A stretch of 64,000 bases of DNA from an uncultured Deinococcales bacterium (GTDB lineage Bacteria; Deinococcota; Deinococci; Deinococcales; JAAFIG01), in the NCBI GenBank assembly GCA_964244895.1, contig CAXTKV010000001.1, positions 810 to 64,809 on the forward strand, given 5' to 3'. Both the position numbers and the translations under genes were made by a program. Of the stretch, positions 1 to 64,000 are shown in pieces. The notes below the pieces were generated by a model. It was not told where the DNA came from. It saw only the letters and a list, made by a program, of their open reading frames with translations, and searched no databases. Positions within the stretch are counted from its first letter, which is position 1. Each line of letters starts with the position of its first letter.

Positions 1-1424
1 CCCAGGTTGGTGGCGGTCACGAGTTCCGGCGAGAGGTTGCTGAGAACTTTTTTCTGCTCCGGGCTGGCTGGTGCATCCATCCTCGAGTACGCGCTCGCGC
101 CGTACTTCGCCTCGAGATCGCGGTGGTGGGCGCTCGGCGTCTTGCCGGTGGTGGCGGTGATCTCGGCGGCCAGCAGCCCGAGGATCAATCCGTCCTTGTC
201 GGTGCTCCAGGCGGTTCCATCCAAGCGCTCGAAGCTCGCGCCCGCCGATTCCTCGCCGCCGAAGCCGATGCTGCCGTCTAACAACCCCGGTACGAAGTAT
301 TTGAAGCCGACCGGAACTTCCAAGAGCTTCCGCCCGAGGCCCGCCACCACGCGGTCGATCAGGCTGGACGACACCAGCGTCTTGCCGACACCCATGCTGG
401 CGTTCCAGCCGGGACGGTTCTGAAACAGGTCATCGATGCAGACCGCCAGGTAATGGTTCGGGTTCATCAATCCGTCACTGGTCACGATGCCGTGCCTGTC
501 CGCATCCGGGTCGTTACCGATGGCGACATCGAAATCGTCTTTCAGTTTCAGCAGGCTCGCCATCGCCCAGGGGCTGCTGCAATCCATGCGAATCTTGCCG
601 TCCTTGTCCACCGTCATGAAACCGAAGGTCGGATCAACGCGGTCGTTGACGATGTGCGCGTTCAGCTTGTACTTCTCCAGGATCGCCTGCCAGACGGGCA
701 AGCTCGAGCCGCCCAATGGGTCAATTCCGATCTTGACGCTGGAATTCTGAATGGCGGCCATGTTGACGACGTTCGGCAGGTCGTTGACGTAAGGACTGAT
801 GAAATCGAAGGCGTGCGCGAAGCCGCTCGAGAGCGCCGCCTTCAAGGTCTGGCGCTTGACGCCCGAGAGCTTGCCCTCGAGCAACGCGTTCGCTCGTTCC
901 TGCACGGCCTTGGTGATGTTCGTGTCGGCGGGGCCGCCGTTCGGTGGGTTGTACTTGAAGCCGCCATCCTCCGGCGGGTTGTGGCTGGGCGTGATCACGA
1001 TGCCGTCCGCCAGTCCATCCGTGCGGCCCTTGTTGTACGTCAGGATCGCGTGCGAGACGAGCGGCGTGGGCGTGTAGCCCCTGGCCGATTGGTAGTGCAC
1101 GTGAACCCCGTTGGCGGTCAGCACCTCCAGGGCCGTGATCCAGGCGGGTTCGGACAACGCGTGCGTGTCCATGCCGATGTAGAGCGGCCCCGAGATGCCG
1201 TGCGCCGCGCGGTGTTCCGCCACCGCCTGACAGATCGCCGCGATGTGATCATCGGTGAAGCTGGCGTTGCCGGACGTGCCGCGATGACCCGAGGTGCCGA
1301 ACGCGACGCGCTGAACGGGGTCGGTGGCATCCGGGTGCAGCGCGTAATACTGCGCGATCAAGCGCGGCACGTTGACGAGCATCGAGTGCGGTGCGGGCAG
1401 ACCAGCCAGTTCAGATTGCGCCAT
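1..1424 (-). CDS. pgm: Phosphoglucomutase (alpha-D-glucose-phosphate specific), C-terminal end runs off the window
   Basis: Absent from the supplied track because the ORF is open at the window edge. Manual minus-strand translation from ATG (1422-1424) gives [76 protein letters not shown]. This is collinear with E. coli-type Pgm, including the phosphoserine loop. The + ORF 453..1649 is its antisense shadow. Confidence 0.9.
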
Positions 1425-1487
1425 GACGCGATTCTACGAGAAGAGCGCTTCGTGTGGACGATGAGCGTTCATGACGACAGCGGTCTT

Positions 1488-1547
1488 CTCGAGAAGACCG
1501 TCCTAGACGCAAATTTGATGCTTGGGAATATGCGTGCTGGACGGTAT
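1488..1547. repeat. Palindromic intergenic repeat (IR family), copy
   Basis: ctcgagAAGACCGTCCTAGACGC-(21 nt)-GCGTGCTGGACGGTAT. The arms are inverted copies of the family core. Confidence 0.8.
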
Positions 1548-1649
1548 TTCCGTATCTCTGACAGCGGAGTCTCGATCTCGAGGAATCGTGACTGCACGAG
1601 GGCGCAGCAAGCAGCGCCCCTGCACAAGCGTCTGGATTGCTCGCGCTGA

Positions 1650-3260
<1,611 letters not shown>

Positions 3261-3302
3261 TTCATATGCTCAGTACTATTTGCTTTCTTGGAGGTAATCA
3301 CT

Positions 3303-4058
3303 TTGGGTTTGAAATATTTTTTTAATGGGAAAGTTTTGCCAGAACGAGCAGTCGTTCATATCACACCAATCAATGCTCAAGTTTCCGTAACTGAGACGGA
3401 ACTCCAACTCAAAATTGTTAGTTCAATACTGCTTTCACAAATATCGATGCACGTCGAAATTATCAAAGGCGAAGTTGACTTGGCGTCACTAAAGAATATG
3501 GCTGAAAGTTTCATTCGAGATCAAGTTGACGCACTAGGATTTTTATCTGGATGTGGATACGACGTTGAAATTGACACGTGCTTCAATGAAGCAGGAGAGC
3601 AAATCGTTTTTGGTGTAAACTTCCCTGGTCTCGAGCAAATCAAAGATAAACGATTAGTGAATTATGAAACGGTCTATCAGTTGTCTAATTCGATTCCGAG
3701 CCTCCGAATTGCGCTGGGTGACATTCGAGAAGCTATAAGGTCGCCGAAAGATACCGGCCTCTTCTCTTATCGAGCTATTGAAGCTCTAATGCAAACATTC
3801 AAAATTGCAGAAGACAATGACAAAGACAATTTGGCTTGGGGTCGAATGCAGTCTGGGTTGAATGTATCCCGAGAGGCTTTGATGAAACTCAAAGGATTTG
3901 GTGATTTGCCTAGACATGGGAAAATTACCTCGATTTCCGGCGACGAAAGAACATCCGTATTGACTTTTGCGTGTCAGATAATTGACCGCTACTGCGTCTT
4001 CGCCCGAGAGGGAAATCAACCGCTTGACGTGACAATTTATCCGGTCATTCTCGGATAG
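3303..4058 (+). CDS. Hypothetical protein in an AT-rich single-gene insert (no family recognised)
   Basis: ORF 3288..4058. GGAGG at 3290-3294 sits 8 nt upstream of TTG 3303, and there is no in-frame ATG near the 5' end. The local GC is roughly 35-42% by eye against a much higher GC in the flanks. No TM segment or signal peptide. Confidence 0.6.
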   Translation: MGLKYFFNGKVLPERAVVHITPINAQVSVTETELQLKIVSSILLSQISMHVEIIKGEVDLASLKNMAESFIRDQVDALGFLSGCGYDVEIDTCFNEAGEQIVFGVNFPGLEQIKDKRLVNYETVYQLSNSIPSLRIALGDIREAIRSPKDTGLFSYRAIEALMQTFKIAEDNDKDNLAWGRMQSGLNVSREALMKLKGFGDLPRHGKITSISGDERTSVLTFACQIIDRYCVFAREGNQPLDVTIYPVILG

Positions 4059-4108
4059 GCCAAAGACATTCACGTACAGATTACGATAATTTCAGTCAAA
4101 CCTTTTAC

Positions 4109-4158
4109 CTCGAGAACACCGTCCCACACGCATTCTTCAATTCGCGTCCTGGACGGTT
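4109..4158. repeat. IR family copy
   Basis: ctcgagAACACCGTCCCACACGCattcttcaattcGCGTCCTGGACGGTT. Confidence 0.8.
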
Positions 4159-4222
4159 TCCCCATACCTCAGCTCTTTAAGCTCGAGTGTGGGACAACAT
4201 TCGGAATTTCAAGACTCGCATG

Positions 4223-4258
4223 AAAAAAGCTGCGACCCCTTTGGGTCGCAGCTTTCTT
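4223..4258. terminator. Bidirectional rho-independent terminator (rpsA / AT-rich gene)
   Basis: Perfect 10-bp stem GCTGCGACCC (4229-4238) / GGGTCGCAGC (4243-4252) with a 4-nt loop. It is flanked by A6 upstream and TTTCTT downstream, so it reads as stem plus T-run on both strands. It lies 15 nt beyond the rpsA stop. Confidence 0.8.
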
Positions 4259-4272
4259 GAATCTTGGGAACC

Positions 4273-6240
4273 TTAGCTCTGGGCTTCGCCTTCGGTGTGA
4301 ACCTCAGCGCTGGCTTCGGTGGGACTGACTTCGGTGTGCGTCTCGGGGGTGGCTTCGGTGTGAACCTCGGCCTGAACCTCCGGGGTGGCTTCGGCAGCGG
4401 CAGGCGCGGCCTCGGCGGGTTTCGCTTCGGCTTTCACATCTTCGGGTTTGGCATCGTCGGCTTTCTTGCCGCCGCCCAACCCGAATTGCGCGAACAGATC
4501 GGCGTACACGTCACCGAGCTTGGTCGTGACCTTGCCGCCGGAATCGGCCTGGCCGGACGCGCTGCTGGACGAGTAATCGTAGTCGAAGGTCTCGCGGCGA
4601 CGACCGCCTCCGCCTTGACCGCCGCTGCGGTTACCACCGCCGCCACCGCTGTACCGGTTGCCGCCGCCAGCACCAGCGCCGCCGCCACCGCTGTAACGGG
4701 GTGCGGTGTCGGTGCGTTCCTCGCGGATGGGTGGGCCGCCGGGCAGGGTGCGTTTGCGCGAGAGGCTGGCGCGCTGGTCGACGGGGTCGATGTTCAGCAC
4801 GACGGCTTCGATCTCGTCGCCTTTTTTGAACAGATCAGCCGGGTTGGTGACGCGTTCGTGGGCGAGTTCAGAGATGTGAATCAGGCCCTCGATGCCTTCC
4901 TCGAGTTCCATGAACACGCCGAAGTCGGTCAGGCCGGTGATCTTGCCCTTGACGGGCGTTCCCGGTGGGTACTTGGCGGGCAGGGCGCTCCACGGGTCGG
5001 GTGTGGTCTGGCGCAATCCGAGGCTGATGCGGCGATCCTTGGGATCGATCCGCAGGATCACGGCTTCGACCTCGTCGCCTTCTTTCAGGACTTCGTTGGG
5101 GTGGCGGATGCGCTTGGTCCAGCTCATTTCAGAGACGTGGATCAATCCCTCGAGCCCGGCTTCGATCTCGACGAAGGCGCCGAAGTTGGTCAGGTTGGTG
5201 ACCTTGCCGGTGACGCGCTGGCCGATGTGGTACGCCTCGACCGCGTGGCCCCAGGGGTCTTGCGTCAGGGACTTCATGGACAGGTTGATGCGGTCGCGCT
5301 CGCGATCCACGTCGATGACCTGCACCTTGACCTCGTCGCCGAGCTTGACGACATCCTTGGGGTGATTGAAGCGCCCGTAGGTCAGTTCGCTGCGGTGAAC
5401 CAGGCCGTCCACGCCGCCCAGGCTGACGAACACGCCGAAATCGGTGACTTCGACGACGGTGCCTTCCAGGATCGCTTCGGGAACGAGCTTGTCGAGGGTT
5501 TCGGTTTTGGCTTTGTTCTTCTGTTCTTCGACAATCGCACGGTGAGAAATGATCACGCGGTTACGCTTGCGGTTGAGTTCAATGATTCGAACCTCGAGCG
5601 GATGCCCGACGTATGGGGTCAGGTCGTTGACGCGGCGCACGTCCACCTGGCTGGCGGGCAGGAAGGCGCGGACGCCCTCGACCATCGCGACCAGACCACC
5701 GCGCACCTGCTCTTCGATCTGCACCATGATCGTGCCGTTGGTTTCAGAGACCTGGGTCAGCTTGCGCCAGCCGCGATCCTGTTCGGCGCGCTTCTTGGAC
5801 AGGACGATCACGCCGTTTTGCACGTCGGAACGCACGACGTAGGCATCGATCTTGTCACCGGGCTTGAACTGCTCCTGCGCCTGTTCCAGGGTCAGGGGTT
5901 CATCGGCGAGTTGCGAGAGCGGAATGATGCCCTCAATTTTTGCGCCGACATCGACGGCGACGCCTTCAGCACCGACGAACACGACGGTGCCCTGAATCAC
6001 ATCGCCCCTGGCGACTTCCTGACCGCGATCTTCTTCGCTGGCCAGAACGTCTTCCATGGTCATCGCCGGGTACTCTTCAGCGCTCGACTGCTCAGCGCTC
6101 GACTGCGCAGCACTTGGCTGCTCAGCGTTCGACTGGGCGGGGCTGGGTGGAACAGAGCTGGGCGCACCGACCTGGGGGATCGGAGTGGGGGTCGCGGCAT
6201 CGTGCTCGACGACCGGGTTCTGGGTAGCCTTGTCTTCCAT
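4273..6240 (-). CDS. rpsA: 30S ribosomal protein S1 with low-complexity N- and C-terminal extensions
   Basis: ORF 4273..6300. Start set to ATG 6240 (MEDKATQ), which is preceded by AGGAGG with a 9-nt spacer. It contains multiple S1 domains (..[12 protein letters not shown].., ..[15 protein letters not shown].., ..[15 protein letters not shown].., ..[15 protein letters not shown]..). The C-terminal Gly/Arg-rich tail is followed by an Ala/Glu/Thr-rich tail. Confidence 0.9.
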
Positions 6241-6303
6241 TTGTTGAATCCTCCTGATTCTCGCCGTCTCCAGCAGGCGAGGCCCAGGAGAACGCAGCAA
6301 CAG

Positions 6304-6312
6304 ATTCTAACA
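6304..6312 (-). promoter_or_regulatory. Candidate extended -10 element for rpsA
   Basis: The minus strand reads TGtTAGAAT, about 60 nt upstream of the rpsA ATG. No convincing -35 was found. Confidence 0.35.
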
Positions 6313-6367
6313 CCATCTCCATATTTGTGCTACACCAAAGATCGCTTATGTGGGCGCGTTAAATAAT

Positions 6368-6384
6368 GCGTTCTGGACGGTGTT
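6368..6384. repeat. IR family, solo right arm
   Basis: GCGTTCTGGACGGTGTT with no matching left arm nearby. Confidence 0.6.
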
Positions 6385-6444
6385 GGCGCTCGGTTGCGGA
6401 GGACTGTATCGAGCGATTGAAAGACCGCGAAAAAAGCTCGGGAC

Positions 6445-6481
6445 GGGCGGTGAATCGGTCAAAAGCACCGATTCACCGCCC
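6445..6481 (-). terminator. Strong hairpin, possible minus-strand terminator
   Basis: 14-bp perfect stem GGGCGGTGAATCGG / CCGATTCACCGCCC with a 9-nt loop. On the minus strand a T6 run follows, but only after a 9-nt gap, so the terminator function is uncertain. Confidence 0.35.
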
Positions 6482-6729
6482 GAAGAGAACCGGGTCGAAA
6501 GATCAATTTAAAGCCGTGCTGGACGATCTTCAGTGGGTTCGGTCGCCAGCAGCGAATCGAATCACCTGGATGAACCCTCCGCAGGAAAACGTGATGGGTT
6601 TCTCTTTTGATCCTGCCGATGCCGCCTGCGCCTTCACCGAAATTGGCGAGCGCATTCGAGATCACTTCGCCGCACCTCCACCATGCATTCACGCGCCCGC
6701 CGTAGCCTCGAACCCCAGGAGGAAGCCAG

Positions 6730-6909
6730 ATGGAATACTCGAGGTACCGACAGGGCTGGGTGGCCATCAGCACGGGAGCGACCAGCCTGGTGCTGGCCGT
6801 GGTCAGGATCGTTCCGAGCATCAGTCACGCGCACGCCCTGATGTTGGGCGTGGGCATCGTACTGTCCGCGCTCGGGCTGTGGAATGTCTTCACGGCCAGG
6901 ATCGACTGA
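6730..6909 (+). CDS. Small two-TM membrane protein (59 aa), hypothetical
   Basis: Below the track's size cut-off. AGGAGG (6717-6722) lies 7 nt before the ATG at 6730. Translation is MEYSRYRQGWVAISTGATSLVLAVVRIVPSISHAHALMLGVGIVLSALGLWNVFTARID, with two hydrophobic helices. Confidence 0.4.
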   Translation: MEYSRYRQGWVAISTGATSLVLAVVRIVPSISHAHALMLGVGIVLSALGLWNVFTARID

Positions 6910-6912
6910 TTC

Positions 6913-8157
6913 TCACTCCAGACTCGAGGTGCGCGTCGCCTGAAGGCGTTCCGCGACTTCCAGCACCGCTTTCGGTTCCAGAACGCCCTTGAAGAACACG
7001 ACCTGATCCTCGATGCCCTCGAGTTTCTTGGCGGTTTCGCCGAGGTTCAATTTGCTTGAGACGGCCACGACCATGTCGCGCCGCCCGGAGCGCCTGATCT
7101 TGTCGAATTTCTTGATCAGGTAATCGGGCCGCCAGAAGCCCACGATTTCCAGCGAGATCGAGCGCCCGTCCGGATGCACCAGCCTGAAATCTGGGATCAT
7201 GACCGTGCCGCCCAGGTCGATCAGGTCGACCTCGCGTTCCAGAAGCCAATCGGTCCTGGTTTTCTTGAAGCGCTCCGCGAACCCGTGCTCGAGGATCGAA
7301 TCGAAGACCTTGCCTTTGGCGTAATGCGATTTCAGTGTGGTGCTCGAGTCGAGCTGAAACCGTGCCTCTTCGGGGCCGTCGCCGAAGGCGTTTTTGGGGT
7401 GGATCAACGCCTCGAGCGACCATTTGGTGGCGTGCAGAAGCGCCGGAAGGAACTTGGCGAAGGCGATGCCGTAGCGCGTGCTGGCCTTGAACAAACTGGC
7501 CGGGCCGTCCAGGATAATCGTGTAGCCCGCGTCGGCATCGCCGGTGACGCGGTGCATCAACCCGAAGAGTTTCAGGTAGCGCCACAGATTCTTGTACTCG
7601 CCCGGATCGTTGCGGTGCGCTTGAATCACCAGTTCGGACGCGCGGTACAGCACGCCCTGCGCCTGCGCGAGGTTGTAACGATCGATCAACCAGCCCGCCC
7701 CAACCGCCTCGAACGCGATGATCTGGTTCTCGCGCAGGTCGGCGTACAACCCCTCCTCGAGTTGCGCGCTCGAGAGTTCACGACCCAGTTCGTTCGAGAG
7801 GTCGAAGGCGATGCTCTCCAACAGGATCGGGCTCGTCTCGAGGCTCGGGCGTTCCCGCGCGGAGGCCGCGAAGACGCGCTCGCGCAGCATTTCCGGTTCC
7901 AGCACGGATTGCGTCGCGAACTCGCAACGCTCCGAGTACAGCAGGTGCGCCAGGCCGCGCCGCACGCGGTAATCGGTGCTTTCGCCCTCTTCCTCGCGCA
8001 GCGCATCGTCCAGCTCGCCGCGTTTGCGACCGTGAAAAGCCGTGAACAACTCGATCACGTTCTCGGCGCGCTCCAGATCCGTTTTGGTATGCGCGAGTTC
8101 CCTGGGCACGACCAGCCCGGCCTGCACGCGGTAGATCAGGAGTTCGGAGGTCAGCAT
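6913..8157 (-). CDS. DUF790-family (Bax1-like) endonuclease, partner of XPB helicase
   Basis: ORF 6913..8202. Start moved to ATG 8157 (MLTSELLIYRV) because upstream codons enter the IR repeat. The length of about 414 aa, the C-terminal ..MIPDFRLVHPDGRSISLEIVGFWRPDYL.. nuclease-like core, and the position directly downstream of an XPB-like helicase match the XPB-Bax1 gene pair. Confidence 0.75.
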   Translation of the reverse strand: MLTSELLIYRVQAGLVVPRELAHTKTDLERAENVIELFTAFHGRKRGELDDALREEEGESTDYRVRRGLAHLLYSERCEFATQSVLEPEMLRERVFAASARERPSLETSPILLESIAFDLSNELGRELSSAQLEEGLYADLRENQIIAFEAVGAGWLIDRYNLAQAQGVLYRASELVIQAHRNDPGEYKNLWRYLKLFGLMHRVTGDADAGYTIILDGPASLFKASTRYGIAFAKFLPALLHATKWSLEALIHPKNAFGDGPEEARFQLDSSTTLKSHYAKGKVFDSILEHGFAERFKKTRTDWLLEREVDLIDLGGTVMIPDFRLVHPDGRSISLEIVGFWRPDYLIKKFDKIRRSGRRDMVVAVSSKLNLGETAKKLEGIEDQVVFFKGVLEPKAVLEVAERLQATRTSSLE

Positions 8158-8171
8158 TTCAAGGCTCGAAT

Positions 8172-8223
8172 CTCGAGTACACCGTCCTGAACGCGTTTCC
8201 AAATACGTGTACCAGACGGTGTT
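8172..8223. repeat. IR family copy (between helicase and nuclease genes)
   Basis: ctcgagTACACCGTCCTGAACGCgtttccaaataCGTGTACCAGACGGTGTT. Confidence 0.75.
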
Positions 8224-8272
8224 TTCATGAACTCAACCCCAGGCAATCGCATCTCGAGAGGTGCATTCGAAA

Positions 8273-9790
8273 TCATTCGTCCCTTCCCAACGTCTCGAAC
8301 TCGAGCGCACTCAAATCGTCCAGCGCGTCCTTGGTGACGGGTGCGAACTCGAGGCGGCGCTGGCGGGGTTCGCTCGAGACTTCGGGTTCCGGCTTGTAGC
8401 TCTCCCCTTTCCGGCGTCTGGAGATGCCTTCCTCTACGGTGTCCTTGCTCACGACTTCGTACAGCACGGCGAATTTTCCGGTTCTGGGGCGCAGGATTCG
8501 TCCCAGTCGCTGAATGTGTTCTCGGGTGGAACCCGTGCCGGACAGCACGATGGCGACGTTCGCGTCCGGCACGTCCACGCCCTCGTTCAGCACGCGGGAC
8601 GTGACCACGACCGGGTACGCGCCCTGGCGGAAGCGCTCCAGGATCGCGTGGCGTTCCTTGACCGGGGTTTGGTGTGTGATGGCGGGGATCAACAGGCGGT
8701 GCGAGACCTCGTAGACGGCCTCGTTGTCGTCGGTGAAGATCAGCGCCCGGTCATCCAGGTGGTCTTTCAACAGACCGTCCAGGGCGCGAATTTTCGCGCC
8801 CGTCGCCAGCGCCAGTTTGCGGGCCTCGCGGTGGGCGAGCATGGCCTTGCGGCCCTCGGATGATCGCGCGGATCGCTGCACGAAGCGCTGCCAGCCCTCG
8901 AGCGAGCCCAGGAAGATGCGTTGCTCGCGCAGGAAGGCGTCTCGGGTCTCGAGCGCGGTGCGGTAGCGCTCGCGTTCGTCGGCGCTCAGTTCGACCGTCA
9001 CGCGCCGCACCTCGTGATCGGAGAGCGCACCTCCGGCCAGGTCTTCGGGTCGGGCGCGGTAAACGGTCGGGCCGATCAGGGTTTCCAGATCCTTGTGCCG
9101 CCCGTCGCCGCGTTCCGGTGTGGCGGTCAGGCCCAGGCGGTACGGCGCAATCGAATACTCCGCGATCAGACGGTACAGGTCGCCGGGCAGGTGGTGGCAT
9201 TCGTCCAGCACCAGGAAACCCCACTTGTTGCCGTGCGTCTCGATGGCGCGCACGGCGCTGTCGTAAGTGGCGACCGTGATCTCGAAGAAATCCCTCGAGC
9301 CGCCGCCCAGAAGCCCGATTTGCTGCCCCGGAAAAGCTTCCAGCAACCCCGCGTACCACTGGTGCATCAGGTCGATGGTCGGCACGCAGATCAGCGTGCT
9401 GCGACCCGTCAGGCGCATGGCGAGTTGCGCCACGAAGGTCTTGCCCGCGCCGGTCGGCAGCACGACCACGCCGCGCCGCCCGGATTGCGTCCAGGCGTTC
9501 AGCGCGTCCGTCTGGTGCGGGTAGGGTTGGATGTTCCGCGCGAGCCTCAACTCGAGTTCCGCAAATCCTTTGGCCTTGTCTACGACTTCAACGCCATCCC
9601 TGGAGAGTCCTTCCAGCAGCGTCCGGTACGTGAAGGCTGGCGCGCGGAGGCGCTCGATTCGGTCGTCCCAGACGGCGATCCCCGCCCAGGCCGCCGACGA
9701 TGGCGGCGGGTGCAGCACCAGCGTTCCCCGGTCGAAACTCAGGACGCTTCTGGCGGTTCTGGATTTGCTGGACGCCACGAGCAGGAGCAT
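8273..9790 (-). CDS. XPB/Rad25/ERCC3-like superfamily 2 DNA helicase
   Basis: ORF 8273..9841. Start moved to ATG 9790 (MLLLVASS) to avoid the IR repeat. Motifs are Walker A VLPTGAGKT, DEAH-type LVLDECHH, LGLTATPER and a C-terminal helicase domain ..VTSRVLNEGVDVPDANVAI.. Confidence 0.85.
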   Translation of the reverse strand: MLLLVASSKSRTARSVLSFDRGTLVLHPPPSSAAWAGIAVWDDRIERLRAPAFTYRTLLEGLSRDGVEVVDKAKGFAELELRLARNIQPYPHQTDALNAWTQSGRRGVVVLPTGAGKTFVAQLAMRLTGRSTLICVPTIDLMHQWYAGLLEAFPGQQIGLLGGGSRDFFEITVATYDSAVRAIETHGNKWGFLVLDECHHLPGDLYRLIAEYSIAPYRLGLTATPERGDGRHKDLETLIGPTVYRARPEDLAGGALSDHEVRRVTVELSADERERYRTALETRDAFLREQRIFLGSLEGWQRFVQRSARSSEGRKAMLAHREARKLALATGAKIRALDGLLKDHLDDRALIFTDDNEAVYEVSHRLLIPAITHQTPVKERHAILERFRQGAYPVVVTSRVLNEGVDVPDANVAIVLSGTGSTREHIQRLGRILRPRTGKFAVLYEVVSKDTVEEGISRRRKGESYKPEPEVSSEPRQRRLEFAPVTKDALDDLSALEFETLGRDE

Positions 9791-9822
9791 ACCGCGCGAT
9801 CGGTTCAACCCAGAATCCCAGG

Positions 9823-9878
9823 AATACCGTCCCACACGCAAATTTTGAGGCTCGCGTTCTCGCGTGCTGGACGGTGTT
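9823..9878. repeat. IR family copy
   Basis: AATACCGTCCCACACGC-(24 nt)-GCGTGCTGGACGGTGTT. Confidence 0.8.
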
Positions 9879-9882
9879 CCCT

Positions 9883-9910
9883 CTGACTCCTGACCCCTGA
9901 CCTCTGACCA
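9883..9910. repeat. 7-bp tandem array, 4 units (CTGACNN)
   Basis: ctgactc ctgaccc ctgacct ctgacca, immediately after the IR copy. Confidence 0.85.
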
Positions 9911-9963
9911 CTACGGCACTTGGCTCACGGCGAACCGTCCCAACACCGCTAGACTGGAATCCA

Positions 9964-12900
9964 ATGGATTCGGACGCCGACAACCCGCAGAGCGCCACGG
10001 CCTTATCGGGCTCGGTCGGGGCGGTGCGCGACGCAGGGCTGGATCTCGAGCAGCTCGAGAGCGCGGTGCAGGAACAGGGTTCGGCGGGCGTGGCGCGCTG
10101 GATGGCCTTCACGCGCGGCGTCGGCGAGGCCACCAACTTGCCGAGCATCGGACGCTTGATCGCGCAGACGGGGCTGGAGGTGACGGGTTCGCGCTCGGCG
10201 CGGGTCTTCGTGGCCTCCGGCAAGGAACTCGAGACGGTCGGCGTGGCCAACGCGCAGGGGATTTCCAGTCTGCTGGGTTCGGGGCTGGCCTTCGAGACCA
10301 TTCCGCTGGATGGGCTCGCGAAAGAGGCGCTGGACAAACGCGGCCTGAGGTTCGATGGCGACCTCGAGCGGGCGTTCGTGCCGCTGTGGGCCAGGGATCG
10401 CGGCGTGGGCGTGGTCGAGTTGCTGGGTTGCACCGAGGCGGCGGCCAGCAGGTTGCTGATTTACGCGTCCCCGGCGGCGCTGGCGCTGGAAGGGGCGCGG
10501 CTGAACGCCGAGCGAGGTCGGCGCGAGCGCGAGGCGCGCGCCCTGGCGGAACTTTCACGGCGCATCGGTGGCACGCTCGATCTGACGCGAATTCTGGAGC
10601 AGACCTTAGAGTTCGTGGTCAAATCGGTGGGTCTGGAACGGGGCATGCTGGCCTTGTACGACGACGTGCGCGAATCCACGGCGGTCGCGCGGCAGACGTT
10701 CACGTTCAACTTTGAGAAAGTCGCCTTCGATGCGCTCGAACCCGATTCGGGCCAGCAGGATCAGCAGCGCGGCCCGAGCCTGACGTTGCGCCCGGAATCC
10801 TTCGAGCGATTGGTCAAACGCAACCAGCCGATCGTGCTGAACGACGTGCAGCACTCGCCGCGCCCGCAGGCCGAGAGTCCGCGAGAGATGGGCGCGGAAG
10901 CCTTCTTGATGGTTCCGTTGGCGGCGCGCGGACGACCGCTCGGGATGCTGTACGCCGACACGACGCGGGCGGGACTGGAAATCCGCGAACGCCAGGTGTC
11001 GTTGGCGCAGGCAATGGCGGAACTCTCCAGTCTGGCCATCGAAAATGCGCGCCTCTACGGTGACGAGCAGCGCAAACGCGCCAGCGCCGAAGCCCTGCGC
11101 GAGGTCGTGCTGGCGCTCAGTTCCAGCCTCAACCTGGCCGTGATCCTGGAGCGCATTCTGGAGCACGCGCGCAACCTGGTCGGCGCGAGCGCCTGCGCGA
11201 TCTTCGAGCGCGACGAGGCGGGCGAGTTGTTCGTGCGCACCGATCTGGGCTTGTCGTTGGAAGTCTCGCGCGAGTTGCGTTTTTCGGGTGGCCTGGGTTC
11301 GATCTCGAAGGCCGTCGACGAGGTGCGCCCGGTGATGGTCGAGGATCTGCTCGAGGCTGAAACCTCGTACCCGGCACAGGTTCAAAGCGGAATCGCGGAT
11401 CGGCAGTTCCCGTTCCGCGCGATGATCGCGCTGCCGCTCGAGGCGCGCGGCGAGAGCTTCGGCGGGCTGGCGCTGTACTTTGGCGAACCGCGCAGCTTCG
11501 CGCAGGACGACGTGCAACTCCTCGAACTCTTCGCCGCGCACGCCGCCGTGGCGCTCGAGAACGCGCGGGTTTTCGAGGAAGAAGTGCGCCGCGAGCGCGA
11601 GGCCGAAGTGCTCCTGCGCGTGGCGCGCTTCACCGGCGAGACGCTCGACCTGGAGGAAGTCCTGACCCGCGTGGCCGCCGAGGTCGCGCGCGCACTCGAC
11701 CTGGAACGCTGCTTCCTGGGCTTCGTCGAGCGCGTCAGCCCGCCGCAGGACGATCAGGGCGGTCGGGCGGAACTGGGCAAGCTCTACGCCTACGGTTTCG
11801 ATTCGGATCTCGAGGAATTCCGTCCGTTCGTGATCGCCGAGGACGCGTTCTCGCGGTTGTTCGAGGATCAGAATCCGATGTTCTTCAACGACGTGCGCGG
11901 CGACGAGACGCTCTCAGATCAGGGTTCGGCGCTCCTGGAAGCCCAGGCCTGCGTGATCGCGCCGCTCGTCTCGCAGGGGCACGTGCTGGGCATCCTGTAC
12001 GCCGACACCGCCCGAGAGGGCGTTTACCTGGGCGAGCGCGAGGCCAGCCTGGCGGCGGCCATCGCCGATCAGGCGGCGCTGGCGATCCAGAACGCGCGCC
12101 TCTTCCGGCGGCTCGAGACGCAGGAGGCGCACTACCGCCTGCTGGCGGAGGCCGCCAACGACGTGATCATTACGACCGATCTGGAGGGCTGCATCACGTA
12201 CGCCAATCCCGCCGTGCGCGACGTGCTGGGTTACGAACCGAGCGAACTGACGGATCGTTCATACGATGAAATTCTGGACGAGGACACCGCCCGCGAGGCC
12301 GAACGCGCCTGGCGTCAGATGGTGCAGGGCGCGTCGGGCGCGGCCAGTTACGCGGGTCGCGCGCGGCGCAAGGACGGCAGCCTGGCGTACTTCGAGGTCA
12401 ACCTGAACGCCCTGACCGCGCAAGCCACCGATGACGCCCAGAGGCCGCGCGTCATCGGCAGTCTGGCCATCGCGCGCGACCTGTCATCGCAGCGCGCCCT
12501 GGCCGAAGAGATCGCGCAGCGCGGGCGCGAGCAGGCGCGCACGCTCGAGCTGAGATCGTTTTTGTCGCTCTTCACGCAGGCCCAAGAAGAGGAACGCCGC
12601 CGCATCGCGCGCGAGTTGCACGACGACACCGCGCAGACGCTGGTGGCCATCGCGCGGCGTCTGGATCGGCTTGAATCCACGCTGGATCGCGCCGCACCAG
12701 AGGACGCGAAGGCGAGAGTGGCCGACATTCGTTCCGACCTGGACACCGCGATCGACAGCGTGCGGCGTTTCTCCAGGAACCTGCGGCCCAGCGTACTGGA
12801 CGACCTGGGATTGGTTCCGGCGCTGGAGTGGTTGTGCGCTCAGGGTCGCACGCCGACGCGCCTGGAACTGGTCGGGCCGGATCGTCGGCTCTCGAGCGAA

Positions 12901-13251
12901 CTCGAGTTGACGCTCTTTCGGGTGGTGCAAGAAGCCCTGACCAACGTGGACAAGCACGCGGGCGCGACGACCGCCGCCGTGCGCTTAATCTTCGATCCGG
13001 ACGGCAGAATAGACACCGGCCACGCGGGCGAAGCCGCCGTGATCGTGACCATCACCGACGACGGTCACGGCTTCGAGACGGCCATGCTGGAACCCAACCA
13101 GGTCGCATCGCCGGATTTTGGCACGCTGGCCGCCAGCGGTCACCTGGGCCTGGCCGGGATGCGCGAACGCGTGGCGCTCTCCGGCGGCGAGATGAAACTC
13201 GAGTCCGCGCCGGGCAAGGGCTCGAGGTTGACGTACTGGTTCCCGATGTGA
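9964..13251 (+). CDS. Multi-GAF / PAS sensor histidine kinase (NarL-type HisKA_3 + HATPase)
   Basis: 1095 aa with several GAF-like modules (recurring ..LGMLYADT.. / ..LGILYADT.. and ..LAIENARLY.. / ..LAIQNARLF..). It has a PAS segment (ITTDLEGCITYANPAV), an H-box EEERRRIARELHDDTAQ, and an ATPase lid ..HLGLAGMRERV.. Confidence 0.9.
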   Translation: MDSDADNPQSATALSGSVGAVRDAGLDLEQLESAVQEQGSAGVARWMAFTRGVGEATNLPSIGRLIAQTGLEVTGSRSARVFVASGKELETVGVANAQGISSLLGSGLAFETIPLDGLAKEALDKRGLRFDGDLERAFVPLWARDRGVGVVELLGCTEAAASRLLIYASPAALALEGARLNAERGRREREARALAELSRRIGGTLDLTRILEQTLEFVVKSVGLERGMLALYDDVRESTAVARQTFTFNFEKVAFDALEPDSGQQDQQRGPSLTLRPESFERLVKRNQPIVLNDVQHSPRPQAESPREMGAEAFLMVPLAARGRPLGMLYADTTRAGLEIRERQVSLAQAMAELSSLAIENARLYGDEQRKRASAEALREVVLALSSSLNLAVILERILEHARNLVGASACAIFERDEAGELFVRTDLGLSLEVSRELRFSGGLGSISKAVDEVRPVMVEDLLEAETSYPAQVQSGIADRQFPFRAMIALPLEARGESFGGLALYFGEPRSFAQDDVQLLELFAAHAAVALENARVFEEEVRREREAEVLLRVARFTGETLDLEEVLTRVAAEVARALDLERCFLGFVERVSPPQDDQGGRAELGKLYAYGFDSDLEEFRPFVIAEDAFSRLFEDQNPMFFNDVRGDETLSDQGSALLEAQACVIAPLVSQGHVLGILYADTAREGVYLGEREASLAAAIADQAALAIQNARLFRRLETQEAHYRLLAEAANDVIITTDLEGCITYANPAVRDVLGYEPSELTDRSYDEILDEDTAREAERAWRQMVQGASGAASYAGRARRKDGSLAYFEVNLNALTAQATDDAQRPRVIGSLAIARDLSSQRALAEEIAQRGREQARTLELRSFLSLFTQAQEEERRRIARELHDDTAQTLVAIARRLDRLESTLDRAAPEDAKARVADIRSDLDTAIDSVRRFSRNLRPSVLDDLGLVPALEWLCAQGRTPTRLELVGPDRRLSSELELTLFRVVQEALTNVDKHAGATTAAVRLIFDPDGRIDTGHAGEAAVIVTITDDGHGFETAMLEPNQVASPDFGTLAASGHLGLAGMRERVALSGGEMKLESAPGKGSRLTYWFPM

Positions 13252-13266
13252 ACCGAAACTGTTCAA

Positions 13267-13313
13267 AACACCGTCCAGCGCGCACATTCTGGAATGCCGT
13301 GCCGGACGGTGTT
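13267..13313. repeat. IR family copy
   Basis: AACACCGTCCAGCGCGCacattctggaatGCCGTGCCGGACGGTGTT, 16 nt after the kinase stop. Confidence 0.8.
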
Positions 13314-13430
13314 ATTTCTGTACGGGATGTTTGCTGACGCGAAATTCACCGACCATGCCCGAGGTTCTGCTCTGATGAAATTCCTGCGTTCGGCTCAATG
13401 AAAGCGAACGGGCGCTTAGATTGGCCGCGC

Positions 13431-13470
13431 AAGAAGTCTCGCGGCATCACAAGAAGTCTCGCGGCATCAC
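13431..13470. repeat. Perfect 20-bp tandem duplication
   Basis: aagaagtctcgcggcatcac occurs twice, head to tail, in a non-coding stretch. Confidence 0.95.
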
Positions 13471-13745
13471 TCGAGATCGCATTGCTGAAACCCGATACCT
13501 TCGGTTGATGCGCTGATTGCAGCCGCCATTCAGGGCTCAGTTCTGGAACACTTCGGGCTTCTGAAATCAAATCCGTTTTGACTCGAAAAGGTACGTTGAT
13601 CAAATCAAAACCGCGCTGGCGCGCAGGAGCCGAATGAAATCGTCTTTCGCTTGCGCGGCTTTGGCGCTTCAGTTGCGGACGATTTCACATGAACTCCTCG
13701 GCGCGAGTTTGGCGAACTCAATGAGGTGCTCTCGAGTGCGCCGAC

Positions 13746-15359
13746 CTACGGGCAGGCGCCGTTCATCAGCGCGACATAAGACACGGCGCTGACGGGATCG
13801 GTCTTGAGGTTGTTCCTGAGACAGGCGCGCAGATCGCTCGGCATGGCTCCCCGCTTCTCGATCAGCAACGCGGCCAGACCGACAGCCACCGGGGCCGAAT
13901 AGGACGAGCCCGTCAGTCCGAGGTTCTGAATTGACGGCGGCGACAGGTTCAGGCAGCGCTGCCCCGACACGCTTGGGGGACAGAGGTTGACGCCCGCCGA
14001 AAACACGTCCGCGTTGGCGCGCGTATTGAAACCAGCGATGCGGTAGCCACCGTTGAGTTGCCCGATCGCAGCGACTGAGATCACGTTCGACAAGCTGGGT
14101 TCGCCCGGCGCGGCCACACCGCTCGAGTAACTGGCGGGATATTGCGCGCTCGCCCTACGGGTATTCCCGCCGGAGGCGATGACCTGGGTGCTGTTGCGCA
14201 CCCGCAGCAGGTCCAGCATCGAATACATCAGCTGGCTCGGCAGCGGGCCACCGAGGCTCATGTCAATCAGCGTCGGCTGTTTCAGGTTCTGCTGCGCGAG
14301 GCTCATCAGGGCCTTGATGACATCGGAGGCTTTGCAGATGCCGCTCGAGCTGCACGTGGCGAAACCCTGGATATTGACGCTCGGCGCGAGTGTCTGAACG
14401 ATGCTCGCCACGTGCGTGTCGTGCTTGGCGAAGTCGTAAGCCGGACGGCAATCGAAAGGATCGAGCGCGCCGAACCCCCCGCCGATCACGGCGACGTTCA
14501 CACCGTTTCCGGTCAGGTTGGTTCCAGCCAGGTTCAGGTCCGTTCTGAGCTGATTCGTCGAGATCAGTCCATAACCCGAGTTGCTGATCGGATCGAGCTT
14601 GTTCTGAATTTCGCCGCAGGTCGGGTCGTAGGCGTAAGCACCTCCGACCTGCAAGAGGTTCATGACCGTGTTCTTGTCGGTGACGAAGCCGTGCCCGCCC
14701 AGAACCGGCAGGTAATTGCCTTCCTGATCGAGCACCGTCCCGAGCCGCCCCAGGGCCTGATCGGTGCCCTGCCGACCGACGTTAACGCTGGCGTAACAGA
14801 GCGCGAAACCGCCCGCCACGTTGACCGAGAAGCTGTCGTCCGGGACGATGTTGAAACCCGATACGGCCATTCCAGACAACCTGTTGTTGATGCTGGCCAG
14901 AAAAGGCCCGCAGCCTGGCTGTACCGGACGGCTGGCCAGGAAACCGATCTGGGCGCTGACCACGGAACCGTAAGGGTCGTACCTCGAGAGCGGCTTGCCG
15001 CTCGCATCGAGCACCTCGAGGCTTCCACGGTGCGCGTAGGGGCTCGAATCGAGCTTCAGGCGGTAGGTCTGCGGGCTCACCCAGACCTCTGCGGGGGTCG
15101 TATCGGTATCGGTCGGTGGCGCGGGCAGATCGAAAATTGGCTGACCAGGATTCAGCGCGAAGCTCTGGCTGATGCCGGAGCGCGTCACCCGAACTGTTCT
15201 CGCGCCAGCATCGGCGATCAGGACGCGTTCACCCCAGGCCCACGCGCCAGACGGAGCCGAGGTTGCCAACGAAAACCCACCCAGGTGCGCTCGCGCGATG
15301 CCATCACCGCACCCCACCAGCAGACCGAGCCCGACCAGACACAGCAACAGTTGCCTCAT
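13746..15359 (-). CDS. Subtilisin-like (S8) lipoprotein with a non-canonical Asp motif
   Basis: Lipobox MRQLLLCLVGLGLLVGC. The C-terminal half carries S8 landmarks HDTHVAS (His), IDMSLGG, VIASGGN (oxyanion Asn) and GSSYSAPVAVG (Ser). Where D-T/S-G is expected the sequence reads VAVIGGGFG. Confidence 0.8.
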   Translation of the reverse strand: MRQLLLCLVGLGLLVGCGDGIARAHLGGFSLATSAPSGAWAWGERVLIADAGARTVRVTRSGISQSFALNPGQPIFDLPAPPTDTDTTPAEVWVSPQTYRLKLDSSPYAHRGSLEVLDASGKPLSRYDPYGSVVSAQIGFLASRPVQPGCGPFLASINNRLSGMAVSGFNIVPDDSFSVNVAGGFALCYASVNVGRQGTDQALGRLGTVLDQEGNYLPVLGGHGFVTDKNTVMNLLQVGGAYAYDPTCGEIQNKLDPISNSGYGLISTNQLRTDLNLAGTNLTGNGVNVAVIGGGFGALDPFDCRPAYDFAKHDTHVASIVQTLAPSVNIQGFATCSSSGICKASDVIKALMSLAQQNLKQPTLIDMSLGGPLPSQLMYSMLDLLRVRNSTQVIASGGNTRRASAQYPASYSSGVAAPGEPSLSNVISVAAIGQLNGGYRIAGFNTRANADVFSAGVNLCPPSVSGQRCLNLSPPSIQNLGLTGSSYSAPVAVGLAALLIEKRGAMPSDLRACLRNNLKTDPVSAVSYVALMNGACP

Positions 15360-15453
15360 GGTTCCACCCCCAGATTTGCCTCTGGGTTCACGGTATTCGG
15401 GGGGTCTTAACAGCCTCTAAACGCGTTCCCAGGCGCCCAGGAAACCCGGAGCA

Positions 15454-17628
15454 TCAGGTCGCTTTGGTCATCGCCTCGAAGTCCAGATCGCGGAACAGAT
15501 TCTGCGAATCGAACTCGAGGGAAGCGGGGGACGCCCCTTCGAGCGAGGCGATCACCCAGTCAATCTCGGTGGCGAGTTGATCGTTGCCGAAGCGCTGGTG
15601 CAGGGATCTGAGGCGCTCGAGAATTCGATGAATCCACCGGGAATCGTTTTTTTGTCGAGCCTGCTCGAAGTGCATCCGCAGGATGTTGCGGTAATCAACC
15701 AGGGCGGTTCTCGCATCGTCGAGCGAACCGGATTGCTCGAAGAGTTCGAGGGACACCTCGAGTTGATCAATGTCGTTGTTCAGCACCGCCAGGTTGTTCA
15801 TGGCGATCGCCTGAACCAGGGGCTGTCCGGTCAGCGCGGCTTTCTGAATCGCTTCTTGAAACGATTGCTCAGCTTTGAAGATTTGCCCCGTCTTGCGGTA
15901 AACGACGCCGAGGTTCAGGTTCAGCATGGCCAGCAAATCGAGGATTTGCACGTCCCGCAAAGCCGATTCGGCCCGTTCGTAGAGACCCAGGGCTTCGGCC
16001 CAGTTGTGGCGCGTCTCGTGGATTCTGCCGAGGTTGAAAAGAATCCGTCCCTCGAGCGGACGGTTTTTGATCTCGAGTTGCATCAACCCGTGAAGAGCAG
16101 CGTGGTAGGCCGTTTCAGCACCCGTCAGGAACGATTCAATGACTGCGTCGGGTTCCTTGAGCTTCTCGGCGTTTCCGGCCATCTTGTTCAACTCGGTCGC
16201 CTGGTTGTTCAGCGCGCCAATCCAGCGGTGCCGATCACCTGCGATCTCGTAGAATCCGGCAGATTTCTTGAAGTAGGACGCGGCGGCGGCGAAATCTCCG
16301 CTCAGGCTCGAGACGTAACCGAGCGTGTTGTAGGCCGTGGCCTTGGCCCACGTCCAGTCCACGTCGCTTTTCAGCGCCGCCTCGGCCAGCTTGACGGCCT
16401 CCGCGCCCTTTCCGGTGCGCGAGAGCAGAACCGATCGAAGCGCCGAGATGTTCGGGTCGTGGCGCTCCTGACCCAGGCGCTGCACCACTTCCAGGGCTTC
16501 CCTGAATCGTCCCAGACGCTCGAGCGCGTAGGCGTGCAGGAAGCTGCTCTCCGGTTCCGGCTCGGCGTTCATGCTGCGCTCGACGTTTTGCACCTGTTCC
16601 ATCAGGCCGTGAACTTTCGCAAACTCGAGCCTGTCCATCGAGGTTCGCGCGTGAGCGCAGAACGCCTTTCTGGCTCGCGGCAGATCGCCCAGACCGCCAA
16701 AACCCTGAGTATCCCGGTAGATGCCTTGATAGAGATCGAAGGCATCTTCTGGCGGCGTGGCCCGCGCGAGGGCCAGCAGCAGGGGTGAGCGTTCACCTGG
16801 GTGGGTCTCGAACCACCCGGAGGCGTACTCGGGCGTCAGGACGCGAGCCTCGGCGTCCACCAAGCCCGCCATGAAAAGGTTCTCTCTGGCTTCGGAAATC
16901 TGGGCGAGCGTCAACTCGAAGGCGTTGCGAACCGACGAGAGGTTCGTCTTCGTCTGCTGGCTGAGCGCCAGGAAGACCGTTCGGGTCACGATCGGCAGAT
17001 CATCGAGGCTGGCCTTGAAGGTTCGCTCGAGCCCCTTCGAGAGGCGGCTGTGGGTTCCAAAAAGCAGCCGTTGCAATCGCGCCAGCCCCACCGGCTCGAG
17101 TTCGGGTGCGCCGGGCAGACTGTACGCGCCTTCGGCCAGGGATCGAGCCGATTCGGTGTCGCCGTCTTCGGAGGCTCGCTCTGCCAGCGCCAGCATGGCG
17201 GTCTGCGCCTGCTGCGCGAACCACTCGCGTTTGACCAGAACCCAGTCGAGCAATTCATCGCTGACCTCGAGATCACTCAGGGATTTACCGAGATCATCGA
17301 GGAAAGGTCCGCCGTAAAGCCCGAGCGCCCCCTTCAAATCGCCGACAGAGATCGCCTGATTGAACTCCACGGCGTCGCATTGCACCAGGCTTTGAAGCGG
17401 ATCCAGGCCCGGCTGGTCGGGAACGACGCCGCTCGCGCCCTCCTTCTTGAACTGCGTCAGCACCACGGAGAGGTTGCCCTTGGCTTTCGAGTCGTTCCAG
17501 AAGAGTTCCGCCAGCGTCCGCCTGGACTGCGGGCCTTCCAGGGTCAGGTAAGCCAGCATCAGCAAGGGCTTGGGTCTGGAAAAGCCACCCTCTGCCAGGT
17601 GCACGCTGCCCAACGTAACGAGTCGCAC
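15454..17628 (-). CDS. SARP-like regulator: N-terminal winged-helix + BTAD module fused to TPR repeats
   Basis: 724 aa, GTG start. The N-terminus MRLVTLGSVHLAEGGFSRPKPLLMLAYLTLEGPQSRRTLAELFW.. resembles OmpR/SARP wHTH-BTAD. The remainder is TPR-like (repeated A..Y..LG....G....A...F..A helical pairs). Confidence 0.75.
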   Translation of the reverse strand: MRLVTLGSVHLAEGGFSRPKPLLMLAYLTLEGPQSRRTLAELFWNDSKAKGNLSVVLTQFKKEGASGVVPDQPGLDPLQSLVQCDAVEFNQAISVGDLKGALGLYGGPFLDDLGKSLSDLEVSDELLDWVLVKREWFAQQAQTAMLALAERASEDGDTESARSLAEGAYSLPGAPELEPVGLARLQRLLFGTHSRLSKGLERTFKASLDDLPIVTRTVFLALSQQTKTNLSSVRNAFELTLAQISEARENLFMAGLVDAEARVLTPEYASGWFETHPGERSPLLLALARATPPEDAFDLYQGIYRDTQGFGGLGDLPRARKAFCAHARTSMDRLEFAKVHGLMEQVQNVERSMNAEPEPESSFLHAYALERLGRFREALEVVQRLGQERHDPNISALRSVLLSRTGKGAEAVKLAEAALKSDVDWTWAKATAYNTLGYVSSLSGDFAAAASYFKKSAGFYEIAGDRHRWIGALNNQATELNKMAGNAEKLKEPDAVIESFLTGAETAYHAALHGLMQLEIKNRPLEGRILFNLGRIHETRHNWAEALGLYERAESALRDVQILDLLAMLNLNLGVVYRKTGQIFKAEQSFQEAIQKAALTGQPLVQAIAMNNLAVLNNDIDQLEVSLELFEQSGSLDDARTALVDYRNILRMHFEQARQKNDSRWIHRILERLRSLHQRFGNDQLATEIDWVIASLEGASPASLEFDSQNLFRDLDFEAMTKAT

Positions 17629-17822
17629 ATCAATATTTTACTCCAGACCAAAAAAAGAGTCGTTAAACGCGCGTTAAGGGTTCGTCTAGAGGGGTCTTGC
17701 ACGATCGGGCCATTCGAGCGAACGAACCGCAGAAAGGAGGACGCCGCACAACCCTGCCAGAAGAACCGAGCCTCAAGGCCCGTTCTCGATATCGGTACGA
17801 ACGGAAATTTCCGGAGGAGCGC

Positions 17823-18410
17823 ATGGAACGAATCACCGTCAATACCCTACGAAAGCCTGGAAGCGATCGGGTCGAACCCGATGACCGTGCGGCCTCGAAG
17901 GCCAGGCGGCACCTGCTGAAGTTCGCGCACCTGAACGAACTCGAGCGCAACCGCCTATCGCAACAGATAGCCATCGCCGAGGGCTGGAAGCCCTGGCCAC
18001 CGGGCGGCTTCCGCTTTGGGGATGGCTCGGTTCTGTGGCCATCGGCTCGCGGTTGGCGAGCCTTCGGCGCGACGGAAGCCCGCGAGCGCCTGGAGCTCGA
18101 GCGCAAACAATCCCTTCAGGTGCGACTGCTACACGCATTCTTGAACGGCGACCGACGCGAAAAGCGATCCGTCTCCGAAGCTCATTTCGAGTATCTGGAA
18201 AACCCCGAACGCTGGCGGCTGGTGGTCGAATACGAGGCCTACATGGCTTCGCCGCTGTACGGCTTCGAGGCCGAGAGCTTCCTAGGACTGCTGGAGCTGA
18301 ACCTCTGGAACCTGCGAGTCAATACAGCCCGATCCGATCAGCGCTGGCGGCTCGAGCAGATCAGTCTCCACCCCGACTGGCGGGAGTTATCGAAAGTCTC
18401 CAGCCCTTAG
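17823..18410 (+). CDS. Hypothetical protein (195 aa)
   Basis: ORF 17697..18410. ATG 17823 follows GGAGGAG. It is divergent from the SARP-like gene. No family recognised. Confidence 0.5.
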   Translation: MERITVNTLRKPGSDRVEPDDRAASKARRHLLKFAHLNELERNRLSQQIAIAEGWKPWPPGGFRFGDGSVLWPSARGWRAFGATEARERLELERKQSLQVRLLHAFLNGDRREKRSVSEAHFEYLENPERWRLVVEYEAYMASPLYGFEAESFLGLLELNLWNLRVNTARSDQRWRLEQISLHPDWRELSKVSSP

Positions 18411-18532
18411 GACAGGCCACCCGCCGATCAATCCCACGGCGCGAGACGGCTTTCACTGCCGTCCGTGTCGAGCCCGCTGAAAGCGGGTGTTCGGGCGAAT
18501 CATCCGTGCACGAACACCTCGAGGAGATCACC

Positions 18533-19606
18533 ATGAAACTGCACCCGTTGGTATTGATTGCTGGCATCGCCTTCGCCCTGAGCGCCTGCCCAGCTCAGAC
18601 GCCGCTCGACCCCGCCCCACCGCCCGCGCCCACCCCTCCTTCTCCACCCGCACCTCCACCGCCCGCACCGCCTTCGCCACCGCCACCCGCTCCGCCTGCT
18701 CCTCCCTCACCGCCCACTGCTGACACGACCCCGCCCACCATCGTTTCCGTCACGCCCAACAACGGTTCAATCGGCGTGGCGAAGGACGCCAACATCGTGA
18801 TCGTCTTCAGCGAGGCGATGAACGAGCAGGCGACGGAACTGGCGTACCAGTCCACCGACATCCCGTCCGTGACCTTTGCGTGGTCGAAGAAGGACACGCA
18901 GCTCGAGATCGATCCCGTGACCGACCTCGAGTACACGAACACCGGCAAGCTTTACAGCTTCAAGCTCAAGAACACGGCCACCGACCTGGCGGGCAACGCG
19001 CTTAACGCCTTCACATCGAGCTTCACGACCTTCCGCGAGCTGACGAGGACGCTTGCAAGCGTCAGCTCGCTCGACGGGGATGTGCGCGGCGACGGTTTGG
19101 TGGACACGTCAGGCGTGGACCTCGAGGTTGGCGACAGCGGAACAGCGGACAACGCGCAGTACAAGGGCTTCCTCAGCTTCGACCTCTCGAGCCTAGAGAC
19201 GAACGGATTGACGACCTCGGACCGCATCACCTCGGCGGAATTGCGTGTCTTCCAAGAAACTGGCTCTGGATCGCCGTACACCGACCTTCGGCTGGGTGGG
19301 AAGCACATGCTGGCAGCCCATGTCAACTACGGTCCCGCGCTCAATGCGGGAGATTTCAACACCCCGATCCTGGATGACCTCGGCGAATTCTCGGCTGACG
19401 ATGCGGTCGAGTTCAAATCCAGCCCGAACGCGCTCGAGTCCGCGCGCGACGATTGGACGAATCGCGTGGGCCGGGGGAGCCGCTCCCAGTTCATGTTCTT
19501 TTTTGCGCGAGCGACCGATGGCGACGGCGTTCTAGATGTGGCTCACCTTCTCTCGAGCGAAAATGCCCCTCCACCCGAACTCAAGGTGAAGTTCCTGGTT
19601 CCGTAA
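18533..19606 (+). CDS. Surface lipoprotein: Pro-rich linker, Ig-like (SbsA/Big_5-like) domain, DNRLRE-like C-terminal domain
   Basis: ORF 18035..19606. The real start is ATG 18533 after GAGGAG. Lipobox LIAGIAFALSAC is followed by a P/A-rich linker and TPPTIVSVTPNNGSIGV..IVIVFSEAM (Ig-like). The C-terminal ..YKGFLSFDLSSL..ITSAELRVF.. is DNRLRE-like. Confidence 0.8.
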   Translation: MKLHPLVLIAGIAFALSACPAQTPLDPAPPPAPTPPSPPAPPPPAPPSPPPPAPPAPPSPPTADTTPPTIVSVTPNNGSIGVAKDANIVIVFSEAMNEQATELAYQSTDIPSVTFAWSKKDTQLEIDPVTDLEYTNTGKLYSFKLKNTATDLAGNALNAFTSSFTTFRELTRTLASVSSLDGDVRGDGLVDTSGVDLEVGDSGTADNAQYKGFLSFDLSSLETNGLTTSDRITSAELRVFQETGSGSPYTDLRLGGKHMLAAHVNYGPALNAGDFNTPILDDLGEFSADDAVEFKSSPNALESARDDWTNRVGRGSRSQFMFFFARATDGDGVLDVAHLLSSENAPPPELKVKFLVP

Positions 19607-19625
19607 AGCTTCGCCGAACGTGATT

Positions 19626-19688
19626 CTCGAGAAGACCGTGTGGGATGGTCTTCTCGAGAATCCGAAAAACACTGTCCTGGACGGTGTT
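19626..19688. repeat. IR family, composite copy
   Basis: ctcgagAAGACCGTgtgggATGGTCTTctcgag..AACACTGTCCTGGACGGTGTT. Confidence 0.75.
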
Positions 19689-19725
19689 CCCGAGCAAGGT
19701 TTGATGGCGAGAAAGGACGATCACG

Positions 19726-20040
19726 ATGCGCGCCGCCGATCCCGTGGGCTACCTAGCCTCGCTGTTGGTGCTGACCGCCTTCTGTATGCGCGGCATCGTG
19801 GCGCTGCGGGTCGCGGCCATCGCCAGCAACCTGGCGTTCATCGTCTACGCCGCGCTTTCCGGCATCGAGCCGGTGCTGTTGCTGCACGCGCTGCTGCTGC
19901 CCGTGAACGTCTACCGCCTGGCCCAAGCCCTGCGCGGTGAGCGCCGAGCCATGACCGAAGCGCCCCCGCTGTGTCAACCTTTCGCCCTCGAGCCTGATGT
20001 TCGAGAACTGAGTGTTCGAGAACAAGGAGGACCACCGTGA
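19726..20040 (+). CDS. Small membrane protein (104 aa)
   Basis: It has two or three hydrophobic helices (GYLASLLVLTAFCM, IASNLAFIVYAAL, VLLLHALLLPV). Its stop overlaps the next start (GTGA). Confidence 0.6.
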   Translation: MRAADPVGYLASLLVLTAFCMRGIVALRVAAIASNLAFIVYAALSGIEPVLLLHALLLPVNVYRLAQALRGERRAMTEAPPLCQPFALEPDVRELSVREQGGPP

Positions 20041-20318
20041 TCAATTTTGTTTTGCCCGAACCCACGCACCTGTGCATCAACCCCGATTGCCGCGACCGCA
20101 AGTGGAACCTCACGCGGCTCGAGCGCGGCCTGTGGCGGCTGCGCTCAGGCCGGGGCGTGTACACGATGGGCGCGGTTCAGCCCGTCTGCCCAATCTGCGG
20201 CGCGTCCCTCCTCGAGATTGTCGCGCTGGAACCCGCGCCGGAGCAGTCCGAAGAAGCCCGCACGCTCGAAACCCGGCGCGTCAACACAGCGTCGCTCATC
20301 CCCGAAGCCTCTCGATGA
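20037..20318 (+). CDS. Small zinc-ribbon protein (93 aa)
   Basis: The GTG start overlaps the upstream stop. Two Cys pairs are CINPDC .. CPIC. Confidence 0.55.
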   Translation: MINFVLPEPTHLCINPDCRDRKWNLTRLERGLWRLRSGRGVYTMGAVQPVCPICGASLLEIVALEPAPEQSEEARTLETRRVNTASLIPEASR

Positions 20319-20331
20319 CAAGGAGAAGACC

Positions 20332-20928
20332 ATGAACGCACTCAAGCTCATTGGAACCGTTCTGTTCGTCGCGTCGCTCGCCGCCTGCGGCACGACCAAG
20401 ACCGTGGATCAAGCCGAAGAACCCGCCACGACGGATCCGTACACCTACGTTCTGGACGGACAATCCACCACGCCCGAGACCCTCGAGCGATTGATCGCGC
20501 AGGGAACGCACCTGAGTTACTTCGTGCCGTCCGGTTGGGACGGCAAAACCATGCGAGCCTACAGCAGCGAAGCGGGCCTGAACGCGGCCAGGGCGCAACA
20601 GGATCAGCGGATCCGGACGCAAAGCTTCTGCATCCCCTCACCGTGGCGCACCAAGACCAAGTTCTACGACGGCGTGAACTACACCGGCGACAAACTCGAG
20701 CTCGGCAGGAGCACCTCGTTCATGGACCTCGCGGCCATCAACATCAACGGACGGAACTGGGACAACGACATCAGCTCCGTCAAGGGCGTGGATTGCGGGT
20801 ACTCGTACCTGTACGACTGGGTCAACCCCAACATCGTGATCTCACCGGGCACGGACCTGTCCGCCCTGCCCTACCCGTACAACACCGGGCCGGGGGTCAG
20901 CACGATCTCGGCCATCGCCGTGAATTAA
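20332..20928 (+). CDS. Lipoprotein with beta/gamma-crystallin-like (peptidase inhibitor I36-like) C-terminal domain
   Basis: ORF 20047..20928. ATG 20332 follows AAGGAG. Lipobox is VLFVASLAAC. The C-terminal ..KFYDGVNYTGDKLELGRST..NWDNDISSVKG.. resembles a Greek-key motif. Confidence 0.75.
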   Translation: MNALKLIGTVLFVASLAACGTTKTVDQAEEPATTDPYTYVLDGQSTTPETLERLIAQGTHLSYFVPSGWDGKTMRAYSSEAGLNAARAQQDQRIRTQSFCIPSPWRTKTKFYDGVNYTGDKLELGRSTSFMDLAAININGRNWDNDISSVKGVDCGYSYLYDWVNPNIVISPGTDLSALPYPYNTGPGVSTISAIAVN

Positions 20929-20960
20929 GTCCTCACTTGCCGCTCGAGGCCGATTCAGCC

Positions 20961-21006
20961 GACACCGTCCAGAGAGCAAAAACACGTCTGCGTCCTGGAC
21001 GGTGTT
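20961..21006. repeat. IR family copy
   Basis: GACACCGTCCAGAGAGCaaaaacacgtctGCGTCCTGGACGGTGTT. Confidence 0.75.
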
Positions 21007-21068
21007 CCCGAGCGCTCAAGGCTCGGGTTGACCGCGAGGGGCCTATCCCGAACTCGCGAGGAGCAACC

Positions 21069-24000
21069 ATGAACCACCGCAGTTTCAGCACCGTTCTCGC
21101 CACGTCTGTCCTGCTCACCGCGTGCGGTGGGGGTGCACCGCCCCCGCCGCCACCCGTGACCGTCACCATCGGCGCGGCGGGCGGCACGGTCAACGGTCCG
21201 TCCGGTGCGACGGTCGTGATTCCCGCCGGGGCGCTGGCGAAGGACACGCCCATCGGCATCGCGCAATCGGACGCCGGAGCGCCCGCCCTGCCCGCTGGCG
21301 CGACCACCCTCGGCGCGATGTTCGCCTTCACCCCGCACGGCACGGTCTTCGCCAAGCCCGTGACGATGACCGTACCGTTCGATCCGGGCAAGGTTCCCGC
21401 CGGAACCACCCCGGTGCTCTTGAAGACCAACGCCGCGATGAACGGTTGGGACACGGTGGCCGGGGCGACCGTGAGCGGCAGCGTCATGACCGCACAGGTG
21501 ACAGGCTTTTCGCTCTTAATCGTCACGCCGCAGAACGGCCTGTTGCGTGGCGACCCGAAGCGCGACTGGGAGTTCAAGGCGTTCGCGGGAGACGGAACGC
21601 TGAAGTCGGTGAAGAAACCACCGCCGCAGACCGGGGGGCTGGTGGACGACACCTACCAGTACAACGGGGGCGGAATCGGCAACGTCCACTCGACCGAGGA
21701 CGGCAAGACGTACTGGGCCTTTGCCTCGAGCCCGAGGGGTTCGATCCTGGACGCGAGCAGCCAGATCGGCAACCAGGTCTGGTTACACCACCTCCAGAGC
21801 TTCACGAAGGTAGAAGCCGACGCGAACCTCAAACTCACCATCACCGCCGTGACGCTGAACGCTGCGGAGATCAGTGCTTCCGACATCCTCCCCTACGAGT
21901 GCGTGGTCAAGCCGGAGTGCGACCTGTACGCGTACTCTGCGGTCAACTTCTGGGTATCGACCTACGGTCGTGACCACGACGACAAATACTGGAGCTTTTA
22001 CGCCAGCGGGCGCACCGAAATGTCCGACCGTGGGATCAACGCCTCGCAGCCCACACCGTGCAAGCGCGACTGGAAGGTGGATTACGGCATCTGGGGCGGT
22101 CGCGTGCCGGACGACCAGATCACGCCGCTCTGGGGCAAGGACGATTTCGAGGAGGCTGCCACCTCGAACAACTGCGGGTACACGGTCAAGCTCAAGAAGC
22201 CGATCACGATCTTCATCAACCTCTCGAAGGTGGATGTCGGCAAGGATTTCACGCTGGAAACTGACGTGCTCACCTCGACCTACAACGAGGCCGGGGGCGA
22301 GGGCGGGCTCTTCGCGTACTTCCGCGACCCCGTGAATCCCGTCGGCGGCACGCTCGAGTACACGGGGCTCAAGCCCAGCAGCAACCCCCCGACGCCGCGC
22401 CAGCCTCCCGAAGCGCTCCCCGCGTGTCAGACCGGCCCGGACCCGGCGGCGGGAACGCTGCAATTCGGCGCCGCCAGCTACTACCAGAAAGAGGTTCCGG
22501 TCAGCCGGAACCCGATCCTGGTGACGCGCACGGGCGGCAGCAAGGGCGCGGCGAGTGCTCGGGTGCGCTCGAGCGACGGCTCGGCCCACGCCGGGACGGA
22601 CTACACGGCGGTGGACACGGTGGTGCTCTTTGGCGACGGCGACGCGCAGCCGCGAACCGTCGAGGTGCCGCTGACCCTCGACACCATCGCCGAGCCGGAC
22701 AAGAACTTGACGTTGACCCTGTCCGACCCTCGAGGTTGCGGGGCGTTGGGCGCGCAGAAAACGGCGACGCTTTCCATCCTCGACAACGACCGGCTCATAC
22801 CCGATAACTCGCACACCCTGGGCGGTACGGTCTCAGGCTTGACGGGGACAGGCTTGGTGCTCGAGGACGGGCACTTCAACCGGTTCACCCCGATTGGCAA
22901 CGGCCCTTTCACCTTCAACCTCAGGTACCAGCCGAACACGACCTACGACGTTCAGGTGGTTGCGCAGCCCTCCAACCCGATCCAGACATGCAGCGTCACC
23001 GACGGCAAGGGCACGATCACCGCCGATGTCACCAAGGTCGCGGTGAACTGCGTCACGCCGGGGCAGAACCCGGCGCTCGACGCGAGTTTCGGCGGGGGCA
23101 AGGTGGCCTCGAGCCGGATCGGGTCTGCGGTGGCGCTGGCCCTGCAGGGTGACGGCAAAATCCTGGCGTTGAGCGGCGGGGCGCTCGCCCGGTTCAACCC
23201 GGACGGCAGCCTGGACGCGGGTTTCGGCCCGGGCGGCGCGGTGACCATCGCGTTCAAGGGCGGGAGCAGCCTCAACACGGCGCAGGATCTGGCGCTCCAG
23301 AACGATGGGAAGATCGTGGTGGTAGGCAAGGTCGTGCCCCTTCAGGGCTTCAACGATGACTTCGCGCTGGTGCGCCTCAACCCGGACGGCAGCTTGGACG
23401 CGGGCTTCGGCTCGGGCGGTACGGTGAACACCGATTTTGGCGGCTCGACGGATCGGGCCAACGCCGTGTTCATCCAGCCCGATGGTCGCATCGTCGTCGC
23501 CGGGAGCGCGGTCGTGGGTTCGCCTTTGACCACCGACTTCGCGGTGGCCCGGTACGCCTCGAGCGGGGCCTTGGACTCGAGCCTGGGCGGGAACGGCAAG
23601 GTCACGATCAACATCGCGGGCCTGTCGGATATCGCCAACGCGGTAGTCGTGCAGGGCGATGGCAAGATCGTCCTGACGGGCGCGGTCGAGAAAGACAACG
23701 CCTCCAACTCAGACGTGGGCCTGGTGCGCCTCAACCCGGATGGCGGCCCGGATACTGGCTTCGGTGGTGCGGGCACGGGCGTCGTCCAGGTCGACCTCAG
23801 CAAGGGCGGCAGCGACTCGGCATCCGACCTGACCCTGCAACCAGACGGGAAAATCCTGGTGTCCGGAACCGCCCCGACGAACTTCATGGTGGCCCGCTTC
23901 ACGCCGGGCGGAACGCTCGATAGCACCTTCGGCAGCCAGGGTCTGGCTGCCGCCGACATCAGCACCGGCCTGGACTTCGGCAACGACCTGGCCCTCCAAG

Positions 24001-24257
24001 CCGACGGCAAGATCGTGGTGGTGGGGGATGTTTCGGCTTTGCAGAAGAACACCGGCGATTTCGGCGTCGTGCGCTACAACGCCGACGGCAGCCTGGACGC
24101 GGGCTTTGGCAGCGGCGGCAAACTGCGGCTGGATTTCTTCGGCGCGGACGACGGGGCGAATGCCGTGGTGATCCAGCCCGACGGCAAGATCGTGGTCGGC
24201 GGCTTCGCCAAGAACGGCTCGAGCGCCGGGATCGGGCTGGTGCGCGTCAATCCCTGA
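21069..24257 (+). CDS. Large surface lipoprotein with a Calx-beta domain and C-terminal delta-60-type repeats
   Basis: ORF 20535..24257. ATG 21069 follows GAGGAG. Lipobox is VLLTAC followed by a poly-Pro stretch. The Calx-beta-like segment is GTLQFGAASYYQKEV..HAGTDYTAVDTVVLFGDGDAQPRTVEVPL..ILDND. It is followed by about 9 repeats of ..NPDGSLDAGFG.GG......ALQ.DGKIVVVG. Confidence 0.85.
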   Translation: MNHRSFSTVLATSVLLTACGGGAPPPPPPVTVTIGAAGGTVNGPSGATVVIPAGALAKDTPIGIAQSDAGAPALPAGATTLGAMFAFTPHGTVFAKPVTMTVPFDPGKVPAGTTPVLLKTNAAMNGWDTVAGATVSGSVMTAQVTGFSLLIVTPQNGLLRGDPKRDWEFKAFAGDGTLKSVKKPPPQTGGLVDDTYQYNGGGIGNVHSTEDGKTYWAFASSPRGSILDASSQIGNQVWLHHLQSFTKVEADANLKLTITAVTLNAAEISASDILPYECVVKPECDLYAYSAVNFWVSTYGRDHDDKYWSFYASGRTEMSDRGINASQPTPCKRDWKVDYGIWGGRVPDDQITPLWGKDDFEEAATSNNCGYTVKLKKPITIFINLSKVDVGKDFTLETDVLTSTYNEAGGEGGLFAYFRDPVNPVGGTLEYTGLKPSSNPPTPRQPPEALPACQTGPDPAAGTLQFGAASYYQKEVPVSRNPILVTRTGGSKGAASARVRSSDGSAHAGTDYTAVDTVVLFGDGDAQPRTVEVPLTLDTIAEPDKNLTLTLSDPRGCGALGAQKTATLSILDNDRLIPDNSHTLGGTVSGLTGTGLVLEDGHFNRFTPIGNGPFTFNLRYQPNTTYDVQVVAQPSNPIQTCSVTDGKGTITADVTKVAVNCVTPGQNPALDASFGGGKVASSRIGSAVALALQGDGKILALSGGALARFNPDGSLDAGFGPGGAVTIAFKGGSSLNTAQDLALQNDGKIVVVGKVVPLQGFNDDFALVRLNPDGSLDAGFGSGGTVNTDFGGSTDRANAVFIQPDGRIVVAGSAVVGSPLTTDFAVARYASSGALDSSLGGNGKVTINIAGLSDIANAVVVQGDGKIVLTGAVEKDNASNSDVGLVRLNPDGGPDTGFGGAGTGVVQVDLSKGGSDSASDLTLQPDGKILVSGTAPTNFMVARFTPGGTLDSTFGSQGLAAADISTGLDFGNDLALQADGKIVVVGDVSALQKNTGDFGVVRYNADGSLDAGFGSGGKLRLDFFGADDGANAVVIQPDGKIVVGGFAKNGSSAGIGLVRVNP

Positions 24258-24269
24258 TGAGCATTCCCT

Positions 24270-24327
24270 CTCGAGAACACCGTCTCAGACGCGAATACAA
24301 ATCTGCGTGCGGGACGGTGTCCTCGAG
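24270..24327. repeat. IR family copy
   Basis: ctcgagAACACCGTCTCAGACGCgaatacaaatctGCGTGCGGGACGGTGTCctcgag. Confidence 0.8.
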
Positions 24328-24402
24328 ACGCACTCCGATTTCGAGAGCACCTACGAACCCGCGTTCTCGGGCTTTCCTCGAGAACACTCGGAAAGGAACA
24401 CC

Positions 24403-25731
24403 ATGAGTTCAGCCGAGCTGGACATCCAGGCCATCCGCGATCACTTCGTATTCCCCCAAACGGGCCGGATCGTCACCAACAACGCCGCCAGCACCCAACC
24501 GCCGCGCGAGTTGCTCGAGCTGTACCGGTCGCTCGCGCCCGCTTACGAGAACGTTCACCGGGGGCAGTCGAGCGCCTCGCAGGAGATGACGCGGTTGTTC
24601 GAGGACTCTTACGACACGATCGCGGCTTTCCTGAACGCGCCGAGCCGACGCAACATCGCGCTCTACCGCAACGCGACCGAGGCGATCAACGCCGTGATGT
24701 ACTCCCTGTTAACCGAGTTCCGCGATGGCGATAACCTGGTCACGACACTGATGGAACACAACTCGAATTACGTGCCCTGGTACGCGCTGTGCCGCGAGAT
24801 TCTGCCAAAGTTCGGGCGGCGCGTGGAGTGCCGGCTGGCGCGCTTCGATCCGCGCACAGGCGAACTCGATCTCGAGCAGCTGGCCTCACTGGTGGACTCC
24901 AGGACGAAGCTCGTGTGTTGTACGGGTGCATCGAATTTCCTGGGGACGCGCAACCCGATTCCCGCCATCCGGGAAATCGCCGACTCGAGCGGCTACGCCC
25001 AGCCGAACGGCGAGCATCGCTCGTACCTGCTCGTGGACGGTGCGCAACTCGTGCCGGGCGGATTCGTGGACGTGCGGGCACTCGACGTGGATTACCTGGC
25101 CTTTTCGTTTCACAAACTGCTGGCTCCGTTCGGCGTCGGGGCGCTCTACGCCAAAGAGCACCTGCTCGAGTCCTCGCTGCCTTTCCTGTACGGCGGGGAC
25201 ATGATCGCCGAAGGGCTCGTGCTGCCCGAACGGGTCGAGTACAACGAACTGCCGTGGAAGTACGCGGCTGGGACGCCCAACATTCTCGGCGCGATCGTCT
25301 CGGCGCAGGCGCTGCGATTGCTGCTCGATCTGGCCCTGACGCCCACGCGAGCCTCGTACTTCTTCACCCGCAAACCCATCGAAGGGACGGAAGTTGAACG
25401 CGCCATGAACCGCGTGTCCGGCTGGAACCGTGAACTCACGGCGCGAGCGCTCGGGCGGCTGGAGAACATTCCGGGAATCACGATTTACGGCCCTCGAGAT
25501 GCGGCGCGGCGCACCTCGCTGGTCGCCTTCAACCTCGCGGGGCGCGATCCCACGAATCTGGCGCGAGCCCTGAACGAGGCCAGTGTGGAATCGCGGGCCG
25601 GTTGCCACTGTGCGACGCTGGCGCACCACGCGCTCGGGCTGACGCCGCCAGCCAGTTGCCGCTTGAGTTTTTACCTGTACAACACGCCCGAGGAGGTTGA
25701 TCGCGCCGTGGATGCGCTCGAGTCAGCGTGA
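24403..25731 (+). CDS. Class V aminotransferase / cysteine desulfurase-like PLP enzyme
   Basis: ORF 24307..25731, with ATG 24403 (MSSAELDIQAIRDHF). The PLP-lysine motif is FSFHKLLAPFGVGALY and the conserved C-terminal Cys lies in SRAGCHCA. Confidence 0.88.
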   Translation: MSSAELDIQAIRDHFVFPQTGRIVTNNAASTQPPRELLELYRSLAPAYENVHRGQSSASQEMTRLFEDSYDTIAAFLNAPSRRNIALYRNATEAINAVMYSLLTEFRDGDNLVTTLMEHNSNYVPWYALCREILPKFGRRVECRLARFDPRTGELDLEQLASLVDSRTKLVCCTGASNFLGTRNPIPAIREIADSSGYAQPNGEHRSYLLVDGAQLVPGGFVDVRALDVDYLAFSFHKLLAPFGVGALYAKEHLLESSLPFLYGGDMIAEGLVLPERVEYNELPWKYAAGTPNILGAIVSAQALRLLLDLALTPTRASYFFTRKPIEGTEVERAMNRVSGWNRELTARALGRLENIPGITIYGPRDAARRTSLVAFNLAGRDPTNLARALNEASVESRAGCHCATLAHHALGLTPPASCRLSFYLYNTPEEVDRAVDALESA

Positions 25732-25804
25732 GGCGATCCCGTCTCATATCCGGTCATAGGACAATATTGCCCGAGAAGGCTCGCAGGTCTATGTGATTCA
25801 AGAC

Positions 25805-25848
25805 GCGTCCTGGACGCTGTTTATCTTCAGGAGCACCGTCCAGAACGC
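25805..25848. repeat. IR family arms in swapped order
   Basis: GCGTCCTGGACGCTGTT-tatcttcagg-AGCACCGTCCAGAACGC, with the right-arm type first and the left-arm type second. Confidence 0.65.
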
Positions 25849-25853
25849 TATTT

Positions 25854-27059
25854 TTATTCGTACCTGAAGACACGCGCGCCGATCACCAAGAAGATCGCCG
25901 TGAAACCCAGCAGGATCAGCGTGTGCGGCAGAACCGTGACCGGAGCCGCGCCGCGCAGCATGACGTTCTGCATGGCGTCCATGCCCCAGAAGGTCGGCAG
26001 AACCCGCGCCAGCGTCTGCATCCAGCTCGGCGTGACGCTGATCGGCCACCACAGCCCGCCGAGCGAAGAGGCGACCGTCACCGCCATCAACGAAAACGAG
26101 GTCAGTTGCGCGGGCGTTCGCGTCAGCGCGGCGCTCAACGACCCGAAGGCGCTCGATGCGAGCGCGAAGGCGATCGCGGGCAGCGCGACCACCGCCACGT
26201 TGCCCCAGCGCACGCCCAGCACCAGCCCGGAAAACGCCATCATCGCGCCCAGTTGCACCACCAGGATCGCGGTGTTGCCCAAGAGCTTGCCGGACACGAT
26301 CGCCAGCCAACTGACGGGCGCGGCGAACAACCGCGCCAGCGTGCCGGAAAGCCGATCGCGTTGCAGCGCCAACCCGGTCTGCGCGCCGAACAGGAGCGCG
26401 AACATCAGCATCATGCCGGGTGTCGTCTGGGTCGCGCCCGTGGCGGTCAGGGCGCTCGAGCTGCGTTCCGTCTGGGTGGCGGTGGCGCTGAAGGTGAAGA
26501 CGGGTTTCTGAAGAAGCCCTTCAGTGCGGCGTTGAGCATCGTCCAGCGCGGCGTTTGAGGCTTTCGGGTCCTGGGCGCGGACGGCGTCGCGGGCGGTAAA
26601 AGGAACCTGCAAGCGCGCGGCGGCGGCCCGCAATGTCAACAGACCGTCCCAGGCGCGCGCGTTGTTGGCCGTCAGCACGTCCAATAGGACGCTCCCGGCG
26701 CGAAATTGCGCGTCGAAATCCGCCGGTAAGCGCACCCACAAGTCCCGTTCGACCCTCGAGACCAGGTTGGCGGCGCGGCGATCGGCGTTTTCCAGAGCCA
26801 CGCTGCCGCGTTCGATCTGGGCGCGGTACGCGCGGGCCAGCGGCGTGTCTGGCCCGGAGTACAGAATCCTGACCGGGCTGACCTCGGTGGTCTGAAAGAT
26901 CGCCAGGACGCTGGAGAAAATGATCGGCAGCAACAAGAGCATCACCACCAGCCGGGGTTGGGTCAGCGTGTGCCGCGCCTCGCCGACGGCGACCGCAAAG
27001 ACCGTCCACAGCGAACCGCGCCGTCTGAACGGCTGTGGCGTGGTCTTGGCGGTGTTCAC
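25854..27059 (-). CDS. ABC-2 type transporter permease (second permease)
   Basis: ORF 25854..27419. GTG 27059 overlaps the upstream gene's TGA (GTGA). It has an N-terminal TM, a large extracytoplasmic loop and then 5 C-terminal TM helices, as in ABC-2 exporters. Confidence 0.8.
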   Translation of the reverse strand: MNTAKTTPQPFRRRGSLWTVFAVAVGEARHTLTQPRLVVMLLLLPIIFSSVLAIFQTTEVSPVRILYSGPDTPLARAYRAQIERGSVALENADRRAANLVSRVERDLWVRLPADFDAQFRAGSVLLDVLTANNARAWDGLLTLRAAAARLQVPFTARDAVRAQDPKASNAALDDAQRRTEGLLQKPVFTFSATATQTERSSSALTATGATQTTPGMMLMFALLFGAQTGLALQRDRLSGTLARLFAAPVSWLAIVSGKLLGNTAILVVQLGAMMAFSGLVLGVRWGNVAVVALPAIAFALASSAFGSLSAALTRTPAQLTSFSLMAVTVASSLGGLWWPISVTPSWMQTLARVLPTFWGMDAMQNVMLRGAAPVTVLPHTLILLGFTAIFLVIGARVFRYE

Positions 27060-28246
27060 AGCCTGAACCACCGCGTCAAGCGCGCCGCGCCGAACGCCAG
27101 CCCGATTGCGCCCATGAGGCTCAGCACCAGCACGTCCGGCAAAATGTCCGGCAAGCCCAATCCGGGCACGGACAGCGTCTGGAATCCCTCTATCGCCCAA
27201 CGGTTGTAGGTCAGCCTGGACAGTCCCTGCGCCAGTCCGGGCAGGGTTTCGATCGGCCAGATCGAACCGCCCAGCAGGCTCATGATCAGCACGAACACGA
27301 GTGAGAGCACGTTGACCTGCTCGTGGCTTTGCGCCAACCCGATGACCACGCCGCCGAAGCCCGCGGCGGCGGCGGCGGTCGCCACGATTCCGATAAAAGC
27401 CGGAAGCACCGGCCCCCAACTGACGCCGAACAGCAGCGAAGTCATGACGGCGAACAGCCCGAGTTGCAGAATCGCCAGTATGGTCAGGGCCAGGAATTTG
27501 GCCAGGATCAATCCGGTCGGCGTCAACGGCGCGCTCAGGAGTCTGGCGATGGTGCCGCGCTCGATCTCGTCCAGCAGGCCGCCCGCGCCGTTGGTGACGG
27601 ACAACAGCGTGAACATCACGCCGAAGGCGATCGCGTAGTACGCCAGCAAACCCTGCGAGCGCCCACTGGCGAGCGACCTCGAGATCTGCACGATCGGGTG
27701 CTCCAGCGCCGTCTGCACGCGCGGTTGGATCGCGGCGATGTAGCGCCCGAGCGTCGGCGCATCGGGGGGTTGCAGCGCCTGGACTGCGCCCAGCAGGGCC
27801 GAGCGTCCCGCCTCGAGCTGCGCCAGGTAGGCGCGCGTGACCTGCTCGATCACCAGCGCCCGCTCTCGGCTGGCGGCATCGCTGATGATCCGCACTTCGG
27901 CGCTGGCATCGGTGCGCAGCAAGGCGCGGCGCGCGCTATCGGGCAATTCGACCAGCATCACCAACCGGCCCTCGCGCACGGCGGCCTCGCCTTCGGTGGC
28001 GGTGAAACGCTGCACGGATGCCAGGTTGGCGTCCGTCAGGATCTTCTCGAGGCCGCGGCTGATGGAATCGTCCGCCGCCACCAGCCCGACCGGGACGGGA
28101 CTGATGGCCTTCGATCCGCCGAGCGCCGTGCCCAGGATCAGCGTCAAGATCAGCGGCAACAGGAGCGTCTGCACGAAAAACGCCCTGGAGCGCAACTGCG
28201 CCAGCAGATCGCGCTCCACGATGCGGTAGATCGCCCTAAAATTCAC
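27056..28246 (-). CDS. ABC-2 type transporter permease (first permease)
   Basis: ORF 27056..28297. The upstream 17 codons derive from the IR repeat, so GTG 28246 (VNFRAIYRIVERDLL) is preferred. The topology matches its paralogue. Confidence 0.8.
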   Translation of the reverse strand: MNFRAIYRIVERDLLAQLRSRAFFVQTLLLPLILTLILGTALGGSKAISPVPVGLVAADDSISRGLEKILTDANLASVQRFTATEGEAAVREGRLVMLVELPDSARRALLRTDASAEVRIISDAASRERALVIEQVTRAYLAQLEAGRSALLGAVQALQPPDAPTLGRYIAAIQPRVQTALEHPIVQISRSLASGRSQGLLAYYAIAFGVMFTLLSVTNGAGGLLDEIERGTIARLLSAPLTPTGLILAKFLALTILAILQLGLFAVMTSLLFGVSWGPVLPAFIGIVATAAAAAGFGGVVIGLAQSHEQVNVLSLVFVLIMSLLGGSIWPIETLPGLAQGLSRLTYNRWAIEGFQTLSVPGLGLPDILPDVLVLSLMGAIGLAFGAARLTRWFRL

Positions 28247-28270
28247 GCTGAACCCCAGCGCTCGAAATAC

Positions 28271-28320
28271 GAGAACACCGTGCTGGACGCAACCCAAGAG
28301 AGACTGTGCTGGACGGTGTT
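28271..28320. repeat. IR family copy (degenerate left arm)
   Basis: GAGAACACCGTGCTGGACGCaacccaagagagactGTGCTGGACGGTGTT. Confidence 0.7.
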
Positions 28321-28390
28321 TGCGTTACCGACTCGAGCTGTGAGCTTCGAGATCGCGCCAGCGTCTCCTCAAGCGCAAGGTTGAGCACCC

Positions 28391-28411
28391 CCGAGCCCTG
28401 AGCCCTGAGCG
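28391..28411. repeat. 7-bp tandem array, 3 units
   Basis: ccgagcc ctgagcc ctgagcg, between the IR copy and the ABC ATPase stop codon. Confidence 0.7.
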
Positions 28412-28413
28412 CC

Positions 28414-29352
<939 letters not shown>

Positions 29353-29444
29353 ACGGCGGCTTTGGAGCGCCAGAAAAGCGCGGCGTGAGACAGCCCGAGC
29401 GCCCCGTCCCGAAAAACCCGTCAGGCTCGAGGTGAACCTCTAAA

Positions 29445-29462
29445 AACACCGTCTGGAACGCG
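29445..29462. repeat. IR family, solo left arm
   Basis: AACACCGTCTGGAACGCG without a partner arm. Confidence 0.55.
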
Positions 29463-29617
29463 ACGTGCAACTTCGATCCCACCTGCGCGAACTCGAGCCA
29501 GGATCGAAGGGACGATGGGCGTCCCTTCAAGAAATCCTCACCCCGACCCGCGCGGCCTTCCGTACACTGATCACGGTTCCCGAGCCGCAACCGCGCGGGA
29601 TCACCCGTGGAGGACGC

Positions 29618-30052
29618 ATGAAACCAGCCTACGTACTCGCCGTGACCATCCTTGCCATCGCCGCTACCGTCGCCCTGCCAGACGCGAGTGCCCGCCCCGC
29701 CTACCGCCAGGTGGTGATTGATCAATTCAAGCTCGCGCCCGACAAGGACGGCACCCAGAGCGTCGGCTGCCAGTACTGCCACGCGGCAGCCTTCGGCGGC
29801 GGATCGTGGAACGCCTTCGGAAACGCGGTGCGAAGCGCCTTCACCGGCGCGGCCAACCGCAACATCAACCAGGCGCTCTACTTGACCCTCAAGGCCAGCA
29901 AGGATTCCGACGGTGACGGTTACTCCGACGCGCTCGAGGTCTACGCCAAGACCATGCCCGGAGACGCGAAATCCAAGCCCTCCAAGACGGTCGCTGCGCT
30001 CCAGGCGGCCTTCAAGAAGGCGGGCGGCACGGATCAGTACAAGCCCAAGTAA
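29618..30052 (+). CDS. Secreted mono-haem cytochrome c-like protein with Asp-rich Ca-binding-like motif
   Basis: ORF 29465..30052. ATG 29618 follows GGAGGA. The signal peptide is MKPAYVLAVTILAIAATVALPDASA. There is a single CQYCH (CxxCH) motif and a DSDGDGYSDALE motif. Confidence 0.7.
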   Translation: MKPAYVLAVTILAIAATVALPDASARPAYRQVVIDQFKLAPDKDGTQSVGCQYCHAAAFGGGSWNAFGNAVRSAFTGAANRNINQALYLTLKASKDSDGDGYSDALEVYAKTMPGDAKSKPSKTVAALQAAFKKAGGTDQYKPK

Positions 30053-30060
30053 GATTCAAG

Positions 30061-30109
30061 AGAACACCGTCCAGTACGCACTTTTGAGAGTGTCGCACCC
30101 GACGGTGTT
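30061..30109. repeat. IR family copy
   Basis: AGAACACCGTCCAGTACGCacttttgagagtGTCGCACCCGACGGTGTT followed by a T-rich run. Confidence 0.75.
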
Positions 30110-30168
30110 TCTTTTCGCGCGCGGTTCGGGACTGGGAAGCGCCCAGTCGAGCTCGTATACTCTGCCGC

Positions 30169-30603
30169 ATGACGGAACCAGACATCACCGGGCGCATCGG
30201 CGGCCCGCAAGGACTCGAGGTCAAAGTACGCCTGCACGACGACACCGTTCGCGGTCGGGTCGGCGGCGCATTCGGCAAGGAAGTCGAGATCGCCCTGCGC
30301 GACGATGGCGTGCAGGGACGCATCGGCGGCAAGGCCGGTTTTGAAATCGACCTGGAACTCGAGCACGGCGAACTGATCGGCACGCTCGGCAGCGAAGAAT
30401 TCGTGCTGCGCGGCGTGGATCGCGTCACCGGACGCATCGGGGAAACCTTCACCGGCCTGGACTTCGACATGCAGCAGGTCAGCAAGCGGTTGATCGGCAG
30501 CATCGGCACCAGAAACGTCGATCTGAAGCTCGGTGAAAGTCCAGGCTGGATCGGTGCGCTCGTCGCGGTGATCGCGGTTTACGCGCTCGAGCGGCACAGG
30601 TGA
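30169..30603 (+). CDS. Tail-anchored repeat protein (144 aa), hypothetical
   Basis: About six ~21-aa repeats of the form (I/V)xGR(I/V)GGxxGxE(I/V)x(I/V)xLxDD. The protein ends in one C-terminal TM helix, WIGALVAVIAVYAL. Confidence 0.65.
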   Translation: MTEPDITGRIGGPQGLEVKVRLHDDTVRGRVGGAFGKEVEIALRDDGVQGRIGGKAGFEIDLELEHGELIGTLGSEEFVLRGVDRVTGRIGETFTGLDFDMQQVSKRLIGSIGTRNVDLKLGESPGWIGALVAVIAVYALERHR

Positions 30604-30608
30604 GGGCA

Positions 30609-30657
30609 GCCGCAAGCCGCAAGCCATGAGCCGCAAGCTTTAAGCCTTGAGCCGCGA
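30609..30657. repeat. 7-bp tandem array, 7 units (GCCNNNA)
   Basis: gccgcaa gccgcaa gccatga gccgcaa gctttaa gccttga gccgcga, starting 6 nt after the stop at 30603. Confidence 0.85.
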
Positions 30658-30661
30658 GCGG

Positions 30662-30717
30662 GAGACCGTCGGGGACAATCTTCTCGAGGAACGACATACG
30701 GCGTCCGGGACGGTGTC
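30662..30717. repeat. IR family copy (degenerate)
   Basis: GAGACCGTCGGGGACaatcttctcgaggaacgacatacgGCGTCCGGGACGGTGTC. Confidence 0.6.
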
Positions 30718-30747
30718 ACTTGGGATTCTCGAGCGTCGTGCTGGCCT

Positions 30748-30775
30748 CTGACCCCTGACTTCTGACGCCTGACCC
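30748..30775. repeat. 7-bp tandem array, 4 units (CTGACNN)
   Basis: ctgaccc ctgactt ctgacgc ctgaccc, the same unit as at 9883-9910. Confidence 0.85.
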
Positions 30776-30788
30776 TTAAACTCAGGGC

Positions 30789-31808
30789 ATGACAAAGTCA
30801 CGCTCCCTTCGTCCCGCGACCCAGGCCAACGCGAGCATGGAACGAGCGCTCGTGCTGGACACGGTGCGCGTCACCGAACAGGCCGCACTGGCCGCCAGCC
30901 GATTCGTCGGCAAGGGCGACAAGATCGCCGTGGACGGCGCAGGAACCGAAGCCATGCGCGAAATCCTGAACCAGCTCGAGATTCACGGCACCGTCGTGAT
31001 CGGCGAGGGCGAGATGGACGAAGCCCCGATGCTCTACATCGGCGAGGAAGTCGGCACGCGCGCCCAGAACGCCTTCCAGGTCGACATCGCCGTCGATCCC
31101 GTCGAGGGCACGACCGTCACGTCCAGGGGCCTGCCGAATGGTGTCGCCGTGATCGCCATGTCCGAGCGCGGCGGACTGGTCGGTGCGCCGGACATGTACA
31201 TGGACAAACTGGTCGTCGGCCCACCCGCCGTGGGGCGCGTCAGCCTGGACTGGCCGGTGGACGCCAACCTCAAAGCCATCGCCTCGAGCCTGAGCCGCGA
31301 CGTGGAAGACCTGGTGATCGTGGTGCTGGACCGCGAACGCCACGAAAACCTGATCAAAGAAATCCGCAAGGCGGGCGCTCGGGTCAAACTGATCGGTGAC
31401 GGCGACGTGATCGCATCGCTGGCCGTGGCCGTGCGCGGCACGGGCGTTCACGCGCTGATGGGCTCCGGCGGCGCACCCGAAGGCGTGCTGACCGCCGCCG
31501 CCATGAAATGCCTGGGCGGCGAGATCCAGGGCCGATTCCTGCCCGCCGACGACGCGGAACGCACGCGCTGCAAGAACATGGGCGTGAATCCCGACAAGAT
31601 GTACAAGACCGATGACCTGGCTCCCGGCCAGGAAATCGTCTTCAGCGCGACCGGCATCACCGACGGGGACTTGCTGCAGGGCGTGCGCTTCTTCGGGGAC
31701 GGCGCGCGCACCCACACGGTCGCGATGGGCTACAAGACGCGCGTGGTGCGGTTCATCGACACGATTCACCTTTTGGACGAAGGCGCTCGAGTCACGATCC
31801 GGGTGTAA
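30789..31808 (+). CDS. glpX: Fructose-1,6-bisphosphatase class II
   Basis: The sequence ..[59 protein letters not shown].. is collinear with GlpX. The start may instead be ATG 30837 (MERALVLD). Confidence 0.9.
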
Positions 31809-31809
31809 T

Positions 31810-31862
31810 AACACCGTCCCAGACGGTATTCTTGAAGATGGGTGCCAGACGGTGTTCTCGAG
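31810..31862. repeat. IR family copy
   Basis: AACACCGTCCCAGACGGTATTcttgaagatgGGTGCCAGACGGTGTTctcgag. Confidence 0.7.
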
Positions 31863-31924
31863 ATCAGCGCCGCTTTCAGTCTCGAGGCTTGAGGACTGAA
31901 AGCGCTTCATCGCAGACTGAGGCC

Positions 31925-32575
31925 GTGCAAAAAGAAGAACTGATCATCACCAGCGCGGAAGCCGCCCGAGCCCTACAAGACACGCCGATGCTGGCCCAAT
32001 TCCTGGAACCCAAATCCCCCAGCGAAGTCGCCAAGAAGATCGGGCAACCCGCCAACCTGGTGCACCACCACGCCAAGCGCGGGCTCGAGTTGGGTTTGCT
32101 GATCGAGGATCGGCGCGAGGGCGGGCGCGTGTACTACCAACTCGCGGCGCGCGCCTTCAAGTACGACCGATTCCTGTTGAGTCCAGACGAATCCGAGGGC
32201 GCGCAGATGCGCGAACTGACGGATGCGTTCCTGCAGGCGTACGCGCGCTCCGATCAGATCGCGGGCAACGAAGACCCGGATTACTCGATTCACGGTTTCA
32301 AAGACCGGAAACACCTGCCCAAATTTCAGCCCGAAAACAACCAACTCGAGACCCCAGAAGTTCACCCGGCGCATTACTCGGTCAGAACCTTCAAGCTTGG
32401 CGCCGCGCGATATCGGACGCTGGTGCGAGAGATTGCCCGCCTGATTACCGAAGCTGAAGCGGAAACTGGTGCCGACTCGAGCGCCTGCACCTTCGCAGTT
32501 CTGGCTTTCGATGGCGTTCTGCAGGAAGGCTCCGAGGATTTGCAGGCTGTGAACAGTTACGCGCCCATCTGGTAA
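31925..32575 (+). CDS. Winged-helix (ArsR-like) DNA-binding protein, hypothetical
   Basis: ORF 31832..32575. The first codons come from the IR repeat, so GTG 31925 or a later start is more likely. The wHTH-like segment is SPSEVAKKIGQPANLVHHHAKRGLELGLLIEDRREGGRVYYQL. Confidence 0.55.
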   Translation: MQKEELIITSAEAARALQDTPMLAQFLEPKSPSEVAKKIGQPANLVHHHAKRGLELGLLIEDRREGGRVYYQLAARAFKYDRFLLSPDESEGAQMRELTDAFLQAYARSDQIAGNEDPDYSIHGFKDRKHLPKFQPENNQLETPEVHPAHYSVRTFKLGAARYRTLVREIARLITEAEAETGADSSACTFAVLAFDGVLQEGSEDLQAVNSYAPIW

Positions 32576-32580
32576 TCCAC

Positions 32581-32639
32581 GAGAACACCGTCTAGAGCGC
32601 TGATTCTCGAGATCAAAGATTTGCGCGCTGGGCGGTGTT
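32581..32639. repeat. IR family copy
   Basis: GAGAACACCGTCTAGAGCGCtgattctcgagatcaaagatttGCGCGCTGGGCGGTGTT. Confidence 0.7.
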
Positions 32640-32658
32640 CCTGAAGATTCTGTTTCGA

Positions 32659-33582
32659 TCAAGCTGATACAGAACCCGCGAGCGGCTCGAGGTCAGCCTC
32701 GAACGCGATCCGCGTCCAGCGTTTCTCGAGTACCGCAGACGCGCGCATCCCGTCGCGCTCAAAGGCTCGAGCGGTGAGCACGTTCGGGTCGTCGCGGCGG
32801 TAAATCTTGACGCGAATTTCCTTGACTGTGGCGGCTTCCTGGTCGCTCGGCTCGGACGGTTGATCTCGAGCCTCCGGGTGCGCGCCCGCCTCGCCGCGCA
32901 TCAGCACCATGCTGAGCGGCGTCCAGCTGCCGCCCGTCAGGTGGTCGCCCTCGCGCTCGAGCACCAGGTAATCGTGATCGTGCGGTTGGCCGATCAGGTG
33001 GACGGGTGCGGCGATCTTGCCGTGCGGCCCGAGCTGATCGAACCACGCGAGCGGAATCTCCCACGCACCGACGGTGGCAACGATCCGGTCATAGGGCGCT
33101 CGAGGGGCGAATCCCAGGCCGCCATCGCCCATCACGACGCTCACGTTGGTCGTTCCCGCCGCCGTCAGGTGCATGCGGGCACTCGCCACGACCCAGCCTT
33201 CGATATCCACCGTGACCACGCGCCCCGTCCCGCCGACGATCTGCGCGATCAAGGCGGCGTTGTAACCGCTGCCCGCACCGATCTCCAGGACGTTCTGGCC
33301 GGGTTGGATGTCCGCTTGCTCAAGCATCAGCGCGACGGCGGCGGGTTGCGAGATGGTCGAAGCGGGACTGTCCGCCGACGCGCCCGGAACGTCGCACGCG
33401 CCGGGCAGGGCGTGCGATTCGTTCGCGTAAGCCCGTTCCAGCGTCAGCCAAGGACAGAAGGTGTGTCGTGAAACTTCCAGCATCGCGGTTTCGACGCGCG
33501 AGTCATGCAGCACGCCGGTCGTTTTGAGCTTCTCGATAAGCTTGCGCCGCAGGGTCGCGTCCAGCGTCGGTTTCTGGTTCAT
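32659..33582 (-). CDS. Protein-L-isoaspartate O-methyltransferase-like SAM methyltransferase with ~100-aa C-terminal extension
   Basis: The N-terminal ..LIEKLKTTGVLHDSRVETAMLEVSRHTF.. and SAM motif I VLEIGAGSGYNAALIA resemble PCMT. The extra C-terminal domain has no match I can name. Confidence 0.8.
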   Translation of the reverse strand: MNQKPTLDATLRRKLIEKLKTTGVLHDSRVETAMLEVSRHTFCPWLTLERAYANESHALPGACDVPGASADSPASTISQPAAVALMLEQADIQPGQNVLEIGAGSGYNAALIAQIVGGTGRVVTVDIEGWVVASARMHLTAAGTTNVSVVMGDGGLGFAPRAPYDRIVATVGAWEIPLAWFDQLGPHGKIAAPVHLIGQPHDHDYLVLEREGDHLTGGSWTPLSMVLMRGEAGAHPEARDQPSEPSDQEAATVKEIRVKIYRRDDPNVLTARAFERDGMRASAVLEKRWTRIAFEADLEPLAGSVSA

Positions 33583-33608
33583 ACCAGGACGCTAGCACGG
33601 GTTTTAAT

Positions 33609-33660
33609 CTCGAGAACACCGTACTGGACGTGATTCCAACAATGCGTCCTGGACGGTCTT
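33609..33660. repeat. IR family copy
   Basis: ctcgagAACACCGTACTGGACGTgattccaacaatGCGTCCTGGACGGTCTT. Confidence 0.75.
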
Positions 33661-33663
33661 GTC

Positions 33664-36153
33664 TCATTCCCCGCTCAGCACGACGCTGGCCCACGCCTGG
33701 GGTGGCACGCCATCGTTGACCAGCGCGAGCTTGGCGGCGCGCAGGGCTTGCGCGGGGTCGGACTGGAAGGCTTTGTTGTCCGGGCCGCGCCAGCGACGGT
33801 AGAAGTCTTCCATCAGTTGCGCGGTCTCGAGGTCGGGCACTTTCCAGAGCGTCAGCATCACGCGTTGCGCGCCCGCCGCCAGGAAGACCTGGTTGAAGCC
33901 CGCCACGCCCTCGCCGATGAACGCGTCGCCGAGGGCGGTGTCGCAGGCGGACAGCACCACCAGTTCCGTCCCGGCCAGGTTCAATCCCTCGAGCCGCAGG
34001 CCGGACAAGAGGCCGTAACCGTCGCCGATCACGGCGGATGTTTTGGCTCCGGCCAGCGCGATGCCGACGCGCATCAAAGGGTTGGGCAGGTTGGCGTCCG
34101 CGAAGAAAAAGCCGTGCGTGGCCAGGTGCAGCACGCGCGGGCTGCGAAGCTCGAGCAGGTTTTTTTCGTTGGCGTCCGATCCCAGGTAGAGGTTCGTGTT
34201 CGCGCCCAGGAGGTCGGACACGGCTCTGGCTTCGACTTCCGTGTACGGCAAAGGCGCAAGGGGCGCGCGGCGCACCAAGTTAGAAAGGTAGGCGCGTTCC
34301 AGGCCGCGCGTCTGGTCGAGCAGTTGGGGTGTCTCGAGGGCGTTTGAGGGGCTTTTGGCGCTGAAGTCCGCGTTGCCGAACACGGCGGCGGGGCCGGTCG
34401 CGGCGAGCAGCGGGCTGCTGCGGAGCCGCACCAGGTCGCGTCCGGTCGGGGCGTAGCGGGTCGTCCAGCGATCCAGCGCCAGCCGGTCGCCGTCCCAGAG
34501 AAGCTCGAACGGCAAGAAATTTAAGGGGCCGTCCGGCGAGATGGTCAGGGTCGTCACGCCGTCCAGGTCGGGCTCGAGGGGTTTCAGCAGCGCCTCGTAG
34601 ATCGGTCTGGAGATGGCGTTCGTTTCCGCCAGGGACGCGCCGCGCTGCACGGACTGTCGCAGCTTCGAGATCATCGCCTCGAGCGCGACCGTGTCGCCCA
34701 GTTTGTGGACGCGCACGCCGGACATGGTGACGGTCACGGCGTACAGCCCGGACTCGAACCAGGCGTAATCGATGAACGCCTCGCCTTCCAGGAGGTTGCG
34801 GCGCACCTCGTTGGCATCCAGGCGTTTGAGTGAGAGCAGTGCCGTGAAACCGCTGACGCGGCTGGAGAGTTCCCGCTCGAGCGCCCCGAGTTTGATCTCG
34901 AGTTCCTGCTGGCGATCGCGGATTCTGGTGGCTTCGCTGTTGTCGGCGGGCACGCGCGTGTAGAGCGCGGCCAGTTCCGTGCGGGCCGTCAGGTAATCGT
35001 CGATCCGGGCTTTCAGACCCGCCGCCTGGCCCGACAAGGGCGCGAGGCCGTTCTCGAGGCTGAACGCGAGTCCCTTAAAAGACAACCACGCGCCCGCCAC
35101 GGATCGCGTCTCGAGTTCGGTCGGGTCGGGCATCTGGGTCAGCGCGCGCAGCGCGGCCCGCATCCGGGAGCGGTGAACCAGGTTGAAACGCAGCTTGCCG
35201 GGCGTGTCCAGCACGCGGTAGGCGTTCTCGGCCTCCGAAAAGAACGCGTCCACGGCGCGCATCAAGGGTTCTTGGGCGGCGTGTGGATCGCCGCTTCCGG
35301 CCAGCGCCGAGCCGAGCGCGGCCAGCGTCGCGGCGGTATCCGGGTGATCCGGCCCGAGGGCGCGCTCGCGGACTTTGAGGGCGGCCTCGAGGTTCGCGGT
35401 GGCCTCCGGGTAGCGTTTCAGGCTGCTCTGCGCCAGCCCGATCAGCGTCAGCGTGGCGGCGGTCTCCGGCTGATCCGATCCCAACTTTCGCTGCCGCACG
35501 CGGAGCGCGCGCTCGAGGAACACCAGCGCGGTGTTCGGGTCAGATTCCAGGTAGGCCGCGCCGAGCGCGTGATCGCTGCTGGCGACGCCTACGCTGCCCT
35601 CACCGCCGCGTTTGGCGCGCACGCGCCGCGATTTTTGAAGCGACTCGAGCCCGCCCGCGCGGTCGCCCGAACGGATCAGCGCCGCGCCCAGATCCTCGTA
35701 GGCGTCCGCCGCCAGCGCGCTTTCCGACCCGAGCGAGAGGCGCACCCGCAATGTTTTGCGCGCGAACTCGAGCGCGCGCACCGGGTCGGCCAGCCGCAAC
35801 TCGATCCTCGAGAGGAGCGCGTACAGATCAGCCGTCTGCTGGTGCTGCGGCCCCAGCAGTTTCAGCCGCGCCCGGAACGCACGCGTCGCTTGCTCGAGCG
35901 CCACGGCGCTGTCCCCGACGAGATACTCGAGTCTCGCCACGCGAACGCGCACGGCGGTCGTGTGCGGTTCGTCCGGCCCGAGTGAGGCTTCCGCGCCGCG
36001 CAGCGCGCGCGTCCAGACGTTCAGCGCGGATCGGGCATCGCCCTGGGCTTCCAGCGTGCGCGCCTGCGTCTCCAGATCCATCCACGGTTGAGCCGCGCCC
36101 GAAATGGGCGCGAATAGAGAAAACAACGCGAAGATCGCGAGGAAGATCAGCAA
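33664..36153 (-). CDS. TPR-repeat CHAT-domain protease with N-terminal signal/anchor
   Basis: TTG start after GGAGG. The hydrophobic N-terminus is MLIFLAIFALFSLFAPISGAA. About 7 TPR-like units follow (..ALNVW.., ..LGAAYL.., ..LGSALA..). The CHAT caspase-like dyad context is VLHLATHGFF (His) and LVVLSACDTA (Cys). Confidence 0.9.
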   Translation of the reverse strand: MLIFLAIFALFSLFAPISGAAQPWMDLETQARTLEAQGDARSALNVWTRALRGAEASLGPDEPHTTAVRVRVARLEYLVGDSAVALEQATRAFRARLKLLGPQHQQTADLYALLSRIELRLADPVRALEFARKTLRVRLSLGSESALAADAYEDLGAALIRSGDRAGGLESLQKSRRVRAKRGGEGSVGVASSDHALGAAYLESDPNTALVFLERALRVRQRKLGSDQPETAATLTLIGLAQSSLKRYPEATANLEAALKVRERALGPDHPDTAATLAALGSALAGSGDPHAAQEPLMRAVDAFFSEAENAYRVLDTPGKLRFNLVHRSRMRAALRALTQMPDPTELETRSVAGAWLSFKGLAFSLENGLAPLSGQAAGLKARIDDYLTARTELAALYTRVPADNSEATRIRDRQQELEIKLGALERELSSRVSGFTALLSLKRLDANEVRRNLLEGEAFIDYAWFESGLYAVTVTMSGVRVHKLGDTVALEAMISKLRQSVQRGASLAETNAISRPIYEALLKPLEPDLDGVTTLTISPDGPLNFLPFELLWDGDRLALDRWTTRYAPTGRDLVRLRSSPLLAATGPAAVFGNADFSAKSPSNALETPQLLDQTRGLERAYLSNLVRRAPLAPLPYTEVEARAVSDLLGANTNLYLGSDANEKNLLELRSPRVLHLATHGFFFADANLPNPLMRVGIALAGAKTSAVIGDGYGLLSGLRLEGLNLAGTELVVLSACDTALGDAFIGEGVAGFNQVFLAAGAQRVMLTLWKVPDLETAQLMEDFYRRWRGPDNKAFQSDPAQALRAAKLALVNDGVPPQAWASVVLSGE

Positions 36154-36245
36154 CGTGATACCTCCTCTCGAGCGGAGTCGAGAATCTTGAATCTAAGTCC
36201 AGGAAAGCCCGTGCAGCGCGAGGCATCTCACAAATAGCTCAAAAG

Positions 36246-36266
36246 AACACCGTCCAGGACGGTGTT
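36246..36266. repeat. IR family, short perfect palindrome variant
   Basis: AACACCGTCCagGACGGTGTT, the same form as at 1669-1689. Confidence 0.8.
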
Positions 36267-36387
36267 GCCGAAATCCGACCCCAGAATTTCGGCTCTGGCA
36301 GAGGGAATTGGCTCGGTCAGGTTCGAGATTGGGCGCTCTGGCGGCGTTCAGTCGGGCGGGGTCTGACCCGCCCGATTTGACCCGCGA

Positions 36388-36450
36388 CTCGAGAGTACCG
36401 TCCAGCACGCGATTCAAAGAATGCGTCTGGGACGGTGTTCATGGCTCGAG
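36388..36450. repeat. IR family copy
   Basis: ctcgagAGTACCGTCCAGCACGCgattcaaagaatGCGTCTGGGACGGTGTTcatggctcgag. Confidence 0.8.
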
Positions 36451-36466
36451 AAACGACCAGAACGCT

Positions 36467-38806
36467 TTAGACCCGACTCCCGACACCCGACACCCGACCA
36501 TCGCGCTCGAGCAGGGCCGTGATTGACGCGCTCGGTTGCGGCCTGGCAAAGAAATACCCCTGACCGAGATCGCAACCCAGACCCCGCAGGCGCTGGGCTT
36601 GTTGCGAGGTCTCCACGCCCTCCGCGACGACGTGCAAGTCCAGCGCCCTGGCCAGCGAGATCACGGCCTCGACGATCGGGGCGTCCCCGTCGGTTTCGGC
36701 GCGCATGTCTCGCACGAACGACTGATCGATTTTCAGAACGTCCACCGGGAAGCGCTGCAGGTGGCCCAGGTTGGAATAGCCCGTGCCGAAATCGTCGATC
36801 GCGAGCCTGACCCCGAGCGCCTTGAGGCGGTTCAGAACTTCGATGGTGGCGGAAACATCGCCCAGCACGGCGCTTTCGGTGATCTCGAGTTCGAGCGCAG
36901 CGGGCGGCAGGCCGGTTCTGCGCAGCGTGCGCGCGACCTCCTCGACCAGGTTCGGGTTTCTGAATTGCATCGGCGAGAGGTTGACCGCCACCACCAGCCG
37001 CCCCGACCCCTGCCAGCGGGCTGCATCGCGGCAGGCGGTCTCCAGGACGATCCGCCCGAGCGGTTCTATGAGTCCCGTCTCCTCGGCGAAGGGAATGAAC
37101 GCGGCGGGGCTGACGAAACCGCGCTCCGGGTGCTGCCAGCGCACCAGCGCTTCCAGGCTGACGATCCTTCCGGTCTGCAGGTCGACTTTTGGCTGGTAGT
37201 AGACCTGAAAATCCTCGCGCTCGAGGCTGCGGCGCATGTCGGACTCGAGCCGCAATCGTTCGGGCGCGTCCTCGGCCATCTCGGATCGGAAGGCCGTGAT
37301 GCGCGACTGCACGCGCTTGGCTCGCACCGTCGCGATGCCAGATTGCCGCACCAGGTCGCCCGCGTTGACGCCAGTTTCGCCCACCGCTAGGCCGATGCTG
37401 ACGCTCAAGAAGACCTCCTGAGCGTTCACCGTGAACGGTAACGCCAGCGCCGCCCGCACGCGGTGCGCCACCTCGAGCGCGCCGGATTCGTCCAGCACGG
37501 ACGGCAAGAGTGCGACCAGTTCGTCGCCGCCCAATCGCGCCAGCACGTCTTCCTCGCGCAGGCAGCCCAGCGCGCGGCGCGCGGCCTCGACCAGCACCAG
37601 ATCGCCCCGATCGTGACCGAAGCTGTCGTTGACCAGGTTCAGGCCCTCCAGGTCCACGAACAGCACCGCCGCGCGACCCAGGGGGTCAGGGCGCGTGTCG
37701 TTCAGGGCGCTCTCGAGCCGATTCATGAACAGGCGGCGGTTCGGCAGATCCGTCAAGGGATCGTGCAGTGCCTGATGGTGCAAACGTCGCTCGAGCGTTT
37801 TGCGTTCCGTGATGTCTCGCGCGTTGACGATCACGCCGCGCAAATCTGGGTGATTCTCCAGGTGCTGTACGCGCAACTCGAGATCTCGCGCCTCGCCGTC
37901 CGCGCGATCGAAGCTGACCTCGAGCTGATCGCTCGTAGACGCGTCCACGCCCAGGGCATCCGTCCAGAACGCCCGCCCGACCATCCCGTCGGGATCTAAA
38001 CCCAGGATCGGTTGCGCGGCTGGGCTGGCGTAGCGCACGCTGCCGTCCGGTTCCAGCACCGCGATCAGATCGCTCGCGTTCTGCACGAGCGCGCGGAACC
38101 TGGCCTCGCTCTCTCGCAGGGTGCGGGTGCGCTCCGCCTCGAGTTCCAATGCTCGGCGCGCCCGCATCCGGTTCAATCGCAACAGCGTCCAGCCCGATGC
38201 GGCGAACGTGATCACGAGCGCGAAGACCGTGCTCGCGCCCGCCGCCGTACCCGCGCGGGCGGCGATGGCGGCATCCTGGTCGCTGGTCTGGCGGATTGCG
38301 TCCTGCAACGCGTCGAAATCCGGGTTGCCGCGCTCGCGCCCCATTCGCGCCATGCCCACCACGCCCGTGCTGATCTGCCCGAAGGTCGAGTCCACCGACG
38401 ATTGGAAGCGCTGCGTCGCTTCCATCAATGTCTCGAGCCTCGCGCGCGTATCCGGGAATCCCAGCGCCGCGTTCAAGCGCTCGCCCTTCGCCTCGAGCGC
38501 ACCGAGCGCGCCCAGGTGATCGGACAGGGCGCGCCGCGCATCGTCCGCCTGGAACTGCGTCGGCGGGATGCCCGGATGCTCCGCGTTCTCGGCCAGCGCC
38601 CGCCACTCGAGCGCGGATTGCGCGAAAGCCATGCCCTCGAGCTGTTCCAGTTGCCTCATGACCTCGCGCCGTTCGTTGGCGTGCCCCCACAAGACCAGCA
38701 TCAGCGCGAGGCTGCACGCGGCGGTGATCGCGCACAGCGCGAGCGGCAACCACTCGCGTCTGGCGGAGATGGCAGGTTCAGACAGTCGATTCGGCGGGGT
38801 GTTCAT
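36467..38806 (-). CDS. Membrane sensor PAS-GGDEF-EAL protein (c-di-GMP turnover)
   Basis: The N-terminal TM is LPLALCAITAACSLALMLVLW and a second TM precedes the PAS segment. The GGDEF-type motif is ARLGGDELVAL and the EAL motif is VSLEALVRW, with ..DDFGTGYS.. further on. Confidence 0.9.
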   Translation of the reverse strand: MNTPPNRLSEPAISARREWLPLALCAITAACSLALMLVLWGHANERREVMRQLEQLEGMAFAQSALEWRALAENAEHPGIPPTQFQADDARRALSDHLGALGALEAKGERLNAALGFPDTRARLETLMEATQRFQSSVDSTFGQISTGVVGMARMGRERGNPDFDALQDAIRQTSDQDAAIAARAGTAAGASTVFALVITFAASGWTLLRLNRMRARRALELEAERTRTLRESEARFRALVQNASDLIAVLEPDGSVRYASPAAQPILGLDPDGMVGRAFWTDALGVDASTSDQLEVSFDRADGEARDLELRVQHLENHPDLRGVIVNARDITERKTLERRLHHQALHDPLTDLPNRRLFMNRLESALNDTRPDPLGRAAVLFVDLEGLNLVNDSFGHDRGDLVLVEAARRALGCLREEDVLARLGGDELVALLPSVLDESGALEVAHRVRAALALPFTVNAQEVFLSVSIGLAVGETGVNAGDLVRQSGIATVRAKRVQSRITAFRSEMAEDAPERLRLESDMRRSLEREDFQVYYQPKVDLQTGRIVSLEALVRWQHPERGFVSPAAFIPFAEETGLIEPLGRIVLETACRDAARWQGSGRLVVAVNLSPMQFRNPNLVEEVARTLRRTGLPPAALELEITESAVLGDVSATIEVLNRLKALGVRLAIDDFGTGYSNLGHLQRFPVDVLKIDQSFVRDMRAETDGDAPIVEAVISLARALDLHVVAEGVETSQQAQRLRGLGCDLGQGYFFARPQPSASITALLERDGRVSGVGSRV
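36471..36498. repeat. 7-bp tandem array, 4 units (NCCCGAC), overlapping the 3' end of a CDS
   Basis: acccgac tcccgac acccgac acccgac. On the minus strand these units encode the last residues (..SGVGSRV*) of the GGDEF-EAL protein. Confidence 0.85.
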
Positions 38807-38940
38807 GCCTAAATCGTCCGTCAGGAACGCGGTTTTTCGTGTCCAGAATCCTCAGCGTGGTGATATCGGCTGTTCTCGAGGCGATGCTTTACGTCTTCAC
38901 CGTCTGGTTCCGAGACTCGCGTTCGTGAAAACTCGTCCGT

Positions 38941-39005
38941 CTCGAGAACACCGTCCAACACGCATTCTCGAATTCGCGTACTGGACGGTGTTCCTGGTCT
39001 CGAGC
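38941..39005. repeat. IR family copy (near-consensus, XhoI-site flanked)
   Basis: ctcgagAACACCGTCCAACACGCattctcgaattcGCGTACTGGACGGTGTTcctggtctcgag. Confidence 0.85.
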
Positions 39006-39010
39006 TACAA

Positions 39011-39037
39011 AAACGGGTGCGCTATTCGCACCCGTTT
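39011..39037 (-). terminator. Rho-independent terminator of pnp
   Basis: Stem AAACGGGTGCG / CGCACCCGTTT with a 5-nt loop. The minus strand continues with TTTTTGT. It lies 20 nt beyond the pnp stop. Confidence 0.75.
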
Positions 39038-39057
39038 CAATCCCTCGAGCCTGAACC

Positions 39058-41262
39058 TTACCTTCTGTCGCGCCCGCCGCGTCCGCCGCGATCCCCGCCG
39101 CTGGGACGGTCGCTGCGCGGGGCGCGGGGCGCGATCTTGCCCTCGAGTTCGGGCCGGATCAGGTCCAGCTTGCCGCGCGGGTCGACGCTGGCGACCTTGA
39201 CGCGAATCTTGTCGCCGACCTTCATGACTTCCTCGACGCTGTTCACGCGGCCTTCGGCCATCTGCGAGATGTGCATCATGCCGTCCTGGCCGGAAAAGAT
39301 GTTGATGAACGCGCCGAAATCGGTGGTCTTGACGACCGTGCCGTCGTATTCGTCGCCGACTTTGGCTTCCTGGGTGACGCCCTGGACGCGTTCGCGCACG
39401 ATCTCGGCGGCGGCGGCGTCGCTGGAGTAGATGCGCACCGTGCCGTCCTCCTCGACCGTGATCTGCGCGCCGTAGGCCTCGAGTTCGCGGATGTTCTTGC
39501 CGCCCGGCCCGATCACCACGCCGATCTTGTCCACCGGAACCTTGACGGTGATGATGCGCGGCGCGTGATCGCTCATTTCGGGGCGCGGTGCGCCGATGGC
39601 CGCGTTCATCTTCTCGAGAATATGCAGTCGGGCTTCCTTGGCTTGCGCCAGGGCTTCGCGCATGATCTGGGGCGTGATGCCGGTGATCTTGATGTCCATC
39701 TGGAGGGCATTCACGCCATCTTTGGTGCCGCAGACCTTGAAGTCCATGTCGCCCAGGGCGTCTTCCATCCCCAGGATGTCCGTCAGGATCGCGTACTTGT
39801 CGCCCTCCTTGACCAATCCCATGGCCACGCCCGCCACGGGCGCTTTGATCGGCACGCCCGCGTCCATCAAGGCCAGGCTGCCCGCGCAGGTGGTCGCCAT
39901 GCTGCTCGAGCCGTTCGATTCCAGCACGTCACCGACGACGCGAATCACGTACGGGAAGCTGTCGTAGCTGGGCAGGACGCTGCGCAGGGCGCGTTCGGCC
40001 AGCACGCCGTGCCCGATCTCGCGGCGGGATTGACCGCCTAACCGTTTGACTTCGCCCGTGCTGTACGGCGGGAAGTTGTAGTGCATCAAAAATTTCTCGC
40101 CATCTTCAATGCCCAGGTCATCGATGATCTGCTCGTCGCGGCCCGTGCCCAGCGTGACGGTGCCCAGCACCTGCGTCTCGCCGCGCGTGAACAGGGCGCT
40201 GCCGTGCGTGCGGGGCAGCAGTTTGGTTTCGATCGTGATCGGTCGGACGGTCTTGGTGTCGCGTCCATCCGCGCGCAGGTTCTCCTCGAGCGCCATGCGG
40301 CGCAATTCGACCTGTTGCACCTTGTCGAAACGACCTTTGAGGGCCGTCACGCGGGCGGCGTGCGCTTCAAGGATGTCCTTGTCGTCCGTGTCTGGCTTCG
40401 GTGCGAGTTCCGCGATGATGCCGTCGCGCACGGCCTTGATGGCTGCGCCCTTGGCTTTCTTGCCGTTGGTCAGGATCGCGTTCTTGAGGTTCCGCTCGTG
40501 CGCTTTAGAGGTGATGACTTCCAGATCGGCCTTCTCGAGCGCGGTTTCGGCGTCGGTTTTGGCGGCCTTCCACTCGAATTTCTCGTGGCCGACTTCAGCT
40601 TTCATCCGCTCGATCAGCGCCAGGATCGGTTGCATCTGCGCGTGACCGAACTCGATCGCGCCGACCATGATCTCTTCAGACAGTTCGCTCGCGCCCGCCT
40701 CGACCATCAGCACGGCGTCCTTGGTTCCGGCGATCACGATGTCCAGGTCGGAAGTCTCGAGTTGCGTCACGGTCGGGTTGATGACGTAGATCCCGTTCAA
40801 GCGGCCAACGCGCACCGTGGCGCACGGCCCGGCCCACGGGATGTCGCTGATCGACAGGGCAGCGCTCGCACCGATCGGCCCCAGGATGTCCGGCGTGTTC
40901 TGTTGGTCGGCGCTCAGCACCGTCAGGATCACCTGCGTCTCGCGGCGGTACGCTTTCGGGAAGAGCGGCCTGATCTGCCGATCCGTAATGCGGGCCGACA
41001 GGATGGCTTTCTTGCCGGGGCGCGATTCGCGGCGCATGAACGAGCCGGGAATCTTGCCGATGGCGTAATGGCGCTCCTCGAATTCCACGGTCAACGGCAG
41101 GAAATCCAGCGTGCTTTCCCGGTCCGCCGCCTGCGCGGTCGCCAGCACGACCGTTTCCCCGTAGGTCACCAGCACGCTGCCCGACACGAGTTTCGCCAGT
41201 CGGCCCGTCTCGATCACCAGTTCTTTGTCGCCAATCATGGCGGAGTACCGCTTCGCTTCCAT
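39058..41262 (-). CDS. pnp: Polynucleotide phosphorylase
   Basis: 734 aa, with two RNase PH-like domains, then KH and S1 domains (..[27 protein letters not shown]..). It ends in a C-terminal Arg/Gly-rich tail, [14 protein letters not shown]. Confidence 0.97.
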
Positions 41263-41376
41263 TTCTTTCTCCGTTTCCGACGTTCTCTCGTCGCTTTAGA
41301 TTCTGTCCGTCAGGATTCTAACGCCGCGCGCCCGGAGAATCCCGTCTCGAGCCAGGATGTTGAGCCGATTGATGGG

Positions 41377-41422
41377 AACACCGTCCGGCACGCGAGTTCA
41401 ATCATGCGTACCGGACGGTGTT
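41377..41422. repeat. IR family copy inside the rpsO-pnp spacer
   Basis: AACACCGTCCGGCACGCgagttcaatcatGCGTACCGGACGGTGTT followed by T6 on the + strand. Confidence 0.8.
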
Positions 41423-41438
41423 TTTTGAAGCCACAAAA

Positions 41439-41465
41439 AGCCCTCGAGCGTAATGCTCGAGGGCT
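41439..41465 (-). terminator. Hairpin/terminator-attenuator downstream of rpsO
   Basis: Stem AGCCCTCGAGC / GCTCGAGGGCT with a 5-nt loop. The minus strand continues with TTTTTGT. It lies 14 nt after the rpsO stop, the classical position of the rpsO terminator / pnp leader structure. Confidence 0.7.
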
Positions 41466-41479
41466 TTCAACAATCCAAC

Positions 41480-41746
41480 TTAGCGGCGCAAGCCCAGGCG
41501 TTCGATCAGCTTCTTGTAGCTCTCGAAATTCTTGGTGCGCAGGTACTTGGTCAGACCGTTGCGCCGACCGACCATCACCTGAAGACCGCGCTGACCGTGC
41601 TTGTCCTTCTTGTTCGCGGTCAGGTGGGTGGACAGACGGTTGATCTGGAACGTCAGAAGCGCAATCTGCACTTCGGTCGAACCGCTATCGCCGTCCTTGG
41701 TGGCGTAATCCTTCATGATCTGGGCTTTTTCGGCGGGTGAAAGCAT
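41480..41746 (-). CDS. rpsO: 30S ribosomal protein S15
   Basis: MLSPAEKAQIMKDYATKDGDSGSTEVQIALLTFQINRLSTHL..GLRR, 88 aa, immediately upstream of pnp. Confidence 0.97.
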   Translation of the reverse strand: MLSPAEKAQIMKDYATKDGDSGSTEVQIALLTFQINRLSTHLTANKKDKHGQRGLQVMVGRRNGLTKYLRTKNFESYKKLIERLGLRR

Positions 41747-41829
41747 CTTGCACGTCCTCTTGTTGCTGAAGTCCGGAATGTCTCAGCCCAACCGGGCTTG
41801 TGCCCGCAACCGAAACACCCGCGCCGGGG

Positions 41830-41858
41830 AGTGTAGCACGGGTGCGCGACCTTGACAA
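41830..41858 (-). promoter_or_regulatory. Candidate sigma-70-type promoter for rpsO
   Basis: The minus strand reads TTGTCA-(17 nt)-TACACT, about 85 nt upstream of the rpsO ATG. Confidence 0.5.
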
Positions 41859-41867
41859 ACCGCTCGC

Positions 41868-41896
41868 TTGACAAAGCCCCAGGCCGTGAGTACGAT
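41868..41896 (+). promoter_or_regulatory. Candidate sigma-70-type promoter for tRNA-Leu
   Basis: TTGACA-(17 nt)-TACGAT ends 16 nt before the mature tRNA 5' end. Confidence 0.6.
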
Positions 41897-41911
41897 TCTC
41901 GAGCTAGCTTG

Positions 41912-41999
<88 letters not shown>

Positions 42000-42006
42000 C
42001 CGTCCT

Positions 42007-42041
42007 GGACGCGCTTTTTAAGGAGCGCGTTCCGTTTTTTT
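42007..42041 (+). terminator. Rho-independent terminator after tRNA-Leu
   Basis: Stem ACGCGCT / AGCGCGT plus flanking GG/CC, followed by GTTTTTTTT. Confidence 0.7.
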
Positions 42042-42091
42042 GGCTCCCGACATCGAGCGTCGGGCTCGGGTTTCCTGAAGGCGTGCTCAAT

Positions 42092-42763
42092 TCATGGCTC
42101 GAGGGCGAACCTGCGGCTCGCGCGATCCCGCCGCCTGCGGATGACCCATTCGGCCACCGCGAGGTTGATCGCCCAGCCCGCGCCCATGCACAAGGCCCTG
42201 GTCAGTTCTGAACGAAGCCCCGGAGACACGATCAAGGGAATATGCGTGAAGACCTGCGTCCCCGCCCCCAGACCGATGGCATAGGCTCGCGTCATCGAGT
42301 CGCCGTGCTGCACGAAGTTTCGCTGAAAAATGGCGCGCGCCCCGAGCAGCAAAAAGTACACCATGGCGAACCCGACGACCAACCGCATTCCGTAAAGGAT
42401 TTGCCCATCGAAGGGCGGCCAGGGATAGAAATGCGCCATCCACAAGCCCGTCAGTGCGGCCACGAGCCCGCTGGGGATCAAGATCCGCCCAGCCGTGCGG
42501 TGCCAGATCGGTCGCGATCGGCGCAAACCCGGTGCGAACTGGAACGCGCCCAAGAGCGAATAAACGCTGACGCTGATGATGTGCAACACCACCGGGATGG
42601 GCGAGGCGAAGAACCGAGCGTTGTCCGGGGTGATGCTCGCGCCGCCGCTCAGTTGGGCGACGCGGGCAACCCCAGCCGCGACCGGAATCAGACTGAGCAG
42701 AATCAGTCCAGCCGGAATGAACCATTGGGTGGGGCTCGAGTTCTTCCCGACTGCTGTTTTCAT
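42092..42763 (-). CDS. DUF2306-like integral membrane protein
   Basis: ATG follows AGGAGG. It has 6 predicted TM helices. The N-terminus ..WFIPAGLILLSLIPVAAGVARV..L..G...TPDNARFF..P.PVVLHI matches my recollection of DUF2306. Confidence 0.75.
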   Translation of the reverse strand: MKTAVGKNSSPTQWFIPAGLILLSLIPVAAGVARVAQLSGGASITPDNARFFASPIPVVLHIISVSVYSLLGAFQFAPGLRRSRPIWHRTAGRILIPSGLVAALTGLWMAHFYPWPPFDGQILYGMRLVVGFAMVYFLLLGARAIFQRNFVQHGDSMTRAYAIGLGAGTQVFTHIPLIVSPGLRSELTRALCMGAGWAINLAVAEWVIRRRRDRASRRFALEP

Positions 42764-42842
42764 GGTCGATCCTCCTGAGGCTGACGGGCACCCTTTGGCC
42801 TGGACGGGCTTTCGCGTTGTCCGTGTTGATTGCGAGTGCCGG

Positions 42843-43064
42843 TTACGAATCGCTCTCGGGGTACTGAAACACGCGCTCTAAGGGAACCCCAAAAACCCTG
42901 GCAATCTGGAAGGCCATCTCGAGCGAAGGGGAATAGCGGCCCTGTTCGATGGCGATGATGGTCTGGCGGGTCAGGCCGACCCGGTCCGCCAGGTCAGCCT
43001 GGGTCATCTCCTGGTGGGCGAAGCGGAGCTGGCGGATGGCGTTGGTGACCCTGGTGGGTTTCAC
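42843..43064 (-). CDS. XRE-family helix-turn-helix transcriptional regulator (73 aa)
   Basis: ORF 42843..43130. GTG 43064 overlaps the upstream stop (GTGA). The HTH is MTQADLADRVGLTRQTIIAIEQGRYSPSLEMAFQIARVFG. Confidence 0.8.
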   Translation of the reverse strand: MKPTRVTNAIRQLRFAHQEMTQADLADRVGLTRQTIIAIEQGRYSPSLEMAFQIARVFGVPLERVFQYPESDS

Positions 43065-43486
43065 ACCAGAAAACCTCGGCGGTAGGCGAGGATTTTGACC
43101 ATTGAACTCCACAGGCTCGCGAGGACGCACGAAGAGTGAATCGTGTTGGCGATCCAGAAGTGCGGGATTTTATTGATGGTCAAGACCAGCGCGATCAGCG
43201 TCGCCAGCGAAAGTACGTAATAGCCGATGGCGTCGCCATAGCGGTTGATGTCGCGGTCGCGTTGGTCTTTTTTGTCGGCTTCCCTGGGCGCGAGCATCAC
43301 CACCGCGATGTGGCCGATGATGGCCCCCACGACGGCTGCCCCGAAGCTGGCGAGCATCACACCGGCATAGGGAACCTCGATGATGGGAATGCCCTGGGCT
43401 CGACCCAGGATGATCCACCAGTAAAAACCATAGGAGATCAGTGTGATCGCCGCAGAGATCCAGGTGCTCTTCTCAGAGAACGACAT
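43061..43486 (-). CDS. DUF2178-like membrane protein (141 aa)
   Basis: ORF 43061..43564. ATG 43486 follows AGGAGG. It has four TM helices and is co-transcribed with the small XRE regulator, a pairing I recall for DUF2178. Confidence 0.7.
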   Translation of the reverse strand: MSFSEKSTWISAAITLISYGFYWWIILGRAQGIPIIEVPYAGVMLASFGAAVVGAIIGHIAVVMLAPREADKKDQRDRDINRYGDAIGYYVLSLATLIALVLTINKIPHFWIANTIHSSCVLASLWSSMVKILAYRRGFLV

Positions 43487-43498
43487 TGCTCCTCCTGG

Positions 43499-43562
43499 GT
43501 CAAAGATCTTTGACGCGAGGCAAGTGTAAAACATCTTTGACGCAATGTCAAATTTTTTTGAC
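43499..43562 (-). promoter_or_regulatory. Near-consensus promoter overlapped by TTTGAC/GTCAAA operator palindromes
   Basis: The minus strand reads TTGACA (43546-43551) -17 nt- TACACT (43523-43528). The perfect 16-bp palindrome GTCAAAGATCTTTGAC (43499-43514) sits between the -10 and the RBS. The palindrome TTTGAC-gcaat-GTCAAA (43536-43552) overlaps the -35. There is an extra TTTGAC half-site at 43557-43562. Confidence 0.65.
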
Positions 43563-43811
43563 ACAATAGATCATCGCCCCGACCGATAACTGATGGCGAT
43601 ACGAGAATTCACGTGCCGTACGCTTCTTCTGATTTCAAACGCCATCGCAGACGCGATTCCACGAATCAACGGCGTCCTGTGCCCGCGTTCGGTCGGAACC
43701 AGGCGCGGACGCACCGCTGAATTCGACGCACCGAACTTCCAGCGCGTTCAGACGCCGCGATCCGTTACGTTCGACACCGATGCTCGAGGAAAACTCGCGC
43801 GAGTTTCGAGA

Positions 43812-43860
43812 AGAACACCGTCCAGCACGCGGGATTATATTTGCGTGCTGGACGGTGTTC
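43812..43860. repeat. IR family copy (best consensus, perfect 18-bp arms)
   Basis: GAACACCGTCCAGCACGCgggattatatttGCGTGCTGGACGGTGTTC. Confidence 0.9.
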
Positions 43861-43957
43861 TTTCCCGGCGTGCGCCCAATGGCCGAACCCTGAAGGCCGA
43901 TCGTCAGAATCGGAGTTATTGAGAGTAGGGTACGGGTATGAACGCGACGTGCCGCCC

Positions 43958-44356
43958 GTGACCCTGGATCGCACGGTCGCTCACCGCGTGTTGGTGATCG
44001 ATGACGAACCCGGAATGCGCAGCCTGATGCGGCGCGGTCTCGGCATGGCCGGTTACGAGGTCGAAACTGCCGAGGGCGGCGAGGTCGGGCTCGAGGCCGC
44101 GACCCTGCGCCCACCGGATCTCGTGCTGCTCGATTTGATGATGCCCGGCCTGAACGGTTTCGATACCCTGGCGTTGCTGCTCGCGCTCGTGCCTCGCCCG
44201 AGAGTGATCGTCATGTCCGGCAGGGACGAACCGGAGGATCGCCAGCGCACGGCGGGTGCGGACGGTTTCCTGGTCAAGCCCGTCACGTTCGACGCGCTGC
44301 TCGAGGCGATCCGGGCTGGAATCGAAAACCCTTTAAGCGTGACGGCCTCGATGTGA
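43958..44356 (+). CDS. Stand-alone response regulator receiver protein
   Basis: ORF 43841..44356. The first codons overlap the IR repeat, so GTG 43958 is preferred. Motifs are VLVIDDEPGMR.., LVLLDLMMPGLNG and FLVKPV. The stop overlaps the next gene's GTG. Confidence 0.8.
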   Translation: MTLDRTVAHRVLVIDDEPGMRSLMRRGLGMAGYEVETAEGGEVGLEAATLRPPDLVLLDLMMPGLNGFDTLALLLALVPRPRVIVMSGRDEPEDRQRTAGADGFLVKPVTFDALLEAIRAGIENPLSVTASM

Positions 44357-47300
44357 AGAAGAAACCGTCGCCTCCTGCGACTGGGCTGACCGCACGGGGC
44401 GCGGCGGCAGGTAAAACCGATCTGCCAATCAAAGCCCCAAAGAAGCCCACGAGCGGCGCTCGAGCCGGGGCGCGATCGGTCGCGAACGATGCCCTGCCGG
44501 TGGTGGTCGGAATCGGCGCGTCGGCGGGTGGACTCGAGGCGTTTTCCAGGCTGCTGACCGCGTTGCCAGCCGATACGGGCATGGCGTTCGTGCTCGTCCA
44601 GCACCTCGACCCGAACCACGAAAGCGTCCTGAGCGAATTGCTGGCCCGCACCACCAGCCTGCAGGTATCCGAAATAAAGGACAGACAGAACCTCGAGCCC
44701 AACCGCGTCTACGTGATCCCGCCGAACACCAACCTGGCCGTCCAGCGCGGAATTCTACGGCTCTCGCCGCGCACGGCTGGACGCGGCTTCCACCGTCCCA
44801 TCGACGATTTTCTGCGCTCCCTGGCCGAGGATCGGGGCCACCGCGCGATCGGCGTGATCCTCTCCGGCACTGCCTCGGATGGCACGCTTGGGCTCGAGGC
44901 GATCAAGGCCGAAGGAGGCATCACCTTCGCGCAGGACGAAGCCACGGCGCGCTTCGACTCGATGCCGCACAGCGCCGTCGCCGCCGGGGTGGTGGATTTC
45001 GTGCTGCCGCCCGAAGGGATCGCCGCCGAACTCGCGCGCATGGCGAATGAACCCTACCTGACGAACCCGCCCGAGATCGAACGTTCGCAGCTTCCCACCA
45101 CGCGGAACGCATCTGCCAAGCCGATCACCGGTCCGAGCCCCAAAGCGGCGGGCAACACCGACGAGGACGGCTTCAGGCGCATCCTGCAACTGCTGCACGA
45201 TGTCAGGGGCGTGGACTTCTCGCTGTACCGTTCGACCACCATCCGGCGGCGCATCGACCGGCGCATGCTGCTGGACAACGTCCCCTCGCCGTTGCGTTAC
45301 AGCGAACGCTTGCGCGCGCACCCGAAGGAACTCGAGGCGCTCTATCAGGATTTGCTGATCGGCGTGACCAGCTTTTTTCGCGACCCGCAGACCTTCGAGT
45401 TCTTGCAGCGCGAGGTCTTCCCGCAACTCGTCAAGAACCGCACCGCCGACGAGGCCGTGCGCGTCTGGGTGAGCGGCTGCTCGACCGGGCAGGAAGCGTA
45501 TTCGCTGGCGATGGCCTACCTGGAATTTGCGGCGCAGGCGGGGGTCAACGTCCCGCTGCGGGTTTTTGCCACCGACCTGAACGAGGCGATGCTCGAGCGG
45601 GCGCGCGCCGGACTGTACGCGGAAAGTTTGATGCACAACGTCTCGAAGGAGCGCCTGAAGCGTTTTTTCACCGAAGAGTCCGGCAGCTACCGCATCTCCA
45701 AATCGGTGCGCGAACTGGTGGTCTTCGCGCACCACAACGTCTTCGCCGATCCGCCCTTCTCGCACATGGACGTGATCAGTTGCCGCAACCTGCTGATCTA
45801 CCTCGAGCCGACCCTGCAGAGCCGGGTCATCCCGACCTTCCATTACGCCCTCAAACCCGGCGGTGTGCTGGTGCTGGGCGCCTCCGAAACGGTCGGTCGC
45901 CACACGGATTTGTTCGCGACGCTGGACAGCCGTTGCAGGGTTTACACCAAGCTCCGAGTGACGACCAAAATTCCTCGGCCTGCACCTGCGATCCCTTTCG
46001 TGGCTCCTACCGCGGCCAGGTACGGGTATGAGCGAACAGTGTTGACCGCAGATGCCCCCGACGTGGACGCGCTACGCGAGGCTGACCGCGTGGTGCTCGC
46101 GCGGTACGCCCCGGCGGGCGTGGTGGTCGATGCGACCCTCGAGATCGTCCAGTTTCGCGGCATGACGGGTCGGTATCTCGAGCCCCAGAGCGGCAAGGCG
46201 AGCTTCAATCTGCTCAAGATGGCGCGCGAGGGCCTGATGTTGCCCCTGCGCGCGCTGATCGAACGCGCCAGACACGAAAACCGGGCCGTGCGCGAGGAGG
46301 GTGTGCGCTTTCAGCGCGATGGGCACGCAGAGACCGTGAACCTCGAGGTGGTACCGCTCCGAGCGCCACCCAGCCTGCTGGTGCTGTTCGAGGCTCCGGC
46401 GCCGCACGCTGCAAACCCGGCGTTGGAGCCTCCGGAACCCAAGCGCAAATCGAAAAAAACCGCTGATCGAGCGCAGCCTGCGGCTGACAGCGAGGCCGCC
46501 GATGGGGTTCGCCAGGTCGAGGGACTTCAGCGCGAGTTGCTCGAGACCCGCGATTACCTGCGCTTCATTCAAGAACAGGGCGAGGCCGCCAACGAGGAAC
46601 TCCAATCCACCAACGAGGAAGCGCAATCCGCCAACGAGGAAATGCAGAGCCTCAACGAGGAACTCGAGACCGCCAAAGAGGAACTCGAGTCCAGCAACGA
46701 GGAGATGCGCACCATCAACGAGGAACTGAACGAGCGCAACGCTGAACTGCGCCACCTCAACGACGATCACCTGAACTTCCAGGCCAGCAGCGAACTGGCG
46801 ATCGTCGCGATCAGTACCGACCTGAGCGTGCGGCGGTTCACACCGCAGGCGGAACTGGTGCTCGGCCTGCGCGCCGGCGACATCGGGCGACCGATCGGGC
46901 ACGTCCGACACGGGCTCGACTCGCCCGATCTGCCCAGTCTGGAGGCGCTGATCGCGGAAGTGATCCAATCTGAAAGCCCGACAGACCGCGAGGTGCGCGA
47001 CCGCGATGGCCGATGGTTCCTGATGCGGGTTCGCCCGTACCGGACGCTCCAGAACCACATTGACGGCGCGCTGCTCGTGCTCTTCGGTATCGACGCGCTC
47101 AAGCGCGCCGAACTCGAGCGCGAACGCCTGCAGCACGAGACCGAAGTGGCCTTCGAGAGCCTGGGCGACGGCCTGATCGCCCTCAACCGCGACTGGACGG
47201 TGACCTACATCAACACCGCCGGGGCGCGCCTGGCCGGACTGGCGCGCGAGGCGATGCTCGGCGGCAACTTCTGGGCGTTGTTCCCGGAGCTTTCGGAATC

Positions 47301-48216
47301 GATCTTCGGTCCCACCTACCGCAAGGCCATGACCGAGCGGGTGGCCGTCGAGCTCGAGGCGAACTACGCCCCACTCGAGACCCAGTTCGAGATTCGCGCC
47401 GTGCCGGTCGAAGCGGGAATCTTGGTGCTGTTCCGCGACGTGACCGACCGCCGCCGGGCCGAACTGATCGTCGAAGAAACCCAGGTGCAACTTCGCGCCC
47501 TATCCGAGAGCCAACGGCGCTTCCTGGCGGATGCCGCGCACGAACTGCGCGCACCTTTGGCGGTGATCCAGGGCAACCTCGAGGTGATCGAGCGATACCC
47601 GAACATGCTCCCCGATGAGCGCGCCGAAGCCGTGACCGAGAGCGCACGCGCCGCCACCCGCCTCGGGCGGCTGGCGAACGATCTGCTGTCGCTGGCGCGC
47701 GGCGATGCCGGGGACGGGCTGCGGCTCGAAGCCCTCGAACTCGCCCCGATTCTCGAGGAGACGCTGCACGAACTGAGCCGCCTGACCGAGGGCCTGCGCC
47801 TCGAATCCGGTGCGCTCGAGCCGTGCACCGTGCTGGGCGACCGCGATAAACTCAAGCAGCTCGCCCTGATCCTGCTCGACAACGCCATCAAGTACACCCC
47901 GGCGGGTGGGCGCGTCTCGCTCGAGTTGCACCGCCAGGAAACCCAGGCGGAGTTCCGGATATCGAACACCGGCCCCGCCATCAGCCCAGAGGATCTGGAA
48001 CGGGTCTTCGAGCGCTTCTACCGCACCGACGCGTCTCGCTCGCGCCAGACGGGCGGTACGGGGCTCGGCCTGCCGATCGCGCGGTGGATTGCGGGCCAAC
48101 ACGGCGGAACGGTCAAACTCGAGAGCGAACCGGGCGTGGGCACGACCGCCATCGTGCGGCTACCGCTGGTACACGATACCGATGGTGCTGCTTCGATTCA
48201 GCCCGTGCTGAGCTGA
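44353..48216 (+). CDS. CheB-methylesterase / CheR-methyltransferase / PAS / histidine kinase hybrid
   Basis: 1287 aa. The CheB-like region is VVGIGASAGGLEAFSRLL..FVLVQHLDP. The CheR-like region is TSFFRDPQTFEF..RVWVSGCSTGQEAYSLAM. A coiled coil NEELQSTNEEAQSANEEMQSLNEELETAKEELESSNEEM precedes the PAS modules. The H-box is FLADAAHELRAPL and the ATPase region is GGTGLGLPIARWI. Confidence 0.9.
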   Translation: MKKKPSPPATGLTARGAAAGKTDLPIKAPKKPTSGARAGARSVANDALPVVVGIGASAGGLEAFSRLLTALPADTGMAFVLVQHLDPNHESVLSELLARTTSLQVSEIKDRQNLEPNRVYVIPPNTNLAVQRGILRLSPRTAGRGFHRPIDDFLRSLAEDRGHRAIGVILSGTASDGTLGLEAIKAEGGITFAQDEATARFDSMPHSAVAAGVVDFVLPPEGIAAELARMANEPYLTNPPEIERSQLPTTRNASAKPITGPSPKAAGNTDEDGFRRILQLLHDVRGVDFSLYRSTTIRRRIDRRMLLDNVPSPLRYSERLRAHPKELEALYQDLLIGVTSFFRDPQTFEFLQREVFPQLVKNRTADEAVRVWVSGCSTGQEAYSLAMAYLEFAAQAGVNVPLRVFATDLNEAMLERARAGLYAESLMHNVSKERLKRFFTEESGSYRISKSVRELVVFAHHNVFADPPFSHMDVISCRNLLIYLEPTLQSRVIPTFHYALKPGGVLVLGASETVGRHTDLFATLDSRCRVYTKLRVTTKIPRPAPAIPFVAPTAARYGYERTVLTADAPDVDALREADRVVLARYAPAGVVVDATLEIVQFRGMTGRYLEPQSGKASFNLLKMAREGLMLPLRALIERARHENRAVREEGVRFQRDGHAETVNLEVVPLRAPPSLLVLFEAPAPHAANPALEPPEPKRKSKKTADRAQPAADSEAADGVRQVEGLQRELLETRDYLRFIQEQGEAANEELQSTNEEAQSANEEMQSLNEELETAKEELESSNEEMRTINEELNERNAELRHLNDDHLNFQASSELAIVAISTDLSVRRFTPQAELVLGLRAGDIGRPIGHVRHGLDSPDLPSLEALIAEVIQSESPTDREVRDRDGRWFLMRVRPYRTLQNHIDGALLVLFGIDALKRAELERERLQHETEVAFESLGDGLIALNRDWTVTYINTAGARLAGLAREAMLGGNFWALFPELSESIFGPTYRKAMTERVAVELEANYAPLETQFEIRAVPVEAGILVLFRDVTDRRRAELIVEETQVQLRALSESQRRFLADAAHELRAPLAVIQGNLEVIERYPNMLPDERAEAVTESARAATRLGRLANDLLSLARGDAGDGLRLEALELAPILEETLHELSRLTEGLRLESGALEPCTVLGDRDKLKQLALILLDNAIKYTPAGGRVSLELHRQETQAEFRISNTGPAISPEDLERVFERFYRTDASRSRQTGGTGLGLPIARWIAGQHGGTVKLESEPGVGTTAIVRLPLVHDTDGAASIQPVLS

Positions 48217-48247
48217 TCAGATCCACCAACAGGACGGCGCCGACACC

Positions 48248-48300
48248 AGCACTGGGTGGATCATCAGCACTGGGTGGATCATCAGCACTGGGTGGGTATC
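48248..48300. repeat. 18-bp tandem repeat, ~3 units, spanning the 3' end of the response-regulator gene
   Basis: agcactgggtggatcatc occurs twice, then agcactgggtgggtatc. The third unit encodes the last residues ..PTQC of CDS 48282..48674 on the minus strand, and the stop codon falls at the end of the second unit. Confidence 0.9.
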
Positions 48301-48674
48301 GCGCCGAGCGATGGAAGGAGCGCGTGCAACCGCGCGACGAGTTGCGCGAACGACACGGGCTTATCGAAGTAATCCTGTGCGCCCAACGCGAGACCCTCCG
48401 CGCGGTCGCCATCTCGGCCCGTCAAAAAGATCACCGGGATGGTCGCACCGGCGGCGCGAATCCGGCGCAGGGCTTCCGGGCCATCCATGCCGGGCATCAT
48501 CCAGTCGAGGATCATCAAGTCGGGTTTGGTGGTGCGGGTCAGTTCGACTGCGGTCTGGCCCGAATCGGCCTCAATTACGCTGTACCCCTCGAGTTTCAGG
48601 CCACGACGCAAGAAGTTGCGGATGCCTGGGTCGTCGTCAGCGACCAGGATGCGAAACTCAGGCAACGGCAACAC
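48282..48674 (-). CDS. Stand-alone response regulator receiver protein
   Basis: Motifs are ILVADDDPGIRNFL.., LMILDWMMPGMDG and YFDKPV. It is convergent with the hybrid kinase. Confidence 0.85.
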   Translation of the reverse strand: MLPLPEFRILVADDDPGIRNFLRRGLKLEGYSVIEADSGQTAVELTRTTKPDLMILDWMMPGMDGPEALRRIRAAGATIPVIFLTGRDGDRAEGLALGAQDYFDKPVSFAQLVARLHALLPSLGAIPTQC

Positions 48675-48844
48675 GCGCTTTCATGCCCCGAGCCTAAGTC
48701 TTTGGGCTGATGCCAGGCTGACGTATTCGGATGTTTTGGGTGCGGATCGAAACTGAGACCTGGCGCGTTTGAATGCCCCATGTGTTTTTCACCGAAGGCT
48801 CGAGGAACTCCAGACGACCACCCTGCCCAGCGGCGTTCTTCAGT

Positions 48845-48937
48845 CGTGCTGGACGGTGTTCTTGCCGCTTTGCAATCGAGAAAAGACCGTCCAGCACGCA
48901 GATTCTGAAATCTCGAGAAACGCGTGCTGGACGGTCT
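48845..48937. repeat. IR family cluster (solo arm plus one complete copy)
   Basis: CGTGCTGGACGGTGTT (48845-48860), then AAGACCGTCCAGCACGCagattctgaaatctcgagaaacGCGTGCTGGACGGTCTT (48883-48937). Confidence 0.8.
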
Positions 48938-49081
48938 TTGGCGGGAATCGATTTCAGAGGTAATTTGGGCGCATCTTGAAATCGATGGTTCAGAAAACAC
49001 CGTTGAGGACGCCATTGAACCCCAGGCGCTCAGATGCGCAGGAGTGTCGCCTGATGTGTACGAATTGAAACCAATAGCGGG

Positions 49082-49243
49082 ATGCGTTTATTGCTTCTCG
49101 AGGATGACAACGCCAGCCGTAAACTCCTGGCGGTCTCGATGCGCCGCTAGGGTTACGCCGTGGACGCGGTCGCTTCAGCCACGGAGGCGAGCGGTTTGAT
49201 TGCCGTTCATCCTTACGATGCGCTGTGCCTATGGTTTTACCGA
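49082..49243 (+). pseudogene. Remnant of an OmpR-type response regulator (N-terminal receiver fragment with in-frame stop)
   Basis: From ATG 49082 the translation is MRLLLLEDDNASRKLLAVSMRR*GYAVDAVASATEASGLIAVHPYDAL.., with TAG at 49148-49150. The receiver similarity ends near 49225 and the frame closes at 49244. Confidence 0.6.
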
Positions 49244-49265
49244 TGACGCTCGAGACCTCGAGGTG

Positions 49266-49805
49266 TCAGCGCACGCCGTGACTCGTGCGGTCCATCGCGC
49301 TCTTCGGGCAGACCACCAACGGGTTCCAGTTCGCGAACAGATCCAAGGGGTTGTACTGCCAGACCCACAGGTGAAGCGCGTAAAACGGTTGCGGCAGCAA
49401 GGTTGTGTTCAGCGAGAATTCTCGCCCCAGCAGTGCGGGTGCAGCCTTGTTGCCCGCATCGTGCCAGGCTTTTTGAAACACGAGGTACTCGAGGCCCACC
49501 AGCCGCAGTGTCCCGTCGGCTCGAGGTTCGTACATGAGCGCTTCTGGGCGCAGGGGATCGAGCTTGGGATCGTCCAGCAAGGCACTGTTGGTGTAATGCA
49601 TTCCTTGCGCGCCCTGCGGGCTGCTCATGCAATCCATGAACTTCGCGTAGCCCGCTTTGAGCGCGGCTTCGACGTTCTCGAAACGCGCCAGAGAAGCTCG
49701 AACCTGCGTCAGTTGCTCGAGCGTCGGCTGGGGCGCGTACTGCGCGATCGCCCACGCACCCAGCGCTGCCAACACGGTACCCGTCAGAAGGATCAATCTT
49801 TTCAC
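49266..49805 (-). CDS. Secreted hypothetical protein (179 aa)
   Basis: The signal peptide is MKRLILLTGTVLAALGAWA. No family recognised. Confidence 0.7.
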   Translation of the reverse strand: MKRLILLTGTVLAALGAWAIAQYAPQPTLEQLTQVRASLARFENVEAALKAGYAKFMDCMSSPQGAQGMHYTNSALLDDPKLDPLRPEALMYEPRADGTLRLVGLEYLVFQKAWHDAGNKAAPALLGREFSLNTTLLPQPFYALHLWVWQYNPLDLFANWNPLVVCPKSAMDRTSHGVR

Positions 49806-49814
49806 GGCGGTCTC

Positions 49815-50087
49815 CTATCGGTAGAAGTACGGGTCGAGCACGCTCACCAGCGTGATGCGATCCACCGGTAAGCCGTTGCGTTCGGCGGCCTGGCGGATGG
49901 CGTCAGGGTTGGGGCCGTCGTAGACACAAAAGGTTTTGCGGTGATCCTCTGTGACGTAGGAATGCAGCCAGGTCACGTTGACGGTGGCGTTCTTGTCAGC
50001 GATGCTCATGCAGCTCGCGGAACCTTCAGCGTTGAGGGGAATCTCGAGACCATCAAGGAACGTGCGCTCAACCAGGTAGCGGGGCAT
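49815..50087 (-). CDS. DUF4242-like small protein (90 aa)
   Basis: ORF 49815..50120. ATG 50087 follows GAGGAG. MPRYLVERTF..WLHSYVTEDHRKTFCVYDGPNPDAIRQAAERNGLPVDRI matches my recollection of DUF4242. Confidence 0.65.
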   Translation of the reverse strand: MPRYLVERTFLDGLEIPLNAEGSASCMSIADKNATVNVTWLHSYVTEDHRKTFCVYDGPNPDAIRQAAERNGLPVDRITLVSVLDPYFYR

Positions 50088-50158
50088 GGGTGATCTCCTC
50101 GTGTTGACGCTGCGCTGCACGGTTCGTTGGAACGATCTGCGGGCGCAGGACGCGGGTT

Positions 50159-50662
50159 TCAGGGTTGAATCCGGTGGTCACCTCGAACCAACCCGGTAAC
50201 CCGGCTCGGGCGCGGCTCGACGTTGACGCTCAGCTTGACCTGGCTGCTCGCGCCGCTGGAATTCGTCGCGGTGATGGTCAGTACCCTCAGGCCAGGACTG
50301 GAAAAGGTGAACGACCCGAGCGGCAGTTCACCGTCCAGGCTCGAGACGATATTCAACCTCAAGCGGTCGTTGTCTGCGTCACTGACGGCGTAGTGGCTTC
50401 TGGCGGGATCGTTCGGGCCGAGAAAGACGGTCGTGCCCAGCTCGATCTCGAGCGACGGCGCGAAAAGCGTGATCTTCGGGGGCGAGTCGTTCGCGGGCAT
50501 CCGCGAGCGACTCGGGTCGAAACGGTGTTCGGCGGGTGCATCCAGGATCGGCAGTTCCACCGCGTCCAACGTGAACCCACCCAGCACCCAGATGGCGCCG
50601 CAGCCGTTCAGCATCCCCGCGCCAACCAGCATCAGGGCGGTACGAAGGGCGAATCTGTTCAT
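50159..50662 (-). CDS. Lipoprotein with Ig/PKD-like C-terminal domain (167 aa)
   Basis: ORF 50159..50971. ATG 50662 follows GGAGGGAAA. The lipobox is GAGMLNGC. The C-terminal beta-rich segment is ..LRVLTITATNSSGASSQVKLSVNV. Confidence 0.7.
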   Translation of the reverse strand: MNRFALRTALMLVGAGMLNGCGAIWVLGGFTLDAVELPILDAPAEHRFDPSRSRMPANDSPPKITLFAPSLEIELGTTVFLGPNDPARSHYAVSDADNDRLRLNIVSSLDGELPLGSFTFSSPGLRVLTITATNSSGASSQVKLSVNVEPRPSRVTGLVRGDHRIQP

Positions 50663-50720
50663 CGTGGTTTCCCTCCGATTCCTTGGATGCCGTTGCGGTT
50701 CTGGCCTTTTCTGGTTCCGG

Positions 50721-50775
50721 GAACATCGTCTGGGACGCGATTTTCCGTCCTCCGAAAAGACTGTGCTGGACGGTC
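50721..50775. repeat. IR family copy (degenerate)
   Basis: GAACATCGTCTGGGACGCgattttccgtcctccgaaaagactGTGCTGGACGGTCTC. Confidence 0.6.
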
Positions 50776-50992
50776 TCGCCAAAATTTCTCGGCTCGAGCA
50801 TTTGATCGAGCGCCAGGCTGAGGGGCGCGGGGACGACAGCACCGTGAGCCTCAAAATGTCGTCAATGCTGGTTCCTCGACAGACCTCGCCGGACGGTGTT
50901 TCTGAGCTTCTCGAGTGAGCCGCGCGAGGGGTGAACGGGTCGTGATTCAGACCCGCGACGTGTTCTGCCATCCTCTACCTGAAGGCGACGCG

Positions 50993-51394
50993 TCATTTGC
51001 CGACAAAGATGTCCGGCGCTGCACCCTTGGGCAACAAGTACGTCACGGCCACCGCCGCCTTGACGCTCCCGTGGTTGTGGGCCTCGTGGATCTGGCCAGT
51101 CGGTTCGTTCCAACTCTGGCCTGGCTTGTAAACCTTGCTGACCCCATCCTGAACCAGCGTGATCTCACCTTCGATCACCATCGCCACGACCGGCCCACCA
51201 TGCGAGTGCAGTGGGAAGACCGCACCGGGCGGGAAGTCCACCACGACCATCATGGCTTTGAAGTCTTTGGGCATGGTCAGGTTGTCGTAGGTTGCGGCCC
51301 AGCGGGCCGAAGGTGCGCTCTGGGTGGCGACGACCGTACCGAGTACGAGTGCCAGGGCGGTCAGAGCGATCGTGGCGCGTGTTGGCTTTTTCAT
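50993..51394 (-). CDS. Secreted cupin-domain protein (133 aa)
   Basis: ORF 50993..51562. ATG 51394 follows AAGGAG. A signal peptide is followed by cupin motifs FPPGAVFPLHSHGGPVVAMVIEGE and GQIHEAHNHG. Confidence 0.8.
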   Translation of the reverse strand: MKKPTRATIALTALALVLGTVVATQSAPSARWAATYDNLTMPKDFKAMMVVVDFPPGAVFPLHSHGGPVVAMVIEGEITLVQDGVSKVYKPGQSWNEPTGQIHEAHNHGSVKAAVAVTYLLPKGAAPDIFVGK

Positions 51395-51432
51395 ATCAAA
51401 CTCCTTCACGTTCATCAGGCGGACGCCGTGGT

Positions 51433-51792
51433 TCAGATGTGACCCGAACGCCCTGTTCGCGAGATTTCTTCCGGTTGCGCACCACAGGGCCGGTTCGGGT
51501 CCTGCTCGCGGATCGCGATCACTTCCGAGCCCTCGAATTCGCACCGGGATGGCTGGACGCACTCAGCCAAGGATTCAGCCAGGTCGGGAGCGCGGGTCGC
51601 GCCGCACACCGCGCGCTGCGGGTCAGGCGATCCACCGGTGATCTCGAGACTTTCGCCGTCCGCGATGAACGAACCGTCGATGCGTCCCGCACGATCCAGC
51701 TGCAACTCGAGCACACAATCGAGATCCCAGAGGCGAGCGAAGAAGCGCCCCGTGATGCTTGCGCTCGAGGTTTCTGGCCAGCGCTGCCGCAA
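51433..51792 (-). CDS. Hypothetical protein (weak call)
   Basis: This is the only ORF here with a protein-like composition. A sampled stretch has GC3 of about 75%. The overlapping ORF 51519..51881 is Arg/Ser-rich noise. No family recognised. Confidence 0.35.
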   Translation of the reverse strand: MRQRWPETSSASITGRFFARLWDLDCVLELQLDRAGRIDGSFIADGESLEITGGSPDPQRAVCGATRAPDLAESLAECVQPSRCEFEGSEVIAIREQDPNRPCGAQPEEISRTGRSGHI

Positions 51793-51938
51793 TGATCTCC
51801 GGGCGCTTTCATGACCCGTCTCCTTTCTGCCGAGTTCAACCGTCCGGCCCGATGCTCGAGCGCGAGGTCATGATGGGGCACGGCTGGTCAGCGCGCGGTT
51901 AGTGATTCGGACTTTTTTGAGCCGATAAACACAGCAAA

Positions 51939-51984
51939 AAGACCGTCTGGGACACGAAATAACGCCCGTGTCCCAGACGGTCTT
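51939..51984 (-). terminator. IR-family-related hairpin acting as terminator of the STAND gene
   Basis: Perfect 18-bp arms AAGACCGTCTGGGACACG / CGTGTCCCAGACGGTCTT with a 10-nt loop. The minus strand continues with TTTTT. It lies 20 nt beyond the stop at 52004. Confidence 0.7.
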
Positions 51985-52003
51985 CTGAAGCCAGGGCTGC
52001 CGC

Positions 52004-55000
52004 TCAGGTGATGGGCTGGTTCACCACGAAACCTTCCATCGTCTGAGGTAAGAACTCACCGATCTGCTCCAACCTCGAGCGTCCATCGCGAAACAATCGG
52101 CGCGCGCTTCGCGCATCGCCCGCAACCTCGAGCGCCTGAACGACCGAGCGCAGCGTATCGAGGTCGTAAGGTTCCATCTCGCACAGGATCGCGCCGATCC
52201 GGGCGATTTCTCGAGGCTCGATTGGGTCGGACTTCTCGATGGCGGAGCGTAAACCGAGCGTCAACGCCTCGCGTACCTCCAGCCGCCAACCCTCGTGAAA
52301 CCCATCCAGGTACGCGCCGCGCCAGAGGCTCGAATCACCCGATTGCAGAACGTCTTCCGCGTCGCTTGAAACAGCCCCGAGTGCGTAACCGTTCGGTGTG
52401 CTGATGATGCTCTCCGCCCCGAGGCTCGATCGGATCATGTAGACCTGCTGTTTGAGGGAGTTTCTGGCCTCCGGTTCGGGCGCGTCCGAACCGAGCGCAT
52501 CGATCATTTCGAGCGCGCTCGCCTCACTCCGACCGGCGATCCGGGTTTCTAAGAGGTACGCCAGGATCTCGAGGCGCTTGCGGGCGCGCGTTGGCACGGG
52601 TTGACCGTCTCGCTCGAGCCTCACGGTGCCGAGAACCTCGAGTCGAACCGAAGGGCGGTCTTCCCGATAAGAATCAGAACCATTCGCGTCAGACGCGAGT
52701 TCGGGCCATTGCCTCTGCGCGGCGATAAGCGTCTCCATCAGCCCGCGCTCGCGGAACCACTCGAGCAGTTCCAGGCCACGCTGGCGATCTCGCACGAGTC
52801 GGGCGCAGGCGAGTTCAGCCTCGCGACGGTACTCGAGTACCTGCGTACTTTGGATCGCGTCCTTCCACCGACTGAGCGCTGCATCAATCTGAGCGTTCGC
52901 CTCGAGCGCCACCGCCAGAGCGACGTTGCAGGCGAAAGCGTCATCCTCAGAATTCAAGCCGAGGCCCCGCGCTTCCTGCGCCAGCGCGAGTGCCCGCGCA
53001 GGATCGCCAGCCCACGCCTCGACCCGTGCGGCGGCGGGGAGCGCCCCGCCGAGGCATCGAGGGTTGGCCAGTTCACGCGCGTGTTTGACGGCATCCCGTG
53101 AGAATTTCAGGGCGAGCGCACCACCGTGCGGTGGACGCCACTGGGCGTAGAGCAATCCAAGGCTCCACTCGGCGTTTGCCAGGGCGTGCGTGACCTCGAG
53201 GCGTGAGAGTGTCTCGTAGCCTTCGAGCATGATGGTTTCGGCCTCGGTGAATCGTCCCAGCCGCGCGAGGATCGACCCGAGGGCCGTCCGGGCGTTCGCC
53301 CCGTACTGATAGTTACCCGCCTGATCCATCAGTTCGATGGCCTCGTTGAGGCTCTTGATTGCGTCCTGGTACCGACCGAGCCGGGTGAGGTTAAACGCGC
53401 GGTTGTAGTGGCTGGAAGCCAGGTTGGCGCTCCGAGAGGCCACTCGAGCCAGGGCCAGACCCGAGTCGTGCAACCGCTGAGCTTCCTCGAGTTGACCCTG
53501 CTCGGATCGGATGAACCCGAGCATCCCCAAACTGATGGCGCGGTGGGTCGCAGAGAGGTCGATCGTCTCGAGGGCCTGAGCAATCAGGATCTCAGCGTTC
53601 TCAAAATCGCCCAGGTTGACGTAGACTTCCGCCGCATAAGAAATGTTTCGGGGGAACTCGACCAGTTCTGGATGGTCACGCCAGGTCTGTGACGCTTCGA
53701 CCGAGCGGTGGCTTCGCGTCTGGGCGCGAAACACGATGTTCACCCAGCGGGCTTCGGTTTGCTCGACCTCAGGCAATCCGGCGATCAGGGTTTTGACCTC
53801 CTCGACCTTGCCCATGATGGCGAACGCCATCGCCAGCCCGTACCGGGCGTCGCGGTTGCACGGTTGCGCCCCGAGCGCCAGTTGCAGGAGGCGCACGCGC
53901 TGGCGGTGCGAGTCACCCGGCTGAAGCCACTGAACAGCCTCGAGCGCCAAGCGCGAGCGTTCTTCGCCCGTCGAGCGCTCAGCGGCCAGGCCCAGCAGGT
54001 GCGCGGCGGCGTTCAGATCGCCCGCCTCGCGCAGTTGGCGTCCGACCCGTTCGAGCCGCATGACCACCTCCGAAGGCTCGAAGCCCGCGTCGTCAACATA
54101 GTCCGCCGCCTTCACCGGGTCAATCACCTCGAGTTCGCTCAGGGCCCGCGCAGCGTAACGAGTGCGTCGAGCCATCGGAATGTCGCGCCTGGTGATCTCG
54201 GCAAACAATGGGTGCGCGAACCGCGAGTTGTTCAGCACGCCGCCCTGCTCGAGCGCAGTCGCCGCGACCAGAAGCGGCTCGCGACCAATCCCTGCGACCT
54301 TCGCCCAGACCGCATGGAGCACCTCAGGTGCGAGTTCGCCCGGCAGAATGGCCCTCGCCTCGAGCGCCGCACGGGTTTCTGGGGTCTCGGTCAGACTCAA
54401 GGTCAATTGCGAGATGATCGCATCGACCGTGATCGGCATGAAGTCTTCGGGCGGTGCGCGCCAGTGCCAACGTTCGCCATCCGACCACATGAACCCTTGT
54501 CGGGTCAGGTACCGCAGGAACTCGAGCGCGAACAACGGGTTGCCGCGCGTGCGCCCGAACACCCACTCGGCTCCATCCTGTGGCGGTGCTGATTTCAGCT
54601 CCTGTTCCAGCACCGCCGACGTTTCCGCCATTGAAAGCGGCTCGAGCCGATGATTGTGGAACGGTTCAGGCAATTCGGCGCGACTCGTGACGAGCAGACC
54701 CACGCCGCGCGTGCGACGCACGGCCCAAGCGAGCGCTTCGATCACCTCGAAGCGCTCAGAATCGGCCTCGTGAACATCCTCGAGGTGCAGCACGAACGGG
54801 GCGAGCGCACCGAATACCGCAGCGAGCGTCGCCGCAAACGTGCCCGTTTCGAGCGGCTCGCCGCGCTCGAGCCGCGTGAGGTGCACCCGCGCCCAGGCGG
54901 GCAGGGCTGGGGCTTGCGGCAAGGCTGCCACGAACTGCGCGCTGCTCAGGGTCGCGTGCAACGCGAGGTGGCGGCACGGCACGCGCTCGAGGATCGCTTG

Positions 55001-55252
55001 GGCGGCGTGCGTCTTGCCGATGCCGGGTTCGCCCCAAATACCCAGGGCCACACCAATGCGCCGGGACACGACCGCGACCAGTTGCCGCGAGATGACCTCC
55101 TCGACTTCTCGCCTCACGCGCCATCCCCTCCGCCACGAACGGTTTGCTCGCAGAAGGCTCGTCCGGTCTTCTCGGACTTCTCCACCTTCAAAGTCGAGGG
55201 CAGCATTGGAGATGGAAAAAGCCCGTACCACACCTTGAACAGAATCTCTCAC
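52004..55252 (-). CDS. Large STAND-type ATPase regulator: AAA_16 ATPase - TPR array - C-terminal winged-helix + BTAD (SARP) module
   Basis: 1082 aa. Walker A is IWGEPGIGKTHAA and Walker B is PFVLHLEDVH. GRTRGNPLFALEFLRYL is a LAL/MalT-like signature. A long TPR region follows. The C-terminal LEVLGTVRLERDGQPVPTRARKRLEILAYLLE.. plus BTAD-like helices resemble the N-terminus of CDS 15454..17628. The exact start is uncertain. Confidence 0.85.
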   Translation of the reverse strand: MRDSVQGVVRAFSISNAALDFEGGEVREDRTSLLRANRSWRRGWRVRREVEEVISRQLVAVVSRRIGVALGIWGEPGIGKTHAAQAILERVPCRHLALHATLSSAQFVAALPQAPALPAWARVHLTRLERGEPLETGTFAATLAAVFGALAPFVLHLEDVHEADSERFEVIEALAWAVRRTRGVGLLVTSRAELPEPFHNHRLEPLSMAETSAVLEQELKSAPPQDGAEWVFGRTRGNPLFALEFLRYLTRQGFMWSDGERWHWRAPPEDFMPITVDAIISQLTLSLTETPETRAALEARAILPGELAPEVLHAVWAKVAGIGREPLLVAATALEQGGVLNNSRFAHPLFAEITRRDIPMARRTRYAARALSELEVIDPVKAADYVDDAGFEPSEVVMRLERVGRQLREAGDLNAAAHLLGLAAERSTGEERSRLALEAVQWLQPGDSHRQRVRLLQLALGAQPCNRDARYGLAMAFAIMGKVEEVKTLIAGLPEVEQTEARWVNIVFRAQTRSHRSVEASQTWRDHPELVEFPRNISYAAEVYVNLGDFENAEILIAQALETIDLSATHRAISLGMLGFIRSEQGQLEEAQRLHDSGLALARVASRSANLASSHYNRAFNLTRLGRYQDAIKSLNEAIELMDQAGNYQYGANARTALGSILARLGRFTEAETIMLEGYETLSRLEVTHALANAEWSLGLLYAQWRPPHGGALALKFSRDAVKHARELANPRCLGGALPAAARVEAWAGDPARALALAQEARGLGLNSEDDAFACNVALAVALEANAQIDAALSRWKDAIQSTQVLEYRREAELACARLVRDRQRGLELLEWFRERGLMETLIAAQRQWPELASDANGSDSYREDRPSVRLEVLGTVRLERDGQPVPTRARKRLEILAYLLETRIAGRSEASALEMIDALGSDAPEPEARNSLKQQVYMIRSSLGAESIISTPNGYALGAVSSDAEDVLQSGDSSLWRGAYLDGFHEGWRLEVREALTLGLRSAIEKSDPIEPREIARIGAILCEMEPYDLDTLRSVVQALEVAGDARSARRLFRDGRSRLEQIGEFLPQTMEGFVVNQPIT

Positions 55253-55952
55253 CCCTTATCAACGACCGGCTAGTAACGCGCCCTGAACCCGACCGGGTTC
55301 ACGATCATGCGCCCATCGTGCGTTTCGTATTGCCGCATTGAGGTCACCATCGGCACAGCGTTCAGGGAGCACGCGTTCAGGTGGCACGCGACCGATACCA
55401 ACCAAAGCACGCGACAAAGCGAGCGGGAAGAGACAAATGCTCTCACGGAGTCCAGAGCCGAAGCCTGAGATGTTAGCCCGAAACCGACGCGCACGATCAG
55501 GAACCCAGGGTTCCAAAACCGCCCTCGATCCGCTCGGCTCAGAGCAAGGCTCGAGTGCGCATTTCTTTGGACTGGCTCCACACCCCACATTGAGGGTTCA
55601 CGCTCACCGCGCAGTACGCATTGATGATTCGACATCGGTCAGCCCCGATTCTCTAAGCAATTCCGACTTTTGCTCGAAACCCATCGAGAACAGATACGGG
55701 CTTTTGATGGACTTTCGCGGCTTCAGCCTGGTGCGTCCGGGCGGTTATAGGTCAGGGCACTTTTAGAGTCAGTGGAAAATGGTTGAGGCGATCCGAAGAT
55801 TGATCGCAGATCCTCGTTTTGCATCGCTTGAGCTACGCTCACGAGAACGCTGTCCGGCACTGAAGTGAATATTGTTTCCTCCACCATCATTTCCCCTAGA
55901 TCCTGATTCGTGACAAAACTCCTGACAGCCGAGACCATCAGGAGCATGTATG

Positions 55953-55997
55953 TGGTCGGGGTGGCCAGATTTGAACTGACGACCACTTGACCCCCAG
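55953..55997 (-). other. tRNA-Pro-like 3' fragment (anticodon loop to CCA), candidate att site
   Basis: The minus strand reads CTGGGGG-TCAAG-TGGTC-GTCAG-TTCAAAT-CTGGC-CACCCCG-A-CCA. This gives a good T-arm, a 3' acceptor strand CACCCCG, discriminator A and CCA, as in bacterial tRNA-Pro. No matching 5' acceptor strand, D-arm or 5' anticodon stem lies upstream. Confidence 0.5.
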
Positions 55998-56115
55998 GCA
56001 GCCCTCGGGTGGTGTTCTATAGTGAGGTGTCGTGACGATTTGCTGTCCCTGACACAACCTACAGGACTCGAGCTGGCTTGGGCGTGACCTCAATTGCGGC
56101 GCCTTTTCCCAGGAT

Positions 56116-56139
56116 CTGCAGTCAAACCTGCGGTCAAAC
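56116..56139. repeat. 12-bp tandem direct repeat x2
   Basis: ctgcAgtcaaac ctgcGgtcaaac. It is flanked by the 13-nt direct repeat cctcaattgc(g/a)gc at 56088-56100 and 56199-56211. Confidence 0.8.
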
Positions 56140-56518
56140 AGAAATCCCATTGGGGCTGCCACGCTCGTAACAGACTTTGCCCCAGTGTTCGGCACACGTC
56201 CTCAATTGCAGCTTTGTTTGAGCTGAGGGCATCAGAGATCGACAGCGTGAACGCTGGACGCTGGCATAACAATCACAGCGTTTACGCGATTTCGCCGATG
56301 ATGTGCGATGTACCGTAGGAGACTCACTATTGTTAGCAGCAAGACGATAGTTTCCCCGTGTCTTGATTTCCTGCAACAAACGCAGGTTCGGTGAAACACC
56401 TGAGACATGGGAATCTTGGGCCGGATATCTCCGGCGCTCGCAGAACCTGATAGGCATGGCGCAAGTCGTCGTTGCACACAATGCGCCGAGTTAGAGCGCT
56501 ATTCTGAAAGCACCCACG

Positions 56519-57997
56519 ATGATGGATTACGACCAATTGCGATTCGATCTGGAAAACGCGCCCAGCATGAAGCTGTTGCGAAGTCAACACGCACCGCTGA
56601 TCATTGCTTTCCTATACGCACAGTTCAAGAGCTCGCAACACTTGAGCGTGCCATTCGATGATCTCGCATTGCAGCTCGAGCGATTCCTTGAGGTGTTGAA
56701 TGAACAACAGCCCACGGCAAGCCGTTCGGCATCGGCTTACCTCAAAGAGTGGGCGGACGAAGCGCACCGCATCGTTCGTATCACGTCACGCGCTCACGGG
56801 GACTTTGTCGAATTGACCGCCGACGCGGAACGTGCCATTGGCTGGGTCGAAGGATTGTACGGACGCGAGTTCGTCGGTACGGAATCGCGGTTTTTAGCAA
56901 TCTTCAACCTGCTTGAGGAAATCATCGCCCGGAGTACGGCGGATGTCCCAACACGCCTCGAGCAGCTCGAACGGCAAAGGGACTCATTGCAACATGAGAT
57001 TGACTCGATCCGCGCGGCTGGAAGGGTTGAGCCGTTTTCAGACACGCAGATCAGAGAACGGTTCTTTCAGGCCGGAGAGGTCGCGCGCGAACTCGTGCGA
57101 GATTTCGCCGCCGTTGAGCAGAACTTCCGGATGATCGTCAAGGCCTTGCAGGAGCGGCAGGTGCAGCCTGGCACGCGAAAAGGGGCACTGGTTGGCTATG
57201 TCTTAGATGCCGATGAAGAATTGCGCGAATCAGATCAGGGGCGCAGTTTTTATGCCTTTTGGGAATTCCTGATGTCGCCCAGCAAGCAAGACGAACTCTC
57301 CGAGCTGCTCGAACGGGTTTACGCGCTGCCTGTTATCCGCGATGTGGCTCGAGACAACACTTTGCTGCGTCATGTCAGCGGAGCGTTGATCGAGGCGGGT
57401 GGCAAGGTTGTGGGTTCCAACCAGCGGCTGGCTGAGCAATTGCGCCGTTTGCTGGACGAGCACATTCAGGCGGAGCGTCGCCGGGTGCGCGAACTGATCG
57501 AGGACATCAAACGTATTGGTCTGCGTCTAGTGGATGAACAGCAGCCCGTGGTTTTTCTGGAATTGGAAGGTTCTCCTGAAGTCAACATGGTGATGGAAAA
57601 AGCCTTGTGGGAGCCTGGCGTTGCGCCCGTCATTGCGACCCGACCCCTCGAGGGTGACCTCGATTTGACCGAAGCCGACTTTGGCGCGTTGTTCGAGCAA
57701 TTCTCGGTAAGCGAAAAGTGTTTACGCGACCGCGTCGCAACGCTGCTCACAACCCAACCGAGCTGCACCCTGCTGGATGTGCTTGAGCATTTTCCGCTCG
57801 AGCAGGGCTTGGCTGAAGTCATCACGTACATGGCGATCGCCAGCCGGGATGGTCAGCACGAGGTTTCGGAAACGCAGCATGAAAAGATCTTCTTGCAATC
57901 TGCACCGTTTGGGGATGATCTTGAACGAAACAGCTCGAGTTCACATCGGCAGGTCAGTGTTCCCAAAATCACCTTTAGGAGTTTAGATGCCCGTTGA
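56519..57997 (+). CDS. jetA: Wadjet JetA (DUF3375, kleisin-like subunit)
   Basis: 492 aa. MMDYDQLRFDLENAPSMKLLRSQHAPLIIAFLYAQFK.. matches the DUF3375 N-terminus as I recall it. It is the first gene of a four-gene overlapping operon. Confidence 0.88.
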   Translation: MMDYDQLRFDLENAPSMKLLRSQHAPLIIAFLYAQFKSSQHLSVPFDDLALQLERFLEVLNEQQPTASRSASAYLKEWADEAHRIVRITSRAHGDFVELTADAERAIGWVEGLYGREFVGTESRFLAIFNLLEEIIARSTADVPTRLEQLERQRDSLQHEIDSIRAAGRVEPFSDTQIRERFFQAGEVARELVRDFAAVEQNFRMIVKALQERQVQPGTRKGALVGYVLDADEELRESDQGRSFYAFWEFLMSPSKQDELSELLERVYALPVIRDVARDNTLLRHVSGALIEAGGKVVGSNQRLAEQLRRLLDEHIQAERRRVRELIEDIKRIGLRLVDEQQPVVFLELEGSPEVNMVMEKALWEPGVAPVIATRPLEGDLDLTEADFGALFEQFSVSEKCLRDRVATLLTTQPSCTLLDVLEHFPLEQGLAEVITYMAIASRDGQHEVSETQHEKIFLQSAPFGDDLERNSSSSHRQVSVPKITFRSLDAR

Positions 57998-58577
57998 CCT
58001 TCCCGTCCCACACGCGAGTGCAATGATTCGCTTACTTCAAGGCGCGATCTTCAGCGACGATGCGAACGCTTGGAATCTTTTACTGGCACACCAGAGGGCG
58101 GTGCAGAATGACTTCGCTCGGATTGGTTTGGAATTGTACCTGAACGAACCCGATGGCTTCGCGTTTGTGCGCCAACCTGAACCCGAGGATGCCGAAAGCA
58201 CCCTGCCGCGTCTGACCCGGCGCGACCGCCTGAGCTATCATGTCACGCTGCTATGCGTGTTGTTGCGAGAACGACTCGAGCAGTTCGAGGCAAGTACACC
58301 AGAATCGGATCGGTTGCTGGTTTCGCAGGACGAGTTGCGCGACCTCTTGCGTTCCTTCTTGCCGGAGCGCAACGATGAGCGTGCACTCAACAAGAAGCTC
58401 GACGAGACCGTCAACCGCGTTTTAGAGTTGGGCTTCCTCAAACGCTCGAGCGGCTCGTCGGGTTTGCTCGAGGTGCGGCGCATCATCAAAGCACGGATTG
58501 ATTCAGAGCGTTTGGCAGAAATCAAAGGCAAGCTCGAGTCGGTGCGCGAAGATGAAGGTTCCCCCGATGCTGTTTGA
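57987..58577 (+). CDS. jetB: Wadjet JetB (DUF4194, KITE-like subunit)
   Basis: 196 aa. It contains ..IRLLQGAIFSDDANAWNLLLAHQRAVQNDFARIGLELYLNEPDGFAFVRQ.. and overlaps jetA by 11 nt. Confidence 0.88.
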   Translation: MPVDLPVPHASAMIRLLQGAIFSDDANAWNLLLAHQRAVQNDFARIGLELYLNEPDGFAFVRQPEPEDAESTLPRLTRRDRLSYHVTLLCVLLRERLEQFEASTPESDRLLVSQDELRDLLRSFLPERNDERALNKKLDETVNRVLELGFLKRSSGSSGLLEVRRIIKARIDSERLAEIKGKLESVREDEGSPDAV

Positions 58578-61500
58578 GTCTGAGAACCGACTCAGGGACG
58601 GCTTTCGCCTCGAGACCCTCGAGGTTTTCAACTGGGGAACTTTCAACCGTCGCGTTTGGACGCTCGAGATGCAGTCAGGGACGGCACTCCTGACTGGAGA
58701 GAACGGTTCGGGGAAATCCACTCTTGTGGACGCGCTCTTGACCCTGCTCGTACCGGGCCGAATCCGGCATTACAACCAAGCGTCCGGCGCGTCTGGCAAA
58801 CGCGAGCGTGACGAGAGAAGCTATGTTCTGGGCGCGTACAAACGCACGACGGACACGGATTCCGCAGGCAGCAGCGTGTGTTACTTGCGCGGCAAGGACA
58901 CGTACAGCGTGCTGCTGGCGCGTTTTACGAACGAGGCTTTAAAACAGACCGTGACCTTGGCGCAGGTCTTCTACTGGAGCAGGGACGACGAATTGGATAA
59001 ATTCCACGTCGTCGCCCCACAAGCCCTCTCGATTCACGAGCATTTCACCGTCCAGACTGGGTTGGACGAACTCAGGAAGCGTTTGCGCGGGCTGGGTTTG
59101 GGTGTTTACGACGAATTCAGCAAATACAGCCGCGACTTTTTGAAGCGCTTCGGTCTGCGTTCGGACAAGGCGCTCGACCTTTTCAACCAGACCGTCTCGA
59201 TCAAGGAGATCGGCGGGCTGAACGATTTCGTGCGCCAACACATGCTCGAGAAAACCAATGCCAGCGAACAGATCGCGGCGCTGCGCGAGAACTACGAAAA
59301 CCTGACCCGAGCGCACGACGCGATCCTCAAAGCTCAGCAGCAAATCACGCGCCTCGAACCGCTGCTTGGGCAAACCGAGCAGCACGATCAACTTCAATAC
59401 CGTATCGCGGAAACCGAGCAGAGCGCCGAAGCCGCACCGTTCTTTTTTGCAGCACGAAAACTCGCGTTGCTCGAGGGGGATTTAAACGCTGCCGCGCTAG
59501 AACTTGCTGTAGTTCAGAGCAACCGCGATGACATCGCCATGCGCCTCAAGCAACTCCGTGCAGACGAGTACATTCTACGTGACGCGCTACGTCAGGACAG
59601 CGCCGGGCAACAGCTCGAGAAGTTACGGATTGAACTCGAGTACGTCAAGAAGGAGTCTGGTCGCAAACGAGGGAATGCACTGCATTACGATCAGACCGCC
59701 CGACGCTTGAACGTGGCTCCGCTCAACAGCGAAACTGAGTTCCACGCCACCGCGCAACAACTCCCGAGCGAACTCGATGCGTGCGCAGTACAGCTCGAGG
59801 CGTTGACCCGTGATCGTGACGCTCTGATTTCGCAGAAGGACCGACTCGAGGTCGAGTTCACCCGCGCCCGCCAGGAACTCGATTCCCTCCAGAGGCGCAC
59901 GAGTCAGGTTCCGCTCGAGGACGTACGGCTCCGCGAGGATATCGCTCGGGCGCTCAATCTGAACGAGGCTGACATGCCGTTCATCGGTGAATTGCTGCGC
60001 GTGCGGTTGGATGCCCGAGATTGGGAGCCTGTCATCGAACGGTTGCTGCGCAGCTACGGTCGGCAGTTGCTCGTACCAGAAGCGCATTACCGCTCCGTCA
60101 GCGCACACGTGAACGACGTAAACTTGCGCGGACGGCTCGTGTACCACCGCGTCCCGGATCGCGCCGACTCTTCGCGGAGAAAGCCAGTGACCCCAGATGC
60201 ACTGGTCGCCAAGCTCGAGGTCAAACCAGATCATCCTTTGCGCGATTGGTTGATCGCCGACCTGGAAGATCGCTGGGACTACGTGTGTTGCGAGTCGTTA
60301 GAACGCTTCGCTCGAGAACCCAGGGCGATCACCCTGAGCGGGCAGGTCAGGCACAACCAGACGCGTCATGAGAAAGACGACCGCAACACGCTCGGGAATC
60401 GCGCACAATACGTTCTCGGTTGGGACAACCGCGACAAGGTTCGCGTGCTTCAGGAGCAACTCGGTGAACTTGGGCAAAGGATCAGCGCGGTACAACAACA
60501 AATTGGTAGCATCGAAACCGAACAGAAAGCCATTCAGAACCGCGACAAGTACCTGCGGGAACTGCTCAAATTCGAGCTGTACACCGACCTCGATTGGCGC
60601 ACCGAGGAGCGCCGAGCCGAGGAACTCGAGGCGCAACGCCAAGCGCTCACCGCAACAGCGGAGAATCTCCAGCGCATAGAGCGGCAACTCGAGCAGTGCC
60701 AAGCGGATATTGAGAGCGCAGCGAACGCGCAAAAGCACTTGGATGGCGAGATTGGCAAGATCCAAGGGCAAAAAGAAAATTTCGAGCGGCAAAAGCAGAT
60801 CAGCCAAGGATTCCTCGAGACGACAGAAGCTGAGGTTTGGCACGCCCACAGCGCCCGCATCGAGTCCGAGGTGGTAGGTCGTGACGTGACGCTCGAGACG
60901 CTCGACTCGCTTCGGACAGAGATTGAAAGGCGGTTGAACAACAGCGCCAACACGCTCAAAGGTCAAGCCAACAAACTTACCGAGAGCATCGTCCTCAGGA
61001 TGAACGATTTTCGCCGCGATTACCCAGCCGACACCGCCGACATGGATGCCAGCGTAGACGCCGCCCCCGAGTACCGACGAATGCTCGAGCGGCTGACGAG
61101 CGATGACCTGCCCACCTACCAAAAGCGCTTCAAAGAATGGATGGAGGGCAAGGCGACCGATTCCATCGTCGGCTTTCAAGGCACGCTCGAAACGCAGGAA
61201 AAAGCGATCCGCACGAGTGTTGACGCACTGGACGAATCATTGCACAGCATTGACTACACGCCCGCCACATACATTCACCTGCGCGCCGAACGAAACCGCG
61301 ACAAGGAAATCACCGAATTCCGGCAACTGCTGCGCGCCTGCATTCCCGACGTGGGACGGCGCACGCCCGAAGCGAACGAGCAGGGGTTTTTGCGGATTCG
61401 CGCTTTGATCGCACGTTTTGAAACCGAGGCGCGCTGGACCGCTAAGGTCACCGATGTCCGCAACTGGCTCGAGTTTGCGGCGGAGGAACGCTACCGCGAG

Positions 61501-61899
61501 GACGATACGCAAAAAGCGTACTACTCGGACTCGAGCGGCAAGTCCGGTGGGCAGAAAGCCAAGCTCGCGTACACGATCCTGGCTTCAGCCATCGCCTACC
61601 AGTACGGTCTGGATCAAGATGAACACCGCGCAAAGGCTTTTCGCTTGGTGATCGTGGATGAGGCGTTCAGCAAGTCCGACGAGCAGAACGCGCGTTACGC
61701 GATGCAGCTGTTTGAGCAATTGCAACTTCAATTGCTGGTGATCACGCCCCTCGACAAAACACACGTGGTCGAGCCGTTCATCTCGTCCTGCCATTTCGTC
61801 AACAACACACCTGAGGAGGACGACTCGAAGGTCTTCAACTTGAGCATCGAAGCGTATCAGCAGCGTAAACAAAGCCTTTACACGGTAAACAAGGCGTGA
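58567..61899 (+). CDS. jetC: Wadjet JetC (SMC-like ABC ATPase)
   Basis: ORF 58498..61899. The start is ATG 58567 (MLFESENRLRDGFRLETLEVFNWGTF) or ATG 58552. Walker A is GENGSGKSTLVDAL. A long coiled-coil middle region is followed by the signature-like SGGQKAKLAY and Walker B FRLVIVDEAFSKSD. Confidence 0.9.
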   Translation: MLFESENRLRDGFRLETLEVFNWGTFNRRVWTLEMQSGTALLTGENGSGKSTLVDALLTLLVPGRIRHYNQASGASGKRERDERSYVLGAYKRTTDTDSAGSSVCYLRGKDTYSVLLARFTNEALKQTVTLAQVFYWSRDDELDKFHVVAPQALSIHEHFTVQTGLDELRKRLRGLGLGVYDEFSKYSRDFLKRFGLRSDKALDLFNQTVSIKEIGGLNDFVRQHMLEKTNASEQIAALRENYENLTRAHDAILKAQQQITRLEPLLGQTEQHDQLQYRIAETEQSAEAAPFFFAARKLALLEGDLNAAALELAVVQSNRDDIAMRLKQLRADEYILRDALRQDSAGQQLEKLRIELEYVKKESGRKRGNALHYDQTARRLNVAPLNSETEFHATAQQLPSELDACAVQLEALTRDRDALISQKDRLEVEFTRARQELDSLQRRTSQVPLEDVRLREDIARALNLNEADMPFIGELLRVRLDARDWEPVIERLLRSYGRQLLVPEAHYRSVSAHVNDVNLRGRLVYHRVPDRADSSRRKPVTPDALVAKLEVKPDHPLRDWLIADLEDRWDYVCCESLERFAREPRAITLSGQVRHNQTRHEKDDRNTLGNRAQYVLGWDNRDKVRVLQEQLGELGQRISAVQQQIGSIETEQKAIQNRDKYLRELLKFELYTDLDWRTEERRAEELEAQRQALTATAENLQRIERQLEQCQADIESAANAQKHLDGEIGKIQGQKENFERQKQISQGFLETTEAEVWHAHSARIESEVVGRDVTLETLDSLRTEIERRLNNSANTLKGQANKLTESIVLRMNDFRRDYPADTADMDASVDAAPEYRRMLERLTSDDLPTYQKRFKEWMEGKATDSIVGFQGTLETQEKAIRTSVDALDESLHSIDYTPATYIHLRAERNRDKEITEFRQLLRACIPDVGRRTPEANEQGFLRIRALIARFETEARWTAKVTDVRNWLEFAAEERYREDDTQKAYYSDSSGKSGGQKAKLAYTILASAIAYQYGLDQDEHRAKAFRLVIVDEAFSKSDEQNARYAMQLFEQLQLQLLVITPLDKTHVVEPFISSCHFVNNTPEEDDSKVFNLSIEAYQQRKQSLYTVNKA

Positions 61900-63046
61900 T
61901 TACACCCTCGGAAATTGAAGCCAAAGCGCGTCGCATGTACCCGGTGTTCCTGCGGGCATGGCTGCGCGACGAGGCATTCACGCCGATCACCCTGCCCGTC
62001 GGAAAGCTGCCCGACGGGTATCTCGAGCTGCACGCGACAGTGAGCCGATTGCTCCAGGGTGAACGGCGCAGGCAAGATGCGGGCTACCGCGTCGAATCCC
62101 AAACCCGTCAAACCCGCGTACACGGATCGCAAACGCTGCCCGCGCGGGTCGTCATCGGCACACCTGAAGACCTGCTCGCCCTTGCTGGGAAGCGCCCGGA
62201 ATTCGAGGCATTCCAGCGCGATATCGCCCTGATCCGGCGTGAGCAACCCGCGCTCGAAGCGTGGCTCGAGGCGAACGTGACGAGCGTGATCGCGCATCAC
62301 GGCGTTTGGCTGGAATTGCTGCGCGTTTGCACGTACTTTCAAACGAACCCGCGCCCAAATCAGTATGCTCGAGCGCTGCCGATTGCAGTCCACACGAAAT
62401 TCATTGAGGGTCACACCGGGATTCTGCGCCGTCTGCTTGACGCGCTCCTGCCACCAGAAGCGATCCGCGCCGAGGAATCCTCCTTTGAGCGGCGTTTCGG
62501 GTTCGCGAGGACGAACCGCTCGTGCGGTCGCGGTTGCTTGATCCTGAGCTTCACCACCGATTCGGTTTGAACCTGCGCGACGTGAGCCTGCCCGTGAGCG
62601 AATTCGTGAATCTCGAGTGGCGCGGCGTGCGCTGCCTCATTGTGGAAAATAAGAAAACCTTCTTGACGTTGCCGTTCCTGCCCGACACAGTGGGCGTCTT
62701 TGGCAGCGGTTTCGGGGTTGAACTGCTCACGTCCGCCACCTGGCTTCAGGACTGCCCGATCCTGTACTGGGGCGACCTAGACGCACACGGTTTCGAGATT
62801 CTCTCGAAACTCCGCTCGAGTTTCCCCCAGACAGTTTCCGTGATGATGGACGCCGCGACTCTCGAGCAATTTAGGATGTTCATCGTGCCAGGAACGCCCT
62901 CCGCAACGCGTTCGCTGCCGCACTTGAAGCCTACTGAACACGAGGTCTTTGCTCGGCTCGCGCAATCCAGCCAGCGGCTCGAGCAGGAGCGCCTCGATCA
63001 CGCTTATGTCGTTGAGCGGCTCGGTTCTTTGATAAACGCGCTTTGA
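61896..63046 (+). pseudogene. jetD: Wadjet JetD (DUF3322 + Toprim/DUF2220 nuclease subunit) interrupted by a frameshift
   Basis: The gene reads as two ORFs in different frames, 61896..62570 (frame 0, starts ITPSEIEAKARRMYPVFLRAWL) and 62522..63046 (frame 2, contains YWGDLDAHGFEIL). Frame 2 is open from 62489. Joining ..SSFERRFGF with (R)EDEPLVRSRLLDPEL.. restores a protein of about 383 aa, the normal JetD length. Confidence 0.85.
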
Positions 63047-63197
63047 GGACTTGAACGGGTTTTTCAAAGTTGCGCCTTTACTCCAGCTCACACGACGGGA
63101 AACAGCGTCCGCTCGAGCAAGCAGACAATCCTCACCGTGTCCAGCGTGAACGAGGTCTGAAAACCCTTGAATTTCTCGATTTGAATGGTTTTGATCT

Positions 63198-64000
63198 TCA
63201 CGCGCCGTTACCCGTTTCACCCTCAGCGCCATCGCCCGAGAGCAGCGCCTCGAGTTGCGCCACGCTCGGCAGCGTCCCCTCGAGTTCTGCAGGCAGTGCC
63301 TGGGACAGATCAAAGCTGGAGATGCCCATTGGTTGCGCTATGCCGCGCAGCGCGTACTCCACATCCGTGCGGTCGCGGTCCTTGCACAACACGATCCCGA
63401 TGCTCGGCGCATCACCGGGTGAGCGCAGCAGATCGTCCACGGCGGACAGGTAGAAGTTCATCTTGCCCGCGTACTCGGGTTTGAACTCCGTCATTTTCAA
63501 GTCAATCACCACGAAGCAGTGCAAGCGGTAATGGTAAAAAAGCAAGTCCAGGAAATCGTCTTTGCCATTGACCTCTATGTGATGCTGGCTACCGATGAAC
63601 GCGAAGCCCGCGCCTAACTCGAGCAGAAAGTTCTTGAGGTGCGCGATCAGCCCGCGCTCGAGGTCGCGCTCATGGGCTTCATCTCCCAGTGACAAAAAGT
63701 CGAAGTTGTACGGGTCTTTGAGGATCTGCGCGGCGAGTTCAGATTGCGGCGCGGGCAGGGCGCGGTCAAAGTTGTGAACCGCTCTGCCTTGACGCTCCAT
63801 CAAGCGCGTGGCGATTTGCGCCTCGAGGATCACCCGCGACCAGCCGTTCTGGATGCACGCTTTGGCGTACCACTCGCGCGACTCGAGGGAATCCAGCTTG
63901 TCCAGCAGGCGCACGTTGTGACCCCACGGCAATTGTCCAACAACCTGTTGGACAATTGCCTCGTCTGGGTACGCCTCGGCAAACGCTCTCATGTACAACA
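63198..64000 (-). CDS. DUF1016 (YhcG-like) PDDEXK-family nuclease, N-terminus outside the window
   Basis: It contains ..YAKACIQNGWSRVILEAQIATRLMERQG..LKDPYNFDFL..ERDLERGLIAHLKNFLLELGAGFAFIGSQHHIEV..DLLFYHYRLHCFVVIDLKMTEFKPEYAGKMNFYL.. The D..(D/E)xK core is visible. The reading frame stays open to base 64000. Confidence 0.85.
   Translation of the reverse strand, partial: LYMRAFAEAYPDEAIVQQVVGQLPWGHNVRLLDKLDSLESREWYAKACIQNGWSRVILEAQIATRLMERQGRAVHNFDRALPAPQSELAAQILKDPYNFDFLSLGDEAHERDLERGLIAHLKNFLLELGAGFAFIGSQHHIEVNGKDDFLDLLFYHYRLHCFVVIDLKMTEFKPEYAGKMNFYLSAVDDLLRSPGDAPSIGIVLCKDRDRTDVEYALRGIAQPMGISSFDLSQALPAELEGTLPSVAQLEALLSGDGAEGETGNGA

Follow-up and report, generated by a model that had tools for sequence, protein, structure and literature searches.

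The window, the whole stretch of 64,000 nucleotides analysed here, very probably carries at positions 56519-63046 of its forward strand a canonical anti-plasmid operon of Wadjet type I (JetABCD, alternatively named MksBEFG or EptABCD), which is located at the attR-proximal end of a tRNA-Pro(GGG) island and whose jetD gene is short of one G. Wadjet itself is a well-understood system, and the locus adds one more ordinary four-gene example.

Identity of the operon

According to the ORF listing the four genes lie in the order jetA-jetB-jetC-jetD on the same strand and form one operon. The overlapping stop and start codons described in an earlier note on this DNA could be confirmed, with overlaps of 11 nt (jetA/jetB), 11 nt (jetB/jetC) and 4 nt (jetC/jetD), which are identical in the closest relatives. 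The sizes given there hold for jetA, jetB and jetC (492, 196 and 1110 aa), while the 383 aa given for jetD are only reached after repair of the reading frame and not as one ORF. No promoter consensus or terminator signal above the chance level was found at the locus.

All four products match the PADLOC type I Wadjet models (JetA1, JetB1, JetC1 and JetD1) best and far above threshold, with E-values of about 1e-61 for each of the two jetD halves. The HMM searches which the earlier note had proposed as a check matched DUF3375, DUF4194/MksE, AAA_29 and SbcC_Walker_B, DUF3322 and JetD_C, and all Pfam matches of the jet products exceed the curated cut-offs. Matches to solved structures comprise JetA, JetB, JetC, JetD and MksG. 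The kleisin subunit JetA (56519-57997, + strand) covers positions 4-474 of the 474 positions of PF11855 (DUF3375; E 5.7e-107, 358.9 bits, cut-off 28.6), exhibits an E-value of 2.9e-134 to JetA1 and matches the solved chains 8dk1_A and 8q72_E. The KITE subunit JetB (57987-58577, +) was recognized by PF13835 (DUF4194; E 5.7e-38, 130.7 bits), PF21980 (MksE; E 2.7e-14, 54.3 bits) and JetB1 (E 3.7e-58), and its match to the solved JetB 8dk1_E is weak. The resemblance of JetA and JetB to DUF3375 and DUF4194, which had been read from their N-termini, is thereby borne out.

For the SMC-family ATPase JetC (58567-61899, +) the ORF is open from a TTG at 58498, and a start at the ATG at 58567 yields 1110 aa; the JetC proteins called in the three closest relatives have exactly this size. 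The motifs previously named for this protein were all located, namely Walker A GENGSGKST at 58696-58722, the signature SGGQKAKLAY at 61543-61572 and Walker B LVIVDEAF at 61645-61668. JetC aligns with JetC1 over residues 29-1126 (E=0, 1245 bits; profile positions 11-1119 of 1123) and in full length (residues 11-1102) with solved JetC chains, among them 8dk2_C (2.5e-68) and 8as8_A (1.2e-62). As its Pfam domains AAA_29, SbcC_Walker_B and AAA_23 are generic to the ATPase superfamily, they would also fit an SMC-like system other than Wadjet, for instance Lamassu, RecN/SbcCD or a housekeeping MukBEF. The probability of such an identity is, however, close to nil. JetC reaches only 43 bits with LmuB compared to the 1245 bits with JetC1, its best solved-structure matches are all JetC, and the three partner genes belong to the specific JetA, JetB and JetD families, with LmuA/LmuC and SbcD being absent beside JetC. 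A grouping of JetC with RecN/SbcC-type ATPases, which the earlier note had named as speaking against Wadjet, was thus not seen.

Comparison with characterized systems and proposed mechanism

The JetABCD system of Escherichia coli GF4-3 (type I; PDB 8as8, 8bfn, 8q72) has the same four subunits with the same domain order. JetC could be aligned to it over residues 10-1093 (E 1e-62), JetA over 14-344 and JetD over 2-368, with E248 of the E. coli protein corresponding to the E of IVENK in the window. It is nevertheless a distant homologue (JetD about 21% identity) from a host of another phylum than the Deinococcota, and it differs from the window's locus, which is known from sequence alone, by the frameshift in jetD of the latter. 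The best solved matches are those to Pseudomonas aeruginosa PA14 JetABCD (PDB 8dk1-8dk3, 7til; JetC 2.5e-68, JetA 1.5e-16, JetB 4e-4), and the JetD fold matches 7til with an E-value of 1.8e-19. Unlike in P. aeruginosa, jetD of the window is broken, and the N-terminal IFDR motif by which JetB contacts JetD (PMC10586767) is not evident in the N-terminus of the window's JetB, MPVDLPVPHASAMIRLL. MksG from the MksBEFG system of Corynebacterium glutamicum (PDB 8b7f) is the best match for JetD in sequence (7e-22) and fold (1e-21). The equivalents of its metal-binding residues E236/D279 and E349/E351 are conserved in the window in IVENK, GDLD and RLEQER (PMC10123090), and Tyr258 is the proposed nucleophile of MksG. 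Nomenclature and order of the C. glutamicum operon are different, with mksF, mksE, mksB and mksG corresponding to jetA, jetB, jetC and jetD.

Wadjet homologues have been demonstrated to restrict or cleave small circular DNA in an ATP-dependent manner, and their mechanism has been described in detail (10.1101/2023.11.03.565488, PMC10586767, PMC10123090). Carried over from these homologues, with only 21-25% JetD identity, JetA, JetB and JetC would form a dimer-of-dimers motor which loads on DNA and extrudes loops with ATP. On a small circular DNA the two motors would collide and keep the DNA bent in a tight U-turn. A JetD dimer would then dock on the JetC heads via its N-terminal aCAP domains and kink the DNA, so that its Toprim domains, with a metal site of Glu and DxD, could cleave both strands. 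The sequence as given thus encodes the full JetABC motor and not a full-length nuclease, and the locus is predicted not to restrict plasmids. If the missing G was an assembly error, the Wadjet system would simply be intact.

The interrupted jetD gene

No single uninterrupted reading frame exists for jetD (61896-63046), which is split between an ORF of 224 aa at 61896-62570 and one of 174 aa in another frame at 62522-63046. In a nucleotide alignment with three relatives (L081, L082 and L083) a single gap column is found in the 1152 nt of the gene, where the G of the TTG codon of Leu203 is absent between 62503 and 62504 (+ strand). This confirms, for the sequence as given, the disrupted nuclease subunit described in the earlier note. 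The deletion lies in the context GGGTT[G]CGCG, which is not a homopolymer. Authentic codons thus continue up to 62503 and are followed by an out-of-frame tail of 22 aa and a TGA stop. The 5′ part (61896-62570, +) contains the arm+CAP (aCAP) domain and matches PF11795 (DUF3322) with an E-value of 4.8e-41 and positions 1-205 of the 382 of JetD1 with 2.7e-61; the gene call P0057 (211 aa) of the deposited assembly itself corresponds to this fragment. The 3′ part, located in the -1 frame (62504-63046, +), contains the Toprim nuclease domain and matches PF09983 (JetD_C; E 5.6e-43) as well as positions 211-380 of the 382 of JetD1 (E 7.5e-61). This second frame is open from 62489, with the GTG at 62522 as first start codon. 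The break is located at the hinge that connects the N-terminal aCAP to the Toprim domain; in an AF2 model its site is a coil between the helix 197-200 and the strand 209-214.

All catalytic residues are kept downstream of the break. The predicted catalytic Glu (IVENK) is encoded at 62639-62653, the acidic DxD motif YWGDLDAHGFEIL, which had been noticed before as a Toprim-like feature of the C-terminal half, at 62765-62803 and RLEQER at 62975-62992. Residues E251, D294/D296 and E363/E365 are invariant in the JetD alignment, and the 3′ part could also be aligned with JetD(E248A) of E. coli and with MksG of C. glutamicum. The AF2 model of the repaired protein of 383 aa reached a pLDDT of 85.9, and the folds closest to it are those of MksG 8b7f and JetD 7til, with E-values from 1e-21 to 1e-17.

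The repaired jetD exhibits a dN/dS of 0.21-0.22 to its relatives, which equals that of the intact pair (0.217), and the branch of the window shows neither lengthening nor excess substitutions in either half. For jetA, jetB and jetC the values of 0.07-0.19 indicate purifying selection. As the catalytic residues survive and the dN/dS of about 0.2 gives no sign of decay, the lesion has either arisen very recently or results from an error in the assembly. If it is real, the lack of any other damage and the still visible purifying selection imply that it is evolutionarily very young.

The absence of the G could also stem from faulty assembly or sequencing, and the real genome would then encode an intact JetD of 383 aa and a fully functional Wadjet system, although we regard this as rather unlikely. 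Such an error would fit with a single-base break in an otherwise perfectly collinear gene, with the substitution pattern and the intact catalytic residues just described, and with the source being a contig of 65.7 kb which is probably a MAG. That the deletion site is not a homopolymer argues against it. Moreover, 24 orthologues in the region from 29 to 55 kb are each full-length in one frame when compared with the proteins of a close relative, so that the per-base error rate of the assembly appears low and no gene other than jetD was seen to be broken. Loss of activity is also common in nature among self-endangering defence nucleases. No second genome of the same strain was present in the databases searched.

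It appears highly improbable that the deletion is real and that both halves are expressed as a naturally split, hinge-cut JetD which supports or deliberately damps cleavage, or, alternatively, that JetABC acts as a nuclease-free DNA-handling motor. For the former, residues 1-202 with the 22-aa tail would provide the aCAP part and translation from the GTG at 62522 the Toprim part, a split of JetD that has very little likelihood of supporting or attenuating plasmid cleavage. The break lies exactly in the flexible connector between the domains, as judged from the Pfam boundaries and the AF2 coil 201-208, and a GAGGAC is located 10 nt upstream of the GTG. In addition, Toprim was described as 'flexibly connected' (10.1101/2023.11.03.565488), it dimerizes by itself, and MksG alone nicks DNA in vitro (PMC10586767, PMC10123090). 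Yet GAGGAC and GTG just encode conserved R-E-D...V residues and are present in intact relatives too, and a restart at 62522 would cost part of the first β-strand (209-214). As aCAP tethers JetD to the JetC heads (10.1101/2023.11.03.565488), an untethered Toprim domain would lose its targeting. Furthermore, none of the 120 best JetD homologues is short except the fragment from the window itself. A synthesis of full-length JetD by programmed -1 ribosomal frameshifting is extremely unlikely. The two frames overlap over 62489-62570 and a -1 shift there would therefore join them, but the overlap contains no X_XXY_YYZ slippery heptamer and JetD is encoded in a single frame in the three closest relatives. 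Retention of JetABC after loss of JetD for a nuclease-independent role, either as MukBEF/MksBEF-like DNA organizer or as plasmid-binding 'silencer', would agree with the intact jetA, jetB and jetC under purifying selection and with the structural resemblance of JetABC to MukBEF (PMC10586767). We consider it very unlikely, as the selection signal mostly stems from the history before a very recent deletion. Besides, the operon is no core function of the chromosome, because it is part of an accessory island missing in a close relative.

Island, boundary and relatives

The canonical Wadjet operon resides on a genomic island, no shorter than 8 kb, whose insertion site is the anticodon loop of a tRNA-Pro(GGG) gene; direct evidence supports the island. 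The attR-like left boundary is formed by a 45-nt 3′ fragment of this tRNA, ranging from the anticodon loop to CCA (55953-55997, - strand). The 45-mer occurs in the window in one exact copy (0 expected by chance), and 20 metagenome contigs contain a 77-nt tRNA-Pro(GGG) whose 3′ end is this 45-mer; ARAGORN and Rfam gave no tRNA call on the fragment. In a close relative (L115; 90-96% nucleotide identity in the flanks) an intact tRNA-Pro (9079-9155) is found at the position of the fragment, next to the orthologous regulator (92% aa identity), and the homology to the window stops inside the tRNA. No jet genes are present at this empty site, and the nine genes past the tRNA-Pro of L115 are absent from the window. 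The low GC content attributed to the island was also recovered, with 57.7% over 55953-63047, whereas all 7.1-kb segments elsewhere in the window average 63.8% and do not fall below 59.0%. The island continues past the end of the window at 64000, and its far end lies beyond.

The closest relatives of the operon are metagenomic Wadjet operons (L081 and L082 from ENA, L083-L085 from Logan) with 78-82% nucleotide identity over the whole jetABCD and with the same gene lengths and overlaps. Their jetD is intact, unlike that of the window, and beyond the tRNA fragment on the left and jetD on the right their DNA bears no relation to that of the window. L081 and L082 also carry the tRNA-Pro fragment and a 520-nt spacer, and thus represent the same island end. 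Their homology to the window begins exactly at the CCA end (55953) and stops at 63047; in L081 jetD is followed by an IS3-type transposase. The spacer that leads from the tRNA fragment to jetA (55998-56518, +) is non-coding and about 78% identical to those of L081 and L082, with indels which are not multiples of three, and presumably comprises the terminal arm of the island and the jetA promoter.

Beside jetD the island encodes a YhcG/DUF1016 PD-(D/E)xK nuclease (63198-63998, -), the PADLOC candidate defence gene PDC-S02, whose N-terminal approximately 98 aa lie beyond the end of the window. The product matches YhcG_C (E 3.3e-64) and DUF1016_N in Pfam and positions 99-351 of the 357 of the PDC-S02 model (E 1.3e-115). 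The displaced 3′ tRNA fragment at one boundary, the close relative in which the tRNA is intact and the site empty, the deviating GC content and the defence cargo, here Wadjet plus PDC-S02, are all shared with tRNA-integrated genomic (defence) islands. Those have an intact tRNA copy and an integrase at the other end, whereas the window covers one end only. The host is a member of the Deinococcota, and its pnp matches Deinococcus and Deinobacterium. In L105, other tRNA-Pro fragments flank AbiE and metal-resistance cargo.

A type I Wadjet operon with a split jetD

The four jet genes lie co-directionally on the forward strand, and their stops and starts overlap by 11, 11 and 4 nt, matching the overlaps of the relatives. 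In the ORF listing jetA occupies 56519-57997 (492 aa) and jetB 57987-58577 (196 aa). The frame of jetC is open from a TTG at 58498; started at the ATG at 58567 it encodes 1110 aa, the same JetC length as called in the three closest relatives. The coordinates and sizes reported in the earlier note for four overlapping genes are thereby borne out, and all motifs quoted there were located at their positions. For jetD the extent (61896-63046, forward strand) stood, the single reading frame did not, as the gene is split over the frames 61896-62570 (224 aa) and 62522-63046 (174 aa, open from 62489).

The proposed family assignments held in both Pfam and PADLOC profile searches. JetA matched DUF3375 over the entire profile length (E 6e-107), JetB matched DUF4194 (6e-38) plus MksE, JetC matched AAA_29 and SbcC_Walker_B, and the two jetD frames matched DUF3322 (5e-41) and JetD_C (6e-43), respectively, with the Pfam matches of all jet products exceeding the curated cut-offs by wide margins. 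The best PADLOC models were all of type I: JetA1 (3e-134), JetB1 (4e-58), JetC1 (E=0, 1245 bits, collinear over 1100 residues) and JetD1, which was matched by each jetD half at about 1e-61, at profile positions 1-205 and 211-380 of 382. An affiliation of JetC with RecN/SbcC-type ATPases, or a lack of Jet/Mks matches altogether, was not observed; Lamassu LmuB scored 43 bits vs 1245 for JetC1. A literature search combining DUF3375, DUF4194 and Wadjet gave no result, so the names of the PADLOC models are the basis for mapping Pfam family to Wadjet type.

Searched by sequence against the PDB, the jet products matched Wadjet subunits only, namely 8dk2 (1e-68) and 8as8 (1e-62) for JetC, 8dk1 and 8q72 for JetA, 8dk1 for JetB, and C. 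glutamicum MksG (8b7f), E. coli JetD(E248A) (8q72_M) and P. aeruginosa JetD (7til) for JetD. The repaired JetD, in which the missing G of codon Leu203 is restored, was modelled with AlphaFold2 (mean pLDDT 85.9); only MksG and JetD matched the fold of this model significantly and over the full length (E 1e-21 to 1e-17). The global TM-score of this model was low (0.41), as would be expected for two domains on a flexible hinge. The locus shares about 80% identity with a few metagenomic operons, and JetD is 21-25% identical to its counterparts in characterised Wadjet systems. All sequence-level features that define type I Wadjet are present except an uninterrupted jetD; in architecture, domain content and motifs there is no departure from the known kind, and the locus adds one further operon to a family already well characterised in structure and mechanism.

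The lesion in jetD

When the repaired JetD was searched against 5.8 billion proteins, three full-length relatives at 78-80% identity were found, together with a 100% identical N-terminal fragment of 211 aa (P0057) on a 65,718-nt NCBI/ENA contig; P0057 is the gene call deposited for the window itself. Aligned at the nucleotide level with the genes of the relatives, jetD has just one gap column over 1152 nt: the G of the TTG codon for Leu203 is absent after position 62503, in the context GGGTT[G]CGCG, which is not a homopolymer. The nuclease subunit is thus disrupted in the sequence as given, as had been noticed before. The break falls between the Pfam domains and, in the model, in the coil that links helix 197-200 to strand 209-214. 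This site is the connector between the aCAP part (rigid arm plus CAP) and the Toprim domain, which has been described as flexible in structural work on JetD and MksG (10.1101/2023.11.03.565488; PMC10586767; PMC10123090). Downstream of it the Toprim glutamate (E248 in E. coli, E236 in MksG; here IVENK), the DxD (GDLDAHG) and the ExE (RLEQER) are all kept.

The repaired gene shows dN/dS values of 0.21-0.22 against its relatives, compared with 0.217 for the intact relative pair. Its non-synonymous branch measures 0.059, no longer than the 0.082 and 0.063 of the relatives, and both jetD halves behave alike. This indicates that the deletion either happened very recently in evolution or is not real. 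An assembly error, in which the G would have been lost from the contig and not from the organism, fits these values and is a possibility to be taken seriously, though not the one we favour. Against it, each of 24 genes at 29-55 kb is single-framed and full-length when compared with the proteins of a close relative. No broken gene other than jetD was detected; the suspicious ORF pairs examined proved to be separate genes. As jetD stands alone in this respect, we lean, with some reserve, toward a real mutation. Programmed frameshifting was rejected, since no X_XXY_YYZ slippery heptamer lies in the overlap 62489-62570 and the relatives carry no shift. It appears very improbable that the locus encodes a functional split JetD or retains a nuclease-free JetABC.

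A scan for frame switches and GC3 had yielded 19705/19998, 43061/42843 and 50159/49815 as further candidates for split genes, and the ORF list contained one more suspicious-looking pair, of ABC-2 permease ORFs (25854-27419/27056-28297). The pairs 43061/42843 and 50159/49815 and the ABC-2 pair were dismissed, being separate intact genes according to Pfam and the relative's proteins. In the close relative (locus L114, contig ctg355590_12x_l) a PCMT methyltransferase at 18023-18686 is called as pieces of 40 and 169 aa; its orthologue in the window (32659-33582, reverse strand) is one ORF, and the indel errors seem to lie in the relative's assembly rather than in that of the window.

Predicted consequence for plasmid restriction

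By analogy with characterised systems, JetA, JetB and JetC would form two dimerised SMC motor units, which extrude DNA at the expense of ATP. Where the DNA is a small circle, the motors would converge and hold a U-shaped segment, and a JetD dimer, docked on the JetC heads via its aCAP domains, would kink the DNA at the Toprim active sites and then cut it. Plasmid restriction needs all four subunits in the characterised homologues (10.1101/2023.11.03.565488; PMC10586767; PMC10123090). From the sequence as given, an aCAP fragment of 202 authentic residues with a 22-aa tail would be translated and, at best, also an untethered Toprim fragment restarted at the GTG at 62522. This GTG has GAGGAC 10 nt upstream; the hexamer merely codes for conserved residues and is shared with the intact relatives. 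Because aCAP supplies the docking to JetC, loss of restriction is the predicted phenotype. If the deletion is real, a defence nuclease was knocked out by one very recent base loss, and the strain should accept plasmids more readily than its Wadjet gene content suggests, which would be relevant to predictions of transformability from defence-system inventories.

Integration at tRNA-Pro(GGG)

In the 1.27-kb gap upstream of jetA a tRNA-like 3′ end was recognised by eye on the reverse strand and then verified. These 45 nt (55953-55997) start in the anticodon loop (CTGGGGG), span the T-arm and the acceptor stem and end with CCA. They occur once in the window, with 0 copies expected by chance, and correspond exactly to the 3′-terminal 45 nt of tRNA-Pro(GGG) (77 nt) as found in 20 metagenome contigs. 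Six other contigs hold the 45-mer as a fragment without a tRNA, and in a further two (L107, L112) the contig end cuts the match. ARAGORN did not call the fragment, and Rfam gave nothing for the region upstream of jetA, neither at gathering thresholds nor at E<=10.

The AAA_16-TPR regulator flanking this site has an orthologue in a close relative (P0241, 92% aa identity), whose surrounding locus is L115. Positions 51561-56000 are collinear with L115 at 90% nucleotide identity, and this homology ends inside an intact tRNA-Pro(GGG) (L115 9079-9155), beyond which nine L115 genes have no counterpart in the window. As the search of 5.8 billion proteins also found no JetD elsewhere that is more than 80% identical, L115 shows the empty site. 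The window carries an insertion from about 55998 past 64000, of at least 8 kb. The low-GC island described earlier is correct (57.7% GC vs a mean of 63.8% elsewhere, the lowest 7.1-kb stretch being 59.0%), and the att-type boundary together with the empty site now supports it.

Homology to two of the metagenome loci with the closest operons (L081 and L082, 78% identical) starts exactly at the CCA end at 55953, with the first 51 nt identical, and stops at 63047, one base past the jetD stop. The tRNA fragment, the 520-nt spacer and jetABCD therefore move jointly as an island end. The cargo beyond jetD varies: an IS3-type transposase in L081 vs, in the window, a YhcG/DUF1016 nuclease gene that continues beyond the window end (63198-63998, reverse strand) and corresponds to PDC-S02, a candidate defence gene in PADLOC (E 1e-115). 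The occupied and empty sites form a clean pair, in which Wadjet is carried at the end of an island integrated at tRNA-Pro(GGG) in Deinococcota, and the same island end is present in a second lineage.

The spacer (55998-56518; L081 1556-2064) is non-coding, its indel lengths not being divisible by three. Between the window and L081/L082 it is about 78% conserved, the same as the genes, and the upstream region of the third such locus, L083, differs. The spacer may hold an island recombination arm and jet promoter or regulatory sites; consensus scans for promoters and terminators stayed at or below shuffled expectation.

Two metagenome contigs carry two direct copies of the 45-mer, 2680 nt apart (L089 3551-3595/6231-6275; L105 2876-2920/5556-5600), and no intact tRNA. 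In L105 the copies flank genes for GNAT, AbiEi/AbiEii, a heavy-metal P-type ATPase, ArsR, an arsenate reductase/LMW-PTP and OsmC. These double copies suggest tandem accretion of islands at tRNA-Pro(GGG) in related organisms.

Host and relatives of the module

A Chloroflexota host, first suspected from the JetD neighbours, was ruled out by a search with polynucleotide phosphorylase (pnp, 39058-41262). Its named relatives, at 68-72% identity, are Deinococcus, Deinobacterium and Deinococcales, which places the host in Deinococcota; a 98% match lies on a 1.46-Mb ENA contig. Past the group of about 80% identity, Chloroflexota (Oscillochloris, Chloroploca, Roseiflexaceae, Ktedonobacteria, Anaerolineae) make up most of the named JetD relatives at 46-55% identity, joined by cyanobacteria and some Deinococcota MAGs, a distribution that is compatible with movement of the island cargo between phyla but does not establish it. 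No plasmid-borne close relative was found: when the entire module was compared by blastn with 72,556 plasmids, the only matches were short ones to other jetC genes, at about 71%.

Other features of the window

The AAA_16-TPR regulator (52004-55252, reverse strand), among whose homologue names is 'SARP family transcriptional activator', probably starts at 55117 (1037 aa, like P0241) and not at the GTG at 55252. A DUF790 protein (E 2.5e-128) adjoins an XPB-type helicase (ResIII, XPB_DRD, ERCC3_RAD25_C) at 6913-8202 and 8273-9841, both on the reverse strand, and the two look like a bacterial XPB/Bax1-type helicase-nuclease pair. Directly after the prolyl-tRNA synthetase gene (1692-3260) lies a GC trough (3001-4000, 45.5% vs about 63%), in which a 256-aa ORF (3288-4058, forward strand) has no Pfam match. 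A 1287-aa CheB-CheR-PAS-histidine kinase fusion (44353-48216, forward strand), located between the receiver-domain genes 43958-44353 (forward) and 48285-48674 (reverse), is 99% identical to the relative's copy vs 84-92% for the neighbouring DNA. Finally, an 829-aa TPR and CHAT (caspase-like protease) protein is encoded at 33664-36153 on the reverse strand; it is chromosomal, with 95% aa identity in the relative.

Follow-up and report, generated by a model that had tools for sequence, protein, structure and literature searches.

A type I Wadjet operon with jetD divided between two reading frames at the boundary of its aCAP and Toprim domains

The type I JetABCD system of Escherichia coli GF4-3 (PDB 8q72, JetD(E248A); Liu et al. 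2022 and Roisne-Hamelin et al. 2023, preprints) is encoded by the same four genes as the locus described here. In the E. coli system, neither JetABC alone nor JetD alone cleaves DNA; all four subunits are needed. In published structures of JetD and MksG, a rigid N-terminal unit formed by the arm and CAP domains (aCAP) is connected through a flexible hinge to a Toprim domain, which contains the active site and mediates dimerisation. The aCAP of E. coli JetD docks on the JetC head, and the JetD dimer spans the DNA held between two motors. Mutation of the aCAP pocket that receives F919 of JetC abolishes restriction in vivo.

The JetD encoded in the window (the whole 64,000-nucleotide stretch of DNA that was analysed) aligns with E. 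coli JetD over window residues 2-368 (E 2.4e-15), sharing the catalytic Glu (E248, equivalent to window E251), the D-x-D motif, and the order of aCAP followed by Toprim. The two differ in that E. coli JetD is one polypeptide, whereas the window gene is interrupted after codon 202, and their low identity is that of distant orthologues. The best match among solved structures is MksG, the nuclease of Corynebacterium glutamicum MksBEFG (PDB 8b7f; E 7.2e-22, residues 45-380). Its elongated N-terminal domain, flexible hinge and dimerising Toprim domain represent the layout expected for the window JetD. In contrast to the window protein, which is known from sequence only, MksG is intact and displays nuclease activity alone in vitro.

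Broken Wadjet systems have also been described. Frameshifts in Wadjet genes are a familiar annotation problem, and the PADLOC paper includes a type I example in which jetC is frameshifted. Other examples are an SMC-subunit mutation in a laboratory strain of Mycobacterium smegmatis and a Clostridium cellulovorans mutant; in both of these, spontaneous Wadjet inactivation is associated with easier plasmid uptake. Spontaneous loss of Wadjet is already documented (PMC12287153). These examples resemble the window in that a small spontaneous lesion affects one subunit. However, they involve lesions in jetC/mksB or larger deletions, whereas the lesion in the window lies in jetD.

Operon layout and genomic surroundings

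The window has a G+C content of 62.8% and contains several chromosomal housekeeping genes, namely proS, the ribosomal protein S1 gene, pnp, rpsO, glpX and tRNA-Leu. Based on Pfam and PADLOC profiles, positions 56519-63046 of the forward strand constitute a canonical operon for type I Wadjet, a plasmid-restriction system, with the gene order jetA-jetB-jetC-jetD:

56519-57997, forward strand: jetA, kleisin subunit, intact; 492 aa; Pfam DUF3375, E 5.7e-107, profile positions 4-474 of 474
57987-58577, forward strand: jetB, KITE/MukE-like subunit, intact; 196 aa; Pfam DUF4194, E 5.7e-38, full profile
58567-61899, forward strand: jetC, SMC ATPase, intact; 1110 aa; PADLOC JetC1, 1245 bits, profile positions 11-1119 of 1123
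61896-63046, forward strand: jetD, split; DUF3322 and JetD_C in two frames

The best PADLOC matches of the first three genes are JetA1 (E 2.9e-134), JetB1 (E 3.7e-58) and JetC1, all with near-full-length coverage. JetA is 491-494 aa long in relatives, and the jetC product also matches Pfam AAA_29 and SbcC_Walker_B (E 2.2e-21 and 2.1e-26), in line with an SMC-type ATPase that has P-loop and Walker B regions. All four genes are co-oriented and overlap by 11 nt (jetA/jetB), 11 nt (jetB/jetC) and 4 nt (jetC/jetD), and identical overlaps are found in relatives L001 and L004. The TTG at 58498, which a mechanical list of open reading frames (ORFs) gives as the start of jetC (1133 aa), is wrong. The true start is ATG 58567, as indicated by the 1110-aa product in the contig record and by relatives, whose JetC is also 1110 aa and has the same 11-nt overlap with jetB. 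As in relatives, jetD starts at a GTG that forms a 4-nt GTGA overlap with the jetC stop. The JetA, JetB and JetC matches, the gene order and the Toprim metal-binding residues are all those of a type I Wadjet. The exception is the expectation of JetD as a single polypeptide, because DUF3322 and JetD_C are encoded in two frames.

The DNA flanking the operon has features of its own. The ~1.2 kb directly upstream of jetA (55300-56500) has a G+C content of 0.55, compared to 0.63 for the window, and lacks tRNAs, Rfam matches and any ORF whose codon bias resembles that of coding sequence. This segment may serve as the promoter region or mark the edge at which the Wadjet island was inserted. Farther upstream, on the opposite strand, 52004-55252 encodes a protein of 1082 aa with an AAA_16 ATPase domain and many TPR repeats, of the large signal-transduction ATPase type. 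Downstream, a YhcG/DUF1016 PDDEXK-nuclease gene (63198-63998, reverse strand) converges on the end of jetD. It probably runs past the end of the window, since the match to its N-terminal domain begins at profile position 71.

Other observations concern more distant parts of the window. Just after proS, a 266-aa ORF without a Pfam match (3261-4058, forward strand) lies in a patch of low G+C (0.44) and may be foreign DNA or no gene at all. On the reverse strand, 6913-9910 encodes a conserved helicase-nuclease pair, comprising an XPB/ERCC3-type helicase (8273-9910) followed by a full-length DUF790 protein (6913-8232). The 1312-aa product of 20319-24257 (forward strand), encoded after a Big_5 Ig-like protein (17885-19606), has seven DUF5122 beta-propeller repeats together with Calx-beta and ZU5 domains and is probably a secreted or surface protein. 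At 43721-44356 (forward strand), a gene for a stand-alone response-regulator receiver shares a 4-nt GTGA overlap with 44353-48216 (forward strand), which encodes 1287 aa with CheB methylesterase, CheR methyltransferase, two PAS, HisKA and HATPase_c domains.

A missing base in codon 203 of jetD

The two parts of jetD and the features around their junction, all on the forward strand, are as follows:

61896-62503, forward strand: codons 1-202 and the first two bases of codon 203, encoding the arm and CAP (aCAP) domain; GTG start; DUF3322
62486-62488, forward strand: TGA closing the C-terminal frame upstream of the lesion
between 62503 and 62504, forward strand: missing base (1-base deletion) in codon 203, placed by DNA alignment
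62504-62570, forward strand: out-of-frame tail of the N-terminal product, ARTNRSCGRGCLILSFTTDSV, then TGA at 62568-62570
62504-63046, forward strand: codons 204-383 and stop in the shifted frame, encoding the Toprim nuclease domain; JetD_C
62507-62524, forward strand: fortuitous internal start candidate, with GAGGA at 62507-62511, a 10-nt interval and GTG at 62522-62524 (codon Val210)

A first, sequence-only reading of this DNA had described a frame 0 that stops at 62570 and another frame that is closed by TGA 62486-62488 and then stays open to 63046, and both are seen in the sequence. Frame 0 (ORF 61896-62570) ends with AIRAEESSFERRFGFARTNRSCGRGCLILSFTTDSV (also written SSFERRFGFARTNRSCGRGCLILSFTTDSV) followed by the stop. 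The second frame, open across 62489-63046, continues with AAFRVREDEPLVRSRLLDPELHHRFGLNL (also given as AAFRVREDEPLVRSRLLDPELHHRFGL). The N-terminal piece matches Pfam DUF3322 (E 4.8e-41) and positions 1-205 of the 382-position PADLOC JetD1 profile, and it aligns without gaps with intact 383-aa orthologues. The C-terminal piece matches Pfam JetD_C (E 6.3e-45) and positions 201-380 of the same profile. Because these two adjacent ORFs complete one profile and abut at positions 201-205, the split is not a chance pattern. The out-of-frame tail has no similarity to homologues, which read REDEPLVR in its place. In the depositor's record, the two jetD halves appear as two "hypothetical" CDSs of 211 and 174 aa.

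The same reading had proposed a single-base indel near 62500-62510, at the junction of the N-terminal and Toprim domains, and suggested alignment with intact JetD orthologues as a check. Nucleotide alignment with three intact 383-codon orthologues (P0001, P0002 and P0003; 78-80% identical) bears this out, locating the indel between 62503 and 62504, in codon 203. Where the window reads GGG-TT-CGC, the three relatives read GGG-TTG-CGC or GGG-CTG-CGC (Gly202-Leu203-Arg204), and across this junction these nearest relatives, each of exactly 383 aa, have the sequence SSFERRFGLREDEPLVR. Across 54 aligned homologues, G202 and L203 never vary and R204 hardly does. Given the invariance of Leu203, the lost base was most likely the G of a TTG codon for Leu rather than a C that would create Phe. 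The ancestral codon 203 would then have been Leu, most simply TTG. The repair suggested earlier, ttcCgcgagg, does restore the frame but places Phe where all homologues have Leu, which makes TTG the better reconstruction. With the extra base restored the junction reads GGGTTGCGC, whereas the deleted allele reads GGGTTCGC.

The immediate context of the lesion (GGGTT/CGCGAGG) contains no homopolymer or repeat tract, as found by inspection of 62400-62650. A phase-variable switch was considered and rejected, as this interval has no homopolymer or short tandem repeat at the indel. The deletion site lies at the centre of a GC-rich, imperfect 17-nt palindrome (76% complementary) at 62492-62519, and removal of the base generates a palindromic hexamer, TCGCGA, at 62503-62508. 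The palindrome might have played a part in the loss or miscalling of the base.

A minus-one shift within ~62499-62506 would restore the 383-aa product. Programmed recoding, through minus-one ribosomal frameshifting or transcriptional slippage over this interval, could in principle yield full-length JetD at a regulated level. This explanation is extremely improbable, since the site offers no slippery heptamer of the form X-XXY-YYZ and no homopolymer or repeat tract, and since the predicted fold of the next 96 nt is no more stable than that of shuffled versions (z = +0.75), 153 of 200 of which equal or surpass it. Moreover, the frameshift is absent from the three nearest relatives, and any shifted product would have the invariant Leu203 replaced by Phe or Val.

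JetD relatives and the question of a two-piece nuclease

A homologue search with the conceptually joined JetD as the query recovered 2922 homologues, the best 120 of which were examined. Apart from one, all of these (119) are single proteins that contain both domains, with lengths of 376-491 aa that in almost every case fall within 376-398 aa. The sole exception, P0062 (211 aa, 100% identical), is the N-terminal half from the window's own contig, called from Met14. JetD is likewise one ORF of ~380 aa in the 32 loci that were fetched, comprising 17 genome and 15 metagenome loci. The named relatives belong to the Chloroflexota (Oscillochloris, Roseiflexaceae, Viridilinea, Ktedonobacteraceae and Anaerolineae). 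The nearest three, P0001, P0002 and P0003, come from uncultured organisms on Logan, JGI and ENA metagenome contigs. They span exactly 383 aa, align without gaps with the repaired window JetD at 78-80% identity and belong, like the window gene, to a jetABCD operon with identical gene overlaps. Unlike the window gene, they have a full Leu203 codon (TTG or CTG) and a single ORF.

The possibility raised at the outset, that close relatives share a true two-gene arrangement, fails on these data, because no relative is split among the 119 of 120 best homologues or the 32 loci. A conserved, naturally split JetD is rejected, with the nearest three relatives intact at codon 203.

A fortuitously functional two-piece JetD is a separate proposal. 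Here, aCAP and Toprim fragments would be made separately and assemble non-covalently into an active nuclease. The Toprim fragment would start at GTG 62522 behind GAGGA, or re-initiate at TTG 62567, which overlaps the stop of the N-terminal half as TTGA. The break falls between two structural domains that published structures show to be joined by a flexible hinge, and the dimer interface and the active site both lie within the Toprim domain. In addition, a plausible Shine-Dalgarno sequence precedes a GTG start at a distance of 10 nt, and the depositor's gene caller used GTG 62522 to obtain its 174-aa product. However, this candidate start signal is ordinary coding sequence that is present in intact relatives too. 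Because the same bases code for R-E-D-E-P-L-V in those relatives, GAGGA/GTG is not an evolved start signal. The uniformly unsplit relatives also speak against the proposal.

Structural considerations weigh in the same direction. The AlphaFold model of P0001, whose numbering equals that of the window protein, has a mean pLDDT of 91. It places residue 203 in an ordered coil (block pLDDT ~90) between a short helix (197-200) and a strand (209-214) that is the first strand of the C-terminal domain. Given this position between the domains, the frameshift parts them cleanly, yet it destroys the conserved junction motif. For a two-piece nuclease, this means loss of the invariant G-L-R motif in an ordered segment (pLDDT ~90), and the product of GTG-210 would start partway through the first beta-strand of the C-terminal domain. 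Furthermore, the Toprim piece would lack the aCAP tether to JetC, a contact that is essential in vivo. Taken together, a functional two-piece JetD is very unlikely.

In a broader version of this idea, the split is real and tolerated. It would leave either a two-piece nuclease made through GTG 62522 or a nuclease-less JetABC with an aCAP stub in the JetC docking site, kept for acting on plasmids by loop extrusion or compaction without cutting. This version is judged highly improbable.

Recent mutation or consensus error, and consequences for the system

Apart from the missing base, jetD has the properties of a functional gene. Adding one G yields 1152 nt and 383 codons without an internal stop, in gapless alignment with the three relatives, and the repaired JetD is 80% identical to P0001. 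All 59 observed invariant positions other than Leu203 are kept (29 in the N-terminal half and 30 in the C-terminal half), and five changes, mostly conservative, occur at nearly invariant positions. Toprim residues were assigned by alignment to E. coli JetD(E248A) (8q72), MksG (8b7f) and JetD (7til). The catalytic Glu251 (in IVENK), which aligns with E248 of E. coli JetD, and Asp294/Asp296 of the D-x-D motif (in GDLDAHG) are intact. For each half, comparisons of the window with its relatives give pairwise dN/dS values of 0.17-0.24, and comparisons among the intact relatives give 0.14-0.31. Long-term pseudogene decay is ruled out by these normal dN/dS values and the kept invariant residues in both halves. 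Because neither half shows relaxed constraint, the lesion is either very recent or artefactual.

The favoured explanation, which is given about an even chance, is that jetD carries a real, very recent one-base deletion in the third base of the Leu203 codon. Translation from the jetD start would then give a 224-aa product containing the complete arm and CAP (residues 1-202) and a 22-residue nonsense tail, while the Toprim nuclease domain would be untethered or not made at all. The JetABC motor would still load on and extrude DNA but could not cut it, amounting to a knockout of the defence system. The predicted loss of cutting follows from the requirement for all four subunits and for the aCAP-JetC contact that places the Toprim dimer. 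By analogy with E. coli, cleavage would be lost and the JetABC motor retained.

The same evidence suits a different origin of the lesion, in which jetD is an intact 383-codon gene in the organism and one G went missing from the deposited consensus. The chance of such an error is put a little short of even. The lesion is a single base, and the repaired gene, free of gaps and stops, is indistinguishable from an orthologue that is functional and under selection: it retains every invariant residue, the catalytic Glu and Asp-x-Asp among them, and neither half has an unusual dN/dS. There is no second lesion in jetD, as expected of a consensus error in a functional gene. The site also lies inside the imperfect palindrome at 62492-62519, and GC-rich palindromes can mislead consensus calling. 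The error rates of metagenome assemblies allow for one indel per 64 kb.

The quality of the surrounding sequence argues against such an error. Approximately 45 ORFs were checked in the 64-kb window, including eight of 700-1400 aa and the housekeeping ProRS, S1, PNPase and GlpX, and all are full-length profile matches. No other frame-broken gene was found among them, which indicates a low indel rate and an assembly that is not indel-rich. Two candidates for further frame breaks were dismissed. The receiver ORF at 43721-44356, considered as a second frameshift, is part of a normal gene pair with a GTGA overlap, and the overlapping ORFs 25854-27935 and 27056-28324, considered as a frame split, are both complete and encode ABC-2 permeases in tandem. 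The lesion does not lie in a homopolymer, the usual context of long-read indel errors, and together with the clean consensus this weighs against a long-read error signature. In addition, true pseudogenisation is frequent in defence genes.

Each product of the locus occurs on one 65,718-bp NCBI/ENA contig only, which is in keeping with a consensus error. Exact-product look-ups of both halves, P0062, JetA, JetB and JetC yielded no second assembly of the same strain. No metagenome contig matched a DNA pattern that fits either allele, and the relatives recovered by protein-guided scanning of genome and metagenome contigs all had 55% identity or less. With only one assembly of the strain, recent mutation is put only slightly above consensus error.

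The locus is a new orthologue of a well-characterised system, and nothing in it departs from the known picture. If the missing base is an error, a single 383-aa JetD should replace the 211- and 174-aa CDSs of the record. In both cases, defence-system callers that depend on an intact JetD will overlook or misclassify the locus. Because the lesion lies exactly at the aCAP/Toprim boundary, the natural allele could serve as a construct for studying the covalent linkage of the JetD domains. However, that question is independent of this locus, and the significance of the finding extends little beyond annotation. If the deletion is real, the operon would be a freshly inactivated Wadjet, its host should be more permissive to plasmids, and the locus would illustrate the rapid turnover of defence systems.
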